Below are positions 1 through 64,000 of a stretch of 64,000 nt of DNA, piece after piece. Within the stretch, counting starts at the first letter, position 1. Each line of letters starts with the position of its first letter. The stretch covers positions 8,670 to 72,669 of the forward strand of contig JAIDWS010000035.1 of the NCBI GenBank assembly GCA_029059055.1. Reading direction: 5' to 3'. The notes below the pieces were generated by a model. It made no database searches. It was given only the letters and a program-made list of their open reading frames with translations, and had not been told where the DNA came from. The translations under genes and the position numbers were made by a program. This DNA is from Alphaproteobacteria bacterium. Lineage in GTDB: Bacteria; Pseudomonadota; Alphaproteobacteria; Rs-D84.

Positions 1-360
1 GAATATGCCGACACACGCATCATCCGTTTCCACGACGTTCCATTTGGCGCCACGGGTTCTGAATTACACATGCCGCCATACCCCGCATCCACAGATTTGA
101 CACGGAATTTAAAAATCTGGATTCCGAAAATTCATATGGCGTATTTACGCCAGGACGATAAAATGCGGCGTTATAAATTTTATACCGCGAACGTGTCCAC
201 CGACACAAATCCGGCATACCACCGCCATGCGTTATCCATTGCGGACACACATGTAACGTGCAAAAAATATATCACACCAATGCAAACATTGGCCGCGTAT
301 TTTCGGGGCCGAACGCACTATCTGCGTATCAGACGCACTTTAAAAAAATATGGGAAATAA
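1..360 (+). CDS. 3'-partial CDS, C-terminal ~120 aa of an unidentified protein; frame 1 is open from position 1 to the TAA at 358-360
   Basis: Open frame from the window edge; no recognisable motif. Sits next to glycosyltransferase and methyltransferase genes. Confidence 0.3.
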   Translation, partial: EYADTRIIRFHDVPFGATGSELHMPPYPASTDLTRNLKIWIPKIHMAYLRQDDKMRRYKFYTANVSTDTNPAYHRHALSIADTHVTCKKYITPMQTLAAYFRGRTHYLRIRRTLKKYGK

Positions 361-362
361 AA

Positions 363-1589
363 ATGACGATTAAAAAAGCACTTAAAAAGACATTTCGATT
401 TGTTCGCGACATTGTAACGGTTCGCCCCCTGCGCAAATATGTGGGGCGCAAAATCGCCATACAAAAATACCGGCGCATTGTCCAAGATGTCGAATCCCGA
501 TATACCGGCCGTGTGGTATTGATATTCCAACATGCGATGTTTGACACGCGTGGCGAAAAATGTTTCAACGGCGGCGCAGAACGCTATGTAACCGACCTGG
601 CGGATATCTTAACAGACCGCGGATACACCCCGGTTTTGATTCAGATGGGCGATACCGGGGTTGGCCTGTGGGAACAGCGCGTCGGCAACCTGCGCATTTT
701 CGGCATGCCGGTCCGGGATTATCTGGCGGTTTTGCCCCTGTTTCGAAAATATGAATTCGCCATTTATTCCGGCGCGACGCATTGGGGTAAAAAACTGCAT
801 CCGAACATCATGATATCGCATGGCATTACATGGGACGTTCATGGTCATGATGTAAAGCCCAACGATATTCTGTCCATGTTTGCCGGTGTGGACAAATTCG
901 TATCGGTCGACACAAACACAATTTCATGGTTGCGCACAACATTTGCAAAAACATTGCGTCACTTTGATGCAAATTATGTACCGAATTATGTCGACACATC
1001 CATCTATACCCCCAATCCCCGCAAACCAGACGGCCATATTCAAATTACATTTCCGCGGCGCGCCGCGCCCGAACGCGGATATTGGTTAATGTCGGCCGCA
1101 TTGCCGCCCATTATGGAAAAATATCCGAATGTCGTTTTTGACTTTGTGGGTTTTGCACACGGTGACGCCATCAACAACGACATCAAAAAATTGATTGCGC
1201 AATTCCCGGGCCGCGTTAAACACTATGTCTGCGCACCGGACGAAATGCCCGCAATTTATCAACGCGCAGACATATCCCTGGTCCCGACCATCTATGCCGA
1301 AGGCACATCCCTGTCCTGTCTGGAAGCCCAATCCACCGGCAACATCGTCATTGCGACCAATATTGGCGGATTGCCGAATTTGGTGTTTGACGGGTATAAC
1401 GGATTACTGATTAACCCCGACGCATACAGTCTGATGACAGCATTGGACCGTGTATTGGCAGACCCGGATTTACAGAAAAAATTATCCCGCAACGCCATTG
1501 CCGTCGCGACCGCGTTTGACAAGAAAAACTGGATACGCCGCTGGGGGAATATTATCGATTCAATGAACACGGGGGAAATACAGAAATGA
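363..1589 (+). CDS. Glycosyltransferase, GT-B fold family 1/4 (group 1 glycosyl transferase)
   Basis: C-terminal EGTSLSCLEAQSTGNIVIATNIGGLPNLVFDGYNGLL matches the GT1/GT4 EX7E-type signature. Probable start is the ATG at 363 after gggaaataaaa. Its stop overlaps the next gene (ATGA). Confidence 0.7.
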   Translation: MTIKKALKKTFRFVRDIVTVRPLRKYVGRKIAIQKYRRIVQDVESRYTGRVVLIFQHAMFDTRGEKCFNGGAERYVTDLADILTDRGYTPVLIQMGDTGVGLWEQRVGNLRIFGMPVRDYLAVLPLFRKYEFAIYSGATHWGKKLHPNIMISHGITWDVHGHDVKPNDILSMFAGVDKFVSVDTNTISWLRTTFAKTLRHFDANYVPNYVDTSIYTPNPRKPDGHIQITFPRRAAPERGYWLMSAALPPIMEKYPNVVFDFVGFAHGDAINNDIKKLIAQFPGRVKHYVCAPDEMPAIYQRADISLVPTIYAEGTSLSCLEAQSTGNIVIATNIGGLPNLVFDGYNGLLINPDAYSLMTALDRVLADPDLQKKLSRNAIAVATAFDKKNWIRRWGNIIDSMNTGEIQK

Positions 1590-2404
1590 AAAATCCGTTT
1601 CGCCGTCATAAACATTGCGCCCCCGCGGGGACCGACCAAATCGCCCGATTTTTGCACGACATCAAATCGGCCGCGCCGCAATCATACGACCGCCTGACCA
1701 GTGATGCGTGGGCGGCGGCACACGATGACCAATGCGCCCAAATACAAACCCAGATTCGCAGTGACGCATTTCTGAACGAATGGACGGCGGAAATGGAACG
1801 TCTGACCATGCCGGGTGAAACAGTTTTGGAAATCGGATGCGCATTGGGGGCAACGTCCCTGTATCTGGCGCGACGCGGTCGCCATGTGACCGGATTGGAT
1901 TATGCGCAACGCATGTGTGATACATTTGTGGCCAATGCGGCGGCGCTGGGGTTAAACGTGTCATCCATTTGCGCCGACATAACGCGCCCATTGCCGATTA
2001 CAGACAACACATTCGACGTCGTCTGGCATGCGGGTGTTATTGAACATTTTTCCCCCGCCGAATCCCAATTTATCATTCGCGAAAACGCCCGCGTGGCACG
2101 TCGATGCGTGATATCAATGGCCCCGAACGCGGCGTCCATTGCATACCGCATCGGCAAAGAATACGCAGAACGCACCGGCGCATGGCGGGCCGGCACCGAA
2201 TACCCAAAATACACCCAACAAGATTTGTTTATCAACGCGGGGCTGGGTGATATTCGCGAATATTCCATCGACATGGATTTTGCCCTGGCATTTTTACCGC
2301 CCGGCCAATTGCGCGACACATTGGCAACGATTTATCACAATCTGCCGACCGATGATGATATTCACCAGGGCTATTTATTGGTCACCATCGGATACAAAAA
2401 ATAA
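1586..2404 (+). CDS. Class I SAM-dependent methyltransferase
   Basis: Motif I-like VLEIGCALGATSLYLARRGRHVTGLDYAQRM, then post-I acidic loop and motif II. 4-bp overlap with the upstream glycosyltransferase suggests an operon. Confidence 0.7.
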   Translation: MKNPFRRHKHCAPAGTDQIARFLHDIKSAAPQSYDRLTSDAWAAAHDDQCAQIQTQIRSDAFLNEWTAEMERLTMPGETVLEIGCALGATSLYLARRGRHVTGLDYAQRMCDTFVANAAALGLNVSSICADITRPLPITDNTFDVVWHAGVIEHFSPAESQFIIRENARVARRCVISMAPNAASIAYRIGKEYAERTGAWRAGTEYPKYTQQDLFINAGLGDIREYSIDMDFALAFLPPGQLRDTLATIYHNLPTDDDIHQGYLLVTIGYKK

Positions 2405-2427
2405 AACGGGGCGTCGCCCCGTTTTTT
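2405..2427. terminator. Bidirectional rho-independent terminator (acggggcgtcgccccgt hairpin with a T-run)
   Basis: GC hairpin flanked by A-run and T-run between convergent genes. Confidence 0.55.
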
Positions 2428-3499
2428 ATTTCAATTCATCGGCCAGTGTTGCGACCGCAATCGCATACCAGTTTGAATTATTCCATTTTTTAATCCGATA
2501 AAAATTCGGATATGTCAAATATGCCACAATAACGGGCCGCGGCGCGACATCTGTATCTGCGTCTGCGCCATATTGGGATTGTACGTCATCGACAACCGTC
2601 CCCGCCGCGGTCAATGCATCTTGGTTCAAATCAGCCACCAGCCCGGCCACCATATTTGCCAACGGGATTGGGGTTCCATCCGGATTTGTCACACCCATTG
2701 CGGCCCAATCCGCCAAATCTTTTTTGGTTTTACCATCCAACAGCGACACATCAAAATCCGCCGGCAAAACCACACGGCGCACGATACGCTGTGCCGGGTC
2801 CCACCCCAGTTTATTCAGATAATTACCCGCGCTGAACATCGCATCACCCACACTGTTGATGATATCGATTTTACCATCCCCGTTTCCATCCGCGCCATAT
2901 TGTTCCAGTGTGGTTGGGATAAATTGAAAATGCCCCATGGCCCCGGCCCAGCTGCCGTGGATATCGGTAATATCCAATTTATTTTTACTGGCGATTTTCA
3001 TCAGCGCCAGCAATTGCTTTTTAAAGAACGTTTCACGTCGTCCTTCGTACATCAGGGTTAAAAACGCATCGGTTAATTGATGGCGTGCCTTGGTGGCCCC
3101 ATAATTTGATTCCAGCCCCCAAAACGCCAAAATCACATGCGCCGGCACACCGTACGTGGATTCGACCCGCCCCAGCATCGTGGGATAAACATCGCGCATT
3201 TTTCGTCCTGTGGCGATACGGTTTTGATTAATCATACGCCCCAGATATTGGTCCAATGTCAATTTAAATTCGGCCTGGTTGGCGTCGCTGCGAACGATTG
3301 ACGGGATAAATTGCGGCGACCGCAAAGCATCTTTGATTGTATCGGCATCGACACCGGCGGCACTGGCACTGGTGCGAACATCGGCCAAAATGGCATCCCA
3401 CCGGTCCATGTCAAAGCATCCCCGATCCGCGCCCATCGCGCCCCCCGACACCAGGCACAGCACCACCAGCCCGCACAAACGTGACATAAAATGATTCAT
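2426..3499 (-). CDS. Lytic murein transglycosylase (MltB/Slt35-like) with signal peptide
   Basis: N-terminal signal MNHFMSRLCGLVVLCLVSGGAMG. Motifs AFWGLESNYG and GAMGHFQFIP are typical of MltB-family lytic transglycosylases. Confidence 0.75.
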   Translation of the reverse strand: MNHFMSRLCGLVVLCLVSGGAMGADRGCFDMDRWDAILADVRTSASAAGVDADTIKDALRSPQFIPSIVRSDANQAEFKLTLDQYLGRMINQNRIATGRKMRDVYPTMLGRVESTYGVPAHVILAFWGLESNYGATKARHQLTDAFLTLMYEGRRETFFKKQLLALMKIASKNKLDITDIHGSWAGAMGHFQFIPTTLEQYGADGNGDGKIDIINSVGDAMFSAGNYLNKLGWDPAQRIVRRVVLPADFDVSLLDGKTKKDLADWAAMGVTNPDGTPIPLANMVAGLVADLNQDALTAAGTVVDDVQSQYGADADTDVAPRPVIVAYLTYPNFYRIKKWNNSNWYAIAVATLADELK

Positions 3500-3523
3500 A
3501 TCAACAACCTTGGTTTAAAAAAA

Positions 3524-5005
3524 CTAAAACGCGTACTTTACACCGATGTGCAATCCGAACGATTGCCACGTGGCATATTTCAAAGAATTCGATACATCTT
3601 CGGTATGTGCCGGCACCGTTTCCAAAATCGGCAGATTATTGTCATCCAAGATATACTGGCCATTTTCATCAATCAAATAATGGCTGTATTCCGCGATGTA
3701 CAATTTGCCCGGGATTTTTCCCACATGGAAACAGTTTGTATCAACCTTGATTGACAATTTCAACCGGTCGGACAATCGGTAATCGTATTCCATTTCTGCG
3801 ACATACGAATATGCGCCTTTGCTGCCTTCGTCCAAGAAACTGGGGTTTTGTTGCCAATCCGTACGGTTGGGCCAAATACCTTCGGATGAATACTTTGGCA
3901 AACCGAACTGAACGTAAAAGCGCAACTTGTCGTTCAGTGTCATTTGCTTTTCCACTTCTAACCCGACGTAAAAACCACTCCATGTCGTGTTATAAATGTG
4001 CGTTGTACCGTCAATCCGCACCATGCCGTCACCACCGATGATGACGCAATCCCCGGCTTCAACACCCCACGGAATGGTACCCATGGCCGGGTCATAATCG
4101 CCGGTCACCAACTGGTTCCCCAATTCAAAGAACCCACTGCCTGGGGCCTGGACCAATTTGATATCTTCGGGCGACATACAAACCTGGTACCAATCATCGG
4201 GCGCGGTTGTCCCGACCGGCAACGTAAAATAATACCCTTCGGCATTGCCGTAAACATAATCGCCCTTGTCCGTCATTAACGGCAGATATATCCCGGGATT
4301 GGGATAAATATGGTCGGACATTTCCAGGTTATGTTTAAATATTTCGTATCCGATGGACGGCGACAATTTCCACCCGCCAATATCCCAGATATGATATGCC
4401 CCCAATCCGATACGCAAATGATTACTGCGCCCGGACATATCCCCCATGGAAATTGTAAATATCCCTTCGTATGGGCGCGCATGGTCGAACGGTTCCAAAT
4501 CGTAATCCATGGACAATCCCCCATGGTTTAAATCACCGTACGTATATTCGCCATACGCAAACAAATCGAAATTACGCAACGCAAAGTTATGTCGCGCCCC
4601 GACGGTCAATTCGTTAAAGACCATGTCATCCCATTCCAAGATGGAATTAACGCCGGTTTTAAATGTAAAATCTGCAAAGCGCCGTGTATATCCGGCATAA
4701 ATACTGGGCCCCTTTTCCGCGTCGGGCGCCAACGCAATACCGTTGGGCGTCATGGTGCCGTATGTTTGCGGCAAGGTTGCGGTGGCACGTGGCACTTCGT
4801 ACGATTGGGTGCGCGTTCCGACCACCTGTTTTTGTCCGGATTGGCCCACGTATTTGGTATACCCCTGGGCGGCATATTGCCCGTATCCCATTTGATTGGC
4901 GTTCTGGGTCTGGGTTTGATAATAAACAGGCACCCCTTCTTGGGCGGCAATCGCCCCCCCAGACATCAAGATTACAGACAAAAATGCAAAAAATCGTGTA
5001 TTCAT
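3524..5005 (-). CDS. Outer-membrane beta-barrel protein (porin-like), signal peptide MNTRFFAFLSVILMSGGAIAA
   Basis: Signal peptide. Tyr/Gly-rich alternating hydrophobic strands. C-terminal ...KYAF aromatic residue typical of BAM substrates. The in-frame extension to 5182 lacks an RBS and is not used. Confidence 0.5.
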   Translation of the reverse strand: MNTRFFAFLSVILMSGGAIAAQEGVPVYYQTQTQNANQMGYGQYAAQGYTKYVGQSGQKQVVGTRTQSYEVPRATATLPQTYGTMTPNGIALAPDAEKGPSIYAGYTRRFADFTFKTGVNSILEWDDMVFNELTVGARHNFALRNFDLFAYGEYTYGDLNHGGLSMDYDLEPFDHARPYEGIFTISMGDMSGRSNHLRIGLGAYHIWDIGGWKLSPSIGYEIFKHNLEMSDHIYPNPGIYLPLMTDKGDYVYGNAEGYYFTLPVGTTAPDDWYQVCMSPEDIKLVQAPGSGFFELGNQLVTGDYDPAMGTIPWGVEAGDCVIIGGDGMVRIDGTTHIYNTTWSGFYVGLEVEKQMTLNDKLRFYVQFGLPKYSSEGIWPNRTDWQQNPSFLDEGSKGAYSYVAEMEYDYRLSDRLKLSIKVDTNCFHVGKIPGKLYIAEYSHYLIDENGQYILDDNNLPILETVPAHTEDVSNSLKYATWQSFGLHIGVKYAF

Positions 5006-5068
5006 ACCTACTAATATCACGGGTATTATAACATAAAAATACAACCCACGCAAAGCGTTAATTATTCC

Positions 5069-6163
5069 GTGACAATCGCCCCGCCACAGATTATGATGAA
5101 AATCATGACACCGGCACACAATCTGTATATTCACGTCCCGTTTTGCATATCGAAATGCAATTACTGCGCTTTTTTTTCGCACCCATGTCGCACACCCGAT
5201 TGGGACGCGTACGCATCCGCCATTTGCGACGAAATCAAATCATGGCGCGAACGCCTGGGGCAAATTGTCATCCCCACCGTTTTTTTCGGCGGCGGGACAC
5301 CGTCACTGATGCCGACACAAACATTCGGCCAAATCATGACATGCATTGCACAAAATTTTGACATTGCGCCGGGGGCGGAAATTACCCTGGAATCCAATCC
5401 GGGGACACTGGACGCGGCGCGCCTGCGTGAATTTATGGCCCATGGGATTAACCGTCTGTCGGTGGGGGTTCAATCATTGAACGATGACACGTTGCGCTTT
5501 TTGGGGCGACGCCACACGGCGGCGGACGCATTAACACTGATTGACACGGCGCACAAAATGGGACTGCGCACGTCGGGGGATTTTATATACGGCATCCCAG
5601 ACCAAACGGCCGACGATGTAACCCGCATGTGCCGGCAAATCAACGCGGTGGGATTACGCCATTGTTCCATGTACGAATTAACCATCGAACCCGACACACC
5701 ATTTGGAAAAATGAATCTGGCGATGCCGTCAAACGACACAATGGCCGACATGTACACCGCGATTGGCGAAACGTTGGCATTGCCCCGGTACGAAGTGTCG
5801 AATTACGCCGCCCTACCCGACCAATGCCGCCACAATGCGAACATCTGGGCGGGGGACGCATATATCGGATTGGGTCGCGGCGCGGCGGGGCGCGTTGTCA
5901 TTGACGGCATTTGGCACGACCAGATGGGGGCGGGCCTGCGCTGTGCGCCGATGACGTCCCACGACCGTGCGGTTGAAAAAATCATCACCGGCATGCGCAC
6001 CATGCGCGGCGTTCAATTAACAGATGACGTACGCGCGGCACTGGATTGGGATGCGGTTACGACATGCACCGACGCGGTGACCCTGCGCCCGGACGGATTC
6101 TTGGCCCCCACCGCAAAAGGCATATTGATTTTGGACAATTTACTGGTAAAATTAATTCGGTAA
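5069..6163 (+). CDS. hemW: Radical SAM heme chaperone HemW (HemN-like coproporphyrinogen oxidase family)
   Basis: LYIHVPFCISKCNYCAF (CxxxCxxC radical SAM), GGGTPS, HemW-type C-terminus. Confidence 0.8.
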   Translation: MTIAPPQIMMKIMTPAHNLYIHVPFCISKCNYCAFFSHPCRTPDWDAYASAICDEIKSWRERLGQIVIPTVFFGGGTPSLMPTQTFGQIMTCIAQNFDIAPGAEITLESNPGTLDAARLREFMAHGINRLSVGVQSLNDDTLRFLGRRHTAADALTLIDTAHKMGLRTSGDFIYGIPDQTADDVTRMCRQINAVGLRHCSMYELTIEPDTPFGKMNLAMPSNDTMADMYTAIGETLALPRYEVSNYAALPDQCRHNANIWAGDAYIGLGRGAAGRVVIDGIWHDQMGAGLRCAPMTSHDRAVEKIITGMRTMRGVQLTDDVRAALDWDAVTTCTDAVTLRPDGFLAPTAKGILILDNLLVKLIR

Positions 6164-6166
6164 AAA

Positions 6167-8152
6167 ATGGAAAGCAAATTCTGGAACATCATTGGCGTTA
6201 TTGCGGTTGCCGCCGCCGTCGCCATTGCATATTTTGTATCAAAGGAAACACACATGACCACAGGCATCAAGACAGAAAACATGGACACCAGCGTTCGCCC
6301 CGGCGACGATTTTTATGATTACGCGACATTGGGCTGGCGCCGTGCCAATCCGATTCCGGACGATTACACACGTTACGGGTCGTTTGACGTTCTGCGGGAC
6401 CAGAATTTGAACCGCGTCCGCGAAATTGCCGAAACCGACGACGGAAAAATCGGCACATTGTACCGCGTGGCGATGGACGCAGACAAATTGAACGCCGACG
6501 GCACCGCGCCGGTTCAACCGTACCTGGCGGAAATTGACGCGATAAAATCGACGGATGAATTACCGGCATTTTTGGGCCGGATGCACCACCACGCAACGGC
6601 GTTCTGGGGCGACTGGGTTGCACTGGACGAAATGGACAGCACGCATTTCCTGTATAACATTGGCCAGGGTGCCATTGGTCTGTCGCGCGATTATTATTTT
6701 GATGACGATGAAAAATCCCGCGAAATCCGCACCAAGTACAAAAAATACATCACAGACCAAATGGCCAATTTCGGCATTCCGGTCGACGCGGAAAAATTAT
6801 ACACCCTGGAAGAACGCATGGCCAAATCATTTTATCCAAAAGAAAAACTGCGCGATCCCCACGCCAATTATCACAAGATGTCATTGGCGCAAATCCGCGC
6901 AGAATTTCCAGATTTTGATTGGGACGCATTTTTATCGGCACGCGGTGCAACCCCCGAATACATCAACATCGCCCAGGTTGAACCCATCGCCGAATCCATC
7001 AAAATCATGCACGACACAGATTTGGATTTGATTAAAACATATTTGAAATGGCGGATGATTAATTCTGGCGTGTCGTTGTTGGACGACAAAACATACGACA
7101 TCGCATTTGATTTTTACAATCGCACCATGGCGGGCCAACCCACGCCCAAGGCACGATGGAAACGCGCGGTATATTTACTGGACGATTCCCTGGGCGAAGA
7201 AATCGGCCGTCTGTACGTCAAAAAATATTTTTCCCCCGCGGCCAAAGACCGCATGCAGCATCTGGTTCAAAATCTGCAACGCGCATATCGGATGCGTATT
7301 GAAAAACTGGATTGGATGTCGGACGAAACCAAAGAAAAAGCCCTGGAAAAACTGGACACATTCCGCGCAAAAATCGGATATCCCGACCGTTGGCGTGATT
7401 ATTCGAAACTGGACATCCGGGATGATTCCCTGTGGGATAATATGGTGCGCGTCGCCGAATTCCAGGACCGCTTTTGGTTGGACAAAATCGGCGGTCCGAA
7501 CGATCCGACCCTGTGGTATATGAACGCCCACGAAGTCAACGCATATTACGACCCGTCGACCAACGAAATCTGTTTCCCGGCCGGCATTTTGCAACCGCCG
7601 TTTTTCGACATGGCGGCCGACGACGCGTTTAATTACGGCGCCATCGGCAGTGTGATTGGCCACGAAATGACGCACGGATTTGACGATTCCGGACGCAAAT
7701 TCGACCGCGATGGAAACCTGCGCGATTGGTGGACGGCGGCCGATGGCGCGCGCTTTGACGCCCAGGCATCCGTTCTGCGCGATTTTTTCAATAACATCCT
7801 GGTGGCACCCGGCACATATGCCAACGGTGAATTTACACTGGGCGAAAACTTGGCAGATTACGGCGGCATTACAATCGCGTTCACCGCGTACCAGAATTTT
7901 GCCACACCCGCCGCAACCGATGAACACGGCATGACGGGCGACATGCGCTTTTTCATCGCATACGCCGGGACCGAAGCCGGCAACATCCGCGACGACGCGA
8001 TTTTATTGCGGACAAAAACCGACGAACATTCGCTGTCGCGGTGGCGCGTAAACGGCATTTTGCCCCATATTGACGCATGGTACGACGCGTTCAACATCGG
8101 CCCGAACGACAAACTGTATGTCGCCCCGGATAAACGCATTAAATTATGGTAA
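6167..8152 (+). CDS. M13 family zinc metallopeptidase (neprilysin/PepO-like), type II membrane anchor
   Basis: N-terminal TM anchor, HEMTHGFDD (HExxH) and downstream GENLAD motif. Confidence 0.85.
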   Translation: MESKFWNIIGVIAVAAAVAIAYFVSKETHMTTGIKTENMDTSVRPGDDFYDYATLGWRRANPIPDDYTRYGSFDVLRDQNLNRVREIAETDDGKIGTLYRVAMDADKLNADGTAPVQPYLAEIDAIKSTDELPAFLGRMHHHATAFWGDWVALDEMDSTHFLYNIGQGAIGLSRDYYFDDDEKSREIRTKYKKYITDQMANFGIPVDAEKLYTLEERMAKSFYPKEKLRDPHANYHKMSLAQIRAEFPDFDWDAFLSARGATPEYINIAQVEPIAESIKIMHDTDLDLIKTYLKWRMINSGVSLLDDKTYDIAFDFYNRTMAGQPTPKARWKRAVYLLDDSLGEEIGRLYVKKYFSPAAKDRMQHLVQNLQRAYRMRIEKLDWMSDETKEKALEKLDTFRAKIGYPDRWRDYSKLDIRDDSLWDNMVRVAEFQDRFWLDKIGGPNDPTLWYMNAHEVNAYYDPSTNEICFPAGILQPPFFDMAADDAFNYGAIGSVIGHEMTHGFDDSGRKFDRDGNLRDWWTAADGARFDAQASVLRDFFNNILVAPGTYANGEFTLGENLADYGGITIAFTAYQNFATPAATDEHGMTGDMRFFIAYAGTEAGNIRDDAILLRTKTDEHSLSRWRVNGILPHIDAWYDAFNIGPNDKLYVAPDKRIKLW

Positions 8153-8181
8153 AAAAAACACCGGCAAATGCCGGTGTTTTT
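8151..8181. terminator. Bidirectional terminator, hairpin caccggcaaatgccggtg (copy 1 of 3 of this hairpin family)
   Basis: A-run, perfect 7-bp stem, T-run; lies between convergent genes. Confidence 0.6.
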
Positions 8182-8431
8182 ATTCACGTTCATATTCGGG
8201 CAATGGGGTTGGAATAAATTTGGCGAAATCGTCCATCCGCGCCCCGGTCGACGCCAGAATTTTGGACAAACTGTGCATGGATGGCCAGCGTGGTTTTCCT
8301 TCCTTGGACCAGCGTTTACTGCGGTTAAACGTGGTCGGGTCCAACCCACTGCATTTGGCCAACCCCGAACAAGACATCTTATGTTCGCTGGCGAACCGTT
8401 CAATGGCATTCCATATATCTTCGTGCGTCAT
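8180..8431 (-). CDS. Small XRE/Cro-like helix-turn-helix DNA-binding protein
   Basis: HTH-like segment MSCSGLAKCSGLDPTTFNRSKRWSKEG; 83 aa. Confidence 0.45.
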   Translation of the reverse strand: MTHEDIWNAIERFASEHKMSCSGLAKCSGLDPTTFNRSKRWSKEGKPRWPSMHSLSKILASTGARMDDFAKFIPTPLPEYERE

Positions 8432-8547
8432 TTCTCTCTCCTGTTGCTGTAAAAATCAGAATACAATACATAAATTATCGGCGGCCAACCGGCCCCATAT
8501 ATCAAACACCAGGGTAAAATACAGCGCAAAAAAATGGTACAGGTTTG

Positions 8548-8997
8548 TTATCCTGCGATTTTCAGATTGGGTCGCATCGCCCGCAAATTATTCAGTGATT
8601 TTTCCTGGGCAACGCGGAATTCGGCCGGGTTCCAGATTTGAAAGCTGTTCCCGCGTCCGACAAAGACAGCCGTATCTGTGATACCGGCATGTTGCAGCAA
8701 TTCGGCCGGAATAACGATACGCCCGGTTACATCGAACGCCAACGGCCGCGCATCCGCGAACAGCATGGCCGACAAATCGTCCATTTCGCTGTCAAAGACG
8801 CCCATTTGGTCGGTTGCCGCCGCCATTTTTTCCATGCGGCCCATGGCCAACCCTTCGATACAATTGTGTGTGAACGACCGGTACAGAACGACCCCCGGGA
8901 ACGCATCATGCGCAACCGAAGCACGGAAAGACGCCGGGACGGAAATGCGTCCCTTGCTATCCAAACGGTTTTCATAAGATGAGAGAAACAATGACAT
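8548..8997 (-). CDS. mraZ: Transcriptional regulator MraZ, with no downstream dcw genes
   Basis: MSLFLSSYENRLDSKGRISVPASFRA... shows the duplicated SpoVT/AbrB-like halves typical of MraZ. Confidence 0.85.
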   Translation of the reverse strand: MSLFLSSYENRLDSKGRISVPASFRASVAHDAFPGVVLYRSFTHNCIEGLAMGRMEKMAAATDQMGVFDSEMDDLSAMLFADARPLAFDVTGRIVIPAELLQHAGITDTAVFVGRGNSFQIWNPAEFRVAQEKSLNNLRAMRPNLKIAG

Positions 8998-9367
8998 TTC
9001 TGTATTCCGTACGGGGCGTGTCCCTGTGCATCCTTCTGGCTTCTGATACAGACGGTAGCATGGTCACCAATGGTTGTCAATGACATTTTATAATCCACGC
9101 ATGGGATTTCATGGTTTTACAAGTAAAATTGCATATTTTTAAAATAATTTTCAAATAAACTTATTTTTCGCTTGACCATCGATTCGTTTTTGTTCTATGA
9201 TTCGTGTATAGACAACCAAGAAATTAACAAAAAGCCCAGAAAACCGCCTAAAAACCGGATTTCTGCCAAAAACAAAAGCGAAACAAAAAATTTGATTCAG
9301 GAATTTGTAAATACAAACTCTGGCTTGGATTTTTGATTTCAATCAAAAGAAAGGGGGGAACCGCATC

Positions 9368-9703
9368 ATGCAAAAGAATATCAAAGAAATTATGATTGCC
9401 CTGAACAAAGTCCTGACGACAACTGTTTGGGTCGACGAAAACCGCCAAATCGTATCGTTAAGTGACCAGTTGCAAATTGGCCGCAACAACGCGCCGCGTT
9501 CCATCGAAGATTTGTCACGCCCGTCCCTGGTTGGGGCATACGTATCGTTGCAAATTCGCACGGACAATTTTGACATCGCGGCCGAAAGCATGGATACCAA
9601 GGCATTGGCCATGCGCGTCAAAGAAATGGTCTTTGCCGAAGCAAAAAAGATTATGGACGCCGGCGACGCCGCATCGTCCGACAAGTTTGCCATGGCGGCA
9701 TAA
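9368..9703 (+). CDS. Hypothetical 111-aa protein downstream of an AT-rich intergenic region
   Basis: RBS aaaggggggaa; terminator hairpin at 9735-9770. Confidence 0.4.
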   Translation: MQKNIKEIMIALNKVLTTTVWVDENRQIVSLSDQLQIGRNNAPRSIEDLSRPSLVGAYVSLQIRTDNFDIAAESMDTKALAMRVKEMVFAEAKKIMDAGDAASSDKFAMAA

Positions 9704-9780
9704 CAGTTTCCGGTCCATACCGGAAGGAAGGGAGCCTGTCGGTCCATTCGGACCGACAGTTTTTTTATCATGACCATTTT

Positions 9781-9900
9781 ACTGGATTGCCACGCTGCGC
9801 TGACGCTTGCTCGCAATGACAAAGGAGGTGAAATTCCTGGAACTTTATCACCCTTGTCATTGCGAGCCATCGGCGAAGCAATCCAGTAAATAAATCCCCA
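9781..9900. repeat. Imperfect-palindromic repeat element of about 105-120 bp, copy 1 (actggattgc ... cgcaatgacaa ... ttgtcattgcga ... gcaatccagt, aataaatcccc tail)
   Basis: Nested inverted repeats; a second copy lies at 15560-15680. Confidence 0.7.
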
Positions 9901-9920
9901 CACCAATAAATTCAAATTCC

Positions 9921-9949
9921 TTGAAACTTCGCGTGGGATGCGATATACT
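9921..9949 (+). promoter_or_regulatory. Sigma70-like promoter TTGAAA-17-TATACT for leader A and its downstream gene
   Basis: Hexamers at 9921-9926 and 9944-9949, 17-bp spacer. Confidence 0.5.
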
Positions 9950-9955
9950 TTCCTT

Positions 9956-10125
9956 GCATTGGGAAACCGGTGTAGGCTTCAAAACCTAATAGTACTGTCA
10001 GTGATGACATTAAACTATCTCCAACCGTTGGTTGGGGGGCTGTGAATATATTGAATAAACAGCGCTATTGTACTAATAGTTTTGAACCTCCAACCACCCA
10101 AATGTTTTGGGTGGTGTTTTTAATA
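9956..10125 (+). ncRNA. Structured 5' leader / attenuator RNA A, with a possible 14-codon leader ORF at 9997-10041 and a terminator at 10089-10122
   Basis: Paralogous to 14259-14437. Conserved CCAACC..GGTTGG..GGTGAATA..GAATAAAC..TCCAACCACC blocks and a terminal hairpin with a T-run. Confidence 0.55.
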
Positions 10126-10147
10126 AAAAACCAAGGGAGTTTAAACT

Positions 10148-10375
10148 ATGGCAAAATTATTAATCGACGCCAATTACTATGGCAATATTATGCGATGCGC
10201 GCGACAACACCTGCGTATCAGCGTGGCCGATGCCGCCGCATTGTTGAAGATGAGCAAGAAAGATTACAAAAAATGCGAACGCGGGCATGATTTATTTGAC
10301 GAAGGTATCATGCGCCGATTTTACCACGGCGCATTTGCGATGCTGGTGATAAAGCGGGGTAAAAATAATCTGTGA
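10148..10375 (+). CDS. Small XRE-type HTH protein (75 aa) downstream of leader A
   Basis: RBS ccaagggag; HTH-like LRISVADAAALLKMSKKDYKKCERG. Confidence 0.45.
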   Translation: MAKLLIDANYYGNIMRCARQHLRISVADAAALLKMSKKDYKKCERGHDLFDEGIMRRFYHGAFAMLVIKRGKNNL

Positions 10376-10404
10376 CAGACCACCTGGCGGGGGCGTTTCC
10401 ACAT

Positions 10405-10434
10405 AAAAAACACCGGCAAATACCGGTGTTTTTT
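10405..10434. terminator. Bidirectional terminator, hairpin caccggcaaataccggtg (copy 2 of the family)
   Basis: Between convergent 10148-10375 (+) and ihfA (-). Confidence 0.6.
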
Positions 10435-10439
10435 GATGA

Positions 10440-10721
10440 TTATGCAACACGCTTTCTGAATTCGGTGCTGGGGCGGAATGTCGCCACGCGCCGCGCCGTT
10501 ATTAATGCCGGCGCACCCGTTTTCGGGTTGCGTCCCATACGGGGAGCTTTGTCCAAAATCTTGAAACTGCCCAGGCCCGCAAATTTGACTTCTTCGCCGT
10601 GAATCAATGATTCTTGGATTTCACCAAAAATCACATCCACCAATTTATACGAATCCGTCGTGGTCAGACCAAACTGTTCACGCAATTTGTTTGCAAAATC
10701 CATTCTGGTTATTGTTGCCAT
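10440..10721 (-). CDS. ihfA: Integration host factor subunit alpha
   Basis: GLGSFKILDKAPRMGRNPKTGAPALITARRVATF; conserved position downstream of fabH. Confidence 0.85.
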   Translation of the reverse strand: MATITRMDFANKLREQFGLTTTDSYKLVDVIFGEIQESLIHGEEVKFAGLGSFKILDKAPRMGRNPKTGAPALITARRVATFRPSTEFRKRVA

Positions 10722-10724
10722 TTT

Positions 10725-11663
10725 TTACACCCTGATTAATGCCGCGCCCCATGTTAAACCACTGCCGAACGCGGGATACAAAATCAATTGCCCACGTTGA
10801 ATCAGACCGCGGTCCATCCCATATGCCAACGCCAAAACACCCGATGCGCCACTGGTATTGGCATGTTTGTCCACGGTGACCAAAATCTTGTCCAGTGGGA
10901 AACCCAATCTTTCCGCGCCACTGTTAATAATGCGCAGATTCGCCTGGTGTGGGATAATCCAATCCACATTGTCCGCCGTGATGCCTGCATGTTGCATGAT
11001 GTAACTGGCGGCTTCGGGCATTAATGTGACGGCCTTTTTATACGTTTCGGGACCGTTCATAGAAATCTTGTGATCGGGCGTCCCGTGCAACATATCAAAC
11101 GATTTGCCGTCCGCCATCACAACCGTGTCAATAATGCCGGAATAACTGGACGTGGAATGTTCGAAAATCAATGCGCCCGCGCCATCACCGAACAATACGG
11201 CCGTGCTGCGGTCATCCCAATTGATAAACCGGGTCATTTTTTCCGCGCCGATAACCATGATACGGTGGTGAATCCCCGCGGTAAAGAACGCGCGCGCGCA
11301 ATGCAGTGCATAAATATATCCCGTACATGCCCCGCGCACGTCAAATGCCGGCTGGTCCCGGGTGGCGCCCAGTTTACCCAAAATCTGGACCCCGACCGAC
11401 GGGAAATCCAATTCGGATGTTGTTGTGGCCACCACCACCATATCGATATCGTCAATCGTCAGATTCGCATTATCCAGCGCACGCTGGGCCGCAATTGCGC
11501 CCATATCCACAACGGTTTCGTCATCGCGTGCAAAGTGGCGTTCGCGCATCCCGGTGCGTTGAACAATCCATTCGTCGGATGTGTCCATAATCTTTTCAAA
11601 ATCTTGATTGGTCATAATTTTTTCAGGCAAATATGACCCGTACCCAACCAGTCTGCTACCCAT
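10725..11663 (-). CDS. fabH: 3-oxoacyl-ACP synthase III
   Basis: Active-site GACTGYIYAL (Cys), ...IPHQAN..., ...GFGSGLTWGAALIRV. Confidence 0.9.
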   Translation of the reverse strand: MGSRLVGYGSYLPEKIMTNQDFEKIMDTSDEWIVQRTGMRERHFARDDETVVDMGAIAAQRALDNANLTIDDIDMVVVATTTSELDFPSVGVQILGKLGATRDQPAFDVRGACTGYIYALHCARAFFTAGIHHRIMVIGAEKMTRFINWDDRSTAVLFGDGAGALIFEHSTSSYSGIIDTVVMADGKSFDMLHGTPDHKISMNGPETYKKAVTLMPEAASYIMQHAGITADNVDWIIPHQANLRIINSGAERLGFPLDKILVTVDKHANTSGASGVLALAYGMDRGLIQRGQLILYPAFGSGLTWGAALIRV

Positions 11664-11752
11664 AACTTTTTCTCCATACTTATTTGACTATTATAGTCTG
11701 GCCGATAATAACTTGCAATATTAAAATCCAGCGAATAAGATATAAGGAATAC

Positions 11753-11828
11753 GTCCCCATAGTTCAATTGGATAGAACAAATTCCTCCTAAGAATTAAAT
11801 ACAGGTTCGATTCCTGTTGGGGATACCA
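11753..11828 (+). tRNA. tRNA-Arg (anticodon CCT)
   Basis: Manual cloverleaf: acceptor GTCCCCA/TGGGGAT, D-arm GTTC..GAAC, anticodon loop CTCCTAA, T-arm ACAGG-TTCGATT-CCTGT, CCA end; 76 nt. Confidence 0.85.
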
Positions 11829-11845
11829 TAAAAATCGCGTATAAT

Positions 11846-12181
11846 GTGGACGTCATGAAAAATAAAGCTGTAAAGATTGGAATCATCGCATCGCTGTTGC
11901 CGCATGTGTTTTGTTGCGGATTGCCGATTGCGCTGTCGATTATCGGATTGATTGCGCCGGAATCTGCGCATCTGCATATTATTCCGCAATGGCTGGAACC
12001 GTGGCTGTTCGTGTTTTCGGCCGGGATGTTGGGTCTGTCGTGGGTGTTGGTGGTGCGTGATTGCCGATGCGAATGCGACCATTGTCACGGCAATGACGGC
12101 CACAAACCCCAGAAATTTATTTTGGGCATCATCACCCTGATTTTTATCACCAGTGTGATTTTACATCTGATGTCGCATTAA
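11846..12181 (+). CDS. Small three-TM membrane protein with a CC motif in TM1 and a cytoplasmic CRCECDHC cluster (MerT-like metal transporter topology)
   Basis: HVFCCGLPIALSII in TM1 and a Cys cluster between TM2 and TM3 mirror MerT. Confidence 0.45.
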   Translation: MDVMKNKAVKIGIIASLLPHVFCCGLPIALSIIGLIAPESAHLHIIPQWLEPWLFVFSAGMLGLSWVLVVRDCRCECDHCHGNDGHKPQKFILGIITLIFITSVILHLMSH

Positions 12182-12182
12182 A

Positions 12183-12212
12183 ACAGAAACGGGGCCGGGC
12201 CCCGTTTTTTTA
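12183..12212. terminator. Bidirectional terminator (acggggccgggccccgt)
   Basis: GC hairpin with a T-run between convergent genes. Confidence 0.5.
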
Positions 12213-12752
12213 TTTGCCGATTTCGACCAACCATTCCTGTATCACGGGGCCTGCGTTTGCCGCATCCCCACCACGAATGGCGATGGCGCGCCCGTGCATG
12301 GAATTCGGGGTTAATTTTTCCACATCGGCGGCAATGGTGCCGGTACCGCTGCCTTCGTGGGTGTTAAACGGGATGACGGTTTTACCCGACAAATCCGCCG
12401 TGGTTAAAAACGTATGTACCGGACCGGCCATCGTCCCCCACCAACATGGCGTGCCGACAAATACCGTATCGTATTGCGTTAAATCCGGTATGGCGTTAAT
12501 CGCCGGGAAAGTACCGTTTTCAATTTCTGATTTGGCAACGACGGTGGCCGAACGATATTCGGCGGGATAATGGTTTGCGTCGGCCGTCGTGATTTCAAAG
12601 ATATCGGCATCGGTGGCCGATTTAATCAATTCCGCCACCGTCGCCGTATTACCCGAACGTGAATAATACGCGACCAGACTTTTGGCATCCGCCGCCCCGC
12701 ACAGTGCGACACCCGCGCACAATCCCCAGAATAAATGTTTCATGTTTTCCAT
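12210..12752 (-). CDS. Flavodoxin-like fold protein with N-terminal signal peptide
   Basis: SLVAYYSRSGNTATVAELI (flavodoxin T/SxTGxT-like loop). Hydrophobic N-terminus ...GLCAGVALCGAADA. Confidence 0.6.
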   Translation of the reverse strand: MENMKHLFWGLCAGVALCGAADAKSLVAYYSRSGNTATVAELIKSATDADIFEITTADANHYPAEYRSATVVAKSEIENGTFPAINAIPDLTQYDTVFVGTPCWWGTMAGPVHTFLTTADLSGKTVIPFNTHEGSGTGTIAADVEKLTPNSMHGRAIAIRGGDAANAGPVIQEWLVEIGK

Positions 12753-12765
12753 CCTGTTGTTAAGT

Positions 12766-13716
12766 TTATTTTTCGTCCAAATTGACCAATTCGTATGTCC
12801 GCACCCCCAGGCCGATTTCCGCCGCCGATTCCAACGTATGCAATCCGTTGCGTTCTGCGATGCGTTGCATCAGCGCGGCATTACCGTCGGCACGCGACAC
12901 CATGTCGATGGCGGCCTGGTCGATGGCAACGGGGTCGGTCGAAACCAAAATACCAATATCATGGATATCGGGTTCGGCCGGGTTGCCATTGCAATCACAA
13001 TCGATACTGATGCGGTTTAATACATTTATGTAAATGATGTTATCGCGCCCCAAATGGTCGACAACAGATTTGCCGGCGTCCGCCATTGATTCCAGAAATG
13101 CCGTTTGTTCCCCGCCCCACGGGTTGGTTTTACTGGTCCCGCCGCTGTGAATCCAAGATTTACCCATGCGACTGCCCAGGCCGATGGAAATATTCTTTAT
13201 CGCGCCGCCATATCCGGCCATGGCATGTCCCTTGAAATGCGACAGAATGATATAAGAATCATAATCATCAAAATGCGAACCGACATAATTTTCGGTTAAC
13301 ACTTTGCCCCCGTGAACCGGCAAAGCCATATCGCCATCTTCGTCCTGGATATCGACGGGCGCAACGTCAAAGAATCCGTGTTCTTTGACAACGCGCCAGT
13401 GATTGGCACTGTTGGCGCGCGCGCCGTCATATGCCGTATTGCATTCCACAATCGTCCCATCGACCGATTGAATCAAATCCCGCACCAAATCGGGGCGCAA
13501 ATAATTACTGCGCGGCGGTTCCCCCGTCGTCATTTTGACGGCGACGCGTCCCCGCGGCGTCCATCCGGCCGCACGGTATGCCCGGACCAGTCCCGCCGCC
13601 GAAATATCTGATGTAAAATAAACTTTTGGCATGGTTTCCCCCCTTGGTTTAAAAAATAAAAACAGCGCGGCTGAAACAATCACAATTCCCCCCGCAACAT
13701 ATGCCCAGATTTTCAT
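12766..13716 (-). CDS. DUF362 domain protein; second in-frame start with a strong SD at about 13632 (MPKVYF...)
   Basis: MPKVYFTSD...VAVKMTTGEPP matches the DUF362 N-terminal pattern. Both starts are preceded by GGGGGG-type SD sequences. Confidence 0.55.
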   Translation of the reverse strand: MKIWAYVAGGIVIVSAALFLFFKPRGETMPKVYFTSDISAAGLVRAYRAAGWTPRGRVAVKMTTGEPPRSNYLRPDLVRDLIQSVDGTIVECNTAYDGARANSANHWRVVKEHGFFDVAPVDIQDEDGDMALPVHGGKVLTENYVGSHFDDYDSYIILSHFKGHAMAGYGGAIKNISIGLGSRMGKSWIHSGGTSKTNPWGGEQTAFLESMADAGKSVVDHLGRDNIIYINVLNRISIDCDCNGNPAEPDIHDIGILVSTDPVAIDQAAIDMVSRADGNAALMQRIAERNGLHTLESAAEIGLGVRTYELVNLDEK

Positions 13717-13738
13717 CGGTTCACCCCCCTTTTTTTAT

Positions 13739-13785
13739 CTTGACTTTATTACTATAAATCTTAGACTTGTGTCTAAGTCAAGGAG
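13739..13785 (-). promoter_or_regulatory. MerR-type regulated promoter: on the minus strand TTGACT, a 19-bp spacer containing the dyad cttagac-N4-gtctaag, then TATAGT; divergent from merR
   Basis: The 19-bp spacer with a centred palindrome is the hallmark of MerR-family activated promoters. It drives the DUF362-flavodoxin operon. Confidence 0.6.
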
Positions 13786-13790
13786 TTTTT

Positions 13791-14198
13791 ATGCGTATCG
13801 GCGAAGTGGCCAAAATAACTGGTCTGACGGAACACACATTACGGTTTTATGAAAAATCGGGCCTGATGCCCGACACGGCCAAGCGGCGCGGTGGTATTCG
13901 TGATTATTGCGACACGGACATTGAACGGTTGGGGATTATTGAATGCCTGAAAAAGACGGGCATGCCCCTGCGCGATATCAAGACATTCATGCAATGGTGC
14001 GCCCAGGGCGACGCCAGCATTGAACAGCGTTACCAAATGTTTATCCAGCGCAAAGAAATTGTCCGGCAACAAATGGCGGAATTGAAAAAGACCATGTCGG
14101 TCATCGATTTTAAAATCAAATATTACGGTGACGCGCGCGATGCAGGCACGCTGGACATTTACAAAGATAAAAAGATTAAGAAGCCTGTATTTTTTTAA
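13791..14198 (+). CDS. MerR family transcriptional regulator with no metal-binding Cys pair
   Basis: MRIGEVAKITGLTEHTLRFYEKSGL (MerR HTH); SD AAGGAG; coiled-coil dimerisation region. Confidence 0.8.
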   Translation: MRIGEVAKITGLTEHTLRFYEKSGLMPDTAKRRGGIRDYCDTDIERLGIIECLKKTGMPLRDIKTFMQWCAQGDASIEQRYQMFIQRKEIVRQQMAELKKTMSVIDFKIKYYGDARDAGTLDIYKDKKIKKPVFF

Positions 14199-14223
14199 CC
14201 CATGCGCACCCATTTAAAAATGG

Positions 14224-14252
14224 GTGACATTTTCCAAAACATGCGATATAAT
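14224..14252 (+). promoter_or_regulatory. Sigma70-like promoter GTGACA-17-TATAAT for leader B
   Basis: Hexamers at 14224-14229 and 14247-14252. Confidence 0.5.
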
Positions 14253-14258
14253 ATGCCC

Positions 14259-14437
14259 CGTGGTGGCCGATGGCACCATGGGGCTTTACAACCCGTTGAA
14301 CGCGTCCGCGTGACGATAAACATTCCAACCCATTTGGTTGGAGTGTGGTGAATACATCGAATAAACCGCGCAATTCGTTCAATTGTTGTAAAACTCCAAC
14401 CACCTGAAAAAAATCCGGTGGTTTTATTTTTTGTTCG
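14259..14437 (+). ncRNA. Structured 5' leader / attenuator RNA B (paralogue of 9956-10125), with a possible 13-codon leader ORF at 14307-14348 and a terminator at 14394-14437
   Basis: Same conserved blocks and the same hairpin competition as leader A. Confidence 0.55.
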
Positions 14438-14446
14438 GGGTTAACA

Positions 14447-15235
14447 ATGAAATTTGTTTTATGGACAATTGCGTGCGTGATGGGGATGCCGGCGGTGGCA
14501 TGGGGCGTATGCGATGGGGGAATGTATTTAAACGGCACCACATGCGAAAAATGCGTCGATGGGTATTATTGTCCCGGTGACGACACGCAACATCCATGTC
14601 CGACGGACACGACCGATTGGTACGGATTCGTATCAACACTGTACCCGGTGGACCGGGTGACGCAACAATCATGGCTGATGTCGTGGGACCCCGGTTCATC
14701 GACAAACGGGGCCATCTGGCCGGCGCATTGTTTCGCAGGTGTCTTTATATCCAGCCCATATGGGGAACTGTATATCGAAAGCTGGTATAACGGCACCAAT
14801 TACTGGAACGGCGAACAGGCGTTTTTGTGGTACCAGGCCAACCCCGGATATTATTTGGCCCAATATGTCGGGACGACATATCATGTCTGGTACCGATACG
14901 CCCGGCCATGCACAAATCTGCCGGAACATGCACATTATACCGGCGCCGGCACGCCCGATTCCGCCGATGGCACCATTCGGGATGCAAACGATTGCCCGTG
15001 GGAATGCGATGACGGATACGGCAATCATGACGGGGTGTGCGTGCCGTTGTGCGACGGCGTCAATCGGTTAAAGACCGGCAACGGTCGAACATTTAATTTA
15101 TACCCCATGGCATATACCACGCCGTCATTGCGCATTGAATATGGCGGCAAAACATGCTATGGCGTGTTAAAGTCGGGCGCGGCCGCATCAATCAATCTGC
15201 GATACAATAACCAAACGTATCACCTGTCTGACTAA
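14447..15235 (+). CDS. Secreted cysteine-rich protein (signal peptide; CEKCVDGYYCPG furin/TNFR-like Cys repeats; Trp/Tyr-rich core)
   Basis: Signal peptide MKFVLWTIACVMGMPAVAWG; Cys spacing reminiscent of eukaryotic Cys-rich repeats. Confidence 0.5.
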   Translation: MKFVLWTIACVMGMPAVAWGVCDGGMYLNGTTCEKCVDGYYCPGDDTQHPCPTDTTDWYGFVSTLYPVDRVTQQSWLMSWDPGSSTNGAIWPAHCFAGVFISSPYGELYIESWYNGTNYWNGEQAFLWYQANPGYYLAQYVGTTYHVWYRYARPCTNLPEHAHYTGAGTPDSADGTIRDANDCPWECDDGYGNHDGVCVPLCDGVNRLKTGNGRTFNLYPMAYTTPSLRIEYGGKTCYGVLKSGAAASINLRYNNQTYHLSD

Positions 15236-15308
15236 GGCTGGATTTTCATCCTGTATATTTTGCGCCATCACTGTGATACAATATCCCCAGAAACAGAAAG
15301 GTTATATC

Positions 15309-15476
15309 ATGCCCCTGAAACAAGGTTGCACCCGCAAAACCATATCCGAAAACATCCGCGCCGAAGTCCATGCCGGCCGCCCCCAGAAACAGGCGGTGGC
15401 GATTGCCCTGTCGATTGCGGACAAAAACGCATACAAATGCCGCCCCCGCAAACCATCCCTGAAAAAGGCGAAATAA
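15309..15476 (+). CDS. Small basic conserved protein (55 aa; KQAVAIALSIA motif)
   Basis: Resembles a widespread small-protein family with a ...RKQA(I/V)AIALS.A... core. The ORF extends in-frame back to 15273. Confidence 0.35.
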   Translation: MPLKQGCTRKTISENIRAEVHAGRPQKQAVAIALSIADKNAYKCRPRKPSLKKAK

Positions 15477-15559
15477 AATCCCCCGCAACCGCCGTTTTTT
15501 TGTTAAATCACTTTGTCCCTTTTGGCATCCCATAACGCGCACAATGCCCTATTCCTATT

Positions 15560-15680
15560 ACTGGATTGCTTCACTGCGTTCGCAATGACAATGGTGTTTA
15601 ATTTCCCGGCTACTTCATCCCCTTTGTCATTGCGAAGGAGTGAAACGACTGCGGCAATCCAGTGAATAAAATCCCCGCCA
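15560..15680. repeat. Imperfect-palindromic repeat element, copy 2
   Basis: Same termini (actggattgc/gcaatccagt) and core (cgcaatgacaa/ttgtcattgcga) as 9781-9900. Confidence 0.7.
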
Positions 15681-15695
15681 TGGGCGGGGCGCAAA

Positions 15696-15727
15696 CAAAA
15701 AATCCCCCGATTGGGGGGATTTTTATT
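15696..15727. terminator. Terminator hairpin aaaaaatcccccgattggggggattttt downstream of plsX
   Basis: A-run, 7-bp GC stem, T-run. Confidence 0.5.
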
Positions 15728-16790
15728 CTTCGGCGTGGATTAATTCGGCCTTAATCGGTGCCAATGCTTCCACATGCGCGCTGATTTTATGATACACGTC
15801 GGATTTGGTTAAATCCAGCGCACTGCGTATTGCATTGGCAAATGCCAACGCATCACTGTTGCCGTGCGTTTTAATCGCAAACCCACGCAATCCCAAAAAC
15901 ATCGCCCCGGCATACGAACGCGGGTCAATTTTATGTTTTAACCGCTTAAACACATGGACCAAGAAAAATGCCCCGATAACCGCCAACACGGATTTTTTCA
16001 GGTTTTCCATCAACACGCGCTTAATCAATTTGGCGGTACCTTCCACCGTTTTTAAAACGATGTTGCCGGTGAACCCGTCGGTCACGACAACCTGGACATT
16101 ACCGGCACTGATATCGGTTCCTTCGACAAATCCGATGTATTCATACGGTAATTCATCCTTGTGCGCCATCAGCAATTTGTTCAACCGTTGCAGGGTTTCG
16201 TTCCCCTTGGTATCTTCTTCGCCGATGTTTAACACGCCCAATTTCGGGTGCGGCATATGACCGATAACGTCGGCATACACACTGCCCAGGACGGCAAAAT
16301 CGAACAGATTTTCGGCATCACATTGAACATTCGCCCCCAAATCCAGCATGACCACACGGCTGTCACCGCCACCGGACGGCAACATGGTTGTAATCGCCGG
16401 GCGCGAAATCCCATCGACCGTTTTCAATGCCAATTTAGACAGGGCCATCAACACACCGGTATTTCCCGCACTGATGACGGCGGTTGAATTTCCTTCGCGG
16501 ACATCCTTGATCGCCATATACATGGACGTATTTTGCGCATGACGGATGACATCGCGCACCTTGTCTGTGCCACGAATGACATCGGGGGCATGAATGATTT
16601 CGCAATTACGCGCGACACGCGGGTATTTGTTCATCATCCTGCGCAGACGCTTTTCATCACCGAACACACGGAAAAACGCCATGTCTTCGCCATTTTGATA
16701 CAGGAACTGGTTCATTCCCCCCAGAACGGCGCCGGGTGCCTTGTCCCCGCCCATTGCGTCAATTGAAATAATTTGTTTTTCACCGGACAT
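15723..16790 (-). CDS. plsX: Phosphate acyltransferase PlsX
   Basis: ISIDAMGGDKAPGAVLGG N-terminus; full-length PlsX-like. Confidence 0.9.
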   Translation of the reverse strand: MSGEKQIISIDAMGGDKAPGAVLGGMNQFLYQNGEDMAFFRVFGDEKRLRRMMNKYPRVARNCEIIHAPDVIRGTDKVRDVIRHAQNTSMYMAIKDVREGNSTAVISAGNTGVLMALSKLALKTVDGISRPAITTMLPSGGGDSRVVMLDLGANVQCDAENLFDFAVLGSVYADVIGHMPHPKLGVLNIGEEDTKGNETLQRLNKLLMAHKDELPYEYIGFVEGTDISAGNVQVVVTDGFTGNIVLKTVEGTAKLIKRVLMENLKKSVLAVIGAFFLVHVFKRLKHKIDPRSYAGAMFLGLRGFAIKTHGNSDALAFANAIRSALDLTKSDVYHKISAHVEALAPIKAELIHAEE

Positions 16791-16859
16791 GATACATAAA
16801 AGAAGGCAGAAGGCACAATTGAATGAACCGCCCCTTCTGCCATTATATCTTGTTACAGA

Positions 16860-17009
16860 TTATTTAGACCCGCACGCTGCGCAGACGTGATGCGGGCGTT
16901 TCTTTTCGCCGCATGCCTTGCAAACGGTGGACGGCATGATTGTCAGCGCATCATGCGAACGACGCTGTGCGGAACGTGCTTTGCTTGTTTTACTTTTTGG
17001 CGTTGCCAT
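16860..17009 (-). CDS. rpmF: 50S ribosomal protein L32 (49 aa; not in the ORF track because it is shorter than 60 aa)
   Basis: Manual translation: MATPKSKTSKARSAQRRSHDALTIMPSTVCKACGEKKRPHHVCAACGSK*. Canonical position upstream of plsX. Confidence 0.85.
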   Translation of the reverse strand: MATPKSKTSKARSAQRRSHDALTIMPSTVCKACGEKKRPHHVCAACGSK

Positions 17010-17076
17010 TTTACAATCCTTTTATAATTTACAGTTAGACATTTTATTAAAATCTTGCGGATATGCAAGAAAAACT

Positions 17077-17475
17077 TTAATCCGATATGACCTGGGCGAC
17101 AAACATGCCGTGATTGTGCATTAATCCGACAACGGCGCTGTGGTCATCCAGTCCCAGATAAAATTTATATCCCTGTGATTCCAGGTCTGCGATGGTTGCG
17201 ACCTTGAATTCTGCGGTTGTGCCGGGGTAATCGTGCGGTTTGCAGAACACCCGTTTTTTGATATTCGGCAATAAATTTTGGATATGGGCTTCGACCTTTT
17301 GCTGGCCCATGGCCCATCGCCCTGTGATAAAGACGATGACAAAATCCCGCCCCAGCGTTTCCAAGACCCGAATCATATTTTCGTTTGGTTCACCGAAACG
17401 GTCATAATTTGCAATCGCGAATTTTTTATTCACGACGCCATCAATATCACAAAAGATTGCCGGAATTTCTGTCAT
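17077..17475 (-). CDS. HAD-superfamily hydrolase-like protein
   Basis: N-terminal FCDIDGVVN (DxDG motif I). Confidence 0.45.
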   Translation of the reverse strand: MTEIPAIFCDIDGVVNKKFAIANYDRFGEPNENMIRVLETLGRDFVIVFITGRWAMGQQKVEAHIQNLLPNIKKRVFCKPHDYPGTTAEFKVATIADLESQGYKFYLGLDDHSAVVGLMHNHGMFVAQVISD

Positions 17476-17545
17476 TGTTTTTCAGACCAATTGCGCCCGG
17501 TGTCCCATGATTGGGATGCCGGGCGCGGTTGGTAATTCACAGCCC

Positions 17546-20500
17546 CTAGATATCCAACAGCTGCTGCTGGACATTGCCTTCGCGGGCCAGCTTTTCCGCT
17601 TTTTCTTCTTCTTTGGCGATTTCGCGTACGCGACGGACATATGCCCCGGTTCCAATCGGAATCAAACGACCCACAATCAGGTTTTCGTTAATCCCGACCA
17701 GTTTATCGGTTGCCCCGCTGATGGCGGCATCCACCAACACTTTGGTCGTCTGTTGGAACGACGCGTTGGAAATGAACGAACGGGATGTCAACGACGCACG
17801 GGTCAAACCGACCAAGACCTGGGACGCTTCGGCGGCTTTGCCACCGTCGCGGATGACGCGCGCGTTTTCTTCTTCGAAATCGACGCGGTCGACCACCTGG
17901 CCCATCAAGAATCCCGTATCACCCGGATTGGTGATTTCCACACGGCGTGTCATTTCACGGATCAAGATTTCGATATGCTTGTCGTTGATGATAACGCCCT
18001 GCAAGCGGTAAACCTGCTGAATCTGTTCGACCATAAATGTTGCCAAGGCTTTCTGGCCCAAGATGCGCAGAATATCCTGGGGCACGGGGTCGCCATCGAC
18101 CAGCTTTTCGGCCTTTTTCACCGTATCGCCGCTGCGCACCAACAGGTTTGTTCCCTTTGGCACGGCGTATTCGACCGGTGCGGTACCGTCATCCGGTTCA
18201 ATACGGATGATGATTTTGGATTTGGCATCTTCCAGTTCGATGGTTCCATCCACTTCGGCCAGCAATGCCGGGTTTGTCGGACGGCGGACTTCCAACAGCG
18301 CTTCGACGCGCGGCAGCCCACCCGTAATGTCGCTGGTACGTTTGGTCTGGACCGGAATACGTGCCAAGATGTCCCCGGCGGCAACGCGGTCGCCATTGGC
18401 CACGTTCAGCACCGAATAAATCGGCAACAGATATTCCGCGATTTTCTTTCCCCCCAGGGAAACAACTTCGCCCTTGTCATTGACCAGTGTAACCGCCGGC
18501 TTCAATGCCTTTTTGGTGTTTGTTTTCCAATTGATAACCTTGCGCGAAACGATACCGGTCACGGCGTCGACTTCTTCTTGGAACGAAACGTTTTCAATCA
18601 AATCGTTAAAGTTCACAATACCGTCTTTTTCCGCGATAATGGTGTTGGAATACGGATCCCATTCGGCCACTTTGGCGCCTTTTTCAACGGTGTCACCGTC
18701 ATTGACAATCAACATGGACGCATACGGCAACGCCGCAGTGAACAGTTTTTCACCCTTGTCATCGACGACGGACAATTCGCCATTACGGGACAGAACCACA
18801 ACACGTCCCACCGAATTTTTAATCGTGTTAACACCCGACAATTTGATGGTACCGGACACGGGCACTTCGATAAAGTGGCTTTCCGCGCCCCCGGACGCAA
18901 TCCCCCCAATGTGGAAGGTTCGCAGTGTCAACTGGGTCCCCGGTTCACCGATGGATTGACCGGCGATAACACCGACGGCTTCGCCGACGTGGGCCAAACT
19001 GCCGCGGGACAAATCCATACCGTAACATTTCGCACACAGACCGTCACTGCAACATGTCAGTACGCTGCGGACATCAACGGACGGGATACCGGCTTCGTTA
19101 ATCTTTTTCGCGGCGGATTTTGTGACCAATTCACCGGCGGGAACGATAACTTCCTTGGAAATGGGATGAACGATGTCATGCGCCGCCGTACGTCCCAAAA
19201 CAACATCACCCAACGGCACGGACAGTGCGCTGCCCTGGTACACGGGTTTGGCCGTGATGTATTCGGTTGTGCCGCAATCATGTTCGGTGATGACGGTGTT
19301 CTGCGCCAATTCCACCAAACGACGGGTCAAATACCCCGCTTCGGCGGTTTTCAACGCGGTATCCGACATCCCCTTACGCGCACCGTGGGTGGACGTAAAG
19401 TATTCGGACATGGTCAGACCTTCCTTAAAGTTCGAAATAATCGGAACTTCGATAATGGAACCGTCGGGCTTCTGCATCATACCACGCATACCGGCCAACT
19501 GCTGAATCTGTCCTTTGGACCCACGGGCGCCGGACAACGCCATCATCAACACGGAATTCCAATTGTCGCCTTCGGTCTTGCCCAACGCGGCATATGCCAA
19601 ATCCCCCAGTTTATCGGTGGTTTTCTGCCACAAGTCAATCAACTTGTTATATCTTTCGCCATGGGACAGCAACCCATTCTGGTACTGCTGTTCGATTTCT
19701 TCGGCGGCTTTTTCCGCATCGGCAATCATGTCTTTCTTTTCTTCTGGGATGACGATATCGTCAAAACCGATGGAAATACCACTGCGGGCGGCCTGTTCAA
19801 AGCCGGTGTTTTTCAACGCGTCCGCCAACAAAATCATATCTTTGTCGCCGCAACGTTCGTATGTTGTCGCCAACAAGTTTTTGATTTCTTTTTTCGAAAA
19901 AACTTTATTGACCAAATCGAACGGCATATTGTCTTTCTTGGGCAACAATTCACCCAGAATCATACGACCGGCGGTTGTCTGATATGTTTTCCCGTCGATA
20001 CGCGCGATAATCGGCGTATGCAATGTGATGGTCTTGTTTTCCAGGGCCAATTTCACTTCGTCCATGTTGGCAAAGCGCGGCGATTTTTCCGAATGTTCGC
20101 CGTTAATCAGCGAAATGTAGTAAATCCCCAATACCATGTCCTGGGACAATTCAATCATGGGTTCACCGTTCGCCGGCGACAACACGTTGTTCGACGACAG
20201 CATCAATGTGCGCGCTTCCAATTGCGCTTCCAGCGAAATCGGCACGTGCACGGACATCTGGTCACCGTCAAAGTCCGCATTAAATCCTTTACACACCAAC
20301 GGGTGCAGACGGATGGCCTTGCCTTCGATTAAGACCGGTTCAAACGCCAACAATGACAAACGGTGCAATGTCGGCGCACGGTTCAACAGAACCGGATGCT
20401 GATAAATCACTTTTTCCAGGATTTCCCAAACGATTTCTTCGCCGTTTTCGACCATTTTGCGTGCGGTCTTTAACGTGTTGGCATAATCACCCGCCAACAG

Positions 20501-21655
20501 ACGCGCAAACACGAACGGTTTGAACAATTCCAACGCCATTGTTTTCGGCAAACCGACCTGATGCAATTTCAGGGTGGGTCCCGACACAATTACAGAACGT
20601 CCGGAATAATCCACACGTTTACCCAACATGTTCATACGGAAACGTCCGGATTTCCCACGCAGCGAATCCGACAAAGATTTCAGCGGGCGGCGGTTCTGGG
20701 ACACCATCGGGCGTGCCTTGTGACCATTGTCGAACAATGAATCGACGGCTTCCTGTAACATGCGCTTTTCATTGCGGACAATGATTTCCGGCGCATGCAT
20801 ATCAATAAATCTTTTCAAACGGTTGTTACGGATGATAACGCGACGATACAAATCGTTCAAATCCGATGCCGCGACGTGCCCCGCATCCAATGTCACCAAG
20901 GGACGCATATCCGGCGGGATAACCGGCAGAATGTCCGGCAACATCCAGGCCGGGTCGGTCTTGGATTCCAAGAACGCTTCGACCAGTTTCAATTGCTTAA
21001 TCAAAGCCTTGCGTTTGGCTTCGGATTTTGTTTCGGCCAATTCCGCGCGCAGACGGCGACGTTCGTCACCCATATCCAGGTTGGCAATAATGCTGCGCAC
21101 ACCTTCGGCACCGATGCCGACATGGAACGCATCCGCGCCGAATTCTTCGACGGCGGCCTGGTATTCGTCTTCGCTGATAACGTCATACATTTTCAAGCTG
21201 GTCAGGCCCGGTTCCGTCACGATATACGCATCGTAATAAATCACCTGTTCCAGTTTTTTCTGGGGCAGATTGTTCAACAATGTCGCGATTTTACCTTCGC
21301 GCATGAACCATGTGTGGGACACCGGCATCGCCAATTTGATGTGGCCCATACGTTCACGGCGCACGGACGAAGACCCGATTTCAACCCCGCAACGTTCACA
21401 GACCACGCCACGGAATTTGATGCGCTTGTACTTACCACATGCGCATTCATAATCCTTCACAGGTCCGAAAATCTGCTGACAGAACAACCCGTCGGCTTCC
21501 GGTTTCAGGGAATGATAGTTAATTGTTTCCGGCTTTTTAACTTCGCCATGGGACCAAGACAGGATTTCTTCGGGTGATGCGATTGTAATCCGCAGTGCGT
21601 CGAACTGTTCTTTGGTTTCAATTTGTCCAAATATCTTTTGCAACATATTGGTCAT
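17546..21655 (-). CDS. rpoC: DNA-directed RNA polymerase subunit beta'
   Basis: 1369 aa; NADFDGDQM catalytic motif; Zn-binding Cys. Confidence 0.97.
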   Translation of the reverse strand: MTNMLQKIFGQIETKEQFDALRITIASPEEILSWSHGEVKKPETINYHSLKPEADGLFCQQIFGPVKDYECACGKYKRIKFRGVVCERCGVEIGSSSVRRERMGHIKLAMPVSHTWFMREGKIATLLNNLPQKKLEQVIYYDAYIVTEPGLTSLKMYDVISEDEYQAAVEEFGADAFHVGIGAEGVRSIIANLDMGDERRRLRAELAETKSEAKRKALIKQLKLVEAFLESKTDPAWMLPDILPVIPPDMRPLVTLDAGHVAASDLNDLYRRVIIRNNRLKRFIDMHAPEIIVRNEKRMLQEAVDSLFDNGHKARPMVSQNRRPLKSLSDSLRGKSGRFRMNMLGKRVDYSGRSVIVSGPTLKLHQVGLPKTMALELFKPFVFARLLAGDYANTLKTARKMVENGEEIVWEILEKVIYQHPVLLNRAPTLHRLSLLAFEPVLIEGKAIRLHPLVCKGFNADFDGDQMSVHVPISLEAQLEARTLMLSSNNVLSPANGEPMIELSQDMVLGIYYISLINGEHSEKSPRFANMDEVKLALENKTITLHTPIIARIDGKTYQTTAGRMILGELLPKKDNMPFDLVNKVFSKKEIKNLLATTYERCGDKDMILLADALKNTGFEQAARSGISIGFDDIVIPEEKKDMIADAEKAAEEIEQQYQNGLLSHGERYNKLIDLWQKTTDKLGDLAYAALGKTEGDNWNSVLMMALSGARGSKGQIQQLAGMRGMMQKPDGSIIEVPIISNFKEGLTMSEYFTSTHGARKGMSDTALKTAEAGYLTRRLVELAQNTVITEHDCGTTEYITAKPVYQGSALSVPLGDVVLGRTAAHDIVHPISKEVIVPAGELVTKSAAKKINEAGIPSVDVRSVLTCCSDGLCAKCYGMDLSRGSLAHVGEAVGVIAGQSIGEPGTQLTLRTFHIGGIASGGAESHFIEVPVSGTIKLSGVNTIKNSVGRVVVLSRNGELSVVDDKGEKLFTAALPYASMLIVNDGDTVEKGAKVAEWDPYSNTIIAEKDGIVNFNDLIENVSFQEEVDAVTGIVSRKVINWKTNTKKALKPAVTLVNDKGEVVSLGGKKIAEYLLPIYSVLNVANGDRVAAGDILARIPVQTKRTSDITGGLPRVEALLEVRRPTNPALLAEVDGTIELEDAKSKIIIRIEPDDGTAPVEYAVPKGTNLLVRSGDTVKKAEKLVDGDPVPQDILRILGQKALATFMVEQIQQVYRLQGVIINDKHIEILIREMTRRVEITNPGDTGFLMGQVVDRVDFEEENARVIRDGGKAAEASQVLVGLTRASLTSRSFISNASFQQTTKVLVDAAISGATDKLVGINENLIVGRLIPIGTGAYVRRVREIAKEEEKAEKLAREGNVQQQLLDI

Positions 21656-21739
21656 GTATTTTTGCTCCTTATCGTCGCTAAGAGTGCTAGTGGCAAGTAT
21701 GACCGACGGCGCGACCGCCGGTCATGGATGCCCCCGCCA

Positions 21740-24700
21740 CTAATCAATTTTCTTCGGTGTCATGGCCAGCCCCAGACCGCGCAATTCACGTACGAATACG
21801 TTAAAGGCTTCTGGTGTGCCGGTTTGGATGTCGTTGCTGCCGGAAATGATGGATTCGTACATCTTGTTTCGGCCGGCGATGTCGTCCGATTTGACGGTCA
21901 ACATTTCGCGCAGCAAATGTGCGGCCCCATGCGCTTCCAGCGCCCAGACTTCCATTTCCCCCAGTCGCTGACCACCCATGTGGGCTTTACCGGACAACGG
22001 CTGTTGTGTAACCAGGGAATAATTACCAATCGAACGTGCGTGAATCTTTTCATCAACAAAGTGATGCAGTTTCAGCATGTACATCACACCGACGGTAACC
22101 GGACGTGCGAACGGTTCACCCGTCATCCCGTCATACAGTGTGAACTGACCGGTTTCCGGCAATTTCGCCAGCTTTAACATGCGGCGAATATCTTCGGGTG
22201 TCGCACCGTCGAATGTCGGGGTTGCCATCGGCACACCGTTTTTCAACAACGCGGCTTCCGCGCGGACGTCCGTATCGGTCATTTTATCCAATTTTTCGGA
22301 AACATCCTTGCCGTAAACCTTGCCCATGACACTGCGCAGGTCATCTGTCACGGCACGTTTTTGTTTAACTTCTTCCAGAACATCGCCAATCTGCTGGCCC
22401 AGCGCACGCGCCGCCATCCCCAGGTGGGTTTCCAGAATCTGACCAATGTTCATACGCGACGGCACACCCAACGGGTTCAACACCAAATCAACCGGTGTCC
22501 CATCGGCCAAGTGCGGCATATCTTCAATCGGCACAACCTTGGACACGATACCCTTGTTACCGTGACGTCCGGCCATTTTATCCCCGGGCTGCAATTTCAT
22601 TTTATGCGCGATGTAAACCTTGACTTCTTTCAAGACACCGGCATTCAGCGAATTGCTTTCGGTTGCTTTTGCGACTTCTGCATCAGCCTTTTCGTTCAGC
22701 TGTTTCAGCTTGATAATATGCTGTTCACGCAATTCATCGATACGCGTCTGCGCTTCTTTGTTGCGCACGACAATCTTTTTCATATCGGCGGGGCGGATAC
22801 CTTCGAAAACTTCTTCGGTCAATTTTTTACCGACGAACGGTTTCAAACTGCCGGTTCCGGCGTCAATGACGGCCCCTTCGGCAATCTGGAAGATTTGGTC
22901 GGCAAAGCCCTTTTCGATAATGGCGATTTCTTCTTCGCGATCTTTGTTAATCTTTTCGATTTTTTGCAGTTCAATCATCTGGGTGCGTTCGTCTTTTTTG
23001 ACACCATGACGGGTCAAGACGTTCACGCCGATAACTGTCCCTTCTTCGTTGGGTCCCACGCGCAGCGATGTATCTTTCACATTCAACGCCTTTTCCCCAA
23101 AGATGTTACGCAACAAGGCTTCTTCTGGGGTCAGCAATGTTTCGGATTTCGGCGAAACACGACCGACCAAGATGTCGCCCTGTTTCACGCGCGCCCCGAC
23201 ATAAATGATACCGGATTCGTCCAGATTTTTCAGTGCTTCTTCACTGACGTTCGGGATATCGCGGGTCAAGCTTTCCGGGCCCAACTGTGTATCGCGGACC
23301 TTGAATTCTTTTTCAACGATTTTAACCGATGTGTACACGTCATCGCGGGAAATACGTTCGGAAATAACAATCGAATCTTCATAGTTATATCCACGCCACG
23401 GCATAAACGCGACCAAAACGTTGCGTCCCAACGCCAATTCACCGTAATTCATCGACGACCCGTCGGCAATGATGTCGCCCGCAGAAATACGGTCGCCAAC
23501 TTTTACCAGCGGTTTTTGATGAATCAATGTTTCACTGTTGGAACGTTCGAATTTTTCCAGGTTGTAAATATCAACCCCGGTCACGACGTTGCGGCTGTTC
23601 ATACATTTAACCACGATACGGTTCGCATCAACGGATTCGACGACACCGCTGTGCTTGGCAACCTTTCCGGTGCGGGAATCGCGGGCCACTTCGCGTTCAA
23701 TACCTGTACCGACCAACGGGGCTTCGACGCGCAGCAACGGCACAGCCTGGCGCTGCATGTTCGATCCCATCAAGGCACGGTTCGCGTCGTCGGATTCAAC
23801 GAACGGAATCAAACCGGTTGCGATGGACATAACCTGGCGCGGTTCAACGTCGATTAAATCGATTTCTTCTTTCGGCACCATGGTAAATTCGCCGTCGACA
23901 CGTGCGGTCACGACATCTTCGGACAAGACGCCCGCCGCGGTTGTCGGGGTGTTACCCTGGGCAATTTTATGGCCCAGTTCTTCGTCCGCCGTCAGATAAA
24001 CGATTTTATCTGTAATTTTGCTGTTTTCGACCACATAGTACGGTGTTTCGATAAACCCATACGGATTCACGCGCGCATACGCGGCCAAATGGTTAATCAG
24101 CCCAATGTTGGCCCCTTCGGGGGTGTGAATCGGGCACAAACGGCCATAGTGTGTCGGATGTACGTCGCGGACGTCGATACCGGCACGGTCGCGGTTCAAC
24201 CCACCCGGCCCCAACGCCGAAATACGACGTTTGTGTTCCAATTCTGCCAACGGATTATACGCATCCATAAACTGGGACAATTGGGATGTCCCCAAGAATT
24301 CAGACACCAACGACATCAACGGTTTAACGTTAATGACATCCTGGGGCTGCATATTGGCAATGTTCGGGCTGGACAACGCTTCACGGACCAGACGTTCAAT
24401 ACGAACCATCCCGGTGCGGAAATTCTGTTCCAGCAATTCGCCAACCGTACGCACGCGACGGTTCGACAGATTGTCGATATCATCAACGACGTCTTTGCGG
24501 TCAATGATATTGGTCAGTGTTTTCAACACAGCCAAGAAATCCGCCTTGGTCAGCAAGCGTTCATCTTCGGGCTTCTTGCCGGATTCGATTTTCAAACGCT
24601 TGTTCATCTTAAAGCGACCAACCGCAGACAAATCATAATACGCGGCTTCGAATCCCTGGCGCAGGAACAGGTTAATGGCTGCTTCCAGTGTCGGACGTTC

Positions 24701-25876
24701 ACCCGGACGGATGATGTTATAAATTTCAATCAACGCTTCTTCGCGGTTGGTGGTCTTGTCGGCCATCAAAGTATTGCGGATATGCGCGCTGATGGTGGCA
24801 TTGTCAATGGAAATCAGGGAAATGTTTTTAATATCCCGCTTTTCCAAATCGGCCAAAACTTCTTCTGTGATTTCGGTACCGGCCGGGTACAAAACTTCGT
24901 CCCCCACCATAATCGGATCAAACAGATATTCCCCAATCAGGGCATCTGTCGCCATACCGAATTCTTTGGACGCGGCCATGATTTTGGCCAAACGTTTCGC
25001 GTTCAAACGGTCACCCTTGGACGCCAAAACTTTCTTGTCCTTGGGGTTAATGATATCGTAATTCAAACGATATTTATCCAGCCCTTCGAACACAGCGGTT
25101 TCACCAACCCACAGTTTGCCGTCAAAGGCCAACGGGATACGCTTGTAAAACGCGGCCAAGATTTCTGTTTCACTCATCCCGCGGATGGATGTCTTGCGCG
25201 GGTCGGCCAACCATTTCTTTTCATCTTCGGCCGCCGGCAGGCAACGCAACAACACCGTTGCCGGGATTTTACGGCGACGGTCGATGCGGACATAGATAAC
25301 GCCCTTGGCTTCTTCGAAATCAATCCAGCTGCCATGTTCGGGGATGATACGCGCTGTATACGTAACCGGGTTACCGGCGACCTTGGATTCTTTGGTCGTA
25401 CCGAACACAACACCCTGGGCGCGGTGCATCTGGGAAACGATAACACGTTCGACACCCGATGCGATAAAGCTGCCGCGTTCAGTCATCAGCGGCACTTCGC
25501 CCATAAATATTTCTTGTTCCTTGATATCGCGCAAAGACTTCTTACCATCTTCTGCGACATCCCATAAAATCAATCTCAGCTTCAATTTCAGCTTGCTGGA
25601 ATATGTCATATTACGCAGCATGCATTCTTTTACGTTGTAGACAGGCTTGTCCAATGTGTATTCAACGAATTCCAGGTCGGCAACGCCGGCATAATCCTTG
25701 ATCGGGAACATGGACGAGAATACGTTTTGCAGCCCAATATTTTTACGGTTCTGTGGGTCTACATCTGCCTGCAAAAAATCTTTGTAAGAATTATATTGAA
25801 TTTCAACTAAATCAGGAAGCGGAGTTTGCAAAAAACTTTTACCAAAAGATTTTCTAAGTTTCTGGATAACTGCCAT
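21740..25876 (-). CDS. rpoB: DNA-directed RNA polymerase subunit beta
   Basis: 1378 aa; conserved rifampicin-cluster region and C-terminus. Confidence 0.97.
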   Translation of the reverse strand: MAVIQKLRKSFGKSFLQTPLPDLVEIQYNSYKDFLQADVDPQNRKNIGLQNVFSSMFPIKDYAGVADLEFVEYTLDKPVYNVKECMLRNMTYSSKLKLKLRLILWDVAEDGKKSLRDIKEQEIFMGEVPLMTERGSFIASGVERVIVSQMHRAQGVVFGTTKESKVAGNPVTYTARIIPEHGSWIDFEEAKGVIYVRIDRRRKIPATVLLRCLPAAEDEKKWLADPRKTSIRGMSETEILAAFYKRIPLAFDGKLWVGETAVFEGLDKYRLNYDIINPKDKKVLASKGDRLNAKRLAKIMAASKEFGMATDALIGEYLFDPIMVGDEVLYPAGTEITEEVLADLEKRDIKNISLISIDNATISAHIRNTLMADKTTNREEALIEIYNIIRPGERPTLEAAINLFLRQGFEAAYYDLSAVGRFKMNKRLKIESGKKPEDERLLTKADFLAVLKTLTNIIDRKDVVDDIDNLSNRRVRTVGELLEQNFRTGMVRIERLVREALSSPNIANMQPQDVINVKPLMSLVSEFLGTSQLSQFMDAYNPLAELEHKRRISALGPGGLNRDRAGIDVRDVHPTHYGRLCPIHTPEGANIGLINHLAAYARVNPYGFIETPYYVVENSKITDKIVYLTADEELGHKIAQGNTPTTAAGVLSEDVVTARVDGEFTMVPKEEIDLIDVEPRQVMSIATGLIPFVESDDANRALMGSNMQRQAVPLLRVEAPLVGTGIEREVARDSRTGKVAKHSGVVESVDANRIVVKCMNSRNVVTGVDIYNLEKFERSNSETLIHQKPLVKVGDRISAGDIIADGSSMNYGELALGRNVLVAFMPWRGYNYEDSIVISERISRDDVYTSVKIVEKEFKVRDTQLGPESLTRDIPNVSEEALKNLDESGIIYVGARVKQGDILVGRVSPKSETLLTPEEALLRNIFGEKALNVKDTSLRVGPNEEGTVIGVNVLTRHGVKKDERTQMIELQKIEKINKDREEEIAIIEKGFADQIFQIAEGAVIDAGTGSLKPFVGKKLTEEVFEGIRPADMKKIVVRNKEAQTRIDELREQHIIKLKQLNEKADAEVAKATESNSLNAGVLKEVKVYIAHKMKLQPGDKMAGRHGNKGIVSKVVPIEDMPHLADGTPVDLVLNPLGVPSRMNIGQILETHLGMAARALGQQIGDVLEEVKQKRAVTDDLRSVMGKVYGKDVSEKLDKMTDTDVRAEAALLKNGVPMATPTFDGATPEDIRRMLKLAKLPETGQFTLYDGMTGEPFARPVTVGVMYMLKLHHFVDEKIHARSIGNYSLVTQQPLSGKAHMGGQRLGEMEVWALEAHGAAHLLREMLTVKSDDIAGRNKMYESIISGSNDIQTGTPEAFNVFVRELRGLGLAMTPKKID

Positions 25877-26049
25877 TGTTTGAATCCTTTCTTTTTTGTG
25901 TTTTGCAAACGAAAAAGTTTGCGAATTATTCGCTGTCCCTTTTTACGCCTGGATGCCCGCCTGGGATATACAGCATCCCAAGCGGGCGGCGAAATCGCAA
26001 ATTTGCGATTTTACAGATTGGTGGGACCGCCCCCGCGGTCCCGGCGGAA

Positions 26050-26415
26050 TTATTTCAATTCCACTTTCGCGCCAGCGGCTTCCAAGGTCGCTTTCAGCTT
26101 TTCAGCTTCGTCCTTGCTGGCACCTTCTTTGACAGCCTTCGGCGCGGATTCGACCAAAGCTTTCGCTTCGCCCAAGCCCAAACCTGTGATGTCTTTTACA
26201 GCCTTGATGACAGCCAATTTGTTCGCACCGGCTTCGGCCAGAACGACATCAAATTCTGTCTTTTCTTCTGCGGCGGCCGCGGCCGGACCAGCAGCAACTG
26301 CAACAGCTGCGGCGGCGCTGACGCCCCATGTTTCTTCCAACGCTTTGGACAGTTCAACAGCTTCCAAAACGGACAATTTGGACAATTCTTCAACCAATTT
26401 CTGAATGTCTGCCAT
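26050..26415 (-). CDS. rplL: 50S ribosomal protein L7/L12
   Basis: Ala-rich hinge; [16 protein letters not shown]. Confidence 0.95.
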
Positions 26416-26463
26416 TTTATACTCCTATTCGGGTGTTTTGCAGAATGTTTCCATTCTGTATTA

Positions 26464-26943
26464 TTATTGTTCTTTTTTTCCATACTCTGCGGAAACACGG
26501 GCCAGGCGTGACGCCGGTTCGACCAAGATACGTGCAATCGTACCACGGATTTCCAACAGGGACGGAAGCTTGGATAATTGCATAACGCCGTCTGTATCCA
26601 GAAGTTCCGCGTCCATTTTACCACCAACGATGGTCAGATTCGGATGGGCTTCGGCAAATTTGGCCAAAACCTTGGTCACGGCCAGCGCGTCTGTCGCCAC
26701 TGCAACAGCGGTGGGCCGTTTCATCAAATCAGAAACGGGCGCAAAGTCGGTGTCTTTCAACGCCAACTTCATCAAACGGTTTTTCACGACTTTGAACACG
26801 GAAACCAAACCGCGCAATTCATTACGCAGGCTTTCCATTTCCTTAACCGTCAAACCGTGGTTTTCAACAACGAAAACACCGTTCGCTTCTTTCAGGGACG
26901 ACTGTAACGCTGAAATCAAATCTGATTTTTCTTCGCGTCTCAT
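26464..26943 (-). CDS. rplJ: 50S ribosomal protein L10
   Basis: Start MRREEKSDLISAL... The upstream in-frame extension to 27051 is not conserved. Confidence 0.9.
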   Translation of the reverse strand: MRREEKSDLISALQSSLKEANGVFVVENHGLTVKEMESLRNELRGLVSVFKVVKNRLMKLALKDTDFAPVSDLMKRPTAVAVATDALAVTKVLAKFAEAHPNLTIVGGKMDAELLDTDGVMQLSKLPSLLEIRGTIARILVEPASRLARVSAEYGKKEQ

Positions 26944-27160
26944 TTTGTCATTTTCCTTCAAGCTTCTTTTGTTTAACTTTCCATCCCGGGTTTCCCCGGG
27001 GTGGGGCTGTTTCCCGTCCGGTTGCCCGGGCGGGGCTTTTTCCTGCCCCAAAGAATTTTTTCTTTGTCTATGATGGCGTTTGGTTTAAGCGTTTAATCGC
27101 ACCATCAGTCTTGGACAGAAATCTGTTTTGCCGTCCGGCGCGAACGCCGGACATGCGGTA
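26944..27160 (-). promoter_or_regulatory. Putative L10(L12) autoregulatory leader upstream of rplJ (GC-rich hairpins)
   Basis: Position and strong secondary-structure potential (cccgggcgggg..., ccccggggtgggg). Confidence 0.35.
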
Positions 27161-27835
27161 TTATTTCGCTTCGACTTTCAGACCCGGGCCCTGGGTGGTC
27201 GCAATTGCGCAACCCAAGATGTATTGACCCTTGCTGGTGGCCGGCTTTACCTTTTTCAGCTGTTCAATCAACGCATTCGCGTTTTCAACCAACTGCTGTG
27301 TGGCAAAGGACATTTTACCGATACCGGCGTGAACGATACCTTTCTTTTCCGCACGGTATTCAATCTGACCGGCTTTGGCTGTTGCAACCGCTTCGGCGAC
27401 GTTGTTGGTAACCGTCCCCAGTTTCGGGTTCGGCATCAGCCCCTTGGGCCCCAAGATACGTGCAACCTTGGACATTTTCGGCATCATATCCGGTGTGGCG
27501 ATAACACGGTCGAAATTGATTTCACCGGCTGCGACTTTTTCAATCAAATCTTCGCCACCAACGACATCGGCGCCGGCCTTTTTGGCTTCGTCCTGGGCAT
27601 TGGCTGTGAACACCGCAACGCGGACGGTTTTACCCGTACCATGCGGCAAAGACAACATACCACGAATGTTCTGGTCTGCCTTGGCCACATCGACGCCCAA
27701 ACGAACGGCGATTTCCAGGCTTTCATCGAATTTCTTGGAACAATACGGACGCAGTGCTTCGATTGCATCGGCAATGGAATAAACTTTGTCTGTGTCCAGG
27801 TTCGCCCAAGTTTTTTGTCTTTTTGTAACTTTCAT
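27161..27835 (-). CDS. rplA: 50S ribosomal protein L1
   Basis: Full-length L1. Confidence 0.95.
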   Translation of the reverse strand: MKVTKRQKTWANLDTDKVYSIADAIEALRPYCSKKFDESLEIAVRLGVDVAKADQNIRGMLSLPHGTGKTVRVAVFTANAQDEAKKAGADVVGGEDLIEKVAAGEINFDRVIATPDMMPKMSKVARILGPKGLMPNPKLGTVTNNVAEAVATAKAGQIEYRAEKKGIVHAGIGKMSFATQQLVENANALIEQLKKVKPATSKGQYILGCAIATTQGPGLKVEAK

Positions 27836-27838
27836 ATC

Positions 27839-28270
27839 TTATTCCCCCACCTTTACGCCCATGGAACGGCACTGACCGGCGACGATATTCATCGCAGATT
27901 CAATGGTAGAGCAATTTAAGTCCGGCATTTTCGCTTCGGCAATCTGTTTGATTTGGTCCTGGGAAATGGTCCCGACGAAATCACGGCCCGGTTTGTGGGA
28001 CCCGATTTTCAGCTTCAACGCCTTTTTGATGTAATACGACACCGGCGGCAGCTTCATAATGAATTCAAAGCTGCGGTCTGTATAAACCGTGATAATGCAC
28101 GGAATCGGCATACCCGGTTCCTTGTCCGCGGTTTTGTCGTTAAACTGTTTGCAGAATTCGGCGATATTCACGCCGGCCGCACCCAACGCCGGCCCAATCG
28201 GTGGCGCAGGATTCGCTTGTTTTGCGGGAACGACCAGTTTGACCACTCCCTTTACTTCTTTCTTTGCCAT
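27839..28270 (-). CDS. rplK: 50S ribosomal protein L11
   Basis: [14 protein letters not shown] motif. Confidence 0.95.
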
Positions 28271-28541
28271 TTTTCACTCCATTTAATTTTTGATGCACAT
28301 GCATCTGGTTGTGCCGTGGTACGATGTGGCGCATCCACCACGGTTTTGCGATTTTTACAAAAACCGCATAAAAAACTCTGTTCTACTCAGCGACTTTTTG
28401 CCTTTAACCGGGCATAATAATCTGCAATCGCTTTTCGGGCCCAATCCGGATTTTTGGTTTTAAAGCCGGATACCAGCAACGCCACCGTCACCATATTTTT
28501 CAGCTTTTCTTTGGTCGGCGCCACCCATACAAACTCTTTCA

Positions 28542-29075
28542 TTATACACGTTCCACCTGGGTAAAGTCCAATTCCACACTGGTTTCACGTCCAAAGACCA
28601 AAATGGTCACGGTCATTTTCTGCTTTAAATTATCCACTTCGGATGCGATACCGTTAAAGTTCGCAAACGGTCCGTCGATAACATGAACTTCTTGGCCGAC
28701 TTCGTATTCGACATCGTCCATAACGACCGCCCCTTCTTCGACCTGCTTTTGCAGGCGACGGGCTTCTTCTTCGCTGACGGCGATGGGTTTATTCTTCTGG
28801 CCCAGGAACATAACCACCTGGGGCATTAATTTCACCAATGAAAATGTTTCGTTGGTCAACACCATCTGCACGACGATATAGCCCGGGAAAAACTTTTTTT
28901 CAGATTTAACGCGCTTGCCGGCCTTTACTTCTGTAACTTCGCGTGTCGGGACCAAAATTTCCCCAAACAACGCGTTCAAACGACGCTTGTCAATCTGTTC
29001 ACGCAAACCACGTGCGACCTTGTCTTCGCACCCTGTGTGAACATTTACGACAAACCACTGCATTTTGCCTTCCAT
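28542..29075 (-). CDS. nusG: Transcription termination/antitermination factor NusG
   Basis: NGN and KOW domains. Start ambiguous (MEGKMQWF...); an alternative start is 29063. Confidence 0.9.
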   Translation of the reverse strand: MEGKMQWFVVNVHTGCEDKVARGLREQIDKRRLNALFGEILVPTREVTEVKAGKRVKSEKKFFPGYIVVQMVLTNETFSLVKLMPQVVMFLGQKNKPIAVSEEEARRLQKQVEEGAVVMDDVEYEVGQEVHVIDGPFANFNGIASEVDNLKQKMTVTILVFGRETSVELDFTQVERV

Positions 29076-29094
29076 ATGCACTTCCTTTGCCCGT

Positions 29095-29274
29095 TTAGAA
29101 AATCCAACCAACAATCGCGTTCAGCACGCTGTCGACAACAAAGAAGAACAGCGCCGCCAAACCAGAAAACACCAGAATCATGATAGTTGTACGAATAACA
29201 GTATCACGCGACGGCCAAACAATCTTGAACCATTCGCTACGAACCGATTTGATATATTCTAGTAATTTCTTCAT
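29095..29274 (-). CDS. secE: Preprotein translocase subunit SecE (short single-TM form, 59 aa; found by manual translation)
   Basis: MKKLLEYIKSVRSEWFKIVWPSRDTVIRTTIMILVFSGLAALFFFVVDSVLNAIVGWIF*. Canonical position between tRNA-Trp and nusG. Confidence 0.8.
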   Translation of the reverse strand: MKKLLEYIKSVRSEWFKIVWPSRDTVIRTTIMILVFSGLAALFFFVVDSVLNAIVGWIF

Positions 29275-29370
29275 AAATAAAAATCCGGTTTTTTATCAGT
29301 ATTCCTGGCGTTTTTGCGACCACATGACATCCAAATGTTCAAAACATGCCTTCGCCATGTTTCAGGAATT

Positions 29371-29444
29371 TGGCAGGGGCAGAAGGAATCGAACCCTCAT
29401 CCGCGGTTTTGGAGACCGATATTCTACCGTTGAACTATGCCCCT
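29371..29444 (-). tRNA. tRNA-Trp (anticodon CCA)
   Basis: Reverse complement AGGGGCATAGTTCAACGGTAGAATATCGGTCTCCAAAACCGCGGATGAGGGTTCGATTCCTTCTGCCCCTGCCA; 74 nt. Confidence 0.85.
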
Positions 29445-29644
29445 GTTTTGTATCAGCGACAAATCAACACACGGCCCCAAACGCCTGTATTTCATCTGTC
29501 CCCCATACCGCTTTACGCCAGTAGTCTGCGCTACAATAGCACAAACATTCCAGAAATCAAGCGGAAAGTATTATAAGACTTTAATCGGTCCAGCGCAAGC
29601 AATTTTTCATTTCCCCCATGCTTTTGACCAATAAAAACATGTAA

Positions 29645-29673
29645 TTGACACACTTTTCGCTTGCGCATATGCT
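29645..29673 (+). promoter_or_regulatory. Sigma70-like promoter TTGACA-17-TATGCT upstream of the virB8-like operon
   Basis: Hexamers at 29645-29650 and 29668-29673. Confidence 0.5.
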
Positions 29674-29716
29674 TATTTTTTGTCTACAATTCCATTAATA
29701 GAAGGGAGAACAGGCC

Positions 29717-30376
29717 GTGGCAGACCGCATAGAGCCGCCGATTTTACTGTCCAGACTGATGACATTCGTCTTTGCCGCCGCGTTGGTGGTGGTGGTCGTA
29801 TTGGTGGTCACACTGGCCAAGATGTTCCCGCTGAACCGGCCCCAGATATTCTTTTTAACGACCCAGCCGCGCGCCGATTTGGAAATCCGGCTGTATCCGA
29901 TGCCGCCCAGCGACGAAAACGTTGATATTTACAAGCGCAGCTTTATCAAGGAATATATCAAGGCCCGCAATGAAATCATCCCGAACGTCGGCGTAATGCG
30001 CCGCAAATGGTCAAATACCGACGACGGCATCGTGAACATGTGGTCAACACCGGATGTGTATGCCACCATGACCCAGACGGATTTATGGACCGCGTACATG
30101 AACGATGTGCCGGACACAGAATTCTATTGCCCGGTGGAATTTGCCCCCAACGCCATTGCCCCGCGTTCAGAAAACACATATGCGGTCAGTTTTACGTATT
30201 TTTGCACAAATAATAATGGACAGACCGATAAAAAAGATTATACAATTGTAATCAGATTGGAATCTGACGAAAACCCGACGATTAAGTGGGGGGACCGCCT
30301 GAATAACCCGTTGGGGATTCGTGTGGCCGAATATACGGTTGAATCCGGAAACGGTGACCCGTTGGACTTTAAATAA
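29717..30376 (+). CDS. virB8: VirB8/TrbF-like bitopic inner-membrane protein (short cytoplasmic tail, one TM, periplasmic domain with C-terminal NPLG motif); GTG start
   Basis: Topology and C-terminal ...RLNNPLGIRVAEYTV (NPxG motif of the VirB8/NTF2-like family). First gene of a 3-gene operon with VirB9/VirB10 homologues. Confidence 0.5.
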   Translation: MADRIEPPILLSRLMTFVFAAALVVVVVLVVTLAKMFPLNRPQIFFLTTQPRADLEIRLYPMPPSDENVDIYKRSFIKEYIKARNEIIPNVGVMRRKWSNTDDGIVNMWSTPDVYATMTQTDLWTAYMNDVPDTEFYCPVEFAPNAIAPRSENTYAVSFTYFCTNNNGQTDKKDYTIVIRLESDENPTIKWGDRLNNPLGIRVAEYTVESGNGDPLDFK

Positions 30377-30415
30377 ACCGGCGCGTCGGACGATATACTA
30401 AGGAAAGGGACCATA

Positions 30416-31954
30416 ATGACTTTTTCAAAAGCATTGAAGTTAAACGTATCCGTAATTTGCCTGGGGGCGTTGTGCTGTGCGGCACCGGCCGGGGCGGCGA
30501 CCGAATACGGGATTCAATCGGCATGGGACAATCCCAACGCCAACATGGCCGCCGGCAGTATTAAGCCCGGATATGCCCAGTTGTCTTGGTCCGCGGGCAA
30601 TGTTTTGCCGATTAAATTGCGCAATGGTATGGTGACAATGGTCACGTTGCCCAACGGCGAACAGATTGCCGACGCCCAGATTGGTAACGCCGGTCTGTTT
30701 GATATCCAGGCGACCCAGGGTGAACGCACCATGTTCATCAGCCCCATGCCGGACAATCTGGGGTCGGATACGAACCTGATTGTGATTGGCAAATCGGGCA
30801 ATGTTTATACTTTTTATCTGCGCAGCGAACCGTCGAATTCCAGTGAAATCACCCATTCCCAGGTGGACGTCGTTCTGGACGGCAACGCCAGTCTGCCGAT
30901 GGCATCGGCCACCGGCACCACATCGGGCGGCATGAATTCTATATTCAAGAAAAAGGCGTCATCGACCGCATCCACTGTTGGTGTTGACGGCGAAGATTAC
31001 GGTTGGATTAAATCGATGAAAATCGACCCGTCGGAATTTCGTTTCGATTTGGATATTTTCGTACCGAACCCGGATGATTACGTCATTGCGCCCGAACGCG
31101 TCTGGCGCGACCGCATCTTTACATACATTGATTTCGGGGACAAAGTCATCGCCATGACCCAGCGTCCGGTTGTATCCCTGTTGGTCGAAGGTGGCGAATC
31201 CCCGGTCGGATTCCGCACCGATGGCGAAGACGGTCGTCTGTTAATTGTCGAAGCGGTTGGCGACATGGTTCTGCGCAGTGGCCAACGCATCGTTTGTATT
31301 AAAAAGCGTGAAAAACCGTTCTTGATTGCGGATACGGCGTCTGTTATGGCATTGGCCGAAGCGAACGTTGCCCAATCCATGTTGTCGGGTCAATCGCTGA
31401 ACAATATTGCGTATAACGCAGACCTGGCCGCGATGAGTGGGTCTGTCAACAATTACACCACGACACCAATGTTTTCGTATAATGGCGCCGCGCCCCAGCA
31501 GATGAACGCCGGCGTATACGGCGGATATTATGCACCCACGGGTTATAATGCACCGGCACCGACATCGGGTGGTGTGACCATGTTGCCGACCGAACGCAAC
31601 ACGGCGGGGGCATATTTGCCGCAAACAAACATTCCGTTAATCACCAGCAACCAAACCGGCGTTGCGGTGGAATTGAAATCCGACACATCGGTCAAGGCTT
31701 TGAATGATTACTGGACGGGCTTGCTGGCGAAATTCAGCGGCGAAGACGGCCAGGGTCTGTTGACACCGTACAAAGACAGCGTGTTCTTTGCGGTCGATGA
31801 ACAGGGTGTCGGCGACCTGGGGGCGGATTCATCAACGGCGCGCCTGTACCGTTTGCGCATCGGGCCGATGTCCGACATTGACACCGCCCAGCGTCTGTGT
31901 GACCAGATGTTGAAATTCAGCGGCACCAGTTGCCACGTTGTGCGCATTCAGTAA
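30416..31954 (+). CDS. virB9: VirB9/TrbG/CagX-like protein with a low-complexity linker and a C-terminal SPOR-like domain
   Basis: Signal peptide; N-terminal domain ...TNLIVIGKSGNVYTFYLRS; C-terminal beta-sandwich ...GDMVLRSGQRIVCIKKRE. Terminal RLRIGPMSDIDTAQRLCDQMLKFSGTSCHVVRIQ resembles the FtsN SPOR domain (RVVIGPVKGKENADSTLNRLKMAGHTNCIRL). Confidence 0.7.
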   Translation: MTFSKALKLNVSVICLGALCCAAPAGAATEYGIQSAWDNPNANMAAGSIKPGYAQLSWSAGNVLPIKLRNGMVTMVTLPNGEQIADAQIGNAGLFDIQATQGERTMFISPMPDNLGSDTNLIVIGKSGNVYTFYLRSEPSNSSEITHSQVDVVLDGNASLPMASATGTTSGGMNSIFKKKASSTASTVGVDGEDYGWIKSMKIDPSEFRFDLDIFVPNPDDYVIAPERVWRDRIFTYIDFGDKVIAMTQRPVVSLLVEGGESPVGFRTDGEDGRLLIVEAVGDMVLRSGQRIVCIKKREKPFLIADTASVMALAEANVAQSMLSGQSLNNIAYNADLAAMSGSVNNYTTTPMFSYNGAAPQQMNAGVYGGYYAPTGYNAPAPTSGGVTMLPTERNTAGAYLPQTNIPLITSNQTGVAVELKSDTSVKALNDYWTGLLAKFSGEDGQGLLTPYKDSVFFAVDEQGVGDLGADSSTARLYRLRIGPMSDIDTAQRLCDQMLKFSGTSCHVVRIQ

Positions 31955-32000
31955 TCAGTTGGGGGGACCGCATACACATGCGGCGGGTAACGGGTAACAG

Positions 32001-34436
32001 ATGAATAAGATAGCCAAACAATTTTCCGACCTGCGTCAGACAACGCCAAAGCATATCCAGTGGTTACTGTTGGTGGCGGCGTTTATCGTTGTGTTGATTT
32101 TGTTGACACTGTTGCTGCGGGGGCGCGCGGATAAATCCGACGCCGTAACATTGCCCGACGATGAAAATTTGACATTGACGATTGACCCCGACAGCGTGGA
32201 TTGGGCCACCACCACCGTCGGCACGAAAAAGACGCAAAAAATCACCATATCCACCACCGGTGCGGTAAAAATTGTGGCGGTACGTCTGTCCCGCGAAGTG
32301 GCGGGATTATCCACCCCCAAAACGACATGCACCAACATGGGTGAAATCAATGACAAGATTTCATGTACAATCAACCTGACCTATGAACCGACGGTCCCGA
32401 TGGATACAACGGGGGTATCGCTGTTTGTGGATTGGCGTGGCGTGGACGCCCCCGACGGCATGACGCGCGCGGAAAAAATCCCGATGGCGCTGGGGGCGGT
32501 GTCGCCCACCCCGGTGATTCAACCGGCGACAAAACCGGAACCGGCGATCATTGAACCGACCCCGGAACCGACGCCTGTGGTCATGCCGGAACCCGAACCC
32601 AAACGTTCCGAACCGAAACAGGAAATCCAACGTGACATCGCAACCATCGCGCCCCCTGTGCCGATGATTGATTCCAAATCGGAACCGACACCGACGGTGA
32701 CCAGTGCGCCGGCCATCGCCACCCCGGTTTCAGACAACGCCCCCATCCCGACGGATGGCTGTTCGGATTTTTCATTCCCGGGATATAACACATCGGGTCA
32801 ACAGATTGGGTGGATAAAACCGGACCGCGGTGCGTATTATTTCTATCCATTTTCGGACCGCGAATGCAAAAACGCCACCGGCAAATATAATCCCGACAAC
32901 GGTATTATCACGGCCATCAACAATCCGGCCCAGAAAATCGGAACAGACGCCGAACATATCGGATACACAACAATATCCAATGGTTCGGTACCGCAATTGT
33001 CGAACCCGGCGGACACCCGAAATGTTAATCGGGCGCGCCAACTGACCAGTGCTGAATTGACCCAATCCATGGGCGGTGGCATGGGCGCGGCCCGCGTTAA
33101 TTTGAACCCGGCCCCGGCATCGGATATTTTATATACGACATCCGACACAAATGTTATTCCATCAACCCAGCCGTATGACCGGTCGTTCATCCTGCGCCAA
33201 TATAAACCGATTCCGGCCACCATCGTATCTGATGTGCGCGCCGACGCCACATTGATTAATGGCCAACAATTCTTGCCTGTGCGCGCAACGGTTGACCGCA
33301 ATGTGTATTCGGACAACGGCCGTACGGTTATTATCCCGACCGGGACATTGATGTTGGGGTATGTCACCGGCGAAGTGCCCGGCCCATACAAGACCATTGG
33401 TCGCATGGAAATCAAATGGTACCAGTTTGTTTTGCCCAACGGCGTTGAATTTAATTTCGGCGGCGCGACCGATCCGTTTTCCGGTGATGCCCAGGGGCGT
33501 ATTGGCGTTCCCGGCCGGGGCAGTACGGATTATCTGGAACAATTTGTGATGCCCATGCTGACGGCGATTGTACCGGCGGCGGTCAACATGATTGCGCCCA
33601 TTGCGGATAAATTTGTGAACCAAATTGATTTGGATAACAATACGGTTGTGCAATCCGGCACGGTCCGTTCATCCGAATTGGCGAAAAATGAAATCATCAC
33701 GGCCTGGAACCAGGTGGCCCAGAAATTAATGGTCGACATGATGGACAACACCACACCGCCATTTACCATTGCGGCCGGGACACGCATTACGGTTTATTCG
33801 CCCCAGGATTTGGCGGTGGTCTGCATGGATGATTCCAAGAAATGTTCGTTACAACATTTAATGCAAAAATCCCCGACGGGTAACTCTGCGCGTGCGACCC
33901 CATCGCCTAATATCACATATAATCCCAATGACGGTTCATGGGTTGGCCAGGCACGTTCATTTAACATGGATCAATATTGCAAACAAAATGCGAACAAGGT
34001 TTGGGAAGTAGACAGTTCGCTGGCGGCACAAATCACCCAAGATTCCGGGTATTCATACAGCACCGTGGTTGCGTATTGCCAATCCAAGAATTACCAGGCC
34101 ATTAATAATGCCAGACAAGATGCCCTGTTCCAGAACCAGCAACAGACATTTGGCCAGAATGTAACATCCAGTTCCACAAATCTGACGGGGATATCTGGTG
34201 ATACCACATATAACCAGGAAATCTTGGGCTTGAAATATAACGACAATGGCACTATACAAAATCCGTTCCAGCAATTACCGGTTGAAACACCGCCGGCGCC
34301 CACCCTTACATGTGAAGATGGGACCAACCCGGATGCCAACGGTTGCTGTACCGGGGAAATCTATACCGACATGGGCGACCAGGGATTTAACTGTTGCCCG
34401 GAAACCGGTGGCGATTGTTTCCCGCCGATATTATAA
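32001..34436 (+). CDS. virB10: VirB10/TrbI-like protein (N-terminal TM, Pro-rich linker, VirB10 beta-barrel domain) with a ~250-aa Cys-rich C-terminal extension
   Basis: Pro-rich PTPEPTPVVMPEPEPK. VirB10 domain: IPATIVSDVRADATL..VRATVDRNVYSDNGRTVIIPTGTLMLGYV..RMEIKWYQFVLPNGVEFNF..GDAQGRIGV..TIAAGTRITVYSPQDLAV. Extension ends CCTGEIYTDMGDQGFNCCPETGGDCFPPIL. Confidence 0.75.
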   Translation: MNKIAKQFSDLRQTTPKHIQWLLLVAAFIVVLILLTLLLRGRADKSDAVTLPDDENLTLTIDPDSVDWATTTVGTKKTQKITISTTGAVKIVAVRLSREVAGLSTPKTTCTNMGEINDKISCTINLTYEPTVPMDTTGVSLFVDWRGVDAPDGMTRAEKIPMALGAVSPTPVIQPATKPEPAIIEPTPEPTPVVMPEPEPKRSEPKQEIQRDIATIAPPVPMIDSKSEPTPTVTSAPAIATPVSDNAPIPTDGCSDFSFPGYNTSGQQIGWIKPDRGAYYFYPFSDRECKNATGKYNPDNGIITAINNPAQKIGTDAEHIGYTTISNGSVPQLSNPADTRNVNRARQLTSAELTQSMGGGMGAARVNLNPAPASDILYTTSDTNVIPSTQPYDRSFILRQYKPIPATIVSDVRADATLINGQQFLPVRATVDRNVYSDNGRTVIIPTGTLMLGYVTGEVPGPYKTIGRMEIKWYQFVLPNGVEFNFGGATDPFSGDAQGRIGVPGRGSTDYLEQFVMPMLTAIVPAAVNMIAPIADKFVNQIDLDNNTVVQSGTVRSSELAKNEIITAWNQVAQKLMVDMMDNTTPPFTIAAGTRITVYSPQDLAVVCMDDSKKCSLQHLMQKSPTGNSARATPSPNITYNPNDGSWVGQARSFNMDQYCKQNANKVWEVDSSLAAQITQDSGYSYSTVVAYCQSKNYQAINNARQDALFQNQQQTFGQNVTSSSTNLTGISGDTTYNQEILGLKYNDNGTIQNPFQQLPVETPPAPTLTCEDGTNPDANGCCTGEIYTDMGDQGFNCCPETGGDCFPPIL

Positions 34437-34437
34437 G

Positions 34438-34463
34438 CCCGCATCATGCGGGTTTATTTTTAT
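34438..34463 (+). terminator. Rho-independent terminator (cccgcatcatgcggg with T-run) ending the virB-like operon
   Basis: Hairpin with T-run immediately after the stop codon. Confidence 0.6.
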
Positions 34464-34696
34464 CACTTTTTAAAACCGCAATTTTTTGGGGCGCACTGAT
34501 ACGCCCCAAATTCTGCGTCAATCACATGGTGAACCGGGCGGCATCGCAATGCGATTCGAACAGCCAAAAATAAAACCGCCCAGCGAATCAGATTTCCGAT
34601 TTGCACTTCAACCGTTGGTTGTAACATTTTACAGGAAACAATTCATATTTTATATATAAAAAGTCCGCAATATTTTATCAACAAGGAGAGTGAAAA

Positions 34697-35044
34697 ATGA
34701 CACAACAAACCATGCAGACATCCATCCCGGCCGAAAAGTTTCAAAGTGCGGAACAACTGTGGTTTTGGTTTTTGTACGCGCGCAGCGTACGCAATGGGTT
34801 TGTCCGGGGCCACATGTCGTCCCAGCGTCGCGTATGCGAATTGCTGGACGTGGAAACATTGGTAACGAAACTGTATTTGGCGGGTCGGTTATCCGACGCG
34901 CAACTGGCCGTCATGAAAGAATTTGGCGACCGGCGCCGCGCCCCGCACCAGCACATCTGGGCAGAAAATAAAAAGGCTGAATTATGGCGCACCGCCATGT
35001 CGGTTTTAAATGCTGCGGCGACCGCACGTGGTTGGATTGAATAA
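34697..35044 (+). CDS. Hypothetical protein (115 aa)
   Basis: RBS caaggagag; no recognisable motif. Confidence 0.35.
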   Translation: MTQQTMQTSIPAEKFQSAEQLWFWFLYARSVRNGFVRGHMSSQRRVCELLDVETLVTKLYLAGRLSDAQLAVMKEFGDRRRAPHQHIWAENKKAELWRTAMSVLNAAATARGWIE

Positions 35045-35066
35045 CATACCGGGGGAAAACCAAGTC

Positions 35067-35414
35067 ATGATTATCATTGCATTTGCCCAAACCACATCCC
35101 GGATATGGCCACGCATCGTTTGTCGACATTTCCGCCACAGTGCCGTTATCGTCCCCCATGGGGATAAATTGGTATTGTATCAATTCACACGCCGGGGCAT
35201 GGTCAACACATTGACCATCAGCCCACGTGACATTCAAATCTTGGGACGGCATGGCTGGGCGTTTATCTATCTGCCGGGCAATCTGGCATCAGATTTCTGT
35301 GGCACCGATGCCCGCACATGCGTTGATATGGCCAAACGCGCCGCGGGGATTCGTGCCCCATGGGTTCAAACACCACTGGCATTGTATAAATATCTGATGC
35401 GCCGCACATTGTAA
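35067..35414 (+). CDS. Hypothetical protein (115 aa from the SD-supported start MIIIAF...)
   Basis: SD gggggaaaacc; conserved Cys/His positions but no confident family. Confidence 0.3.
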   Translation: MIIIAFAQTTSRIWPRIVCRHFRHSAVIVPHGDKLVLYQFTRRGMVNTLTISPRDIQILGRHGWAFIYLPGNLASDFCGTDARTCVDMAKRAAGIRAPWVQTPLALYKYLMRRTL

Positions 35415-35423
35415 CACCGGATA

Positions 35424-35455
35424 TAAAAAATCCCCCGTTCGGGGGGATTTTTATT
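35424..35455. terminator. Bidirectional terminator aaaaaatcccccgttcggggggattttt
   Basis: Between convergent genes; overlaps the yidC stop. Confidence 0.5.
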
Positions 35456-37037
35456 TCCGGGTGGACCGTTTAATGATGTACATCTGGCCGATACCAAACA
35501 AATTCGACACCGTCCAATACAACACCAGTCCCGCCGGCATCCATGCAAACATCACGGTGAACAATACCGGCATCCATTTCATCATGCGCTGTGTCTGGGC
35601 GGCGACATCATTTCCGGTGGTGGCACCGCCGGATTGCAAACGCTGTTGCCACCACATTGTCGCCCCCATCAGCACCGGCAGAATAAAGTACGGGTCCATC
35701 ACCGCCAAATCCGAAATCCACAGGAATTGCGCACTGCGCATCTGGACCGAAATCAATAACGCTTTGTACAATGCAAAGAAAATCGGAATCTGAATCAGCA
35801 TCGGCAGACATCCCGACATCGGCGACGTCTTGTGCGTTTGATACAGACGCATCATTTCCATCTGCATGCGCGGTTTATCATTGGCGTACAGCTTTTGAAT
35901 ACGGGCCATTTCCGGCTGCATTTTTTGCATGGCCATCATCGACGTATACGATTTGCGTGTCAACGGCCACAAAATCCCGCGCAACGCCAGCGTCAGCAAA
36001 ATAATCGCCACGCCATAATTCATCACAATCCCATACAGCCCGTTTAACGCCCACAGCATTGGCCGTGCCAAGAACCAAAACCAACCGTAATCCATTGTTT
36101 TATCCACACCCGGAATAACTGTTGCGGCCGCGGACAAGATACGCTGTTCGCGCGGACCGGCATACAAATGCGTGGTTATCGTTTCGGTTTGACCGTTGGC
36201 CACCTGGCGCGGGCCGGCGGCGGCATCCACCTGGAACCGGGCAACGTCGTAATTGTCATCCAATTTTTTCATCCGGATGGTTTGATCGGGTGAATCAATG
36301 GCGACAAAGGTTTCCCAGTATTGGTCCGCAAATCCGACAAATCCGTTTGTTGTCGTATACGCATACGCCCGGCGGTCCAAATCGCGCCAATCTTCGCGTT
36401 CGATATCGGAATTAATGTACGCCATGGCGCCGGTGAACACACCGGCCGACGATTTATCCGCATTATCGCGCACAATGCGTGCATACGGGGCAATGCTGAT
36501 GTCGCGCCCGCTGTTGTTTGTAATTTCATCTGTAACGGTAATGATATAATTATCGCCGGACACCGTACGCCGATATGAAACGCCATCGGCGTTACGCCAT
36601 GTCATGATACCACTCGTCCCATCCACACGCCATGCGGTATTGGCCGCCGGCGCCGTGGTGCCGGTCGCCAACAATCCGATTTCTGCGAAATCCGCATCAC
36701 CGTTCAACAACGTGACCGGCCCGTCTGTTTCAGATTTCTTGGATTTGGCAAAATCCTTTAACTGAATCCGATTGATGCGCAGTCCCTGGACCCGGGCGTC
36801 AATCACATCGGTGGATTCATTAAAACTGGGAACCGCCGACATATCAACGGCCGGTGCCGGGGTGGCGACAACATCAGTATGCTTTTTCGGGCCGAACCAG
36901 ACGGACACCAACCACCACGAAATCAAAAACAAAATAATCCACCACAGAACACCGGAAAAGCGCGGCTTTTTCACCGCCGCGCTGTTATTTGCGTTCCATT
37001 GGTTGAAACCAGAATTTTTATCCAAGAACTTTACCAT
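35451..37037 (-). CDS. yidC: Membrane protein insertase YidC
   Basis: Large periplasmic domain then 5 TMs; C-terminal ...GLVLYWTVSNLFGIGQMYIIKR. Confidence 0.85.
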   Translation of the reverse strand: MVKFLDKNSGFNQWNANNSAAVKKPRFSGVLWWIILFLISWWLVSVWFGPKKHTDVVATPAPAVDMSAVPSFNESTDVIDARVQGLRINRIQLKDFAKSKKSETDGPVTLLNGDADFAEIGLLATGTTAPAANTAWRVDGTSGIMTWRNADGVSYRRTVSGDNYIITVTDEITNNSGRDISIAPYARIVRDNADKSSAGVFTGAMAYINSDIEREDWRDLDRRAYAYTTTNGFVGFADQYWETFVAIDSPDQTIRMKKLDDNYDVARFQVDAAAGPRQVANGQTETITTHLYAGPREQRILSAAATVIPGVDKTMDYGWFWFLARPMLWALNGLYGIVMNYGVAIILLTLALRGILWPLTRKSYTSMMAMQKMQPEMARIQKLYANDKPRMQMEMMRLYQTHKTSPMSGCLPMLIQIPIFFALYKALLISVQMRSAQFLWISDLAVMDPYFILPVLMGATMWWQQRLQSGGATTGNDVAAQTQRMMKWMPVLFTVMFAWMPAGLVLYWTVSNLFGIGQMYIIKRSTRK

Positions 37038-37039
37038 AA

Positions 37040-37582
37040 TTATTTATCACCCTTTGTTTGACAGGCCGCCATACACCGCCGTCTGTTCAGATACCAGTTC
37101 AGTATATATAATCCGACGCCAACCGCAATACAAGTGTCGGCCACATTAAACGCCGGCCAGTGAATTCCACCGATATGAAAATCCAAGAAATCAATCACCG
37201 CCCCAAAACGCACACGGTCAATCAGATTGCCAATCGCCCCGCCCATAATCAGCGCCAACGGCACCCGTTCATACGGGCATGCGCGGCAAAACAAATAATG
37301 CCCGATAAATCCGACAATCGCCCCGGTAAAGATAACGATGACGATTGGTGCCGCTTCGCCCAGGCCGCGAAACAGTGAAAACGACGCGCCCGGATTCCAT
37401 GTAAACACCACGTTAAAGAAATTCGTCACCTGGTCCATCAGATACGGCACCGGCACCAAATCCCATGCCCCGCCAAACACCGGCACGCCCCCCGTCAACA
37501 GGTATAATAAATACCCCTTGGACAGTTGGTCCAGAACGATAACGCCCAAAATAATTGCCAAATATGTGAATATCTTTTTCAT
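37040..37582 (-). CDS. lspA: Lipoprotein signal peptidase II
   Basis: ...FNVVFTWNPGASF..., ...WPAFNVADTCI...; start MKKIFTYLAI. Confidence 0.8.
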   Translation of the reverse strand: MKKIFTYLAIILGVIVLDQLSKGYLLYLLTGGVPVFGGAWDLVPVPYLMDQVTNFFNVVFTWNPGASFSLFRGLGEAAPIVIVIFTGAIVGFIGHYLFCRACPYERVPLALIMGGAIGNLIDRVRFGAVIDFLDFHIGGIHWPAFNVADTCIAVGVGLYILNWYLNRRRCMAACQTKGDK

Positions 37583-37702
37583 ATGCTTTCCCCGTTTTGC
37601 GCAATATAGCAATTCGCCCCCGCAAAAGCAAATAAAATGTCCCCCATGGCGTTATAAAACCATGGGGAACAATTCCTGGGGAGCCGGCGGCGCCGGGCGA
37701 TA

Positions 37703-39406
37703 TTATTTTTTATCGTCCGACGGTGCAATCCGGGCGTAATTATTTGCCCGCATCGCATCCAGCAACGCATCAATTTTGTGTTCTGACACACCGACGTTTT
37801 CCAGCACCCCGTATGCCAAACGCAACGACGATTCAATGGTTTCCGGTTGTGCTTCGGTGACACCCTGGGCCATTAATTCTTTGCTTTCCGCCAGATTACG
37901 CGCACGGGCAAAAATCTTGACCCGCGGGGCAATGGCATGCACACATCGCACCGTGTTATGGGCCGTCGTTGAATTATCCAGTGCCACCACCACCGCGCGC
38001 GTTTTTCGCGGCACCAACCCGAAATCCCGCAGAACGGTTTCACTGCTGGTGTCGCCATAATAAACATTGTATCCGCGGTCGCGTCCAATCATCACCGCAT
38101 CCACATTCAAATCCAGCGCAACATAGCTGATTTTTTCCGCTTCCAACATCTGGGCGACGATTTGTCCCACGCGCCCAAATCCACAGATAATCACATCAGG
38201 CTTCTGCTGGGGCAGATTTTTATTCATCTGTTTCTGGCGCCAGTGTGAAAATAATTTCCCAGATTTTTGCAATCTGTCATATATCGCCAATAATATCGGC
38301 GTTGTAACCATCGACAGAATGATAATCGCGGTCAAAATTTCTTCGTGCAGAACGGGGATGGCATCGATTCCACTGTTCTTCATCGTCTGCAAAATCAGCA
38401 ATCCGAATTCCCCCCCCTGGGCCAGAATCAATGCAATCATTGCCGCATCCTGGGACAGCACCCCCCGCACCCGCGCCACGATGTAAATCGCCGCGAATTT
38501 CAAGAACACCAGCCCCATCAATCCCAACACCACAATCAGCCAGTTATCGACCAAGAACGGGATATTCAGCCCCATCCCCAACGACACAAAGAACAATGCG
38601 ATAAACATCATTGCATACGGCCCGATTTCCGCCCGAATCTGGTGGCGATAAATGGTTTCCGACAACAGCATCCCGCCCAAAAACGCCCCCAACGCCGGCG
38701 GCAATCCGACAAAATCCATCACGACCGCCCACACGATGATGTTCAACATGATGGCCAGTAAGAATGCTTCTTTGGATTTCAAACGTGCAACCATCCGCAT
38801 TACCGGGTTCAGAATCAATCGCGCGACAATCATCACCCCCAGAACCAGCCCCACCGACATGACCAACACATCGATAACCGCCGCCCCCAGATTAAATGAT
38901 TTTCCCGCCAACACCGGCAACATCGCCAGCAACGGAATCGCCAGCAAATCTTGGAACAATAATATGGAAAACGTCTGGCGTCCCATTGTGGTCGACAATT
39001 CATTACGGTCGGCCAACAACTGCAAATCTTCGGATGAACTGGACATCGCCAGAATCAGCGACACCATCACGCATCCCATAATGGTCCACGGCGTCAACCC
39101 GAACAACACCGGGAACAGCACCGCCGCCACCATCATCACCTGGGCGGCACCGAAACCGAAAATGGTATGCTTCATCTGCCACAATCGCTTGATATTCAAT
39201 TCCAGCCCGATATTAAACCACAGGAACATGATACCCAATTCCCCCAGGAACGTCCACGTATCGGTCAACTGGAACAAATTCATCAAATACGGCCCGGACA
39301 AAATCCCGGCGAACAAAAACGCCAACAACGTCCCCACCCGCGCCAAGCGTAAAACAAACACCAAAATAAATGCGATTCCAAAAAACGCCAAAACAGACAG
39401 CGGCAT
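37703..39406 (-). CDS. CPA2-family monovalent cation/H+ antiporter (KefB/KefC-like) with a C-terminal TrkA-N (RCK) domain
   Basis: About 12 TMs, then VIICGFGRVGQIVAQMLE Rossmann motif. Confidence 0.8.
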   Translation of the reverse strand: MPLSVLAFFGIAFILVFVLRLARVGTLLAFLFAGILSGPYLMNLFQLTDTWTFLGELGIMFLWFNIGLELNIKRLWQMKHTIFGFGAAQVMMVAAVLFPVLFGLTPWTIMGCVMVSLILAMSSSSEDLQLLADRNELSTTMGRQTFSILLFQDLLAIPLLAMLPVLAGKSFNLGAAVIDVLVMSVGLVLGVMIVARLILNPVMRMVARLKSKEAFLLAIMLNIIVWAVVMDFVGLPPALGAFLGGMLLSETIYRHQIRAEIGPYAMMFIALFFVSLGMGLNIPFLVDNWLIVVLGLMGLVFLKFAAIYIVARVRGVLSQDAAMIALILAQGGEFGLLILQTMKNSGIDAIPVLHEEILTAIIILSMVTTPILLAIYDRLQKSGKLFSHWRQKQMNKNLPQQKPDVIICGFGRVGQIVAQMLEAEKISYVALDLNVDAVMIGRDRGYNVYYGDTSSETVLRDFGLVPRKTRAVVVALDNSTTAHNTVRCVHAIAPRVKIFARARNLAESKELMAQGVTEAQPETIESSLRLAYGVLENVGVSEHKIDALLDAMRANNYARIAPSDDKK

Positions 39407-39445
39407 TATATCCCCCCTACTCTTGCCAATAAAATCTTGCTGGTA

Positions 39446-40282
39446 TTATACCAAAATATGCGCGGCCAGTTCAGCAAATTTTTCCGGCGATAATTCTTCG
39501 GCGCGTTCCATCCCCGTCAAACCAAATTGTTCCCAATCCACATTCGGGATAATACCGCGAATCATCTTGCGCCGCTGGCCGAATAACTTGGCCGTCATGG
39601 CCGAAATCCGCCGGATGTCACCGATACGCTGAATCTTGTCCATGTTCGGCGTAACCTGGACGATGGCCGATTCCACCTTGGGCCGCGGGACAAAGGCCGT
39701 CGACGGCACATCAAACAAAATATGCGCATCCGCAATCAATGACGTCAACACCCCCAGCCGCCCGTATTGTTTATCCCCGGGACGCGCGACGATACGCTGG
39801 GCAACTTCGCGTTGAAACATTAATGTCAATGATTGAATCCCGTGCCCATCGGTTTGCCCCGCCATTTTGTGCAGCCAATGAATGAATAATTCCGTCCCGA
39901 CATTATACGGCAAATTCGAACATATCGCATAATCGGTTAAATCAAATTGCGCGGTATCAACCTGTAACGCGTCACCAAAAACAATTTCCATGCGGCCCGA
40001 TGCACTGTCGGCGATACGCGTCAAAATGGGGGCGGTTGTTTTATCTTTTTCAATCACAATTAACCGCGGCGTTCCCGCCATCAACAATGCCCGCGTTAAT
40101 CCACCCGGGCCCGGCCCCACTTCGACCACAGGCATCTGTGCAATATTTGGCACACTGCGTGCGATACGCCCCGTCAGATTTAAATCAAATAAAAAATTTT
40201 GTCCCAATTGCTTTTTGGGTTCCAGTCCGCAATCACGCATCATTTCCGACACCGGCGGCAAAGATTCAATTGTGTATGTCAT
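39446..40282 (-). CDS. rsmA: 16S rRNA (adenine1518/1519-N6)-dimethyltransferase RsmA/KsgA
   Basis: LGQNFLFDLNLTGRIA..., VVEVGPGPGGLT, ...NLPYNVGT. Confidence 0.85.
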   Translation of the reverse strand: MTYTIESLPPVSEMMRDCGLEPKKQLGQNFLFDLNLTGRIARSVPNIAQMPVVEVGPGPGGLTRALLMAGTPRLIVIEKDKTTAPILTRIADSASGRMEIVFGDALQVDTAQFDLTDYAICSNLPYNVGTELFIHWLHKMAGQTDGHGIQSLTLMFQREVAQRIVARPGDKQYGRLGVLTSLIADAHILFDVPSTAFVPRPKVESAIVQVTPNMDKIQRIGDIRRISAMTAKLFGQRRKMIRGIIPNVDWEQFGLTGMERAEELSPEKFAELAAHILV

Positions 40283-40878
40283 AATGCCTTGCGCCCCCCG
40301 AACGCCAATGTCAACGTCCCGTCATCCAAATAATCCAAATCCCCGCCCAGCGGCACACCCGACGCCAGTTCGGAAAATGTCACCCCGTCACGCGCGCCGA
40401 CGACCGACATGACATAGTGCTGTGTTGTTTTTCCTTCGACTGTGTTAGGCAGGGCGAAAATAATTTCCGTAATATTTTCATCGGCCACGCGCCCCGGCAA
40501 AGACGCAATATTCAAATCATCGGGCGTGACGCCCGCCACACCGGACAATTGCCCCCCCAAAATATGATACCGCCCGCGGAACACGGCGGATTTTTCCAGT
40601 GTCCAAACATCGGCCAAATCGCGCACCACGGCAATCTGTCCGTTGGCACGCGCGGCATCGCGACAAAATTCACATCGCCCCGCCCCCACGTCTGTCAACA
40701 CCCCGCACACCGGACATGGCGCGATGGATTCGGCCGCATCATTTAATGCCGCCGCCAATGCCGCCGCGCGTCCCGATTTATCCTGTAACAGCCCCAGTGT
40801 GATACGCTGGGCCGCGCGATTACCGACACGGGGCAATTTGGCAAATTGTTTGATTAATTTTTCAATTTTCGGATTCAT
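40279..40878 (-). CDS. recR: Recombination protein RecR
   Basis: HhH N-terminus, C4 zinc finger CPVCGVLTD...CEFC, Toprim domain. Confidence 0.9.
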   Translation of the reverse strand: MNPKIEKLIKQFAKLPRVGNRAAQRITLGLLQDKSGRAAALAAALNDAAESIAPCPVCGVLTDVGAGRCEFCRDAARANGQIAVVRDLADVWTLEKSAVFRGRYHILGGQLSGVAGVTPDDLNIASLPGRVADENITEIIFALPNTVEGKTTQHYVMSVVGARDGVTFSELASGVPLGGDLDYLDDGTLTLAFGGRKAL

Positions 40879-40890
40879 GGTATAAAAACT

Positions 40891-42003
40891 TTAATGAAAG
40901 ATAAAACAATCGATACCGTTGGCCGATGCGTTGGCTTTCAAATTGGCCGCCGCACCGTCTGATAAATTATTCACGCGCACCCGGAACATTCCGTTCGGCG
41001 CCGGTTCAATTGTCGGCGTGACATTCAACGCCGCACGCACGCGCGCAATCTGGGTCTGGGCCGCGTCCCGCGATGCAAATGCCCCGAATTGAACACCCGC
41101 ATTTCCCGGCGTATGCGTTGTCGGGGGCGTCGTCACAGTTGATGCACGCACCGGCACATTTTGCGTTGGCGCCGCGGTTTTTGTGGATTGAACCGTTACC
41201 GGCGCGGTGCCGTTGTCCAACATGGCGAACCCCTTGTTCAACATGTTTGTCGACACAGCCGCCCGAACATCTTTGTTTTCCGCCCCCAACACCACCGATA
41301 TCAGACGACGGTTTCCCCGCTTGGCCGTGGCGACCAATGAATATTTGGATTTGTTGGTAAATCCGGTCTTCATCCCGTCACAGCCCGGATACGTTCCCAA
41401 CAACCGGTTACCGTTGGTATATGTTTTTCCGTTATACGTCCACGATTTGATGCCGAAATATTTCCAATATTGCGGAAAATGTTTATACACCGCCATCGAC
41501 AATAATGCGATGTCCCGGGCGGTTGACATCTGGTCATCGTTGGGCAACCCGGATGAATTTTCAAAGTGCGTTTTGGCCAATCCGATTTCGGTGGCGACGC
41601 GCGTCATCAGTGATGCAAAGTTCCCTTCTTTGCCACCCTTTAAATTTTCGGCCAACACGCGTGCGACATCATTCGCACTTAACACTGCGACGGCCTTAAT
41701 CGCGTCTTCGACGGTGATTTTGCTGCCCGCGGCCAGCCCCAGTTTAACCGGCGACGCGTTTGCCGCCGATTGCGACACAATCAGATAATCATCCAGATGT
41801 AACCGTCCATGTTCCAACGCATCAAACGTCAGATACAACGTCATAATTTTGGTAAGACTTGCCGGGTAATTCAAATCGCCCGCATTTTCAGAATACAGCA
41901 CACGCCCCGTATCCATATCGGCAACCAATGCCGCGCGATATCCACCGGCATTTGCCACCCCACACAGGCATATTAATAAAAAGGATACGATGCCAAATCT
42001 CAT
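40891..42003 (-). CDS. D-alanyl-D-alanine carboxypeptidase (PBP5/DacC-like) with a C-terminal SPOR domain
   Basis: SLTKIMT (SxxK), SGN, KTG motifs; C-terminal ...FRVRVNNLSDGAAANLKANASANGIDCFIFH. Confidence 0.8.
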   Translation of the reverse strand: MRFGIVSFLLICLCGVANAGGYRAALVADMDTGRVLYSENAGDLNYPASLTKIMTLYLTFDALEHGRLHLDDYLIVSQSAANASPVKLGLAAGSKITVEDAIKAVAVLSANDVARVLAENLKGGKEGNFASLMTRVATEIGLAKTHFENSSGLPNDDQMSTARDIALLSMAVYKHFPQYWKYFGIKSWTYNGKTYTNGNRLLGTYPGCDGMKTGFTNKSKYSLVATAKRGNRRLISVVLGAENKDVRAAVSTNMLNKGFAMLDNGTAPVTVQSTKTAAPTQNVPVRASTVTTPPTTHTPGNAGVQFGAFASRDAAQTQIARVRAALNVTPTIEPAPNGMFRVRVNNLSDGAAANLKANASANGIDCFIFH

Positions 42004-42069
42004 ACCCGAAATAATACAAAAAATCCGCCCCCATGGTCAAGGGCGGATATCATCTGTAACGCTGTCAAA

Positions 42070-43440
42070 TTATCCCAATTTGCGCAGGGAAATTTTTTCA
42101 CCGTCAACAATGACCAGAATCCCAGATTCCAGACCGAACCATTTGGCGGCGGCGATGGCATCTTTGGATTCGAACATCTGTTCGTTGCACACGGAAAATA
42201 CACCGCGCGACAGACACAGCTGGTTTGCAACAACCGCTTCGCGGGCAACGGCATAGACCGGCACATCCGGACGACGGCACGAAATCCATGTGGCCGCGCG
42301 GGTATCGGTTGCGAATACAACAATCGCCGCGGCTTTGTTCAATTCCGCCATCAATGTGACCGACAACGCCCAGTCATTTTCCGGCAATTCTTCGGCATCG
42401 GACCAATCCTGGCCGTTTTCGATGGAATCTTCGTCGGCATGCTTCAATACCTTGGCCATGGTTTCGACCACGAACGCCGGGTTATTGCTGATGGTTGTTT
42501 CTTCGGATGTCATTGTGGAATCAACATGCAGATATGCGGCGGTCGCGATATCGGAAATTTCCGCACGGGTCGGGAATTCACTGCTGACCATCGACCCCAG
42601 CATCTGTGTCGCCATGATAACCGGTTTGTTCTTTTCACGGCACAGACGGATAATACGACGGGAAATGGCCGGGACCTGTTCGAACGGCACTTCGACCGCC
42701 AAATCACCACGGGCAATCATGATACCGTCGGCAACATCGACGATGGCATCGATTTTTTCGACCGCCTGGGGGCGTTCGATTTTCGCGATGATTTTAACCG
42801 GGTGCGATGTACGGGCCTGGATAAATTCACGTGTTTCGATAACATCTTCGGGTTTCTGGACGAACGAAATCGCAACAAAGTCCGGATTTTTGGTCAAAAC
42901 ATATTCCAAATCCGCGCGGTCTTTGGCGGTCAGAACCGATGTCGCAACTTCTGTATCCGGCAAATTGAACCCGCGGCGGGACCAGATTTCGGTACCACGA
43001 ACAACGGTTGCTTCGATGCTGTCGGAATTAACCTTTTCCACTTTCATTTCAATTTTACCGTCGTTCAGCAAAACGCGGTCACCCGGTTTCAACGAATGAA
43101 TAACATCCATATCCGGCAACTGAACACGGTTGGAATTACCCGGTGTCGGGTCGTTGTCAAAGACAAACTTTTGCCCGGCGACGATGGGGAATTTATCTTC
43201 TGTTTCAAAGACACCAATGCGGTGTTTCGGGCCCTGCAAATCGGCCAGAACCGCAACCGGTTTGCCGGTTTCTGCGGAAATTTCACGGATAAAGTCGATT
43301 TTTTTACCCTGGGCATCACCAACGTCATGGCTAAAATTCAGACGGCATACATTAACGCCGGCATCAATCATTTTAGACAAGACTTCTTTGCTTTCGCTGT
43401 TCGGTCCAATGGACGAAGTGATTTTTGTAAATTTTTTCAT
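42070..43440 (-). CDS. pyk: Pyruvate kinase
   Basis: Start MKKFTKITSSIGP...; ...MVARGDLGVE-like motif; full length. Confidence 0.9.
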   Translation of the reverse strand: MKKFTKITSSIGPNSESKEVLSKMIDAGVNVCRLNFSHDVGDAQGKKIDFIREISAETGKPVAVLADLQGPKHRIGVFETEDKFPIVAGQKFVFDNDPTPGNSNRVQLPDMDVIHSLKPGDRVLLNDGKIEMKVEKVNSDSIEATVVRGTEIWSRRGFNLPDTEVATSVLTAKDRADLEYVLTKNPDFVAISFVQKPEDVIETREFIQARTSHPVKIIAKIERPQAVEKIDAIVDVADGIMIARGDLAVEVPFEQVPAISRRIIRLCREKNKPVIMATQMLGSMVSSEFPTRAEISDIATAAYLHVDSTMTSEETTISNNPAFVVETMAKVLKHADEDSIENGQDWSDAEELPENDWALSVTLMAELNKAAAIVVFATDTRAATWISCRRPDVPVYAVAREAVVANQLCLSRGVFSVCNEQMFESKDAIAAAKWFGLESGILVIVDGEKISLRKLG

Positions 43441-43505
43441 TTTTGTTTCCTTGATTTTTGCGTTTATTGATATATCATAAAGTTTTGAAATAAACAAGGG
43501 GAAAC

Positions 43506-43760
43506 TTGATGATGAAAAATCCAAATCATGGCGCCATTGACAACGAACAATTGGTCAGCATTATTGAACGCATTGAAAAATTGAACGAAGACACTGCGGC
43601 CATTGCGGCAGATATCAAGGAAATTTACAGCGAAGCCAAAAGCGCCGGTTTTGACCCGAAATACATCCGCCAGATGATACGCCTGCGCAAGCTGGACCCG
43701 GATGAATTGGACGAAGCGGACGAATTAACCAAAATGTACCGCAACGCGTTGGGGATTTAA
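43506..43760 (+). CDS. gapR: GapR/DUF2312 (UPF0335) nucleoid-associated protein
   Basis: LVSIIERIEKLNEDTAAIAADIKEIYSEAKSAGFDPKYIRQMIRLRKLDPDE matches the family consensus. Confidence 0.8.
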   Translation: MMMKNPNHGAIDNEQLVSIIERIEKLNEDTAAIAADIKEIYSEAKSAGFDPKYIRQMIRLRKLDPDELDEADELTKMYRNALGI

Positions 43761-44074
43761 TGAAATCTTTTACCCGTAAAATCGAAGATTTTGACTGCGC
43801 CCATTGCGGCGCAGTCGTTCATGGCAACGGATACACCAATCATTGCCCAAACTGTCTGTGGTCGCGCCACGTGGATAACAATCCGGGCGACCGGGCGGCG
43901 ACGTGCCACGGCATGATGCCCCCCATTGGTGTGGAACGTGAATCCGACCATTTTATCATCACGCACAAATGTGAAAAGTGTGGCAAATTAAAACGCCAAC
44001 GAACCACCGATGCCGACAACATCGACGCCATTATCGCATTAATGGCAAACCCATCTTTTATCTTTGGCAAATAA
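43760..44074 (+). CDS. RNHCP-domain zinc-finger protein
   Basis: CAHCG...YTNHCPNCLWSRH...HKCEKCG. Confidence 0.5.
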   Translation: MKSFTRKIEDFDCAHCGAVVHGNGYTNHCPNCLWSRHVDNNPGDRAATCHGMMPPIGVERESDHFIITHKCEKCGKLKRQRTTDADNIDAIIALMANPSFIFGK

Positions 44075-44077
44075 TCA

Positions 44078-46069
44078 TTGCGAATGCGTGGTATAAATTC
44101 CTATACTCTATCCATGCGGGAATTTATCAGCGAACAGTTTGCAAACCGGTTCTTGTGGACGCCATTCTTGATGGCGTTTGGTGCGGCGTTGTATTTTGCC
44201 ATGGGCACCGAACCCGTCATTCCCGGGATGGGCATTATGGCTGCGATACTGTTTGCGGCCGCGTTTGTTTCGCGCATACCGCTGATTCTGCGCGGGATGT
44301 TTCTGTTCGCATTTGGATTCTGCTATGCGGCGGCATTTACACATGTTATCGACACACCGCAAATTTCACGCAATTTGCGTGACCTGGATATTTCCGGAAC
44401 AATCACCAAAATTGAATATACAGATACCAAGACGCGTGTCCATATTCGCATCCCGGCCAATTTGATTAACCGCGATATGCCGCAACACCGCCACGCAAAC
44501 ATCCGCGTATCAATGTCTGAAATGCCAACGCCCATCCATATCGGCGATATCATTGATGCGCGCGTTTCACTGTTTCGACCGGCCGGCGCATATATGCCCG
44601 AAACATTTGATTATGCACGTTGGACGTATTTCAACAGATTGTCCGCAACCGGTTTTGTTCAAAATTATACCGTTACCCCAACCCAGACCCGCAATATCAA
44701 CACGATGCGTGATGCGATTCACAACCATGCGCATTCGTTTTTGTCCGACACACTGGTTCTGGGATATAAATCGGCATTACCGGATGACGACCGCACCATT
44801 TGGACGACAAACGGTGTGGGTCATGTTTGGTCCATCAGTGGATTTCACATGACATTGGTGTCGGGATGGTTATTTGCGTTTTTCTATTTAATCTTTCGCA
44901 TGATATCACCATTGACCCGGCGCGTACCGGCCCGCATCCCCGCCATGATTTGCGCATGGGTGGGATTGCTGTTTTATCTGTTTCTGTCGGGTGGCGGAAT
45001 TGCAACCATCCGTGCATTTATGATGACCAGTTTAATCTTTGCGGCATTTGTCAGTGGCCGCGAAGCCCTGTCGATGCGAAACATATGCCTGGCATTTTGT
45101 CTGATATTTCTGATAAATCCGCACTATGTCATGCAACCGGGATTTCAATTATCATTTTCCGCCGTGTTTGGATTGATTTGGTATTTTCGCGACACCACGT
45201 ATCAAAAACGCACATTGCCCCAGAAAATCAGACGCGCCATTTGTGCCGCGGCCATGACATCGGTCATCGCCACGATTTTCACCATGCCGTTTGTCGCCGC
45301 CCACTTTTATCAAATACCGACATATTCACTGATTGGCAACCTGATACTGTTGCCGGTGTTTTCCGTGATGATTATGCCACTGGTCATGGTGGGGACGTTA
45401 ACCGCAACATTGGGATGGACCGGCCCGTTGGTTTTGGCGGAAATGATTTACAACGTTGTGTTGGTGGTGGCGACCCGGATTGCGTCATTGCCGTTTGCCA
45501 CCATATTGACACCGCATGTGCCAAACAGTGCGATTGTATTCATGATATTGGGATTTTTGTGTCTGATGTTTATCCGCGCATCACGCCCCAGAATCAATTA
45601 CATATTATGCGCGACATGTATCGGTGTCGGCATGGGTATCACCGCATTAACACCGCGCCCGATATTCTATGCAACGGCCGACCATGAATTGATTGGATTT
45701 GTGGCGGCGGATGGTAAACTGGAATTTAACAAATCGCGCGCATCCAATCATTTCTTTGCGTTCGACACGTGGAAGCAAATAAATATCGAACCGCCCCGCA
45801 CACCAAACCGTCGGCGTAAATGCGTACATGGTGTTTGCAAATTTGAAACTGAAAATTGGATACTGGCATATACCCAGAAATTTGTACCGACGATGAATAA
45901 TATTGTTCAATTTTGTCGCGACCCGTCAATTGATTACATCGTGTCATATTTTGATATCGATGCACCGCACTGTAACCATAAAATTCTGCGGGGCGGATTT
46001 GCGATTTATAAATCCGGTCGCGTGCGCCATGTGACTATGCGTCGTCCGTGGCATAATCCGCGCCGATAA
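44078..46069 (+). CDS. comEC: ComEC/Rec2-family DNA-internalisation membrane protein (no C-terminal beta-lactamase domain)
   Basis: Polytopic; ...VGHVWSISGFHMTLVSGWLF... competence-domain signature. Confidence 0.7.
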   Translation: MRMRGINSYTLSMREFISEQFANRFLWTPFLMAFGAALYFAMGTEPVIPGMGIMAAILFAAAFVSRIPLILRGMFLFAFGFCYAAAFTHVIDTPQISRNLRDLDISGTITKIEYTDTKTRVHIRIPANLINRDMPQHRHANIRVSMSEMPTPIHIGDIIDARVSLFRPAGAYMPETFDYARWTYFNRLSATGFVQNYTVTPTQTRNINTMRDAIHNHAHSFLSDTLVLGYKSALPDDDRTIWTTNGVGHVWSISGFHMTLVSGWLFAFFYLIFRMISPLTRRVPARIPAMICAWVGLLFYLFLSGGGIATIRAFMMTSLIFAAFVSGREALSMRNICLAFCLIFLINPHYVMQPGFQLSFSAVFGLIWYFRDTTYQKRTLPQKIRRAICAAAMTSVIATIFTMPFVAAHFYQIPTYSLIGNLILLPVFSVMIMPLVMVGTLTATLGWTGPLVLAEMIYNVVLVVATRIASLPFATILTPHVPNSAIVFMILGFLCLMFIRASRPRINYILCATCIGVGMGITALTPRPIFYATADHELIGFVAADGKLEFNKSRASNHFFAFDTWKQINIEPPRTPNRRRKCVHGVCKFETENWILAYTQKFVPTMNNIVQFCRDPSIDYIVSYFDIDAPHCNHKILRGGFAIYKSGRVRHVTMRRPWHNPRR

Positions 46070-46781
46070 AATACAGCCCCGATGCCGGCGCCGTCGGGCC
46101 GGCCGCACTGCGCGCACGTGCGGCAAAGATATCATCAATATCGTACGGTTTGCCCAGACCAATTTCCACCAACGTTCCAACCATATTGCGCACCATGTGG
46201 TGCAGGAAAGATTGTGCGGAAAATTCAAAAATAATTTCATCCCCCCGACGCGTTACGCGGGCAACATCCAATGTTTTCATGGGGCTTTTCGCCTGGCATC
46301 CGGTGGCACGAAAACTGGTAAAATCATGCGCGCCAACCAACCGCGCGGCCGCACGCGCCATCGCATCCAAATCCAGCGCACGCGGCACCCACCACACACG
46401 GTCTTTGTTCAATACCGCCGGCGCACGACGATTTAACACAACGTATTTGTAATGACGACCGCGGCATGAAAACCGCGCATGAAAATCATCCGATACCACA
46501 CGGCATTCCAAGACCGCCACCGGTTTATCCGCCAGATAAAAATTCATTGCCCGCATGACCGTATCCGCCGCCGGCGCGCCATCCAAATCGACATGCGCAA
46601 CCATGGCGACCGCATGCACACCCGCATCCGTGCGGCCCGCCGCAACAACGTCTGTATCTTGGCCACAGAAGCTTTTGATTGCATCCTGTAACAACGATTG
46701 GACGGATGGCCCCTGGCGGTTTTGCTGCCACCCGATTAAATCCGTTCCATCGTATTCCAAAATTAATTTATATCGCGTCAT
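46035..46781 (-). CDS. truA: tRNA pseudouridine(38-40) synthase TruA
   Basis: YKLILEYDGTDLIGWQ...GRTDAGVHA catalytic Asp motif. Confidence 0.9.
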   Translation of the reverse strand: MTRYKLILEYDGTDLIGWQQNRQGPSVQSLLQDAIKSFCGQDTDVVAAGRTDAGVHAVAMVAHVDLDGAPAADTVMRAMNFYLADKPVAVLECRVVSDDFHARFSCRGRHYKYVVLNRRAPAVLNKDRVWWVPRALDLDAMARAAARLVGAHDFTSFRATGCQAKSPMKTLDVARVTRRGDEIIFEFSAQSFLHHMVRNMVGTLVEIGLGKPYDIDDIFAARARSAAGPTAPASGLYFIGADYATDDA

Positions 46782-47210
46782 TTATTTGGTCTTTGGTTGA
46801 TGTTCCTGGCACAATTGGCACACCGTCTTTGCAAAGATATCCTGTACCCGGTCGACCAGGGCACGATATTGACTGCATGTGTGACAATGCCCACCCGGAC
46901 ATCCGATACAATCACATTTACCGTTGTCGTTATGGGTGCTGTTGACAACATGCGCATGCCACAGACCGCACAACCGGGTTTCATTGGGCTGCATTTAACG
47001 CGTCCTTTCGTTCAATTTCTTGCGCAGGGCAATCTTGTGACACGTATCTGTCGGCATAACCGGGCGCGGTCCCCAAAAGACCATACGCAACCACGATACG
47101 TCGCAACAATATAATTTTCCCGTATTATAGTCGCGCGTGCTGCTTTCGCAATTTTGACAAATTTTTTTCTGCTGGCCACAACATGCCAACATTTCACCAT
47201 CTTGTTCCAT
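46782..47210 (-). pseudogene. Cys-rich reading frame split by an in-frame TAA (46995-46997), giving two ~70-aa ORFs with CxxC motifs; possible nonsense-disrupted gene or a coupled gene pair
   Basis: ORFs 46995..47210 and 46782..46994 share a frame and are separated only by TAA followed directly by ATG. Confidence 0.3.
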
Positions 47211-47213
47211 ATG

Positions 47214-48020
47214 TTATTCCCCTATTTTTATATCTGCGCCACGCTGGCCATTGACAAAGCTTTTCCAATCCATCGGCTTTTTCCCGGCGGGCTGGATGGT
47301 CAAAATGTCCAATTTTCCATCATGGACGCGCGTCTGCAAAATCTTGACATCCATGCCGTTAATTTTCGTCCGCCCCGCCCCCAGCGCACGTACCTGGTTA
47401 TGAATATCGCGGGCGCTGCGCGTCCAATCAATGATTTCATCCGCCCCGGCAAATTTACGTGTAAATGTCACATCCCCCGATTGCGGCACCGGCGGAAAAT
47501 CCCCGGGCCGGGACAAATATTCGATTAACATTTCCGCCCCGATTTCCGACACACGGCGTTCGACATCTGCGTTGGTATCGTTTTCGCCGATATCAAACGC
47601 GCGCCGCATATATACATCACCTGCATCCATTTCGGCGGTCACCTGCATCAAGCAAACTGCCGATGACGCATCCCCGTTGAATATGGCGGTCCGTATCGGT
47701 GACGGCCCACGGTATTGGGGCAAAGAACTGGGGTGAATATTCACGCACGGCGCCGATTTCAAAACATTGTCGCGCAATATCACGCCATACGACACCACGA
47801 CAATCATGTCGGGATTGTAATTATATTCACCGATATTGGTATGCACATTCAACCCATGCGCATCGGCCCATTGATGCACCGGTGACGGGGTCAAGACTTG
47901 CTTGCGCCCGACCGGTTTTGGCGCACGGGTAAACACCGCGACAATTTCATGCCCGGCCGTCCGCACCGCATCAAAAATCGGCACGACAAAATCGTTTGTC
48001 CCCATTAAAACCAGTTTCAT
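47214..48020 (-). CDS. fmt: Methionyl-tRNA formyltransferase
   Basis: MKLVLMGTNDFVVPIF..., ...NIHPSSLPQYRGPSPI... Confidence 0.9.
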   Translation of the reverse strand: MKLVLMGTNDFVVPIFDAVRTAGHEIVAVFTRAPKPVGRKQVLTPSPVHQWADAHGLNVHTNIGEYNYNPDMIVVVSYGVILRDNVLKSAPCVNIHPSSLPQYRGPSPIRTAIFNGDASSAVCLMQVTAEMDAGDVYMRRAFDIGENDTNADVERRVSEIGAEMLIEYLSRPGDFPPVPQSGDVTFTRKFAGADEIIDWTRSARDIHNQVRALGAGRTKINGMDVKILQTRVHDGKLDILTIQPAGKKPMDWKSFVNGQRGADIKIGE

Positions 48021-48523
48021 GATTTTCTTCTCCGCACTTTGCGCATTAACATTTCCCGCTTAATCGGGGACAGATAATCGATAAACAGTTTTCCATCCAA
48101 ATGGTCTGTTTCATGTTGCACAATACGTGCCGGCAATCCGGACATCTGGGCGCGCATTTTTTTACCGGTTTCATCCGTCCATTCAACATCAACAGATTTT
48201 GGGCGCACCACATTGGAATACACCGGCAAATTATCGGCGCCCAATACGGACAGGCATCCTTCTTCCATGACGCATGTATCGCCGCTGCGCGCAGTGATGA
48301 CGGGATTTAACATTTTGAACACCGTATTGCTGTCGGGGTCCATCATGACCAAGAACCGCTGTAATAATCCCACCTGGGGGGCGGCCAACCCGACCCCGTT
48401 TTGGGCATGCATCATACGCACCATTTCATCCATCGCGTCCAAGATTTCCGGGGTGATTTTTTCAACCGGCGCACAGACCGACCGCAACACCAAATCCCCA
48501 CAAAGTTTCATTTGCAACATCAA
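48017..48523 (-). CDS. def: Peptide deformylase
   Basis: GVGLAAPQVG, EGCLS, HETDHLDG motifs. Confidence 0.9.
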   Translation of the reverse strand: MMLQMKLCGDLVLRSVCAPVEKITPEILDAMDEMVRMMHAQNGVGLAAPQVGLLQRFLVMMDPDSNTVFKMLNPVITARSGDTCVMEEGCLSVLGADNLPVYSNVVRPKSVDVEWTDETGKKMRAQMSGLPARIVQHETDHLDGKLFIDYLSPIKREMLMRKVRRRKS

Positions 48524-48562
48524 TAATTCCTTTTATAATGGATTTTATCAAAGGATTGGGAA

Positions 48563-49432
48563 ATGACAACTTATATTTTAATCTTGCTGGTATTGATTGT
48601 TGTGCTGTTGATTGCGGTGTTGATGCGGCCTGTGACGGTGGATTTGGCATCCCTGCGCGAAGATAATGCCCGTCTGCGCGAACGTCTGGCGGAACGCTTG
48701 GGCGCATTGGCGCAAAACGCAACGGAATTAAAGAATATCAGTGCCGACATTGCCAATTTTAAAAACATCCTGATGGGCAATAAACAGGCCCGCGGCACAT
48801 TCGGCGAACGCCAACTGGAAGATATTGTGGCCGACATCATGCCACCGGAAACATACGCGTTTCAGTGTGTTTTGGAAACAGGCGTGCGCCCCGATTGTGT
48901 TATTCGTTTGCCATATCCGCCGGGCGACATGATTATCGACAGTAAATTTCCACTGGAAAGCTATGCCCATCTGCACGAAGACAATATTTATCGCAAACAA
49001 TTTGAATTGGACGTACGCAAACACATCGACGCCATCGCAGACAAATATATTATTCCCGGCCGCACGGCGGAATCGGCAATGATGTTTATCGCATCGGAAT
49101 CGATTTTTGAAACATTGCATCGCGAATTTCCGGGCGCGGTTGATTATGCCGCCCGGAAAAAGGTGTTTATCGTATCCCCATCCACCCTGTGGGCGACATT
49201 GAACACCATTCGGGCGGTTCTGTCGGATATCAAGATAAAACGTGTCGCCGCGCAAATTAAAAAAGAATTGGATTACCTGTTAACAGACCTGGGACGATTG
49301 GCGGACCGTGCGGGCAATCTGCAACGTCATTTTGACCAAACCACATCCGACATTGAACAATTGCAAACATCGATAAAAAAGATTGCACCGCGCGCGGAAA
49401 AATTACGGGAACTGGATTTCGGTGAAGATTAA
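48563..49432 (+). CDS. rmuC: DNA recombination protein RmuC (short form)
   Basis: N-terminal TM, coiled coil, GERQLEDIVADIMPPETYAFQ...CVIRLP... RmuC core. Confidence 0.7.
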   Translation: MTTYILILLVLIVVLLIAVLMRPVTVDLASLREDNARLRERLAERLGALAQNATELKNISADIANFKNILMGNKQARGTFGERQLEDIVADIMPPETYAFQCVLETGVRPDCVIRLPYPPGDMIIDSKFPLESYAHLHEDNIYRKQFELDVRKHIDAIADKYIIPGRTAESAMMFIASESIFETLHREFPGAVDYAARKKVFIVSPSTLWATLNTIRAVLSDIKIKRVAAQIKKELDYLLTDLGRLADRAGNLQRHFDQTTSDIEQLQTSIKKIAPRAEKLRELDFGED

Positions 49433-49454
49433 TTTCCGGTCCGCCCCAGCGCCA

Positions 49455-49484
49455 CAAAAAAACACCGGCAAATGCCGGTGTTTT
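49455..49484. terminator. Bidirectional terminator, hairpin caccggcaaatgccggtg (copy 3 of the family)
   Basis: Between convergent rmuC and the RND pump gene. Confidence 0.6.
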
Positions 49485-49485
49485 C

Positions 49486-52400
49486 TTACTTCTTTTGGGA
49501 TTTGTTTATCTTGCGCTTTTTAAACAAATGCTTTACCCGGGTGCGCAATCCTTCCATCAAGAAGAACAACGCAGGCGTCAGCGTAAATGTCCAAATCAGC
49601 GATGCCAACATCCCCCCAATCATCACCGCGGCCATGGCGACCTTGGTTCCATCGGTACTCCACATCTGGGGCAACATCCCTGTGATAACCGCAATTGACG
49701 TCATCAGAACCATGTTCTTTTTTTCGGTCAATTCCGTCCACAATGCCACGCGCGGCACCGCACCGTTGGCAATACGGGCAATGGTCGGTTCCAACACCAA
49801 AATGTTGTTATTCACCACCAACCCCACCAACATAACGAACGCCATCATCGCCCCGACGTTCATCGTCGCCCCCGACAGGAACATGATAATAAACACGCCT
49901 GCGAAACTGGTGATAATGGATGTTGCAATGGTGAACGGATGCACCATAGAATTCAGAATCGCCGCCAACAACATGAATGTCAAAATTGTCGCCAACAAGA
50001 AAGCCTTGCCGATTTCACCGGCGGTTTCATCCTGGGTTTCGGACATACCGCCAAATTCGGCGCGATATCCGGTTTTCCATTCCATGGCATCCAGACCGGC
50101 CTGAATCTTTTGCTGGACGGGTCCCATGGTGGATTTACCGATATTGATATCGATTTCTGTAATTCTGGTTTTGTCCAGACGATTGATATTGGGCGTCGCC
50201 GGCAAGCTTTTAATTTCGCCCAATTTGGACAATGCCACCATGCCTTTTTGTGAATTGACATAGACATTGTCAAACATCGCCACGTTCTTGAACGATTTGT
50301 CCAGTTCCAGAATAATCGGATATTCTTCACCGCGTTCTTTGTATTTGTAATCGTCATTCCCGTACAGCGCCGCACGCAACGTCGCCCCGGCGTACGCATT
50401 CTGAACACCCCAGAAATTCATCTTGGCCTGGTCGGGGATGAACTGGATTTCATTATTCGGTGCCGGCACCGCCAAAACAGCCGTTTGCACTTCTGGAATT
50501 TGGTTAATCATATCCAGAATCTGGGCGGCATAGGCTTCGCGGGTGGCGTCATCTTCGCCATAGATGTTCAAAACCATGTCCGATGTCTGGGATGCAGACA
50601 TGCCGGCGCCGGCCTTGATTTGGAATTCCGTATCGGGAATTTCGGCCAACCGCGGTAAAATCTGGCGGGCCAATTCTTTGTCCGATGTGCGACGCGGGTT
50701 CCCCAGATCCGCCAATTCCAATTTAATGGTGATATTCTGCAAACCGCGTTCACCGATTTTAACAGTTGATGCGGTTACATCGGGAAATTCTTTCAGTACA
50801 TCTTCGACCTGGGCCGCGATATGCGCAGATTTTTCATACGTCGCCCCCATCGGCGCACGTGCCGTAATGGTAATTTCATTTGTATCGGTCGCCGGCGAAA
50901 ATTCATTTCCGACAAACCGCATCAGCATTGACGACGCAATCAGAATCACAAACGCCCCCAACACAACGCGTCCCGGATGACGGAACTGATAATCGAACCA
51001 CTGGCGCAGGGGTGTTTTATCCACAACGACCGTCTGGGTTGTATCGATTTTCTGGGGCTTGGGTTCACGAATACGCAAGAACTGGGCAATCATCATTGGT
51101 GCCAACGTAAACGAAAACATTAACGACAACAGCGTCAGATACACAACCGTCATCCCAAATTGGGACATAAATTGCCCCGCAATACCGCCCATAAAGGCCA
51201 ACGGTAAAAACACCACGACGTTTGTTCCGACACCGGCCAAAACGGATACGGCAACCTTTTTGGTTCCATCAACCGCGGCGCGTTGCGGATTTTTCCCATT
51301 GCGCATTTCTTGCAATGCGGATTCAATCAAAATAATGGCATTGGACACCAACGTCCCCAGCGCAGACGAATACGCCAACAAAGTCATCGCATTGATGGTA
51401 AACCCACTGCCGTCCATAAAGAAGAACCCAGCAATCAACGATGCCGGAATCACGACACCGGCGATGATGGTCGACCGCCAATTGCGTGTAAAGACCAACA
51501 ATACCAAAACCGTAAAGATAATCCCCAGGATAATCCCGTAAATCGTGCTGTATGTTTCATCGGCAATTGATGTCGACGAATCCGACACGATAATCATTTC
51601 CGAACCCGGGAAACGGGTTTGCATATCGGCCTGGAACTGGGACAATTTTTCGCGCAGTGCGCCGGAAATCTTAATCGCGTTACCATCGGATGCCTTGACC
51701 ACGGATGCAACCACGACATCTTGGCCGTTGTACCGGGCGCCGTTTTCAATATCACGCGCGGCATCGGTTACGGTCGCAATATCTGCGATACGGAATTTCT
51801 GACCTTCCATGGTGACGATTTGTTGATTGCGAATTTCATCAACGGACGCGAATTCCCCGATAAAGCGCACGTTGGATGACGACGCCCGCCCTTCGATTTT
51901 ACCGCCGGGAACATTCAAATTCTTGCTGCCCAGGGCTGATACCACATCCATAATCGTGACGCCGCGTGCCGCCATTAATTCGGGATCCATCTGAATGCGC
52001 ACGGCGCGTTCACGTCCACCAAACACAGACACACTGGCGACCCCGTTAATCGCGGTGATTTTATTCGACAAATTGTTGTCGACATATTCTTCTAAATCAC
52101 GCGCATCGGCCCCACGCAAAACGATATCGACGACCGATTCTTGCAACGGGTTTAATTTTTCAACAACCGGTTGCTTTAACGCATCGGGGAATTCCGACCC
52201 CAACGCATCGATTTTTGTTTTAACTTCGGCTGCTTTGTCATTGACATTAACCCCCAGATTAAATTCAGCCATCACATACCCGCCGTTTTCAAACGCCTGG
52301 GACGTGATTTTTTTCAATCCGGCCACTTCGGAAATCGCGTCTTCGGCTTTTTTAATGACCTGGGATTCGATTTCAGACGGCGCGGCACCGGGATAAACAA

Positions 52401-52539
52401 AGTTCGCCGTCACCATCGGGAAATCCAACGATGGCGTACGTTCAATGTTCATCTTGGGAAAAGACACCAAACCCAACACAACCCAGAACATAACAAACAT
52501 CAGGGTGGTTATCGGTCTGCGAACGAAAAAGTTTAACAT
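49486..52539 (-). CDS. RND efflux transporter permease (HAE1/AcrB family)
   Basis: 1017 aa, 12 TMs with two large periplasmic loops. Confidence 0.9.
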   Translation of the reverse strand: MLNFFVRRPITTLMFVMFWVVLGLVSFPKMNIERTPSLDFPMVTANFVYPGAAPSEIESQVIKKAEDAISEVAGLKKITSQAFENGGYVMAEFNLGVNVNDKAAEVKTKIDALGSEFPDALKQPVVEKLNPLQESVVDIVLRGADARDLEEYVDNNLSNKITAINGVASVSVFGGRERAVRIQMDPELMAARGVTIMDVVSALGSKNLNVPGGKIEGRASSSNVRFIGEFASVDEIRNQQIVTMEGQKFRIADIATVTDAARDIENGARYNGQDVVVASVVKASDGNAIKISGALREKLSQFQADMQTRFPGSEMIIVSDSSTSIADETYSTIYGIILGIIFTVLVLLVFTRNWRSTIIAGVVIPASLIAGFFFMDGSGFTINAMTLLAYSSALGTLVSNAIILIESALQEMRNGKNPQRAAVDGTKKVAVSVLAGVGTNVVVFLPLAFMGGIAGQFMSQFGMTVVYLTLLSLMFSFTLAPMMIAQFLRIREPKPQKIDTTQTVVVDKTPLRQWFDYQFRHPGRVVLGAFVILIASSMLMRFVGNEFSPATDTNEITITARAPMGATYEKSAHIAAQVEDVLKEFPDVTASTVKIGERGLQNITIKLELADLGNPRRTSDKELARQILPRLAEIPDTEFQIKAGAGMSASQTSDMVLNIYGEDDATREAYAAQILDMINQIPEVQTAVLAVPAPNNEIQFIPDQAKMNFWGVQNAYAGATLRAALYGNDDYKYKERGEEYPIILELDKSFKNVAMFDNVYVNSQKGMVALSKLGEIKSLPATPNINRLDKTRITEIDINIGKSTMGPVQQKIQAGLDAMEWKTGYRAEFGGMSETQDETAGEIGKAFLLATILTFMLLAAILNSMVHPFTIATSIITSFAGVFIIMFLSGATMNVGAMMAFVMLVGLVVNNNILVLEPTIARIANGAVPRVALWTELTEKKNMVLMTSIAVITGMLPQMWSTDGTKVAMAAVMIGGMLASLIWTFTLTPALFFLMEGLRTRVKHLFKKRKINKSQKK

Positions 52540-52569
52540 TTAATTTCTCCTATCCTGTTGGACCATGAC

Positions 52570-53190
52570 TTATTTTTTCATCCGAACGCGCGCGCCGTCG
52601 GCAACCTGGCTGGTGATGACGATATCACCATCGCCCAGACCGTCGATGACCATGACGTTTTCACTGTCGCTGCGCCCTGTTTTAACCGTGCGCGCACGCG
52701 CCGTGCCGTTGTCATAAATCATCACGACATCCCCATGCAGTGCATGCGTTGGAATAAAATATCCCGTTGCGCGATATTCGGCCATATTCAATCCGTCTGT
52801 TACACCGCGCGTACGTACAACATACATACCGGTATCCAAATCAATATTCTGGGCAACCGATACAATTGTCCCGTCACCGACGGTTTGGCCAACCCGGAAA
52901 TGTCCCAATCGGGCGCCGGACACCAATGCCCGGTTATTTTTGACCGACAACGGTTCACGTAACACACCGGCATCGCGGTGCATTTCCATCACTTCGACCA
53001 CGGCACCGTTTTCCGCTGCATCACGGGTGGGATTAAAAACGAACATGCGATTCTGGGCCGCCACCATGGCGAACCGAAACACCACCCACGCCACCAGTAA
53101 TACAACACCGGCCGCATACATTCTTTTCTTGGTGCGGGGCCGACGGACCCAGCCCCCCAATGTGTTTAATTTTTCCTGAAAATTATTCAT
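52570..53190 (-). CDS. Efflux periplasmic adaptor (membrane-fusion protein), atypically short (206 aa) and apparently lacking the alpha-hairpin
   Basis: N-terminal TM; beta-barrel and membrane-proximal-like C-terminus. Sits inside the tolC/RND operon. Confidence 0.5.
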   Translation of the reverse strand: MNNFQEKLNTLGGWVRRPRTKKRMYAAGVVLLVAWVVFRFAMVAAQNRMFVFNPTRDAAENGAVVEVMEMHRDAGVLREPLSVKNNRALVSGARLGHFRVGQTVGDGTIVSVAQNIDLDTGMYVVRTRGVTDGLNMAEYRATGYFIPTHALHGDVVMIYDNGTARARTVKTGRSDSENVMVIDGLGDGDIVITSQVADGARVRMKK

Positions 53191-53193
53191 TGT

Positions 53194-54531
53194 TTATTCC
53201 CCTATTTTCTTGACCGATTCCGCTGCCATAACAATCTTGTACTTGGAATTCAGCAACGCCATATCCAACTGATACAGACCGGCGGACGCTTCGGACAATT
53301 CAATTGCAGACGTCTGTCCGGCGGCGAAACGTTCCTGGGAAAATCTGTACGCTTTGGCGGCCAGATTGCGCGCTTCTTGCAATTTGTCCATATTCCCGCG
53401 CAGATGGTTATACTGTAACACAGCGTTATTATATTCTTCGGTTTTCATTTTTTTGGATTTATCCAAATCTTGGCGTGCGGCTTCTGCATCCATGGCATCC
53501 ATCGTTGCGTTCGCGCGTACGGCACCACCACTGAATATCGGCATTTGCAACGCCAATCCCCAATACGCAGACTGGGACCCGCTGCGTTCAAACATCGTAT
53601 CGTATTCCGGCCCCATTGCCATAAAACTGTACGATGCGGTTGCCGCCAATGTGGGCAAATATCCCGCGCGGGAAGATTTTGCCTTGGATTCATACATCTG
53701 AATCTGCTGGTTCAAGATATCCCATTCCGGCGTATTTTTCAGCGGCCCCGCGTTCAGTCCCGCAAACGTCGCCGGGAAATTATCCGTCAATGTGATTTCC
53801 GTATCCATATCAATACCGGCCAGAATTTTCAGCATTCTGTACGCGGTATCGCGATTGAATTCGGCATCCGACAGATTAATTTCCTTGGTCGCGATATCCG
53901 ATTCAATTTTGACCAAATTGGCACGCGACGCACGTCCCGCCGCCCCCAGGTTACGCCGCGCATCACGCGCATCGCGCAAATCTGCGGCGGAAATCCGAAC
54001 GATTTCATCGGTCATTTTGGCGGTCCAATAAACATTGGCGGCACTGTACCGCACCTCGCGCAGGGTCATTTCACGACTGGACTGCGTCATTTTAATGGCG
54101 GCCTTGACACTTTTGACCGCATTGCCGATTTTGCCAAACGTATAAATCGGTTGGGACGCACTGACCCCCACCATCAAGATATTATCCGGAATTTCGATAT
54201 GCACCGATTGGTCTTTCAGGCTTTCCGAAATCAGTCCCCCAAACGCCGGCGGCAAATCAATACCGGTTGATTTGGACGGATTTTCCACATTTACCATATT
54301 CATATAAGTGGCCGACCCGTCGATTTTAAACCACCGATTTGCATTGGCCGCCGTTAATTGTGCCTGGGCCTTTTTCAAATTGGCATCGGCCTTTTTCATA
54401 TCTTGCGATTCCGCGACAATTTTTTCAATCGCATCGTTCAGCGACAAATCCAACGCATATGCGCCGGGCGCAAAAAAGACTGGGCTTAACAATCCCAGCA
54501 TTGATAAGTGTTTTATTTTAAGCATTACCAA
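53194..54531 (-). CDS. TolC-family outer-membrane efflux protein
   Basis: Signal peptide and duplicated coiled-coil/beta repeats. Confidence 0.8.
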   Translation of the reverse strand: MVMLKIKHLSMLGLLSPVFFAPGAYALDLSLNDAIEKIVAESQDMKKADANLKKAQAQLTAANANRWFKIDGSATYMNMVNVENPSKSTGIDLPPAFGGLISESLKDQSVHIEIPDNILMVGVSASQPIYTFGKIGNAVKSVKAAIKMTQSSREMTLREVRYSAANVYWTAKMTDEIVRISAADLRDARDARRNLGAAGRASRANLVKIESDIATKEINLSDAEFNRDTAYRMLKILAGIDMDTEITLTDNFPATFAGLNAGPLKNTPEWDILNQQIQMYESKAKSSRAGYLPTLAATASYSFMAMGPEYDTMFERSGSQSAYWGLALQMPIFSGGAVRANATMDAMDAEAARQDLDKSKKMKTEEYNNAVLQYNHLRGNMDKLQEARNLAAKAYRFSQERFAAGQTSAIELSEASAGLYQLDMALLNSKYKIVMAAESVKKIGE

Positions 54532-54967
54532 GCTCCATTTTTTGTAAAACTTCCTTTACCGTTTTTAACGCCCCCGTTAACTTTGCTTCGTCCGCCGGGG
54601 CCAGCTGTGAAAACAACTGTTCAATATGACTTTGAAAATTTTCCATGGCATTGACGGCGATTTTTTCACCCTTGTCCGTGACGGCATACCACACATTGCG
54701 CCGGTCGTTTTCATCAATTTCACGGACCAGCAATCCGTCCCGTTCCAGTTTACGAAACGCCGCACATAAATTCGGCGCCGACACCATTTCCCGTCGTGCA
54801 ATATCCTTTAACCGGCCGCGGCCGCCCATGTGCAACCGCACCAGAATCCGCAACAGTTGACGCGGATACCCGGATAAATACGTGGGTTCAATGCGCATTT
54901 TCCCGGCCAACCGGTCCAAAGTGATAATATTATCTTCCATCAAATGAACAAATTCCTTGCGCGGCAT
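54518..54967 (-). CDS. MarR family transcriptional regulator
   Basis: wHTH ...LLRILVRLHMGGRGRLKDIARREMVSAPNLCAAFRKLERDGLL. Confidence 0.8.
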   Translation of the reverse strand: MPRKEFVHLMEDNIITLDRLAGKMRIEPTYLSGYPRQLLRILVRLHMGGRGRLKDIARREMVSAPNLCAAFRKLERDGLLVREIDENDRRNVWYAVTDKGEKIAVNAMENFQSHIEQLFSQLAPADEAKLTGALKTVKEVLQKMELGNA

Positions 54968-55139
54968 TTAATTATCCTTTATAATAGAAAATGTATTCCA
55001 ATTATTAAAAACGTGAATCATTATATGTTTTAATGATTTAAATGCAAGCACAAATTTGAATAAATTTCTATTTTTTTTACGGTTTGTTATTTTTATTATT
55101 GCAAAACCGCATCAGATATTTATAATCAGTGTTGCTTTT

Positions 55140-55213
55140 TGGGGTGTCGTCTAATGGTAGGACAAGAGATTTTGGTTCTCTTTATCATGGTTCGAATCCG
55201 TGCGCCCCAACCA
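55140..55213 (+). tRNA. tRNA-Gln (anticodon TTG)
   Basis: TGGGGTGTCGTCTAATGGTAGGACAAGAGATTTTGGTTCTCTTTATCATGGTTCGAATCCGTGCGCCCCAACCA; anticodon loop TTTTGGT. Confidence 0.8.
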
Positions 55214-55251
55214 CAGTTTCAAAACCCGCCCATCAGGGCGGTTTTGTGTTG
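55199..55251 (+). repeat. att-like direct repeat 1 (includes the tRNA-Gln 3' end and a terminator-like hairpin)
   Basis: 52/53-bp repeat (2 mismatches) with 55374-55426; a partial third copy lies at 56255-56343. Confidence 0.7.
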
Positions 55252-55373
55252 GGCGCGGGCCACGGTTCGCAATCGCGACGAATGTCGCCGGTTCGACTAT
55301 GAGTTGGCGTTTGGCACGCGCGCGGCGAACGCCATACGAATGCCCCGCAGGCGCACCGCGCCGAGGGAATTGA

Positions 55374-55472
55374 GTGCGCCCCAACCATAGTTTCAAAATC
55401 CGCCCATCAGGGCGGTTTTGTGTTGGATTTGCAACCAACGCACAGAGTTCGAAAGTTTAGTTTTGAAAATGG
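55374..55472 (+). repeat. att-like direct repeat 2 (extended unit of about 87 bp)
   Basis: gtgcgccccaaccatagtttcaaaatccgcccatcagggcggttttgtgttgg plus a tail shared with copy 3. Confidence 0.7.
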
Positions 55473-55557
55473 CTAAATTCTGCTAACATTCGAACCCGGA
55501 CACTAAACATTCACAAACAAGCATATCTATGATACAATCACGGCAAAGGATTATATT

Positions 55558-56148
55558 ATGGCTGCAAAGACAATTTATATTTTTAGACATGGTCAAACAG
55601 ACTATAACGCCACAGGGCGCGTTATGGGTCGGTTGGATATACCATTGAACGAAACAGGGATACAACAGGCAACAGAACTGGCCAATAAAATGTCGGGCAT
55701 TGATATTAAGGCAATATATTCTTCGCCACTGTCACGTGCGATGCAAACAGCACAAATCGTGGCTAACAAAATCGGCGTAAAGATAACACCAAATGACGGG
55801 TTAATGGAACGACATAATGGGAATCTGCAAGGGCATATTGTTCATATAACAGATAATCCCGAACAATATCAGACCGACTATAAACAAACAGAACTTGTTT
55901 TGCCGGCAGAACAATTAAACGATGAAAATTGGCGACCCGAAGGCGGTGAATCACGAATAGAATGCTTTAAACGCGCCCAACAAACGATTACGGACATCAT
56001 AAAAACATCCCCTTATGACACAATTGCCATATCAACACATGGCGGACCAATGGTCGGGATATTGGATTTAGTTGGCGGCACATCAGAGCGCATTGGAAAC
56101 TGTGACTATGTAAAATTAACCTTTGATGGTAAAAAGTTAGAGAGATAA
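55558..56148 (+). CDS. Histidine phosphatase (phosphoglycerate-mutase-like) family protein
   Basis: IYIFRHGQTDYNATGR (RHG catalytic motif); ...STHGGPM... Confidence 0.75.
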   Translation: MAAKTIYIFRHGQTDYNATGRVMGRLDIPLNETGIQQATELANKMSGIDIKAIYSSPLSRAMQTAQIVANKIGVKITPNDGLMERHNGNLQGHIVHITDNPEQYQTDYKQTELVLPAEQLNDENWRPEGGESRIECFKRAQQTITDIIKTSPYDTIAISTHGGPMVGILDLVGGTSERIGNCDYVKLTFDGKKLER

Positions 56149-56254
56149 AATTTAACATAGGGCATCCGTTGCCCTATGTTTTTAATACAGACTTCACTGA
56201 TTCAATTTCATCTCTCATTTTGATTAAATCAGTTCGAAAATTGCTAGTCAGACA

Positions 56255-56343
56255 CAACCACAGTTAAAAAATCCGCCCACCGGGGCGGTTTTTAGTTGAA
56301 TCTGCAATCATCGTGCCAAGTTCGAATGTTTGATTTTCAAAAT
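56255..56343 (+). repeat. att-like direct repeat 3 (degenerate copy)
   Basis: aaccacagttaaaaaatccgcccaccggggcggttttt..tgcaatcatcg..agttcgaatgtttgattttcaaaat parallels copy 2. Confidence 0.55.
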
Positions 56344-56391
56344 CGTTAATTTTTGATAACTTTCGAACTTGTTTATGGTATAATATTCTAT

Positions 56392-57489
56392 ATGAAAACA
56401 GATAGTTATACAAAAGCCATAGACAATATTTATAATCGGATTGGCCATGCCGTAGTACAAGGTATACCAACCTTAGATCATATTATGGGTGTTGAAAATA
56501 TGTCTGAAGCAGATAAAATCTGGTACGAAGCATATAAAAAATACGGCAACCGAAATCACACATGGCAAGATTTTAGAGATATGTTTTATGGTGATGTTGA
56601 CGTTATGCAAAAGACAGTTGTACACTGGAAAACATGGGACGAAATAAATAACACGTTATCACAAGCATATGATTTAGTGCCAGAAATAAGAAGATTGATG
56701 AGAGAATATGGTATTAACTCTATCAATGTGACCAAATTAGAAGAATACAAACAATACCCTGATTTAGTATCAGTCTGCAAAAAATATCGTGAAATTGGTA
56801 GTATGGCGTATCAAAACTATTCTACATTTAATCCACAGATTGCAAAACTGGAAAAAGCGTTCGAAAAAAAATCGAAACTGATAGCGGTCGATGACAAAAA
56901 AGCAAAAATTGATTTAATTGTAGAATACCTAGAAAAAATGGATGAGTATGTAGATTTGCAAAATGGCGATTTTGTCGTTGCAGAACGCATAGAAACATAT
57001 CGTGAAATTATATTAAAAGACCAACAAATATTAAAGCTGGCAAAAGATTTTGATAAAATATCTGGCTCACAAAAGGTTGATTTAGCACGTATGATTTTAA
57101 ACAAAAGTGCAAAAATTACAGGCACACCAACAGGCCAAGTTATTCAAGATGACGCCCCGGCTGGCCCGCATGTCCTAACCGGTAATCAAGTCGCCGGATA
57201 TGTTGAGAATCGTAAAGAATTTTTATTCAGAGGTGATGATTTAACGACCCTATGGACCTTTTTGAAATATTTGGTCCATGAAGATGCTCATAGAATAGAT
57301 TACTATAATGCAGAATATGGGATGATTGGAACGCAACTTATGAAATTTGTGAATGATAATTATGTTAATAATGCAGACATAGATGTTGAATTGTATCGTA
57401 AATTTGCCACAGAACAAAGTTCATATTATCTTGATCGCACTACGGCTTCTGCTTTAGAATATGCAATAATGCATCAATCTCGTGGCTAA
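56392..57489 (+). CDS. Hypothetical protein (366 aa) in the AT-rich island
   Basis: AT-rich; no recognisable motif. Confidence 0.4.
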   Translation: MKTDSYTKAIDNIYNRIGHAVVQGIPTLDHIMGVENMSEADKIWYEAYKKYGNRNHTWQDFRDMFYGDVDVMQKTVVHWKTWDEINNTLSQAYDLVPEIRRLMREYGINSINVTKLEEYKQYPDLVSVCKKYREIGSMAYQNYSTFNPQIAKLEKAFEKKSKLIAVDDKKAKIDLIVEYLEKMDEYVDLQNGDFVVAERIETYREIILKDQQILKLAKDFDKISGSQKVDLARMILNKSAKITGTPTGQVIQDDAPAGPHVLTGNQVAGYVENRKEFLFRGDDLTTLWTFLKYLVHEDAHRIDYYNAEYGMIGTQLMKFVNDNYVNNADIDVELYRKFATEQSSYYLDRTTASALEYAIMHQSRG

Positions 57490-57621
57490 TCTTAATTAAA
57501 TCAATTCAACTACGCATAGGTAAGCCAAACGTAGTGTCGGCGAACCGTCAGGAATACCGCACTGAAGCAATACAGGACTGAATAGAAGTGTTTCTAGCGT
57601 TTTTGTTCATCGAAGAAGTAA

Positions 57622-58829
57622 TTAATCATAAAACACAATTAACTGCTCAAGAGATATATTAACACCTGCTTTTTGTAATTCTCTGATATTGGTTTCATAA
57701 AGCTTTGTTAATATATCGCGTTTTTCATTATCTGTTGCCAAATGTACCTGCCGATGACAGACAGGACACAGAGCAACGATATTTTCAACAATATCAATAT
57801 TTACATCAAACTCATTGCGTTTACAAAACGGTATCAAGTGATGCCCTTCTACAAATGGCATATTGTTAGCTTTGGCTGTAAATGTTCTATGACGCGGATT
57901 CACTTCACACATATAACGACTGCGCAATTTTCGCGCTTCTTTAACATTTGGATTGGCATGTAATAACGTATCTACATCGTCATCATTGTCTAATCCTAAA
58001 GCTAATCGTTTCTTTAATAATTCTTGCTCTGCAATTCGCCCATCTTGATAGTCTATCGCTAATTTGTTTATCTGTAATGCTCTGTTATAATTCTTATATT
58101 CCTTTACATTAGATAAATCTTGTTTATCAAAATACAAACCATCTATCTGTGTAAGATGCTTCCCGGTTTCCTTTTCATAAAAAGACCTTTTAAAGGGATA
58201 CAAGAATCCATATTCAGACACAAAAATTTTTAGCGGTATTCTGAACTGGTCGTTCTTTGCCTTACTATTTTTTTGCAATACTCGTGGATTAAAATTAAAA
58301 AATTGTCCAGTCATATTAGACAGTGTCATATATTTACGCCTGGCTAAATTTGGATATTTTTTCTTTTCCCAATCAACAGTTACCAGTTTTCTACTAAAAT
58401 CCAGTGAACAACGAGCATTAAATAAACCAGAAACAAAATATCGAATACATTCGTTTGAAAAATCCATTGTAGCTTTTTCAATATACCCATAAATGCGCGC
58501 CCTGCCTATTTCAGTAGTATCATCTAAACTATTAGTTTCAGTAAATTTGACAGAACAAACCCAAGATGTCTTATTAGACGAACAATCTATATCATCAGAT
58601 AATATCGCAGTTCCTTTGATAAAGTCTGCAAGAACTTGCCTGTTTGGCTCATTTAATTGCGTGTATTCATTATCACTAAAATTCTTGCGTATTCTAGTGC
58701 CTGTCCTTCCAGACGAATATGCCAACACATAACCATTTTTTACAATTGGCCAACCATAAACCATGCCCAAAAAGAATGCATATTTAGGATTTTTTTTGGA
58801 TTGTTCAAGTAATTCATTAAATGTCATTA
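57622..58829 (-). CDS. HNH-nuclease-domain protein, putative restriction endonuclease
   Basis: C-terminal ...FVEGHHLIPF...NIVALCPVCHRQVHL (HNH, Zn-binding Cys). Adjacent to two DNA methyltransferases. Confidence 0.55.
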
Positions 58830-59557
58830 AAAATCCTTTTATAAGCCATGTTATAATATGTGTCGTCCAATTCAATACCAATAAAGTTACGATTTTGTTT
58901 TATGCACGCAATTCCTGTGCTACCGCTTCCCATAAATGGGTCCAAAACCGTATTGTCTTTGTTTGTAAATATCTTGACCAACTCTTCCATCAAAAATACC
59001 GGCTTTTGAGTTGGATGACCTAACCGTTCTTTACCAGATGGACACGGACATTTTATTTCTGGCCTTAAATAGCTATCAGTAGAATTGTTAAACGTCCATT
59101 TTGACTTTCCTTTAACACACCATATAGCCAATTCATAGTCGGCCACAAAACGACTATCCATATTACGTGGCATAGGATTTGGTTTTAACCATCGTATCAA
59201 GTCTTTTACGGCATAACCTTTGGCTTCTAAATATTTTGCAATATTTCCTATATTCAAAAAACTATTAAAAACAATAATATTACCACCGTCTTTTAACAAT
59301 TTATCCGCAACATCAAGCCACGTAAATAAATCAAAGCCCTTATCCCAGGTTCCAAAATCAATCCCTTGCCGTTTAGCATTTTTCATCGTGGAAAAATTAT
59401 TGTCTTTTGAAATATTGTATGGTGGGTCAGTTATTATTGCATCGACTTTTATTTTATCTTTAATCAGACCAGCCATGACATTCACGCAATCACCGTGTAA
59501 TAATTGTACGGATTCTCTTTGAAACCAATCAGTAAAATATTGTTCTTTTTTAGTCAT
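58817..59557 (-). CDS. DNA methyltransferase (N6-adenine/N4-cytosine class, DPPY motif)
   Basis: AIITDPPYN (motif IV) precedes the SAM-binding motif: beta-class amino-methyltransferase. Confidence 0.8.
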   Translation of the reverse strand: MTKKEQYFTDWFQRESVQLLHGDCVNVMAGLIKDKIKVDAIITDPPYNISKDNNFSTMKNAKRQGIDFGTWDKGFDLFTWLDVADKLLKDGGNIIVFNSFLNIGNIAKYLEAKGYAVKDLIRWLKPNPMPRNMDSRFVADYELAIWCVKGKSKWTFNNSTDSYLRPEIKCPCPSGKERLGHPTQKPVFLMEELVKIFTNKDNTVLDPFMGSGSTGIACIKQNRNFIGIELDDTYYNMAYKRIFNDI

Positions 59558-60612
59558 TGTCAGCCTTAATTATTTCCAAAGCAATTGCTTTCGCTAATTT
59601 TGGGGGCACAGCATTGCCAATTTGTTTTATTACAGATGATTTATTCCCATAAAAAATATAGGCGTCGGGAAACGATTGAATCCTTGCCGCTTCGCGTGGG
59701 GTGATAGAACGATTTAAGAACGGATGATTATTCTGTCCATTAGACGGTGTATCAAATCTCGTCACAATCGTTGGCGATGGCTTATCTTTCTCTAATCTGC
59801 ACCAGGTTCCACCGAATGTTGATTTAGTTAGATGTTCCTTTGGTAAAAATTCTTTACCTTTTTCAGGCGGAATCATTGCTAGTCTCTGTATCGCAACATC
59901 TGAATGTTTTGTCGCCATATGGTTGTATAACTTCTTGCTATTTGCTCTCAATTCTTTTTGATATTTAGATTCAGACTTGTTTTTATAATCAGCAACAAAT
60001 TCCCCTTCGCCAGATTCTAAATAGGCCAAATCAGATATCGCATCCCAAACCGAAACAATTTTCTGTTTTGTATCCATTTTTGGTATTTTTGCTTTACCAT
60101 CACGCGAACCTATAAATACGGCTCTACGTCTAGTTTGCGGAACACCAAAATATCTTGCATCCAAAATACCATAATCAACTTTATATCCCTGTTCCCGTGC
60201 TTCTTTTAAAATCAAATCTAAGAAATAGCCATCAGCGGTCCCCAACAAGGCAGCAACATTCTCAATAACGAAATACTTAGGCTTGAAAAAAGAAGTGTAT
60301 TTAAAGAATTCTTTAAACAGATAATTTCTTTCGTCATCTTTACCGAGACATTTTCCACGAGTTGAAAAACCCTGGCAAGGCGGCCCTCCAACTATAATAT
60401 CAATCGGCTGTTTAAGGGCTTTTGCAACTGCTTTTATGTCTAGTTTGCAAATATCACCAATGAAAACTTTTGTGTTAGGATTGTTTTTAGCATAAGAATC
60501 TGCAATAGACGGCTCTAATTCTAACGCACCAACTAGATTAAAACAGCCAGTTTGTTCAAAACCAAGACTCAGCCCACCAACGCCTGCGAATAATTCTAGC
60601 AGATTTAACTTT
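59550..60612 (-). CDS. DNA (cytosine-5)-methyltransferase
   Basis: LELFAGVGG (motif I), GGPPCQGFS (motif IV), ENV (motif VI). Real start MRKLNLLELF... Confidence 0.85.
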
Positions 60613-60867
60613 CTCATTTCTTTTCCGTCTCTTTGAGAATGAATTATAATAAAGTCAATAAAAAAATGATATAAAAAAATTATATCATCCCATATTCTAC
60701 TTGTTATCCGTGGCTTCAAGTAAACAAGTACACACAAACTGTGTATACATAATGAGCAAGATCCACATAAAAAGAAAATATACGTATACAGAAAGCTCGG
60801 GATGCCCTTTACACACAAATTACTAAGCCACCCAACAAAAATAAAACCCGCCGGGTGGCGGGTATGA

Positions 60868-62493
60868 TTATTGCGACAGCACCCCCGTATTCAACCCCAG
60901 GAAATTGATTACCGCCGCAATCTGCACATCGTTTTGATTTTCACGCACATTTGATGATGCCAACGTTACTTCGCCACTGATACCCAATTCACGCGCCGGA
61001 TTGACATAGACCAATTTCATATCGGATTTCACAACATTGATTTTGGTCCCGTTTTTCACCGCCATCGCCCAGAACCAGACATCGTCGGCCGACGGCGCCA
61101 AATGCTGGAACAAATCTGCGCGCACCACATCCCCGCACAGGCAATGCGGCGGATACAACACACCCCCGACACCGGTTTGAAAATTCCCATACGACGGGGA
61201 CACACCCTGGATTTCAGCATGCCACATATTGTATGGCAAAATATTGTTCTGATACCCCAATCCCACACGGTGCGCCCGCATGCAATGCACCATATCGGGA
61301 TTCTGCAAATACGCGTCATACAATTTTTCCACCAGATATTCCGGATAAAAGATATCATCATCAACCGTTATAATAATGTCATCGGGATATTGCTGTAATG
61401 CCGGCACCAACTTGGTATACGAACGCATATCCGTGCACCATTGAATACGTATTCCCATCCGAACCAGGCGCAATACCGATTCCGGTAAATCCTTTTCACG
61501 ATTGGGGAATTTATCCGCCCCCAGCCACAACACAATTTCATCCGGCACCACGGTTTGTTTCAGCAACGAAAACAACGTATAATGAATATCGCCCATCCGT
61601 GCGGGAAACGACGTCAACGACACGATAATTCTGGGACGTCGCCCCGACGGCGCATCGGCAATCGGCGCACGCCACGCGTCAATTTCCCCATCAATGGCCG
61701 ATTTGGAAATATGCGGAATTTCATTCAATCGGCGTTGCCGGTCGGCGGCCAAGGCCGCCGGATTTAATCTGTCCCACGAAATACCACGTCGCACAATCTG
61801 TCCGGGATTACCCGCGATGACAACACCCGCATCGCCATAATCACGATAACAGACCGCACCACCGCTGACGATGGAATGATTGTGAATACGGGCACGTTTG
61901 GTGATTCTGGCGCCTTCGCCAATCCAGACATGGTCGCCGATAACAACGGGGCCGGACGGCTGGTTTAAAATTTCGCGGGTGGCGGCATCCAAAACAGAAT
62001 GCCCATCCGATGCCCAGATATTAATGGAATTCGATAACATACAATCCCGCCCGATGATGCAACCGCTGTGTTCCGCCAGCTTTATATTCACCCCATAACA
62101 GGTCGTATGCGACCCGATTTTACAAACCTGGCCTGCACCACAACGGCAATCAATGCGTAACCGCTTTAAACAGGGCGACGTGCCAATATCGACCGTCACA
62201 TCATCATTTTCGATGACTATCTTGGATTTTTCGGCCACAATCGGTAATTCCAGCGTGACCGTATTATTATTTCCCACAATAATGATATCCAATCCCGCAA
62301 TGCGCCGTCCCCGCGCCAGCGGCATCCGCACCCCGCCATCAATGACAAAGATGCGGTTGTTTTTGCCGCGCACCCGATACCGGGCGCCACGCACCAGATG
62401 ACGCGGCCCCTTTTGATAACTGATGATTTTCATGCCACAAAAATAAATGTGGCGCCGACCGTTATTGAAACGTTGTTTACAGAATATTTTCAT
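60868..62493 (-). CDS. Bifunctional left-handed-beta-helix acyltransferase / glycosyltransferase-like protein
   Basis: N-terminal hexapeptide repeats (..VIGDHVWIGEGARI..); C-terminal domain with an ...ITVDDDIFYP... DxD-type motif. Confidence 0.5.
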   Translation of the reverse strand: MKIFCKQRFNNGRRHIYFCGMKIISYQKGPRHLVRGARYRVRGKNNRIFVIDGGVRMPLARGRRIAGLDIIIVGNNNTVTLELPIVAEKSKIVIENDDVTVDIGTSPCLKRLRIDCRCGAGQVCKIGSHTTCYGVNIKLAEHSGCIIGRDCMLSNSINIWASDGHSVLDAATREILNQPSGPVVIGDHVWIGEGARITKRARIHNHSIVSGGAVCYRDYGDAGVVIAGNPGQIVRRGISWDRLNPAALAADRQRRLNEIPHISKSAIDGEIDAWRAPIADAPSGRRPRIIVSLTSFPARMGDIHYTLFSLLKQTVVPDEIVLWLGADKFPNREKDLPESVLRLVRMGIRIQWCTDMRSYTKLVPALQQYPDDIIITVDDDIFYPEYLVEKLYDAYLQNPDMVHCMRAHRVGLGYQNNILPYNMWHAEIQGVSPSYGNFQTGVGGVLYPPHCLCGDVVRADLFQHLAPSADDVWFWAMAVKNGTKINVVKSDMKLVYVNPARELGISGEVTLASSNVRENQNDVQIAAVINFLGLNTGVLSQ

Positions 62494-62841
62494 AATCAAA
62501 ACTATATCGTCCCCCATCCCGCCATTCAAGAAATAATATAAAAAAACATTGATTTCGCCAATTTGCATTGTTAAAATAATTATTGAACACACAGGGATGT
62601 GCGTTCAGGGTCGTCAAAAAGCCCATCTACAAGCAATGCGAATGCATTGTATCCGCAACAATATGCGGCGCAAATGGCGCCTTTTATTGTAACACCCCGC
62701 ACGGTCGGGGAGCCGTCAGTTATAAAACAGGCTTTTCACCAAAGGCTGGCGGGGTCACACTTGTGGATGATTTTTTGAACTCCCTGACCATCAGATTCCT
62801 TGATGGTCTTATTCATTTAGAAAACAAACCAGGAGTCAAAA

Positions 62842-63588
62842 ATGAAAAAACTTATCATTACATCAACTGCCGTCATGGCAATGTTTACCGGGGCATCCCA
62901 CGCAGACGGATTTTATATCAGCCCGCGCATCGCATGGTCGGACATGCACATTGACGAAACGCGCATCGAAAAAAAGCCCGTCAATGGTGCATGGTCGGAT
63001 TTTGCCGGGGCCAAGCATGAATCTTGGTCTGACAACGACGGCAATCTGGCCCCGAAATTCGCGGTCGGTTATGATTACAACACCAACAAATACGGTATTT
63101 TGGGGCTGGAAATTGAATATGGTCAAACGTCCAATCATTTTGACCCCACACGCAGTGACGTTGATTTTGACGGCAATCTGTTGAACGACAGTGACAGCCG
63201 CGATTTCAAATACAGTGAATCCACATTGTCATTGAACGCGACATACGGATATGATTTCAAATACGTCATCGGGTTTGTCACGGCCGGGATTGGTTATACA
63301 ACAATTGATTCCGAAAACAATTTCCGCAGCGGTACATATTGGTGGGAAACCCGCGACAGCGAACGTAACGCATCATGGAATATTGGTGCCGGCATTGCGG
63401 TTCCGGTTACGAAAAATGTTTCGGTTACATTGGCATATCGCTATACAGATTTGGGCAATGTTAAATACACCAACCGTATGTATCACGAAAATGCCCGTGC
63501 TGGTAATAATGGGATTGAACGCCACTTTGATTCCGACGTTGATTTAAGCAAACATGAAATCATTGCCGGGATGAAGGTCGCCTTTTAA
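62842..63588 (+). CDS. Outer-membrane beta-barrel protein (OmpA/OmpW-like 8-strand barrel), signal peptide
   Basis: MKKLIITSTAVMAMFTGASHA; alternating strands; C-terminal ...AGMKVAF. Confidence 0.6.
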   Translation: MKKLIITSTAVMAMFTGASHADGFYISPRIAWSDMHIDETRIEKKPVNGAWSDFAGAKHESWSDNDGNLAPKFAVGYDYNTNKYGILGLEIEYGQTSNHFDPTRSDVDFDGNLLNDSDSRDFKYSESTLSLNATYGYDFKYVIGFVTAGIGYTTIDSENNFRSGTYWWETRDSERNASWNIGAGIAVPVTKNVSVTLAYRYTDLGNVKYTNRMYHENARAGNNGIERHFDSDVDLSKHEIIAGMKVAF

Positions 63589-63752
63589 CCCCACCCAATC
63601 AACACACACAAACGCGGACAGCTTTAAGGTGGGCATAACGCCCACCTTAAACATTTGGCAAGCGCAACTGAACAATTCACGAACTGATGACATCCACGAT
63701 TTATTGCAATTTGGCAAAGAGATTAAGGCGTTTTAAGCAAACATCACCACAA

Positions 63753-64000
63753 TCAAATTTGAAAAATGGTGTCGATTCTTATATTCTTTGCAAACATTTC
63801 ATCATGCGATACCAGTAATATTGCGCCTTGATATTGATTAAGGGCATTTTCTAATATTGCGATACTTTTTATTTCCAGATTGTTCGTTGGCTCGTCCAAT
63901 ATCAACAAGTCGGGTTGCGTGACACCACCCAGTATCGCCGCCAATGTTGCCTTTAATAATTCCCCGCCAGATAATGTTCCAACACGTCGCCCACCTGTAT
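63753..64000 (-). CDS. ABC transporter ATP-binding protein (ABC-F-like), C-terminal part only; N-terminus lies beyond the window
   Basis: Walker [13 protein letters not shown] and H-loop ...LLVSHD... Confidence 0.6.

Follow-up and report, generated by a model that had tools for sequence, protein, structure and literature searches.

A lineage-specific family of leader RNAs with two mutually exclusive folds, probable default-off transcription attenuators, in Candidatus Enterousia and its relatives

We found that the two leader RNAs (copies A and B) detected in the window, i.e., the whole 64-kb stretch of DNA analyzed here, are, as judged by sequence comparison, members of a large, previously undescribed family of ~160-nt RNA elements. 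Each locus is a self-contained unit composed of a predicted sigma70-type promoter, a structured leader of ~150–170 nt, a predicted intrinsic terminator and a gene. The comparison of family members shows that two alternative predicted folds, termed here OFF and ON, are both under selection and mutually exclusive. In light of this, we consider it rather probable that the leader is a bistable, default-off, cis-acting transcription attenuator, which would be switched on by a factor stabilizing a three-way junction.

The initial annotation of this DNA described two paralogous structured leaders with their own promoters and the same order of elements at both loci, which our analysis confirms. There are exactly two occurrences of the 19-nt motif GTGAATAYATYGAATAAAC in the window, where 0.08 would be expected, and the core covariance model gives the two sites scores of 82.6 and 77.3 bits, with at most 20 bits in the rest of the window; an unfiltered search with this model finds only these two copies within the 64 kb. 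All features given below are located on the forward strand. One detail of the earlier reading of copy A is to be corrected, as the sequence is CTGTGAATA and not GGTGAATA. We also observed that the similarity between A and B reaches further in the 5' direction than had been proposed, and that a hairpin with a 15-nt loop (P2) and a third hairpin (P3), absent from that description, are present in both leaders. It had likewise overlooked the long-range helix specific to each copy, the three-way junction and the fact that the leaders belong to a large lineage-specific family.

The copy A leader (promoter, conserved core and intrinsic terminator) covers positions 9921–10121. Its putative sigma70-type promoter (9921–9949) matches the consensus at 10 of 12 positions, with TTGAAA at 9921–9926, a 17-nt spacer and TATACT at 9944–9949, and would place the transcription start near 9956. 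It is followed by the predicted 5' hairpin P0, CAUUGG-GAAA-CCGGUG (9957–9972), the equivalents of which differ in sequence in other family members according to the alignment. Further downstream lies the X strand (9973–9995), which holds both arms of a small hairpin PX (UAGG at 9973–9976 and CCUA at 9985–9988) as well as segments h1 (9978–9985) and h2 (9987–9995), and then an optional hairpin, GUCA-GUGA-UGAC (9997–10008), restricted to 'long-form' members. The CCAACC-loop-GGTTGG element (10021–10036) is represented by seg1 (CUCCAACC, 10019–10026), the anti-antiterminator strand, for which triple covariation indicates seg2 as the partner in the OFF fold, and by seg2 (GGUUGGGGG, 10030–10038), which according to fold and covariation pairs either with seg1 (OFF) or with seg3 (ON, helix P1). 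Two hairpins with compensatory changes come next: P2 (10039–10063), with the conserved 15-nt loop GAAUAUAUUGAAUAA at 10044–10058 (given as GAATATATTGAATAA among the elements common to both loci), and P3 (CUAUU/AAUAG, 10065–10079), with h2' (10070–10078) in its loop and 3' side. The adjoining h1' (GUUUUGAA, 10079–10086) pairs with h1 in the OFF fold and forms the single-stranded junction J3/1 in the ON fold. In turn, seg3 (CCUCCAACC, 10087–10095), which overlaps the CTCCAACCACC element (10088–10098), provides the 3' strand of helix P1 in the ON fold; in the OFF structure, its CUCC is paired with a 5' G-run and its ACC enters the terminator. The latter, ACCACCCAAA-UGU-UUUGGGUGGU followed by GUUUUU (10093–10121), overlaps seg3 by 3 nt and was called at 10093–10115 by a simple terminator scan. 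A ribosome-binding site, AAGGGAG (10133–10139), and a 75-aa XRE-type HTH gene (10148–10375) complete the unit (10133–10375 for this downstream part), and the sequence leaves no space for a separate promoter between the terminator and the HTH gene. A genuine 110-nt palindromic repeat adjoins the leader-HTH unit.

The copy B leader (14224–14433) is built in the same way from promoter, conserved core and intrinsic terminator. Its predicted sigma70-type promoter (14224–14252; 11 of 12 consensus positions) consists of GTGACA, a 17-nt spacer and TATAAT (14247–14252), and the predicted P0 hairpin (14255–14284) contains the G-run GGGG (14280–14283) in its 3' strand. The X strand (14285–14302) is composed of h1 (UUUACAAC, 14285–14292) and h2 (GUUGAACG, 14295–14302), followed by the predicted optional hairpin CGUC-CGCGU-GACG (14303–14315). 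The CCAACC-loop-GGTTGG element is located at 14325–14341, with seg1 (AUUCCAACC) at 14322–14330 and seg2 (GGUUGGAGU) at 14336–14344; the ninth base of seg2, a U, pairs with A14393, while this pair is G:C in copy A. P2 (14345–14369) carries the loop GAAUACAUCGAAUAA at 14350–14364, listed as GAATACATCGAATAA among the elements shared by both loci. The region 14371–14392 comprises P3 (CAAUU/AAUUG, 14371–14385), h2' (14376–14383) and h1' (14385–14392), and is followed by seg3 (ACUCCAACC, 14393–14401) and the CTCCAACCACC element (14394–14404). The terminator, AACCACCUG...CCGGUGGUU (14398–14423) with a T-rich run up to 14433, was missed by the simple scan because of its 8-nt loop, but the hairpin is plain in both the sequence and the fold; the T-run terminator hairpins ascribed earlier to both leaders are present, one recovered by the scan and the other from sequence and fold. 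The downstream gene (14447–15235) encodes a protein of 262 aa that contains many cysteines and has an N-terminus resembling a signal peptide, in agreement with its annotation as a secreted Cys-rich protein.

Searching for further copies, as the initial annotation had proposed, revealed a large family with covariation that backs the hairpins. A genome scan and the covariance model together gave more than 130 copies beyond the window pair. The model has 133 hits, and among the matches listed in the scan there are at least 114 genomic stretches, all but two from alphaproteobacterial gut MAGs. The hosts are nearly all Candidatus Enterousia and relatives (order Rs-D84, gut MAGs with genomes below 1 Mb), and the sampled genomes hold at least 4–7 copies each. 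All family sequences come from MAGs or metagenomes, and the search pattern introduced a bias into the initial set of members, which the covariance-model hits correct only partly. Family copies possess their own promoter, 5' hairpin and terminator, and a TATAAT -10 box at the same distance is conserved in the 117-member alignment. As for the genetic context, a same-strand Shine-Dalgarno (SD) sequence and ORF are located within 140 nt of 101 of the 133 copies, with the gene start ~40–60 nt after seg3, while in 20 copies the next feature is another copy, forming tandem arrays with no gene in between; at one locus (L067), five such units follow each other with a 241-nt period. Altogether, 121 of the 133 copies are co-oriented with the following gene or copy. 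The leader-HTH unit is found in varied intergenic contexts and is duplicated within one genome. There are also 'core-only' copies, in which the promoter directly precedes seg2 and the whole 5' half is absent, while junction and terminator are kept. A phage origin was considered and rejected, as only three hits were obtained in IMG/VR and the one inspected (L121) looks like an ordinary leader-gene unit. The family seems to be new: only tRNAs pass the Rfam gathering thresholds in the whole window, no Rfam family reaches threshold for either leader searched at E up to 10 or for eight other loci searched at E up to 1, which agrees with the earlier failure to match the leaders to a known RNA class, and we found nothing in the literature on this leader RNA.

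The downstream genes fall into small XRE-type HTH proteins, signal-peptide proteins and a few others (ABC exporter, UvrD helicase, GT2, PLD), and the leader subtype tracks the class of the downstream gene. The assignment of the gene behind copy A to the XRE type is weak for the window protein alone (HTH_31 at E = 0.0045, which misses the Pfam cut-off; comparisons with NCBIfam and with PDB sequences gave no match), but holds for the gene family, since HTH_31 was detected in 30, HTH_19 in 22 and HTH_3 in 15 of 92 downstream proteins. This gene set is compatible with a signaling molecule and points to no metabolite.

The evidence for the ON fold comes from comparison of the members. Pairing is kept in 96.9% of cells of this fold, and compensatory changes were seen in 14 of its 19 pairs; none of 500 shuffles reaches the observed values and slid controls are only 30–49% paired. 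The changes are distributed over all three helices, with 4 of 9 pairs in seg2:seg3 (P1), 5 of 5 in the P2 stem (99.3% of cells paired) and 5 of 5 in the P3 stem, and G:U pairs are common in the stems. At the ninth P1 pair, which is not imposed by the search pattern, 92 members have G:C and 29 have U:A. The small hairpin PX covaries family-wide (GAGG/CCUC, CAGG/CCUG, UAGG/CCUA). When the 5' half is removed, the core folds into the junction unaided, and P1 and the terminator then compete for ACC. RNAalifold run on the MAFFT core alignment recovered P1 alone, because the P3 loop was misaligned; its result was replaced by a structure given by hand and then by covariance-model alignment. The DNA of the P2 loop was also considered as a source of a second internal promoter (TTGAAT ... 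TATAGT), and this candidate was rejected as the length of the P3-loop spacer is too variable between members to keep the -35 and -10 boxes at a fixed distance.

The OFF fold is characterized by the same central segment in a different pairing. In six divergent copies, seg1, seg2 and seg3 have changed in concert, which argues that the idea put forward in the initial annotation, namely that GGTTGG (seg2) alternates between the upstream CCAACC (seg1) and the downstream CCAACC (seg3, the terminator base), is correct. Of the 81 members that could be evaluated, 62 have a terminator that takes in 3–4 nt of seg3. Around the first hairpin, the computed fold forms a long-range helix (9978–9995 with 10070–10086 in copy A; 14285–14302 with 14376–14392 in copy B), which was tested by comparing cognate, non-cognate and shuffled strands, since h2 and the optional hairpin do not lend themselves to a column-wise alignment with MAFFT. 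We found 55 distinct sequences for h1 and 102 for h2. Of the cognate pairs, 86% contain a perfect h1 plus h2 run of 14 bp or more, compared with 8% of non-cognate and 6% of shuffled pairs, and the duplex energy is -18.0 kcal/mol for cognate against -13.4 kcal/mol for non-cognate strands (p = 1e-30). Cross-talk of paralogs in trans through h2:h2' was rejected, as matches of at least 8 bp, present in 67.6% of self comparisons, are not enriched within genomes (5.6% for within-genome non-self and 6.1% for between-genome comparisons). P3 excludes h2:h2' and vice versa. The minimum-free-energy fold is the OFF fold in 94 of 96 members, and forcing seg2:seg3 costs 10.2 kcal/mol on average.

Based on these pairings, the following mechanism can be proposed. 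In the OFF ground state, a copy-specific long-range helix, built of G-run:CUCC, h1:h1' and h2:h2', would enclose the seg1:seg2 hairpin and P2, and the free seg3 would give its last 3–4 nt (ACC or AACC) to the terminator stem, so that transcription would stop and the gene would be silent. In the ON state, seg2 (GGUUGGAGG) would pair with seg3 (CCUCCAACC) and close the three-way junction P1-P2-P3, the 5' strand would refold on itself as PX, and the terminator, deprived of the pairs beside its U-tract, would let RNA polymerase continue into the gene. We infer that the ON fold causes read-through and that a trans factor selects this fold; promoter use, termination and read-through are likewise predictions read from the leaders. 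As the OFF fold is favored by ~10 kcal/mol, the ON fold must be stabilized or kinetically trapped, and the kinetic window is narrow because seg3 is made only ~20 nt before terminator completion and a pre-formed seg1:seg2 must be displaced. The factor would recognize the near-constant parts of the junction, namely the P2 loop of 15 nt, which contains two (G)AAUA half-sites, together with the GGAGG:CCUCC end of P1; an RNA-binding protein is somewhat more likely in this role than a small molecule. A point against the attenuator reading is that conserved nucleotides are nearly absent from the joining regions of the three-way junction, an uncommon situation for a metabolite aptamer.

The short ORFs noticed earlier in both window copies (13–14 codons, with the stop at the UGA after seg2) are present as written, and the four-segment topology is that of trpL-type attenuators, hence the proposal that translation of a leader peptide through seg1 and seg2 chooses between 2:3 and 3:4 pairing. 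Yet, among the 117 aligned members no leader peptide is conserved: 20 have no ORF reading into seg2, the existing ORFs are scattered over the three frames (96, 73 and 60, respectively), an ATG is present in no more than 40 members and an SD-like sequence in no more than 12, and short-form members lack a start codon in the relevant region. Ribosome-mediated attenuation is for these reasons very unlikely and already contradicted; the two window peptides resemble each other because the pairing segments are conserved at the nucleotide level. Hardly any credence can be given to the elements being selfish or structural DNA repeats (REP- or MITE-like palindromes) devoid of RNA function. Their multi-copy nature, the presence of the leader-HTH unit in different intergenic contexts with duplication in one genome, and the neighboring palindromic repeat would fit such a reading, but it is contradicted by the strand-specific covariation: in the window, the model scores 14–20 bits on the reverse and 77–83 bits on the forward strand, compensatory changes and G:U pairs keep RNA helices as sequences diverge, promoter and terminator stand in functional order, and co-orientation with the downstream gene is always retained.

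Two further readings accept the RNA but assign its function differently. It is rather unlikely that the primary product is a stable trans-acting sRNA of ~150–170 nt, or of ~95 nt when processed to the junction core, with the position upstream of a gene being secondary. Every copy has a strong promoter of its own, a 5' hairpin and a strong terminator, and the predicted ground state terminates, so that a short RNA should be the main product; the gene-free tandem arrays (20 of 133 copies, five units at L067) and the 'core-only' copies with a promoter immediately before seg2 fit an RNA product with its own function just as well, and the core outline resembles that of the 88-nt sRNA-Xcc1. However, 101 of the 133 copies are located 40–60 nt before a same-strand SD sequence and ORF with no space for a further promoter, the leader subtype co-segregates with the downstream gene class, and every SD-like and anti-SD-like segment takes part in a helix of the stable fold. 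The conserved P2 loop is unpaired, but in ~1 Mb of related sequence the sites complementary to it are essentially the elements themselves (149 matches, about one per element), with no trans targets beyond them. The terminated leader may also combine its function in cis with one in trans. We regard as improbable the reverse polarity, in which the OFF multi-branch structure (long-range helix, seg1:seg2 and P2) would be the sensor, a ligand or protein would stabilize the anti-antiterminator in a PyrR-like manner, and read-through would occur without the factor. The OFF structure is indeed aptamer-like, with a sequence-variable, covarying closing helix, conserved junction stretches (AAAAUA, GG, CRC) and conserved hairpins, and anti-antiterminator logic of the same kind operates in pyr attenuators. 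Against this, in 94 of 96 members the OFF fold is already favored by ~10 kcal/mol with no factor involved, so that a stabilizing factor would add little, and the 'core-only' copies, which lack the 5' half, retain junction and terminator, making the junction the common denominator of the family.

The default-off attenuator favored here shares traits with several known systems. Like the trp, his and leu attenuators of E. coli, the element lies between promoter and regulated gene and uses overlapping 1:2, 2:3 and 3:4 pairings, of which 3:4 is the intrinsic terminator and 2:3 removes the terminator base; in contrast to them, it has no conserved leader peptide, start codon or SD sequence, an extra copy-specific long-range helix locks its 1:2 state, and its 2:3 helix closes a three-way junction with two more conserved hairpins. 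The terminator/antiterminator/anti-antiterminator logic recalls the B. subtilis pyr/PyrR system and, more loosely, TRAP, ANTAR and BglG/RAT, and the conserved loop as a possible protein site and several copies per genome answering one factor are also features of PyrR-type regulation. Yet, the binding motifs known for PyrR, TRAP, ANTAR and RAT are absent, none of these gave an Rfam match in the above searches, and the predicted ground state of the family is already the anti-antiterminator, unlike in PyrR-type systems. With regard to riboswitches, the family has a covariation-backed structured domain in the 5' leader and an alternative pairing that involves the putative sensor domain. As in the pbuE adenine riboswitch type, a three-way junction is closed by P1, part of whose 3' strand also belongs to the terminator stem (ACC or AACC in the family), covariation is strong, and the terminator fold is thermodynamically favored, so that switching would be kinetic. 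In turn, its conserved nucleotides are located in one apical loop and P1 instead of the junction, J3/1 and the P3 loop are freely variable, an upstream 'anti-aptamer' strand is present and the downstream genes give no hint of a ligand. In phage P4 immunity (CI RNA, seqB with seqA and seqC) and in the c4 RNA of P1/P7, a central segment is complementary to two near-identical flanks and the choice of pairing governs premature termination; in P4 this segment is a processed RNA that works in trans, and its pairing promotes termination. The likeness with P4/c4 consists in a central segment that pairs with either flank in one leader transcript; neither the sequences nor Rfam reveal any similarity, and the C4 family has no hit in the window or the leaders. 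Finally, copy A matches Rfam RF02221, sRNA-Xcc1, an 88-nt sRNA of Xanthomonas campestris described as free-standing (PMC2996969), with 31.0 bits (E = 0.0011 in a 351-nt search, model positions 1–87), below the gathering threshold of 53 bits. RF02221 shows no match to copy B at E up to 10 or to the eight other loci at E up to 1, the match to copy A depends on its unusual GGGGGG, and the likeness is in shape only: a G-rich 9-bp P1 around two hairpins, followed by ACCC and a U-run.

Although the family is new, its probable kind, a transcription attenuator, is already known. For RNA biology it represents an unusually clean case, with two exclusive covarying folds, three co-changing segments and 'lock' helices orthogonal between paralogs, and a new orphan candidate for the discovery of a ligand or binding protein. 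Candidatus Enterousia (order Rs-D84) is an uncultured gut lineage with genomes below 1 Mb, no TCA cycle or respiration and few recognizable transporters (PMC12306168). If the attenuator reading is true, small XRE-type regulators and secreted or surface proteins would form a lineage-wide regulon in Rs-D84, and one many-copy RNA device in front of such genes would offer a handle on the interactions of these bacteria with their surroundings. We tentatively extend this to a possible, more specific view, in which the P1-P2-P3 junction would be the sensor of a new riboswitch or riboregulator class, responding to a signaling molecule or a dedicated RNA-binding protein and repeated perhaps 10–25 times per <1-Mb genome as the main switch for surface/secreted proteins and small XRE-type regulators, with the private helices as locks that keep copies off and insulated from their paralogs. 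Should this be true, regulator-poor and possibly host- or partner-dependent bacteria would be using one RNA device as their main switch.

Both window loci carry the element order described in the initial annotation, i.e., a CCAACC-loop-GGTTGG hairpin, GAATA...GAATAA and a second CTCCAACC, which in both copies leads into a terminator hairpin and then a T-run. Each locus is also headed by its own sigma70-type promoter, TTGAAA-17-TATACT for copy A (9921–9949, + strand) and GTGACA-17-TATAAT for copy B (14224–14252, + strand). We found that a 19-nt motif is common to both loci (two occurrences vs. 0.08 expected by chance) and that the core covariance model scores them at 82.6 and 77.3 bits, respectively, with no other site in the window exceeding 20 bits. 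The single-sequence folds of the two leaders are far more stable than those of shuffled sequences (z = −4.8 and −6.7), and both contain a previously overlooked long-range helix around the first hairpin. The window represents bacterial chromosome (fabH, plsX, mraZ, an M13 peptidase gene and a merR-family gene), with tRNA genes assigned by Rfam at 11753–11825 (+; between the two leader units), 29374–29444 (−) and 55140–55210 (+). Positions 56001–60000 have a G+C content of 0.34–0.35 vs. about 0.50 elsewhere in the window and may constitute a foreign island. A small inverted repeat, TCGCGTGGGATGCGA, lies in the −35/−10 spacer of the copy A promoter (9929–9943) and is kept in L001–L006, loci fetched from other assemblies carrying family copies; it could serve as an operator, perhaps bound by the HTH protein of the downstream gene.

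The two leaders, initially regarded as a paralogous pair, turned out to belong to a large family. Scanning one genome per species with the pattern TTGGTTGG-N17-GAATAA-N20–45-CTCCAACC yielded at least 114 matching stretches, and a covariance model trained on 111 cores detected 133 copies in approximately 0.8 Mb of fetched sequence, around 30 of them outside the scan pattern; the initial member set came from a pattern fixing two pairing segments (seg2 and seg3) and part of the loop of hairpin P2, a bias only partly relieved by the model-based hits. All member sequences derive from MAGs and metagenome contigs. Among the matches listed, all except two come from gut MAGs that carry the label Candidatus Enterousia, Alphaproteobacteria or Rickettsiales, and the similarity of the window leader-HTH unit to those of such MAGs suggests that the window itself derives from an Enterousia-like organism. 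The host bacteria belong to the order Rs-D84, with genomes smaller than 1 Mb (PMC12306168), and individual MAGs possess at least 4–7 copies within the small sampled part of each genome. Rfam 15 holds no family for this leader RNA. Copy A alone matches sRNA-Xcc1, at 31 bits vs. a gathering score of 53, a sub-threshold match which depends on its unusual GGGGGG, and we found no description of this leader RNA in the literature.

From 5′ to 3′, the leader starts with a promoter part (a −10 TATAAT box, often with a good −35 box upstream), followed by the 5′ hairpin P0 and then by a G-run, the segment h1 and CC(C/U)N, where pairing of the G-run with the CC stretch can give a small local hairpin, PX, that has h1 in its loop. 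Further downstream are h2, an optional small hairpin, an A-rich linker, seg1 (CUCCAAC), a loop, seg2 (UUGGUUGGAGG) and hairpin P2 with the 15-nt loop GAAUAUAUUGAAUAA. Hairpin P3, whose whole loop and flanks are taken up by h2′, is followed by h1′, seg3 (CCUCCAACC) and the terminator, the 5′ arm of which starts with the last 3–4 nt of seg3; about 20–30 nt beyond, a gene with a strong ribosome-binding site follows. The same segments enter into two folds: ON, comprising P1 (seg2:seg3), P2 and P3, and OFF, comprising the long-range helix (h1:h1′ and h2:h2′), the seg1:seg2 hairpin and the terminator. The folds are mutually exclusive: h2′ lies within P3, and h1′ and seg3 are only one nucleotide apart, which leaves no room for the long-range helix alongside P1.

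Comparison of the members indicates that both folds are under selection. For the ON fold, 96.9% of cells are paired in a model-based alignment of 130 distinct sequences, a type of alignment biased towards the model's own structure, vs. only 30–49% when the 3′ partners were slid by 1–3 columns as a control. Compensatory changes are present in 14 of the 19 ON-fold pairs, and the observed values were reached by none of 500 shuffles. The ninth P1 pair, left free by the search pattern, is mostly G:C (92 sequences), with U:A in 29 others, and PX covaries as well (GAGG/CCUC, CAGG/CCUG, UAGG/CCUA). As for the OFF fold, h1 and h2 of each copy are complementary to their own h1′ and h2′. When assessed by a best-match procedure with matched controls instead of column alignment, perfect h1+h2 runs totalling 14 bp or more were obtained for 86% of cognate, 8% of non-cognate and 6% of shuffled combinations, with 55 different h1 and 102 different h2 sequences represented. 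The proposed either-way pairing of GGTTGG is borne out by six divergent copies with altered seg2 versions (GGUCAGGAG, GGCAGGAGG, GGAUUGGAGG or GGUUGGGAG), in which seg1 and seg3 are both altered to match.

For switching, as for the family throughout, the evidence comes from sequence comparison and thermodynamic prediction. Of 96 members, 94 have OFF as their minimum-free-energy structure, and imposing the seg2:seg3 pairing raises the energy by a mean of 10.2 kcal/mol; by default, transcription would end at the terminator. In 62 of 81 evaluable members, 3–4 nt of seg3 fall within the terminator stem, and formation of P1 would strip base pairs beside the U-tract and permit read-through, a step deduced from established knowledge of intrinsic terminators. 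Without its 5′ half the core self-folds into a three-way junction, with P1 and the terminator competing for a shared ACC. Natural core-only copies, with the promoter directly in front of seg2 and neither a long-range strand nor a full seg1, are located in L028 (2806–3047), L059 (6203–6272), L060 (444–511) and L068 (3580–3738), the last consisting of two directly adjacent cores not separated by a terminator. The ribosome-mediated attenuation suggested initially did not hold, as members differ in whether a leader ORF exists at all and in its frame, start codon and ribosome-binding site, which argues against flipping of the switch by a ribosome on a leader peptide. Within the ON fold, both (G)AAUA motifs in the loop of P2, together with the GGAGG:CCUCC end of P1, are nearly unchanged across the family, divergent copies included; the P3 loop and the strands of the junction vary freely in sequence. 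This pattern seems to fit protein recognition somewhat better than a metabolite pocket; the GGAGG/CCUCC conservation may simply reflect the two or three pairing partners of each segment.

We found that 101 of the 133 copies are followed within 140 nt by a same-strand ribosome-binding site and ORF and 20 by another copy, while for most of the other 12 the next gene has a weaker ribosome-binding site. XRE-type HTH proteins of 60–80 aa are the products of about 40% of the downstream genes, and about one third code for proteins with signal-peptide-like N-termini, the remainder being mainly unannotated. The short leader form is associated with HTH genes and the long form with secreted-protein genes, which implies that leader and gene duplicate as a unit. 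Every copy has a private long-range helix: matches of 8 bp or more amount to 67.6% for self but are no more frequent between same-genome paralogues (5.6%) than between genomes (6.1%). In about 1 Mb of related sequence, essentially the only sites complementary to the P2 loop were those in the elements themselves. The position of the downstream genes, the link to gene class, the private helices and the lack of P2-loop targets favor a cis-acting device. A trans role for the terminated RNA is a less likely alternative, raised by tandem arrays in which complete promoter-leader-terminator units recur 3–5 times, one about every 241 nt (five units in L067, 3961–4986, − strand; also L078, 7042–7833, and L101, 4278–4828). 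These units retain a remnant ribosome-binding site with no ORF, and a small HTH gene follows the last unit only.

The 75-aa HTH protein encoded downstream of copy A is identical in many public assemblies and occurs in at least three genomic contexts: rpmB/parC, a tRNA-synthetase gene/cvpA and, in the window, upstream of fabH. The complete unit consists of a palindrome, promoter, leader, HTH gene and terminator (window 9778–10440; L001–L006, L030 and L105) and is found twice in one MAG. Across these assemblies the promoter and CDS are almost invariant, yet the leader helix arms differ, with matching changes on both strands, which suggests recombination between paralogous leaders. The palindrome is a nested repeat of about 110 nt (TTTACTGGATTGC...CTCGCAATGACAA...TTGTCATTGCGAG...GCAATCCAGTAAA) positioned just upstream of the copy A promoter (9778–9890) and again downstream of the copy B gene (15560–15650), with 79% identity between the two; it also lies ahead of the leader-HTH unit in L001–L006. 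This repeat could belong to the REP- or RPE-like elements, or it could have a part in mobilizing the unit. Only three matches were obtained in viral contigs (IMG/VR). One of them, L121 (12104–13164), carries an ordinary leader downstream of two long opposite-strand ORFs (273 and 369 aa). The ORF after this leader codes for 316 aa, with a hydrophobic N-terminus resembling a signal peptide; this contig could be a prophage or a genomic island misclassified as viral.

The leader family shares its terminator/antiterminator/anti-antiterminator logic with the trp and pyr attenuators, and its architecture resembles that of ON riboswitches whose P1 overlaps the terminator. Yet, it lacks the leader peptide that defines trp-type attenuators and, in contrast to protein-dependent attenuators, shows no known protein-binding motif or Rfam model match, while sRNA-Xcc1 is alike in outline only. 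Being outside the known families, it is thus counted as a new family within known attenuator logic, unusual in its private "lock" helices, its tandem arrays, the separate promoter of every copy and the very large number of copies for a genome below 1 Mb.

Follow-up and report, generated by a model that had tools for sequence, protein, structure and literature searches.

In the canonical cluster, plsX is followed directly by fabH, as in rpmF-plsX-fabHDG-acpP of E. coli and plsX-fabH-ihfA of many Alphaproteobacteria. In the DNA analyzed here, a 64-kb stretch (the window) from a gut alphaproteobacterium of the 'Ca. Enterousia' type, in a clade of order Rs-D84 whose genomes are reduced, the rpmF-plsX and fabH-ihfA pairs are both present, but plsX and fabH lie 4,059 bp apart, and we asked what accounts for their separation. 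The original prediction was an island of ∼4 kb, site-specifically integrated at tRNA-Arg(CCT) and bounded distally by a palindromic repeat, that had split an intact plsX-fabH operon. As listed in Table 1, every feature that it had placed between the two genes was found at its position, and the observation itself therefore holds. Further, the GC (0.46-0.54) and GC3 (0.55-0.62) of the interval genes are inside the backbone range, consistent with its remark that GC content did not obviously differ. Overall, the results described below indicate that the interval is very probably a mosaic in a rearrangement-prone neighborhood and not one inserted element.

Table 1. Positions of the features between and around fabH and plsX in the window
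Feature	Position	Strand	Basis or remark
Palindromic repeat copy W1	9777-9898	n/a	nhmmer E=1.6e-34; 5' end of repeat-leader-HTH unit
Promoter of leader A-HTH unit	9921-9949	(+)	
Leader RNA A	10001-10122	(+)	second window copy of leader
HTH protein, 75 aa	10148-10375	(+)	
Terminator 3' of HTH gene	10405-10434	(+)	
ihfA	10440-10721	(-)	Pfam
fabH	10725-11663	(-)	Pfam
Own promoter of fabH-ihfA, TTGCAA-17-TATAAT	11718-11690	(-)	promoter scan 10/12
tRNA-Arg(CCT)	11753-11828	(+)	ARAGORN; Rfam tRNA 65.6 bits
Cys/His-motif membrane protein, 108 aa	11855-12181	(+)	
Bidirectional terminator hairpin	12185-12209	both (terminator scan)	common to membrane and flavodoxin genes
Flavodoxin_4 protein, signal-peptide-like N terminus	12210-12752	(-)	PF12682 E=1.5e-22; operon gene 2
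DUF362 protein, N-terminal membrane anchor	12766-13716	(-)	PF04015 E=1.4e-45; operon gene 1
Divergent MerR-type promoter/operator	13740-13783	n/a	read from sequence
MerR-family regulator	13791-14198	(+)	MerR_1 E=2e-20; ORF opens at 13767
Promoter of Cys-rich unit, GTGACA-17-TATAAT	14224-14252	(+)	promoter score 11/12
Structured leader RNA B and intrinsic terminator	14309-14430	(+)	5' of Cys-rich gene
Cys-rich secreted protein, 262 aa	14447-15235	(+)	variable unit; signal peptide from sequence reading
Small basic protein, 55 aa	15309-15476	(+)	ORF opens at 15273
Palindromic repeat copy W2	15556-15676	n/a	nhmmer E=7e-35
plsX	15723-16790	(-)	Pfam FA_synthesis E=8e-96; last gene of rpoC-(HAD)-rpmF-plsX block
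rpmF	16860-17009	(-)	

We compared the window with 80 related loci, in all of which PlsX is at least 76% identical. Sequence beyond the 3' end of plsX was readable in 70 related species, and in none of them does fabH come directly after plsX (0/70); a 4-kb insert is thus not the cause of the split. In 26 species, the fabH-ihfA block was located 0.45-9.9 kb from plsX, with the fabH unit co-oriented with plsX in 13 and opposed to it in 13. The rpoC-(HAD)-rpmF-plsX block is kept in all 80 loci, and 61 species display 37 different strings of the same blocks, some of which differ by truncation alone. Because adjacency is absent throughout, at many distances and in both orientations, the synteny points to an old loss of the canonical plsX-fabH link, before the sampled species of the clade diverged, through rearrangement of blocks. 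The process is ordinary gene-order scrambling: three stable blocks, rpoC-(HAD)-rpmF-plsX, ihfA-fabH/tRNA-Arg(CCT)-membrane gene(-basic gene), and orf111/mraZ, would have been reordered and flipped many times, leaving the fabH block of the window genome 4 kb from plsX and co-oriented with it, and two autonomous transcription units between the membrane and basic genes would come and go among species.

The tRNA belongs to one of these blocks. tRNA-Arg(CCT) adjoins fabH (15 species) or ihfA (7 species) in 22 of 26 species, and the membrane gene adjoins the tRNA in 20 of the 26; the two are a conserved unit beside fabH/ihfA throughout the clade and not an integration site. Because the membrane ORF starts only 26 nt past the end of the tRNA, the two are probably co-transcribed. 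The 291 homologues of the membrane protein all lack a Pfam domain, and the few with a named source are nearly all from alphaproteobacterial MAGs (one is labeled Muribaculaceae). Among homologues, PH-FCC, C-C-C-xx-C, and His residues are invariant. A membrane protein with Cys motifs is thus present as described, but its proposed likeness to MerT is weak: the protein scores 15 bits against MerC (cut-off 27.6), and the matches to MerC (21/26) and to MerT (2/26) are all sub-threshold. At the other end, homologues of the small basic gene directly adjoin the membrane gene in three relatives (L009, L010, and L013); L001, L015, and L025 have homologues as well, and the exact sequence of the gene occurs on 211 contigs. 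The basic gene is the conserved far edge of a variable slot.

This slot, spanning 12182-15308 in the window, is reduced to gaps of 48-130 bp in the three relatives in which the membrane and basic genes adjoin. It holds only a Cys-rich unit in the sister species (L001), only a MerR cassette in L015, and both in the window; within the slot, only these two self-contained units vary. What was described as an integrated accessory module therefore survives as a slot that is optional among relatives, but not as an insertion bounded by tRNA and repeat that split plsX from fabH.

The MerR cassette would consist of a regulator and a divergent promoter with a 19-bp spacer that drives a membrane-anchored DUF362 protein and an exported flavodoxin-like protein. 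On the minus strand, the -35 TTGACT (13781-13776) and -10 TATAGT (13756-13751) are separated by 19 nt, and an operator dyad, CTTAGA-N6-TCTAAG (13760-13777), lies inside this spacer. The architecture is kept in L015, L022, and L083, which also carry the triad of MerR, DUF362, and flavodoxin genes, and the dyad shows a compensatory change (CCTAGA..TCTAGG). The best NCBIfam match of the regulator was NmlR (84 bits; cut-off 175), and it appears closest to NmlR/AdhR. We infer from domain matches and sequence motifs that the cassette is a redox or electrophile-stress module. In other assemblies the MerR gene is called at 135 aa.

The cassette (12210-14221) is cleanly missing in L001: the left edge of this 2-kb indel is the terminator hairpin shared with the membrane gene, and the junction sequence in L001 falls between two terminators. 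Together with the empty slot in L009, L010, and L013, this could reflect a recent gain by the window lineage, via recombination from another chromosomal site or strain, rather than a loss from its sister. The triad adjoins mraZ in L022 and L083 and therefore does move. However, L015 (PlsX 80%, RpoC 93.6%) has the cassette in the same slot and orientation, the identities (DUF362 70-78%, MerR 62%) are in line with those of other non-core genes, and the cassette shows no compositional deviation. Because the RpoC tree places L001 as the sister of the window and L015 in the same major clade, the comparison favors an old cassette lost in L001, and we regard a recent gain as unlikely.

The second autonomous unit would comprise a promoter, a three-way-junction leader with a terminator, and a fast-evolving Cys-rich secreted protein. 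The latter has only 60 homologues, with identities of 89%, 67%, and then 46% or less, and several paralogues per genome; among the 80 loci, its gene is confined to L001, apart from weak matches in L002 and L076. The leader, the most interesting by-product of the analysis, occurs twice in the window, and its three-way junction is supported by compensatory changes. It is a widespread, covarying RNA that is absent from the curated families of Rfam.

Next we considered the palindromic repeats. The repeat next to plsX and the second copy beyond fabH-ihfA were both confirmed as real by nhmmer (E about 1e-34) and hairpin folding (W2, -46 kcal/mol, z=-6.0; W1, -57 kcal/mol, z=-9.1), and no further copies were found in the 64-kb window. 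Both are REP-like hairpins. W2 is solitary and lies where the basic gene and plsX converge, whereas W1, leader A, and the HTH gene form a unit of ∼600 bp that recurs at unrelated loci with a 100% identical HTH protein; W2 is probably a remnant of a second such unit. The two copies bracket 5.7 kb including fabH-ihfA, not the proposed 4-kb insert, and rather than an island boundary they mark inversion breakpoints. Relative to L001, the 5.7 kb between the repeats are inverted, with breakpoints inside the repeats (∼30-bp resolution): in the alignment with L001, window positions 9811-12209 and 14222-15556 run in the sense opposite to the flanks, and one breakpoint falls inside W2. The repeat in L001 is a chimera, in which the left half matches W2 on its plsX side (94.5% identity) and the right half matches W1 on its inner side (88%). 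L001 also carries inverted copies (578 bp, 87.7% identity) of repeat-leader-HTH. Recombination between inverted repeat units would have flipped the segment in one lineage of the sister pair. Because the breakpoints are resolved to ∼30 bp and the repeats are ∼80% identical, homologous recombination between W1 and W2 is plausible rather than proven.

Breakpoints in palindromic repeats could also suggest a programmed invertible element that switches within populations, and the repeats are precisely where short-read contigs from several samples break (in W2, Logan contigs start or stop at 15574-15587; in W1, contigs of other assemblies stop at 9841 and 9863). However, hairpin-forming palindromes break assemblies on their own, there is no invertase among the scanned window ORFs, and all four spanning or partial assemblies of the window species have one orientation, whereas all 23 contigs of the sister species have the other. 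Programmed switching is thus very unlikely.

The mobile island at tRNA-Arg(CCT) was rejected as barely credible. It would account for a tRNA at one edge, a repeat at the other, several accessory-looking genes, and the absence of part of the interval from relatives. It is contradicted by the lack of contiguous plsX-fabH in the relatives, the conservation of the tRNA unit, and the location of the second repeat copy beyond fabH-ihfA instead of at the tRNA. Further, the scan of about 47 window ORFs yielded no integrase or transposase, the tRNA 3' end is not duplicated, and the interval does not differ from the backbone in GC or GC3. The three cargo families checked (DUF362, Cys-rich, and membrane protein) are clade-endemic and not foreign: the identities of DUF362 homologues range from 88% to 66%, and every DUF362 or Cys-rich homologue with a named source is from an alphaproteobacterial MAG. 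Finally, a metagenomic source and repeats on either side of the segment could suggest mis-assembly or a chimeric MAG contig. This has virtually no probability and is ruled out because the arrangement recurs, over 5-16 kb and at 99.3-100% identity, in four independent assemblies (ERZ14208469, ERZ14208484, GCA_029058995.1, and SRR14411247).

The mosaic can be compared with several known systems. As in the canonical rpmF-plsX-fabH cluster, the rpmF-plsX and fabH-ihfA pairs each survive here, but the two pairs are apart in every one of the 70 species, fabH is preceded by a promoter of its own, and ihfA lacks an adjacent fabH in 7 species. The interval resembles tRNA-linked genomic islands and integrative elements in that genes of accessory appearance are next to a tRNA and some of the content differs in presence among relatives; unlike in these, integrase, att-type duplication of the tRNA 3' end, and compositional signature are missing, the gene nearest the tRNA is conserved throughout the clade, and variation begins 350 bp beyond the tRNA. 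In common with NmlR/AdhR-type regulons, the cassette has a MerR domain of the wHTH type and a divergent promoter at its targets with a dyad in a 19-nt spacer, and the window protein has a Cys at position 52, the position of the sensing cysteine in AdhR and NmlR. It differs in its score below the NmlR cut-off and in its targets, which are DUF362 and exported flavodoxin-like proteins instead of an alcohol/aldehyde dehydrogenase. Like REP/BIME, Correia, and RPE repeats, the repeat is an intergenic, imperfect palindrome of ∼120 nt with a very stable hairpin, occurs singly or in tandem arrays (L006 and L011), and lies at inversion breakpoints; unlike them, it is related in sequence to no curated family found (Rfam, no match), has only two copies in 64 kb, is in a subset of cases fixed ∼130 nt upstream of a leader-HTH gene, and has no RAYT or transposase in view. 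The leader recalls sRNA-Xcc1 (RF02221), which precedes symE in integron cassettes of Xanthomonas and an ORF6N gene in the APSE phage (bioRxiv 10.1101/2025.06.18.660453; 10.1101/2020.03.17.996009). Here, it lies in a different clade and outside any integron, has an intrinsic terminator downstream, and behaves as a 5' leader; the scores of 31-35 bits are below the gathering score of 53, and no match to RF02221 was obtained with several homologous copies or with leader B. What the two share is a full-length match to the same three-way-junction architecture and an RNA placed directly upstream of varied small ORFs.

In the window, plsX and fabH lie 4,059 bp apart, and the interval holds the tRNA, membrane, flavodoxin, DUF362, MerR, leader, Cys-rich, small basic and repeat elements that the original prediction had placed there. 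Because the window matches contigs from four independent assemblies at 99.3-100% identity, this arrangement is not an assembly artefact. The prediction attributed the separation to an insertion of ~4 kb, and contiguity of plsX and fabH in relatives was examined in 80 loci from a PlsX-guided scan of species-representative genomes (PlsX 76-97% identical), each spanning at most 10 kb either side of plsX. All 80 loci come from MAGs of gut or rumen origin that carry the label Alphaproteobacteria or 'Candidatus Enterousia' and represent the order Rs-D84, whose bacteria have genomes of ~1 Mb or less (PMC12306168). A tblastn search of the 80 loci with the window proteins revealed that rpoC-(HAD)-rpmF-plsX is kept in all of them and that conservation does not extend to the DNA downstream of plsX. 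fabH came next after plsX in 0 of the 70 loci having at least 1.5 kb downstream of plsX. Where visible, the fabH block lies 0.45-9.9 kb from plsX, co-oriented with it in 13 species and opposed in 13; further, the block formed by mraZ and a 111-aa ORF (orf111/mraZ) follows plsX in both orientations (31 versus 13 loci), and block order gave 37 different strings among 61 species, part of the differences being due only to locus truncation. Given the lack of adjacency in all 70 loci and the variable distances, orientations and strings, the uncoupling of plsX and fabH is an old, clade-wide state that arose by block rearrangement; the DNA now lying between the two genes here did not cause their separation, contrary to what had been predicted. 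Literature searches on plsX/fabH/ihfA synteny brought up nothing documenting the gene order of this clade.

Features of the plsX-fabH neighbourhood in the window
Feature	Coordinates	Strand	Remark
rpoC	17546-21655	-	
Small HAD-like gene	17077-17475	-	132-aa, HAD/PNKP-phosphatase-like; between rpoC and rpmF
rpmF	16860-17009	-	
plsX	15723-16790	-	
Palindromic repeat (W2)	15556-15676		
Small basic ORF	15309-15476	+	
Cys-rich ORF	14447-15235	+	262-aa; signal-peptide-like start
Structured leader (leader B)	14309-14430		before Cys-rich ORF
MerR regulator	13791-14198	+	
DUF362 gene	12766-13716	-	
Flavodoxin_4 gene	12210-12752	-	
Cys-motif membrane ORF	11855-12181	+	108-aa
tRNA-Arg(CCT)	11753-11828	+	
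fabH	10725-11663	-	
ihfA	10440-10721	-	
HTH ORF with second leader copy (leader A)	10001-10375	+	75-aa
Second palindrome (W1)	9777-9898		

Several further observations concern the blocks themselves. The mraZ gene of the window (8548-8997, minus strand) is solitary: it is divergently paired with the conserved 111-aa ORF (9368-9703), with which it moves around the clade as one block in either orientation, and the usual rsmH-ftsL-ftsI division genes do not come after it. Only about half of the 80 related species possess the HAD/PNKP-phosphatase-like gene that separates rpoC from rpmF here. In two related loci (L046 and L071), ihfA, on the other strand, comes immediately after plsX, and the tRNA and then the membrane gene lie beyond it. 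Elsewhere, the window carries VirB8-, CagX/VirB9- and TrbI/VirB10-like genes (type IV secretion components; 29717-34436) and two neighbouring DNA methylase genes, one of the N6/N4 and one of the C5 type (58817-60818).

The original prediction also read the tRNA at one edge and the repeat at the other as signs of an integrated module. tRNA-Arg(CCT) is within reach of plsX in 26 related species. One of its flanks carries fabH in 15 of these and ihfA directly in 7, fabH being absent between ihfA and the tRNA (L038, L044, L046, L053, L062, L065 and L071), and on the other flank 20 species have a gene homologous to that for the Cys-motif membrane protein. The tRNA gene is backbone and not an attachment site. 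In the window the membrane gene starts 26 nt past the tRNA, so the two are likely to be co-transcribed. When 22-nt and 18-nt segments of the tRNA 3' end were compared with the 64 kb, allowing up to 3 mismatches, only the tRNA itself matched, and thus the duplication that the original prediction had suggested looking for is lacking there. Similarly, a Pfam search of ~47 window ORFs, including all those of the interval, detected no Phage_integrase, Resolvase, rve or DDE domain, and no empty site with plsX and tRNA/fabH contiguous was seen, fabH adjoining plsX in none of the 70 species. As had been noted for GC content, the composition of the interval does not deviate from that of the backbone, its genes having GC (0.46-0.54) and GC3 (0.55-0.62) inside the backbone range. 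A tRNA-targeted island was therefore rejected on each defining test run (integrase, tRNA 3' repeat, empty site and composition/affinity). An integron cassette array fares no better, because the same ~47 ORFs lack an integrase domain and the palindrome is without attC core sites: on inspection, the repeat ends are ACTGGATTGC...GCAATCCAGT and the RYYYAAC / GTTRRRY consensus is absent, and the attC-like reading of the palindrome was dropped. The island claim does not matter, because the arrangement is what ordinary scrambling of gene order produces in a reduced genome. It remains a useful warning that a tRNA, a repeat and a broken canonical operon together are not evidence of integration unless relatives show the empty site.

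The palindromic repeat occurs in only two copies in the 64-kb window, that beside plsX (W2) and, as predicted, another on the far side of fabH-ihfA (W1). Both fold into hairpins (W1, -57.4 kcal/mol, z=-9.1; W2, -46.4 kcal/mol, z=-6.0) that none of 200 shuffles equalled, and their alignment shows nested inverted repeats. The repeat was also detected in the sister species (L001) and in the related loci L006 (~8 copies, in tandem), L011 (3), L027, L051 and L071, and 39 copies were counted in 17 metagenome loci; in other species it lies directly downstream of plsX or near mraZ, at times in tandem arrays. In L006, positions 18477-20182 hold a dense array of ~8 palindromes interleaved with three leaders, beside mraZ. 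The palindrome had no match in Rfam, and no transposase was found in the window (Pfam, ~47 ORFs).

Comparison with the sister species indicated what has happened between the two palindromes. The flanks are collinear with L001, and window positions 9811-12209 and 14222-15556 run the other way round in the alignment, so that the 5.7 kb separating the palindromes is inverted relative to L001. The L001 repeat beside plsX is chimeric: on the plsX side it matches the outer half of W2 (94.5% identity), and over the remaining half it matches the inner half of W1 (88%), which places the inversion breakpoints inside the palindromes. L001 carries at the segment ends two inverted 578-bp copies (87.7% identical) of a unit made of repeat, leader and HTH gene, of which the window retains one full copy and a lone repeat, and recombination between such inverted units would have flipped the 5.7-kb segment. 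The L001 arrangement is present in 23 contigs and that of the window in four assemblies, with no within-species switching seen in either set, and the inversion is a fixed difference between the sister species. Short-read contigs often stop exactly in the repeats, as expected of hairpins. That fabH is co-oriented with plsX in three further related loci (L015, L018 and L025) suggests that the window orientation is the older state.

At least six species share a frame delimited by the membrane gene and the small basic gene. The gap between them is 48-130 bp in L009, L010 and L013; L015 has MerR and the DUF362-flavodoxin pair in it, L001 has a leader and the Cys-rich gene, and the window has both. 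The sole clean indel relative to L001 is 12210-14221, which starts at a bidirectional terminator, stops shortly before the -35 of the leader promoter and comprises the MerR cassette. Because L001 is the sister of the window in the RpoC tree (98.8% identical) and L015 falls in the same major clade, the simpler explanation for the cassette in this slot is that it is old and that L001 lost it. The triad of MerR, DUF362 and flavodoxin genes does move, as it adjoins mraZ in L022 and L083.

Homologue searches beyond the related loci covered three families, those of the DUF362, Cys-rich and membrane proteins. DUF362 homologues grade from 88% to 66% identity within alphaproteobacterial MAGs, on which a foreign origin of DUF362 was rejected, and the nearest non-self copy (in L081) stands alone in another context. 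The Cys-rich protein has only 60 homologues, the named ones all from alphaproteobacterial MAGs, and their identities drop steeply (89%, 67%, then 46% or less), with several paralogues per genome. The membrane protein has 291 homologues, none with a Pfam domain; the few that are source-named are nearly all from alphaproteobacterial MAGs, and one is labelled Muribaculaceae. Judged by these distributions, none of the three families is foreign, all being confined to or graded within the clade. The Cys-rich unit has a strong predicted promoter of its own (14224-14252), which agrees with the consensus at 11 of 12 positions, followed by the leader, a terminator and the ORF. Promoters are also predicted at 11718-11690, ahead of fabH, and at 9921-9949, ahead of leader A. 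A further sister-species locus (L102) has an extra 262-aa gene at 11453-12241, between an HTH83 gene and an M13 peptidase gene; its product matches the Cys-rich protein in length, and the two may be paralogues.

The membrane protein had been described as MerT-like. What holds of this description is the vicinal Cys pair in the first transmembrane helix, part of a P16-H17-x-F19-C20-C21 motif invariant in 26 homologues, in which C70, C72, C74, C77 and three His are also invariant. A MerT identity was rejected: the MerC score is 15 bits against a Pfam gathering cut-off of 27.6, the 26 homologues gave 21 weak MerC matches (best E 2.7e-4) and 2 to MerT (best 4.7e-5), and the profile of the protein had no match in the PDB.

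The regulator of the cassette contains MerR_1 (E=2e-20), MerR (E=3.7e-13) and MerR-DNA-bind (E=5e-7) domains in Pfam, and the best of 19 MerR-family models was NmlR, at 84.4 bits, which does not reach the NCBIfam equivalog cut-off of 175. In the 74-bp DUF362-merR intergenic region, the minus strand reads TTGACT, a 19-nt spacer and TATAGT (13781-13751); an over-long spacer is a hallmark of MerR-activated promoters. This DUF362 promoter, divergent from merR, has within its spacer a CTTAGA-N6-TCTAAG dyad as the putative operator, and the layout is kept in L015, L022 and L083, where the dyad is CCTAGA..TCTAGG, a compensatory change. The cassette behaves like a MerR-type regulon. Further, the regulator has a Cys at position 52, the place of the sensing cysteine in AdhR and NmlR, and the DUF362 and flavodoxin products both have N-terminal hydrophobic leaders. 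We infer, in what is the weakest step of the argument, that the cassette may be an envelope module induced by electrophile or redox stress. DUF362 itself is an uncharacterised member of the LarA clan (PMC11770544), and nothing assigning it a function was found in the literature.

The leaders have in common a three-way junction; the window has two copies, L001 has three, and more are present in ten related loci (L005, L006, L011, L012, L015, L027, L044, L049, L051 and L054). Helix P1 is GGUUGGRGKG / CUCCAACC, P2 bears the invariant loop GAAUAYAYNGAAUAA, and the third helix is P3; after the junction comes an intrinsic terminator. On inspection, an upstream CCAACC can pair alternatively with the 5' strand of P1, and L049 changes both pairings together. 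A pattern scan of metagenome contigs found leader copies at no fewer than 120 loci (L104-L223), and in an 81-sequence alignment the P2 pairs covaried strongly, with changes on both sides in 15-42 sequences. The ORFs downstream of leaders form 45 clusters, the largest of which (27 of 87) groups HTH proteins resembling the 75-aa one; many others carry signal peptides, and small HTH and secreted proteins predominate overall. The sole Rfam relative of the leader was sRNA-Xcc1 (RF02221), a family with a gathering score of 53 that was matched at 31-35 bits: leader A scored 31 bits and leader B nothing, 4 of 20 metagenome loci scored 31-35 bits, and the loci L097 and L098 scored nothing. Membership of sRNA-Xcc1 was rejected on these sub-threshold and inconsistent scores, and the leader RNA is not curated in Rfam. 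With its covarying junction, terminator and metagenomic abundance, it is a by-product with real follow-up value.

The ~600-bp unit of palindrome, promoter, leader and 75-aa HTH gene (9778-10375 in the window) also occurs at unrelated chromosomal loci (L093-L098; ~5640-6228 in L093), among them rpmB-parC and a site flanked by genes for an aminoacyl-tRNA synthetase and a Colicin_V-family protein. The HTH genes at these loci differ by 13-16 nt, with 11-14 of the changes in third codon positions, and yet encode a 100% identical protein. Some metagenome loci (L176, L130, L150 and L123) have palindromes at either end of the unit. A palindrome is not a constant partner of the leader, being upstream in only 12 of 122 leaders.

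Overall, the finding is one of ordinary gene-order scrambling with optional, clade-endemic cassettes, all of predicted function, in an uncultured lineage. It gives a first picture of how a core neighbourhood is rearranged in these gut alphaproteobacteria, with three conserved blocks reshuffled and REP-like palindromes at breakpoints, and of the optional genes that the neighbourhood holds, namely the MerR-controlled DUF362/flavodoxin module and a fast-evolving family of Cys-rich secreted proteins. We consider it improbable that the region downstream of plsX in Enterousia-type genomes is a dedicated exchange site, with units shuffled by recombination at palindromes, in which the perfectly conserved 75-aa HTH protein, its gene often bracketed by repeats, might take part, and with the leader as a new ligand- or protein-responsive attenuator of a surface/secreted-protein regulon. 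The exchanged units would be a promoter, the three-way-junction leader and a small HTH or secreted Cys-rich ORF, together with the MerR regulon.

Compared with known systems, the membrane protein is like MerT and MerC only in its CC-bearing first helix; it is not linked to merA or merP, neither of which occurs in the interval, and the MerR close by resembles NmlR and is part of another, optional cassette. This regulator has the winged-helix DNA-binding domain and dimerisation helix of the MerR family. In their behaviour the palindromes resemble REP, Correia or RPE elements: set beside REP/MITE-like repeats, that of the window is an imperfect palindrome with a stable hairpin, whose intergenic copies are dispersed or tandem in relatives.

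Follow-up and report, generated by a model that had tools for sequence, protein, structure and literature searches.

A multi-copy leader RNA of gut and rumen Alphaproteobacteria is a probable transcription-attenuation switch upstream of secreted-protein and regulator genes

The 64,000-nt stretch of Alphaproteobacteria bacterium DNA analysed here (the window) holds, at 14224-14437, a sigma-70-like promoter followed by a structured RNA of ~175 nt and an intrinsic terminator that ends 10 nt before an open reading frame for a cysteine-rich, signal-peptide-bearing protein. Our structural model of this element, called copy B, suggests that it is probably a cis-acting transcription-attenuation switch in the 5' leader of the gene at 14447-15235 and that it belongs to a multi-copy family of the Enterousia/Rs-D84 lineage. 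The leader is an RNA family new to Rfam 15 and to the searchable literature, although its kind, a riboswitch-like terminator/antiterminator leader, is known. Comparison of more than one hundred relatives uncovered strong covariation for two alternative folds, one with the terminator formed (OFF) and one with an antiterminator (ON), as well as an almost invariant loop explained by neither.

A sequence-only reading of this region had proposed a leader RNA driven by the promoter GTGACA-17-TATAAT, and this was borne out, as the promoter is the top sigma-70 match within 9600-15600 with a score of 11/12. Transcription of copy B probably starts near 14259. An inverted-repeat-rich stretch lies 3' of the promoter and is followed by a GC-rich hairpin with a U-tract (Table 1). 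The same reading placed the conserved part at 14300-14437; the end of this interval holds, but its start is slightly late, since the RNA is structured from about 14259-14260 onward and the covariance-model match covers 14278-14437. The cores GGTGAATA (14347-14354) and GAATAAAC (14359-14366) and the terminator sequences CTCCAACCACC...GGTGGTTTT were also found. Conservation of the pairing segments and of the core stands as proposed; the core, however, consists largely of the loop that caps the covarying hairpin H5 and is not a pairing segment. The 5' arm of the terminator of copy B overlaps segment 3.

Table 1. Coordinates of the leader copies and of the predicted elements of copy B (window positions)
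Feature	Position	Strand	Description
Copy A, sibling leader	9921-10130	+	Promoter TTGAAA-17-TATACT, architecture as in copy B, terminator
Copy B promoter	14224-14252	+	-35 GTGACA 14224-14229, 17-nt spacer, -10 TATAAT 14247-14252
H0, 5'-terminal hairpin	14260-14279	+	MFE fold; sequence varies across the leader family
P1 5' strand	14279-14292	+	UGGGG 14279-14283 pairs with CUCCA of segment 3; UUUACAAC 14285-14292 pairs with 14385-14392
Hairpin X	GGG of 14279-14292 with CCC 14292-14294	+	Alternative fold; the P1 strand is its loop
P2 5' strand, GUUGAACG	14295-14302	+	Pairs with 14376-14383; MFE fold and covariation
H3, small optional hairpin	14303-14315	+	Model alignment; weak in copy B, missing from a short subclass of the family
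H4, anti-antiterminator hairpin	14323-14344	+	Segment 1 UUCCAACC 14323-14330, loop, segment 2 GGUUGGAGU 14336-14344
H5	14345-14369	+	Covarying 5-bp stem closing the 15-nt loop GAAUACAUCGAAUAA 14350-14364
P2 3' strand, CGUUCAAU	14376-14383 within 14371-14385	+	Covariation; flanks CAAUU 14371-14375 and AAUUG 14381-14385
Hairpin Y	Flanks CAAUU 14371-14375 / AAUUG 14381-14385	+	Alternative local hairpin; P2 strand in its loop
P1 3' strand, GUUGUAAA	14385-14392	+	Pairs with 14285-14292
Segment 3, CUCCAACC	14394-14401	+	14393-14401 is a perfect 9-bp match to segment 2 at 14336-14344 (antiterminator)
Intrinsic terminator	14398-14432	+	AACCACC 14398-14404 with GGUGGUU 14418-14424; U-tract UUUUAUUUUUU 14422-14432
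Downstream gene of copy B	14437-15235	+	SD-like GGGG 14437-14440, ATG 14447; ORF 14447-15235, 262 aa

An unfiltered covariance-model search found exactly two family members in the window, copies A and B. The model, built from relatives, gave 140.9 bits for copy B and 131.9 bits for copy A, and the next match in the window, at 20.7 bits, lacked the core. The repeat scan and alignment showed 70% identity over 94 nt between 10005-10098 of copy A and 14311-14404 of copy B, and the two copies fold to one shared architecture. Both fold better than their shuffles (z = -5.3 and -5.8, with none of 200 shuffles as good), and changes in the long closing stem are compensated between them (CUUUACAAC/GUUGUAAA in B, CUUCAAAAC/GUUUUGAA in A). 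Because the copies outfold shuffled sequences and carry these compensatory changes, the leader is real and not a chance match; their similarity and structure lie well beyond chance. The earlier proposal that selection has acted on an RNA structure, in place of a recent duplication, is therefore upheld by the compensatory changes between A and B and by the covariation in 115-117 relatives, and aligning the leaders showed that substitutions preserve pairing. A 75-aa HTH-like ORF (10148-10375) lies downstream of copy A, and the unit formed by copy-A RNA and HTH gene was found in differing genomic contexts, adjoining a palindromic repeat. A palindrome at the -35 of HTH-linked leaders was considered as an operator and rejected, being present in few copies only and possibly an upstream terminator.

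To define the family, the pattern GGTTGG-N8-GAATA-N4-GAATAA-N20-50-TCCAACC was derived from blocks common to A, B and close relatives of A, and this strict pattern was scanned over GTDB with one genome per species. More than 118 leader copies were present among the matches listed, and all of the listed matches came from gut or rumen alphaproteobacterial MAGs of the Enterousia/Rs-D84 type, many labelled Candidatus Enterousia and the rest Rickettsiales or Alphaproteobacteria bacterium. Single MAGs carry at least 5-6 copies by the strict pattern among the matches listed (six loci in JAZQCF01, at least six in CAMWON01 and at least five in JAFUTJ01). The hosts belong to the order Rs-D84, with genomes of ~0.75-1.0 Mb (PMC12306168); bacteria of the Enterousia/Rs-D84 group are widespread, uncultured inhabitants of gut and rumen whose genomes stay below 1 Mb (PMC12306168). 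In the fetched loci the covariance model recovered 115 copies, some of them missed by the pattern. Across the family, the -10 TATAAT and the TTG of the -35 are conserved at a constant distance upstream. Two members (L023 and L067) have no U-tract after the last hairpin, and tandem leaders precede a single gene at two loci (L071 and L085).

With Rfam 15, a search of the whole window at the gathering threshold returned three tRNAs only and left the leader unmatched. Searching 14000-14700 at E<=10 gave chance-level matches only, none of them on the plus-strand element, and the four loci with the top-scoring members gave nothing overlapping the element at E<=1. Searches of the literature by lineage, topic and sequence found no account of the motif. 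Three IMG/VR contigs bear the leader in its usual position before a secreted protein, adjoining prophage-like genes. A viral origin was rejected, as these copies sit in the usual place before the secreted protein.

Forty highly diverged members were folded singly, their MFE pairs were projected onto a 36-sequence alignment, and the resulting model (R1) was used to re-align 115 matches. Nearly all of the 40 share one MFE architecture, in which H0 is followed by the long-range helices P1 and P2, closing a junction with H3, H4 and H5, and then by the terminator. In the 115-sequence model alignment, the 45 pairs of this OFF fold are paired in 91.9% of cells, whereas column shuffles reach 73.2% and slid controls ~47%; 36 of the 45 pairs are compensated, with 966 double-change cells versus 270, and none of 500 shuffles matched any of the observed measures. 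The support extends to each helix. In P1 (helix 1), where UGGGG and a further 8 nt pair with 8 nt and CUCCA, 8 of the 12 pairs are compensated. All seven pairs of P2 (helices 2-3) are compensated and ~91% paired, as are all five of H3 (helix 4; 94.5% paired) and all five of the H5 stem (helix 6; 98.3% paired). H4 (helix 5), formed in the family by segment 1 CUCCAACC with segment 2 GGUUGGAG, is 91.5% paired in the model alignment and 95.8% in a MAFFT alignment that was not fitted to structure, the conservation of segment 2 being 92-100%. The terminator (helix 7) has four compensated pairs and is 90.8% paired (93.2% on the unfitted alignment); its family 5' arm, AACC(A/G)CC, begins inside segment 3, and its U-tract positions are 80-90% U.

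The MAFFT alignment, free of any fitting to structure, also supported the inner part of P1 (90.7% paired, 7/7 pairs compensated). On this alignment, 7 of the 8 pairs of H0 were compensated, with only 65% of cells paired owing to register shifts. The top 15 pairs of a structure-blind mutual-information scan all belonged to P1, P2, H3, H5 and the terminator. A naive search for 8-nt complements could not separate P1 from its control and was replaced by per-sequence folding and the covariance model, and RNAalifold on the gappy 117-sequence MAFFT alignment recovered nothing beyond the antiterminator and a portion of the terminator, the full structure calling for the projected per-sequence pairs and the model re-alignment. 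One further pair, which covaries strongly, lies outside both folds. It joins column 8 of alignment A5, which is the P1 bulge (C14284 of copy B), and column 231 (G14370, just after H5), with counts of CG 57, UA 32 and AG 11. The structural model is therefore incomplete; the pair may be a junction or tertiary contact or a piece of a third conformer.

The ON fold was counted on the alignment fitted to the opposing OFF fold. Its antiterminator helix, in which segment 2 GGUUGGAG pairs with segment 3 CUCCAACC, was picked independently by RNAalifold and is 98.6% paired, and its ninth pair (GC 79, UA 25, UG 8) switches between GC and UA 33 times. Two local hairpins covary together with it. In hairpin X, the 5' GGGG pairs with CCCN just past the P1 strand (3:23, GC 32/UA 23/GU 12/CG 6; 4:22, GC 74/GU 19/AU 15). 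In hairpin Y, CUAU and AUAG flanking the P2 3' strand pair with each other (235:264, UA 64/AU 31). The loop of X holds the P1 strand and that of Y the P2 strand. For the whole alternative structure, none of 500 shuffles reached the observed values and the slid controls collapsed. The two folds are mutually exclusive, since the antiterminator uses both the CUCCA required by P1 and the AACC required by the terminator, and X and Y hold the P1 and P2 strands.

A divergent subtype of the leader provides a further view of the same exchange. In its five members (L131, L134, L018, L036 and L097), segments 1, 2 and 3 read CCCCGA, UCGGGG(UG) and (CA)CCCCGACC in place of CUCCAACC, GGUUGGAG and CUCCAACC, so that the same two positions are altered in all three segments alike while the architecture is kept. 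This three-way compensation directly supports a model where segment 2 would alternate between segments 1 and 3 as partners.

The block that stands apart is the 15-nt loop of H5. It is almost invariant (GAAUAnnnnGAAUAA; family form GAAUA-NNNN-GAAUAA), with the GAAUA...GAAUAA positions 94-99% conserved even in copies that were found without the pattern, and it is the sole strongly conserved block accounted for by neither fold. The mutual-information scan showed no covariation of the four central positions with any column and no signal for a pairing partner of the loop, and no complementary site was present in the window. The loop is thus a prime candidate for a sensor or docking element, a role read from its conservation only, because an invariant loop cannot covary. 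More speculatively, it might dock on the conserved CC/AUA internal loop that separates P1 from P2 and whose distance from the junction is roughly the length of H5.

The genes behind the leaders are arranged in a nearly constant way. As the sequence-only reading had it for copy B, the terminator stands directly before the gene of the secreted cysteine-rich protein, and in nearly all copies of the family an SD-like sequence and a start codon follow on the same strand 40-60 nt past segment 3, the ORF starting 10-30 nt past the U-tract. The encoded proteins belong to unrelated families. Two families of small HTH proteins account for 19 and 8 of 119, and small regulators make up 23% of the downstream genes. 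Several other families are cysteine-rich proteins with signal peptides, and a further group consists of small secreted proteins with a TANQTMAGTYTVSG motif. Of the 65 downstream proteins that exceed 95 aa, a signal-peptide-like N-terminus is present in 43 and a cysteine content of at least 4% in 31. The few other downstream genes include those for an ABC transporter, a glycosyltransferase and a DNA methylase. No common metabolic theme pointing to a ligand was found among the downstream genes.

The product of the gene behind copy B (262 aa, with a signal peptide, many cysteines and no Pfam domain) has 60 detectable homologues, all annotated as hypothetical and all in Alphaproteobacteria MAGs. 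The family is lineage-restricted and paralogous, with at least six paralogues in one MAG. For a sample that is unbiased as to the RNA pattern, six diverged homologues in differing housekeeping contexts were chosen from the gene side, and five of them turned out to lie behind a leader of this family. A typical leader is immediately upstream of two (L135 and L132; 117 and 83 bits) and the divergent subtype is upstream of two more (L134 and L131). In the fifth case the gene follows a co-oriented gene that itself lies behind a leader (L133), and the sixth has none (L130).

In silico, the OFF fold of the full-length leader is the more stable by 10.4 +/- 7.8 kcal/mol, and the margin is 8.7 +/- 7.2 kcal/mol once segment 3 has just emerged; the values for copy B are -57.9 kcal/mol (OFF) versus -35.9 kcal/mol (ON). 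As the OFF fold is ~9-10 kcal/mol more stable, termination would be the default state, and because of the size of this difference we assume that switching must be kinetic or effector-driven. In the model we propose, the local hairpins X, H3, H4, H5 and Y would form first during transcription. P1 and P2 would then zip up and displace X and Y, closing the junction that bears H3, H4 and H5. H4 would thereby be locked and CUCCA sequestered, with segment 3 split between P1 and the terminator arm, and the terminator would form. If P1 and P2 failed to form, their strands would stay locked in the loops of X and Y, and segment 3 could invade H4 to build the 9-bp antiterminator, which consumes the 5' arm of the terminator and would allow read-through. 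The invasion would start at the ninth pair of the antiterminator, as position 173 is paired with 279 in 97% of the sequences, against just 64% for pairing with its partner in H4. If an effector stabilises the compact junction, the leader would be an OFF switch.

The leader shows several generic features of a riboswitch, namely a covarying aptamer-like domain, an exclusive choice between terminator and antiterminator and a cis position in the 5' UTR. Its anatomy resembles that of terminator/antiterminator riboswitches such as SAM-I with its four-way junction, which likewise are cis leaders having a covarying junction, a long-range P1 that shares its 3' side with the antiterminator, and a terminator. 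It differs from these riboswitches in having its highest conservation in a 15-nt terminal loop and not in the junction, and in that both long-range strands have covarying parking hairpins, X and Y. As in such riboswitches, several copies occur per genome. Like the c-di-GMP-I/II riboswitches, it precedes genes mostly for surface or secreted proteins and regulators and not for one pathway; the type of downstream gene is, however, the sole resemblance to these GEMM RNAs, whose covariance models do not match this leader. The yybP-ykoY Mn2+ riboswitch is an example of an ion-sensing riboswitch with a four-way junction, and it may offer a parallel: the leader too has a four-helix junction, and its highly conserved loop might dock on a conserved internal loop (here CC / AUA, between P1 and P2). 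The leader nevertheless lacks an Rfam match to it and does not precede transporter genes, and its docking is hypothetical.

Other leaders share the logic of competing folds. Three competing structures and reuse of the leader before several transcription units are established for PyrR-type attenuators, and in our model H4 with P1/P2 would likewise act as an anti-antiterminator in competition with antiterminator and terminator, as in the pyr attenuators of PyrR and in the TRAP, ANTAR and LicT/SacY systems. The present leader, however, has no PyrR binding loop, dual hexaloop hairpins or RAT and no Rfam match, and its domain is much larger. The lack of Rfam matches and the differing anatomy, a four-helix junction with a 15-nt loop, speak against membership in the PyrR, ANTAR or RAT families but do not bear on a protein effector as such. 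T-box leaders are also large, structured, numerous per genome and based on antiterminator versus terminator, but the family has no T-box sequence and no Stem I or specifier, and its downstream genes are not those of aminoacyl-tRNA synthetases or amino-acid metabolism. A T-box assignment was rejected given the absence of an Rfam match, the nature of the downstream genes and a loop centre that is not tied to gene class.

With regard to what the switch might respond to, we tentatively put foremost, at somewhat less than an even chance, a small ligand or an ion, with the H5 loop as sensor or docking element, so that the leader would be an OFF riboswitch. A macromolecular effector, either a lineage-specific RNA-binding protein or a trans-acting RNA, could instead read the GAAUA...GAAUAA loop of H5 on the same two-fold attenuator. 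Such an arrangement would resemble PyrR, TRAP, ANTAR or LicT-type systems, and we consider it nearly as likely as the ligand or ion. A terminal loop of 15 nt in which GAAUA occurs twice looks more like a site for a dimeric or repeat protein than like a typical junction pocket. The regulon covers a broad, non-metabolic set of genes, and the 23% of downstream genes that are small regulators make autoregulatory circuits plausible. Yet no candidate RNA-binding protein lies beside the leaders or in the 64-kb window, and the small HTH proteins resemble ordinary XRE-type DNA binders. The ~130-nt covarying multi-helix junction also exceeds the needs of a simple protein-binding attenuator. The variable centre of the loop shows neither covariation nor a specifier-like link to gene class, and the window holds no complement elsewhere. 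Among the ~50 ORFs scanned in the window no candidate trans-factor or second-messenger enzyme was found, only housekeeping NusG; the other genes of the window include housekeeping functions, a VirB8/9/10 type IV secretion system and an RND efflux pump.

Explanations that dispense with the switch fit less well. As the element has a promoter of its own, a hairpin at its 5' end and a terminator that is strong, the terminated transcript of ~175 nt would by default be expected to be a stable small RNA, and its several copies per genome have the invariant loop in common. It might then be a multi-copy trans-acting RNA, a sponge or a seed carrier through the loop, whose upstream position is incidental. 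This is improbable, given that the leaders keep a nearly invariant orientation and distance to the SD and start codon that follow, that the covariation of the antiterminator and of X and Y makes sense only if read-through matters, and that tandem copies precede single genes; the terminated transcript may, however, have a second role besides that of a cis leader. It is quite improbable that the element is a constitutive, non-switching cassette in which a promoter and a stabilising 5' structure are combined with a leaky terminator, either to fix output at a low level or to insulate neighbouring genes. That the OFF fold is the predicted MFE structure nearly everywhere, ~10 kcal/mol below ON, would agree with such a cassette, but a fixed attenuator needs neither a compensated 9-bp antiterminator, nor X and Y, nor a loop conserved at 94-99%. 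The multiplicity of copies, and the varied contexts of the copy-A RNA and HTH unit by a palindromic repeat, could also suggest a MITE- or REP-like mobile repeat, or a recent duplication, that carries promoter and terminator and is conserved through copying. We hold this to be very improbable: copies in the same genome are only ~70% identical with compensatory differences in their stems, the repeat scan and alignments showed no terminal inverted repeats or target duplications, and leaders are always oriented toward the downstream gene and are shared by unrelated protein families. Finally, a trp-type attenuator, in which a ribosome translating a leader peptide covers segment 1, is effectively refuted. 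Its classical logic of 1:2, 2:3 and 3:4 pairing is present, and the ORFs of copies A and B end at the UGA of the UGAAUA motif. However, the leader ORFs that the sequence-only reading had proposed for comparison are not conserved, an ATG with an SD reading into segment 2 being found in just 2 of 117 leaders. The ATG of copy B falls within the -10 region and precedes the likely transcription start, the clustering of stops merely reflects UGA and UAA in the conserved loop, and the compensatory changes in the stems would scramble any peptide.

As a transcription-attenuation switch, the family is unusually clean, in that both conformations are visible in the covariation, including the 'parking' hairpins of each long-range strand. 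It is a good candidate for an orphan riboswitch and a useful model of co-transcriptional folding. The reuse of one leader at least 5-6 times per genome, before secreted cysteine-rich proteins and regulators, points to one shared signal that controls the cell surface or the secretome. A bolder proposal, which we offer as possible but on balance unlikely, is that the leader is a new riboswitch class, or a switch read by a dedicated factor through the 15-nt loop, that senses a global signal and gates secreted and surface proteins together with small regulators. If this is true, the signal could be, for example, a second messenger, an ion or a host- or gut-derived cue, and the leaders would form a major regulatory layer in a symbiont lineage of less than 1 Mb that is stripped of most conventional regulation. 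The leader RNA is a concrete handle for finding that signal, in a lineage with almost no characterised biology.

The leader family holds a second subtype, whose switch segments read CCCCGA, UCGGGG(UG) and CACCCCGACC and whose loop, UUAUAUAUCGAAGA, is related to the loop of the main type. These leaders score weakly with R1, the covariance model of the family, so the family is bigger than the stated counts. In the window itself, R1 gives a weak match at 62716-62822 on the + strand (20.7 bits, E 0.004), made up of the outer helix and the terminator only, with the whole core missing. This match is either a chance hit driven by the terminator or a decayed or minimal relative, much like the short R1 match of the subtype-2 locus L131.

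Columns 8 and 231 of the leader alignment A5, corresponding to C14284 and G14370 in copy B, covary strongly (CG57/UA32/AG11), and this pair is absent from the terminator-on fold and from the antiterminator fold alike. It may represent a tertiary or junction contact, or a piece of a third conformer.

At two loci, two complete leaders follow each other in tandem and share a single downstream gene, an arrangement also known from some riboswitches and T-boxes. In some HTH-linked leaders (L024 and L120) the -35 lies within a perfect palindrome with arms of 11-12 nt, AAAACGGTTGCAA-N-GCAACCGTTTT, located around 30 nt before the -10, and degenerate versions of it are present in L108 and L122. This element could serve the downstream HTH protein as an operator, or it could be the terminator of the upstream gene.

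The copy-A leader and the 75-aa HTH ORF that follows it occur as one unit, which has a palindromic repeat (CACCCTTGTCATTGCGAGC...GCAATCCAG) at its upstream boundary and is conserved far more strongly in the HTH ORF than in the RNA interior. The identical HTH protein has entries in 454 blocks of the assembly collection, and its contexts differ, with L28/parC or tRNA synthetase/CvpA in some cases and IHF/fabH in the window. Leader and ORF may form a relocating cassette.

Positions of leaders and neighboring features (bare coordinates refer to the window, L-numbers to loci fetched from other genomes or contigs)
Feature	Position	Strand	Remark
Terminator hairpin, repeat family D2	8152-8180; 10404-10432; 49456-49484
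Copy-A leader and 75-aa HTH ORF	9790-10400		one unit; also L003-L008
DUF362 protein and flavodoxin	12210-13716	-	divergent from MerR-family regulator
MerR-family regulator	13767-14198	+	ends 26 nt before copy-B -35
VirB8, VirB9/CagX and VirB10/TrbI homologues	29717-34436
tRNA and its 3'-end/hairpin repeats	55140-55252; 55374-55426; 56247-56299
Tandem complete leaders	L071:2773-3097; L085:3414-3771	-; +	single gene downstream
Leaders on IMG/VR contigs	L127:12038-12204; L128:8458-8624; L129:786-952
Subtype-2 leaders	L131:950-1170; L134:974-1172; L018 ~2011; L036 ~3986 (-); L097:1674-1881

The protein encoded behind copy B (14447-15235) begins with CDGGMYLNGTTCEKCVDGYYCPGDD..., and this N-terminus matches a TNF-receptor/ELAPOR-like Cys-rich repeat below threshold (E 5e-4; 20.4 bits, where the cutoff is 33.2). 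The match is reminiscent of Cys repeats of the eukaryote-like or variant-surface-protein type.

Elsewhere in the window, the hairpin AAAAAACACCGGCAAATGCCGGTGTTTT recurs as a terminator module at three places, as two exact copies and one at 93% identity. A segment comprising the 3' end of the tRNA at 55140-55210 and the hairpin that follows it is directly repeated twice downstream (96% and 77% identity), and these repeats look like att-site scars left by elements integrated at the tRNA. The VirB homologues indicate that this reduced genome has a type IV secretion system. Four neighboring ORFs at 25876-28417 had neither a Pfam match nor a leader.

On three contigs classed as viral, the leader precedes a gene for a 316-aa secreted protein, and the neighboring genes are prophage-like, encoding a PLD-type nuclease, a DNA methyltransferase and an endolysin-like protein. 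The same leader may be used by phages or prophages of the Enterousia/Rs-D84 lineage.
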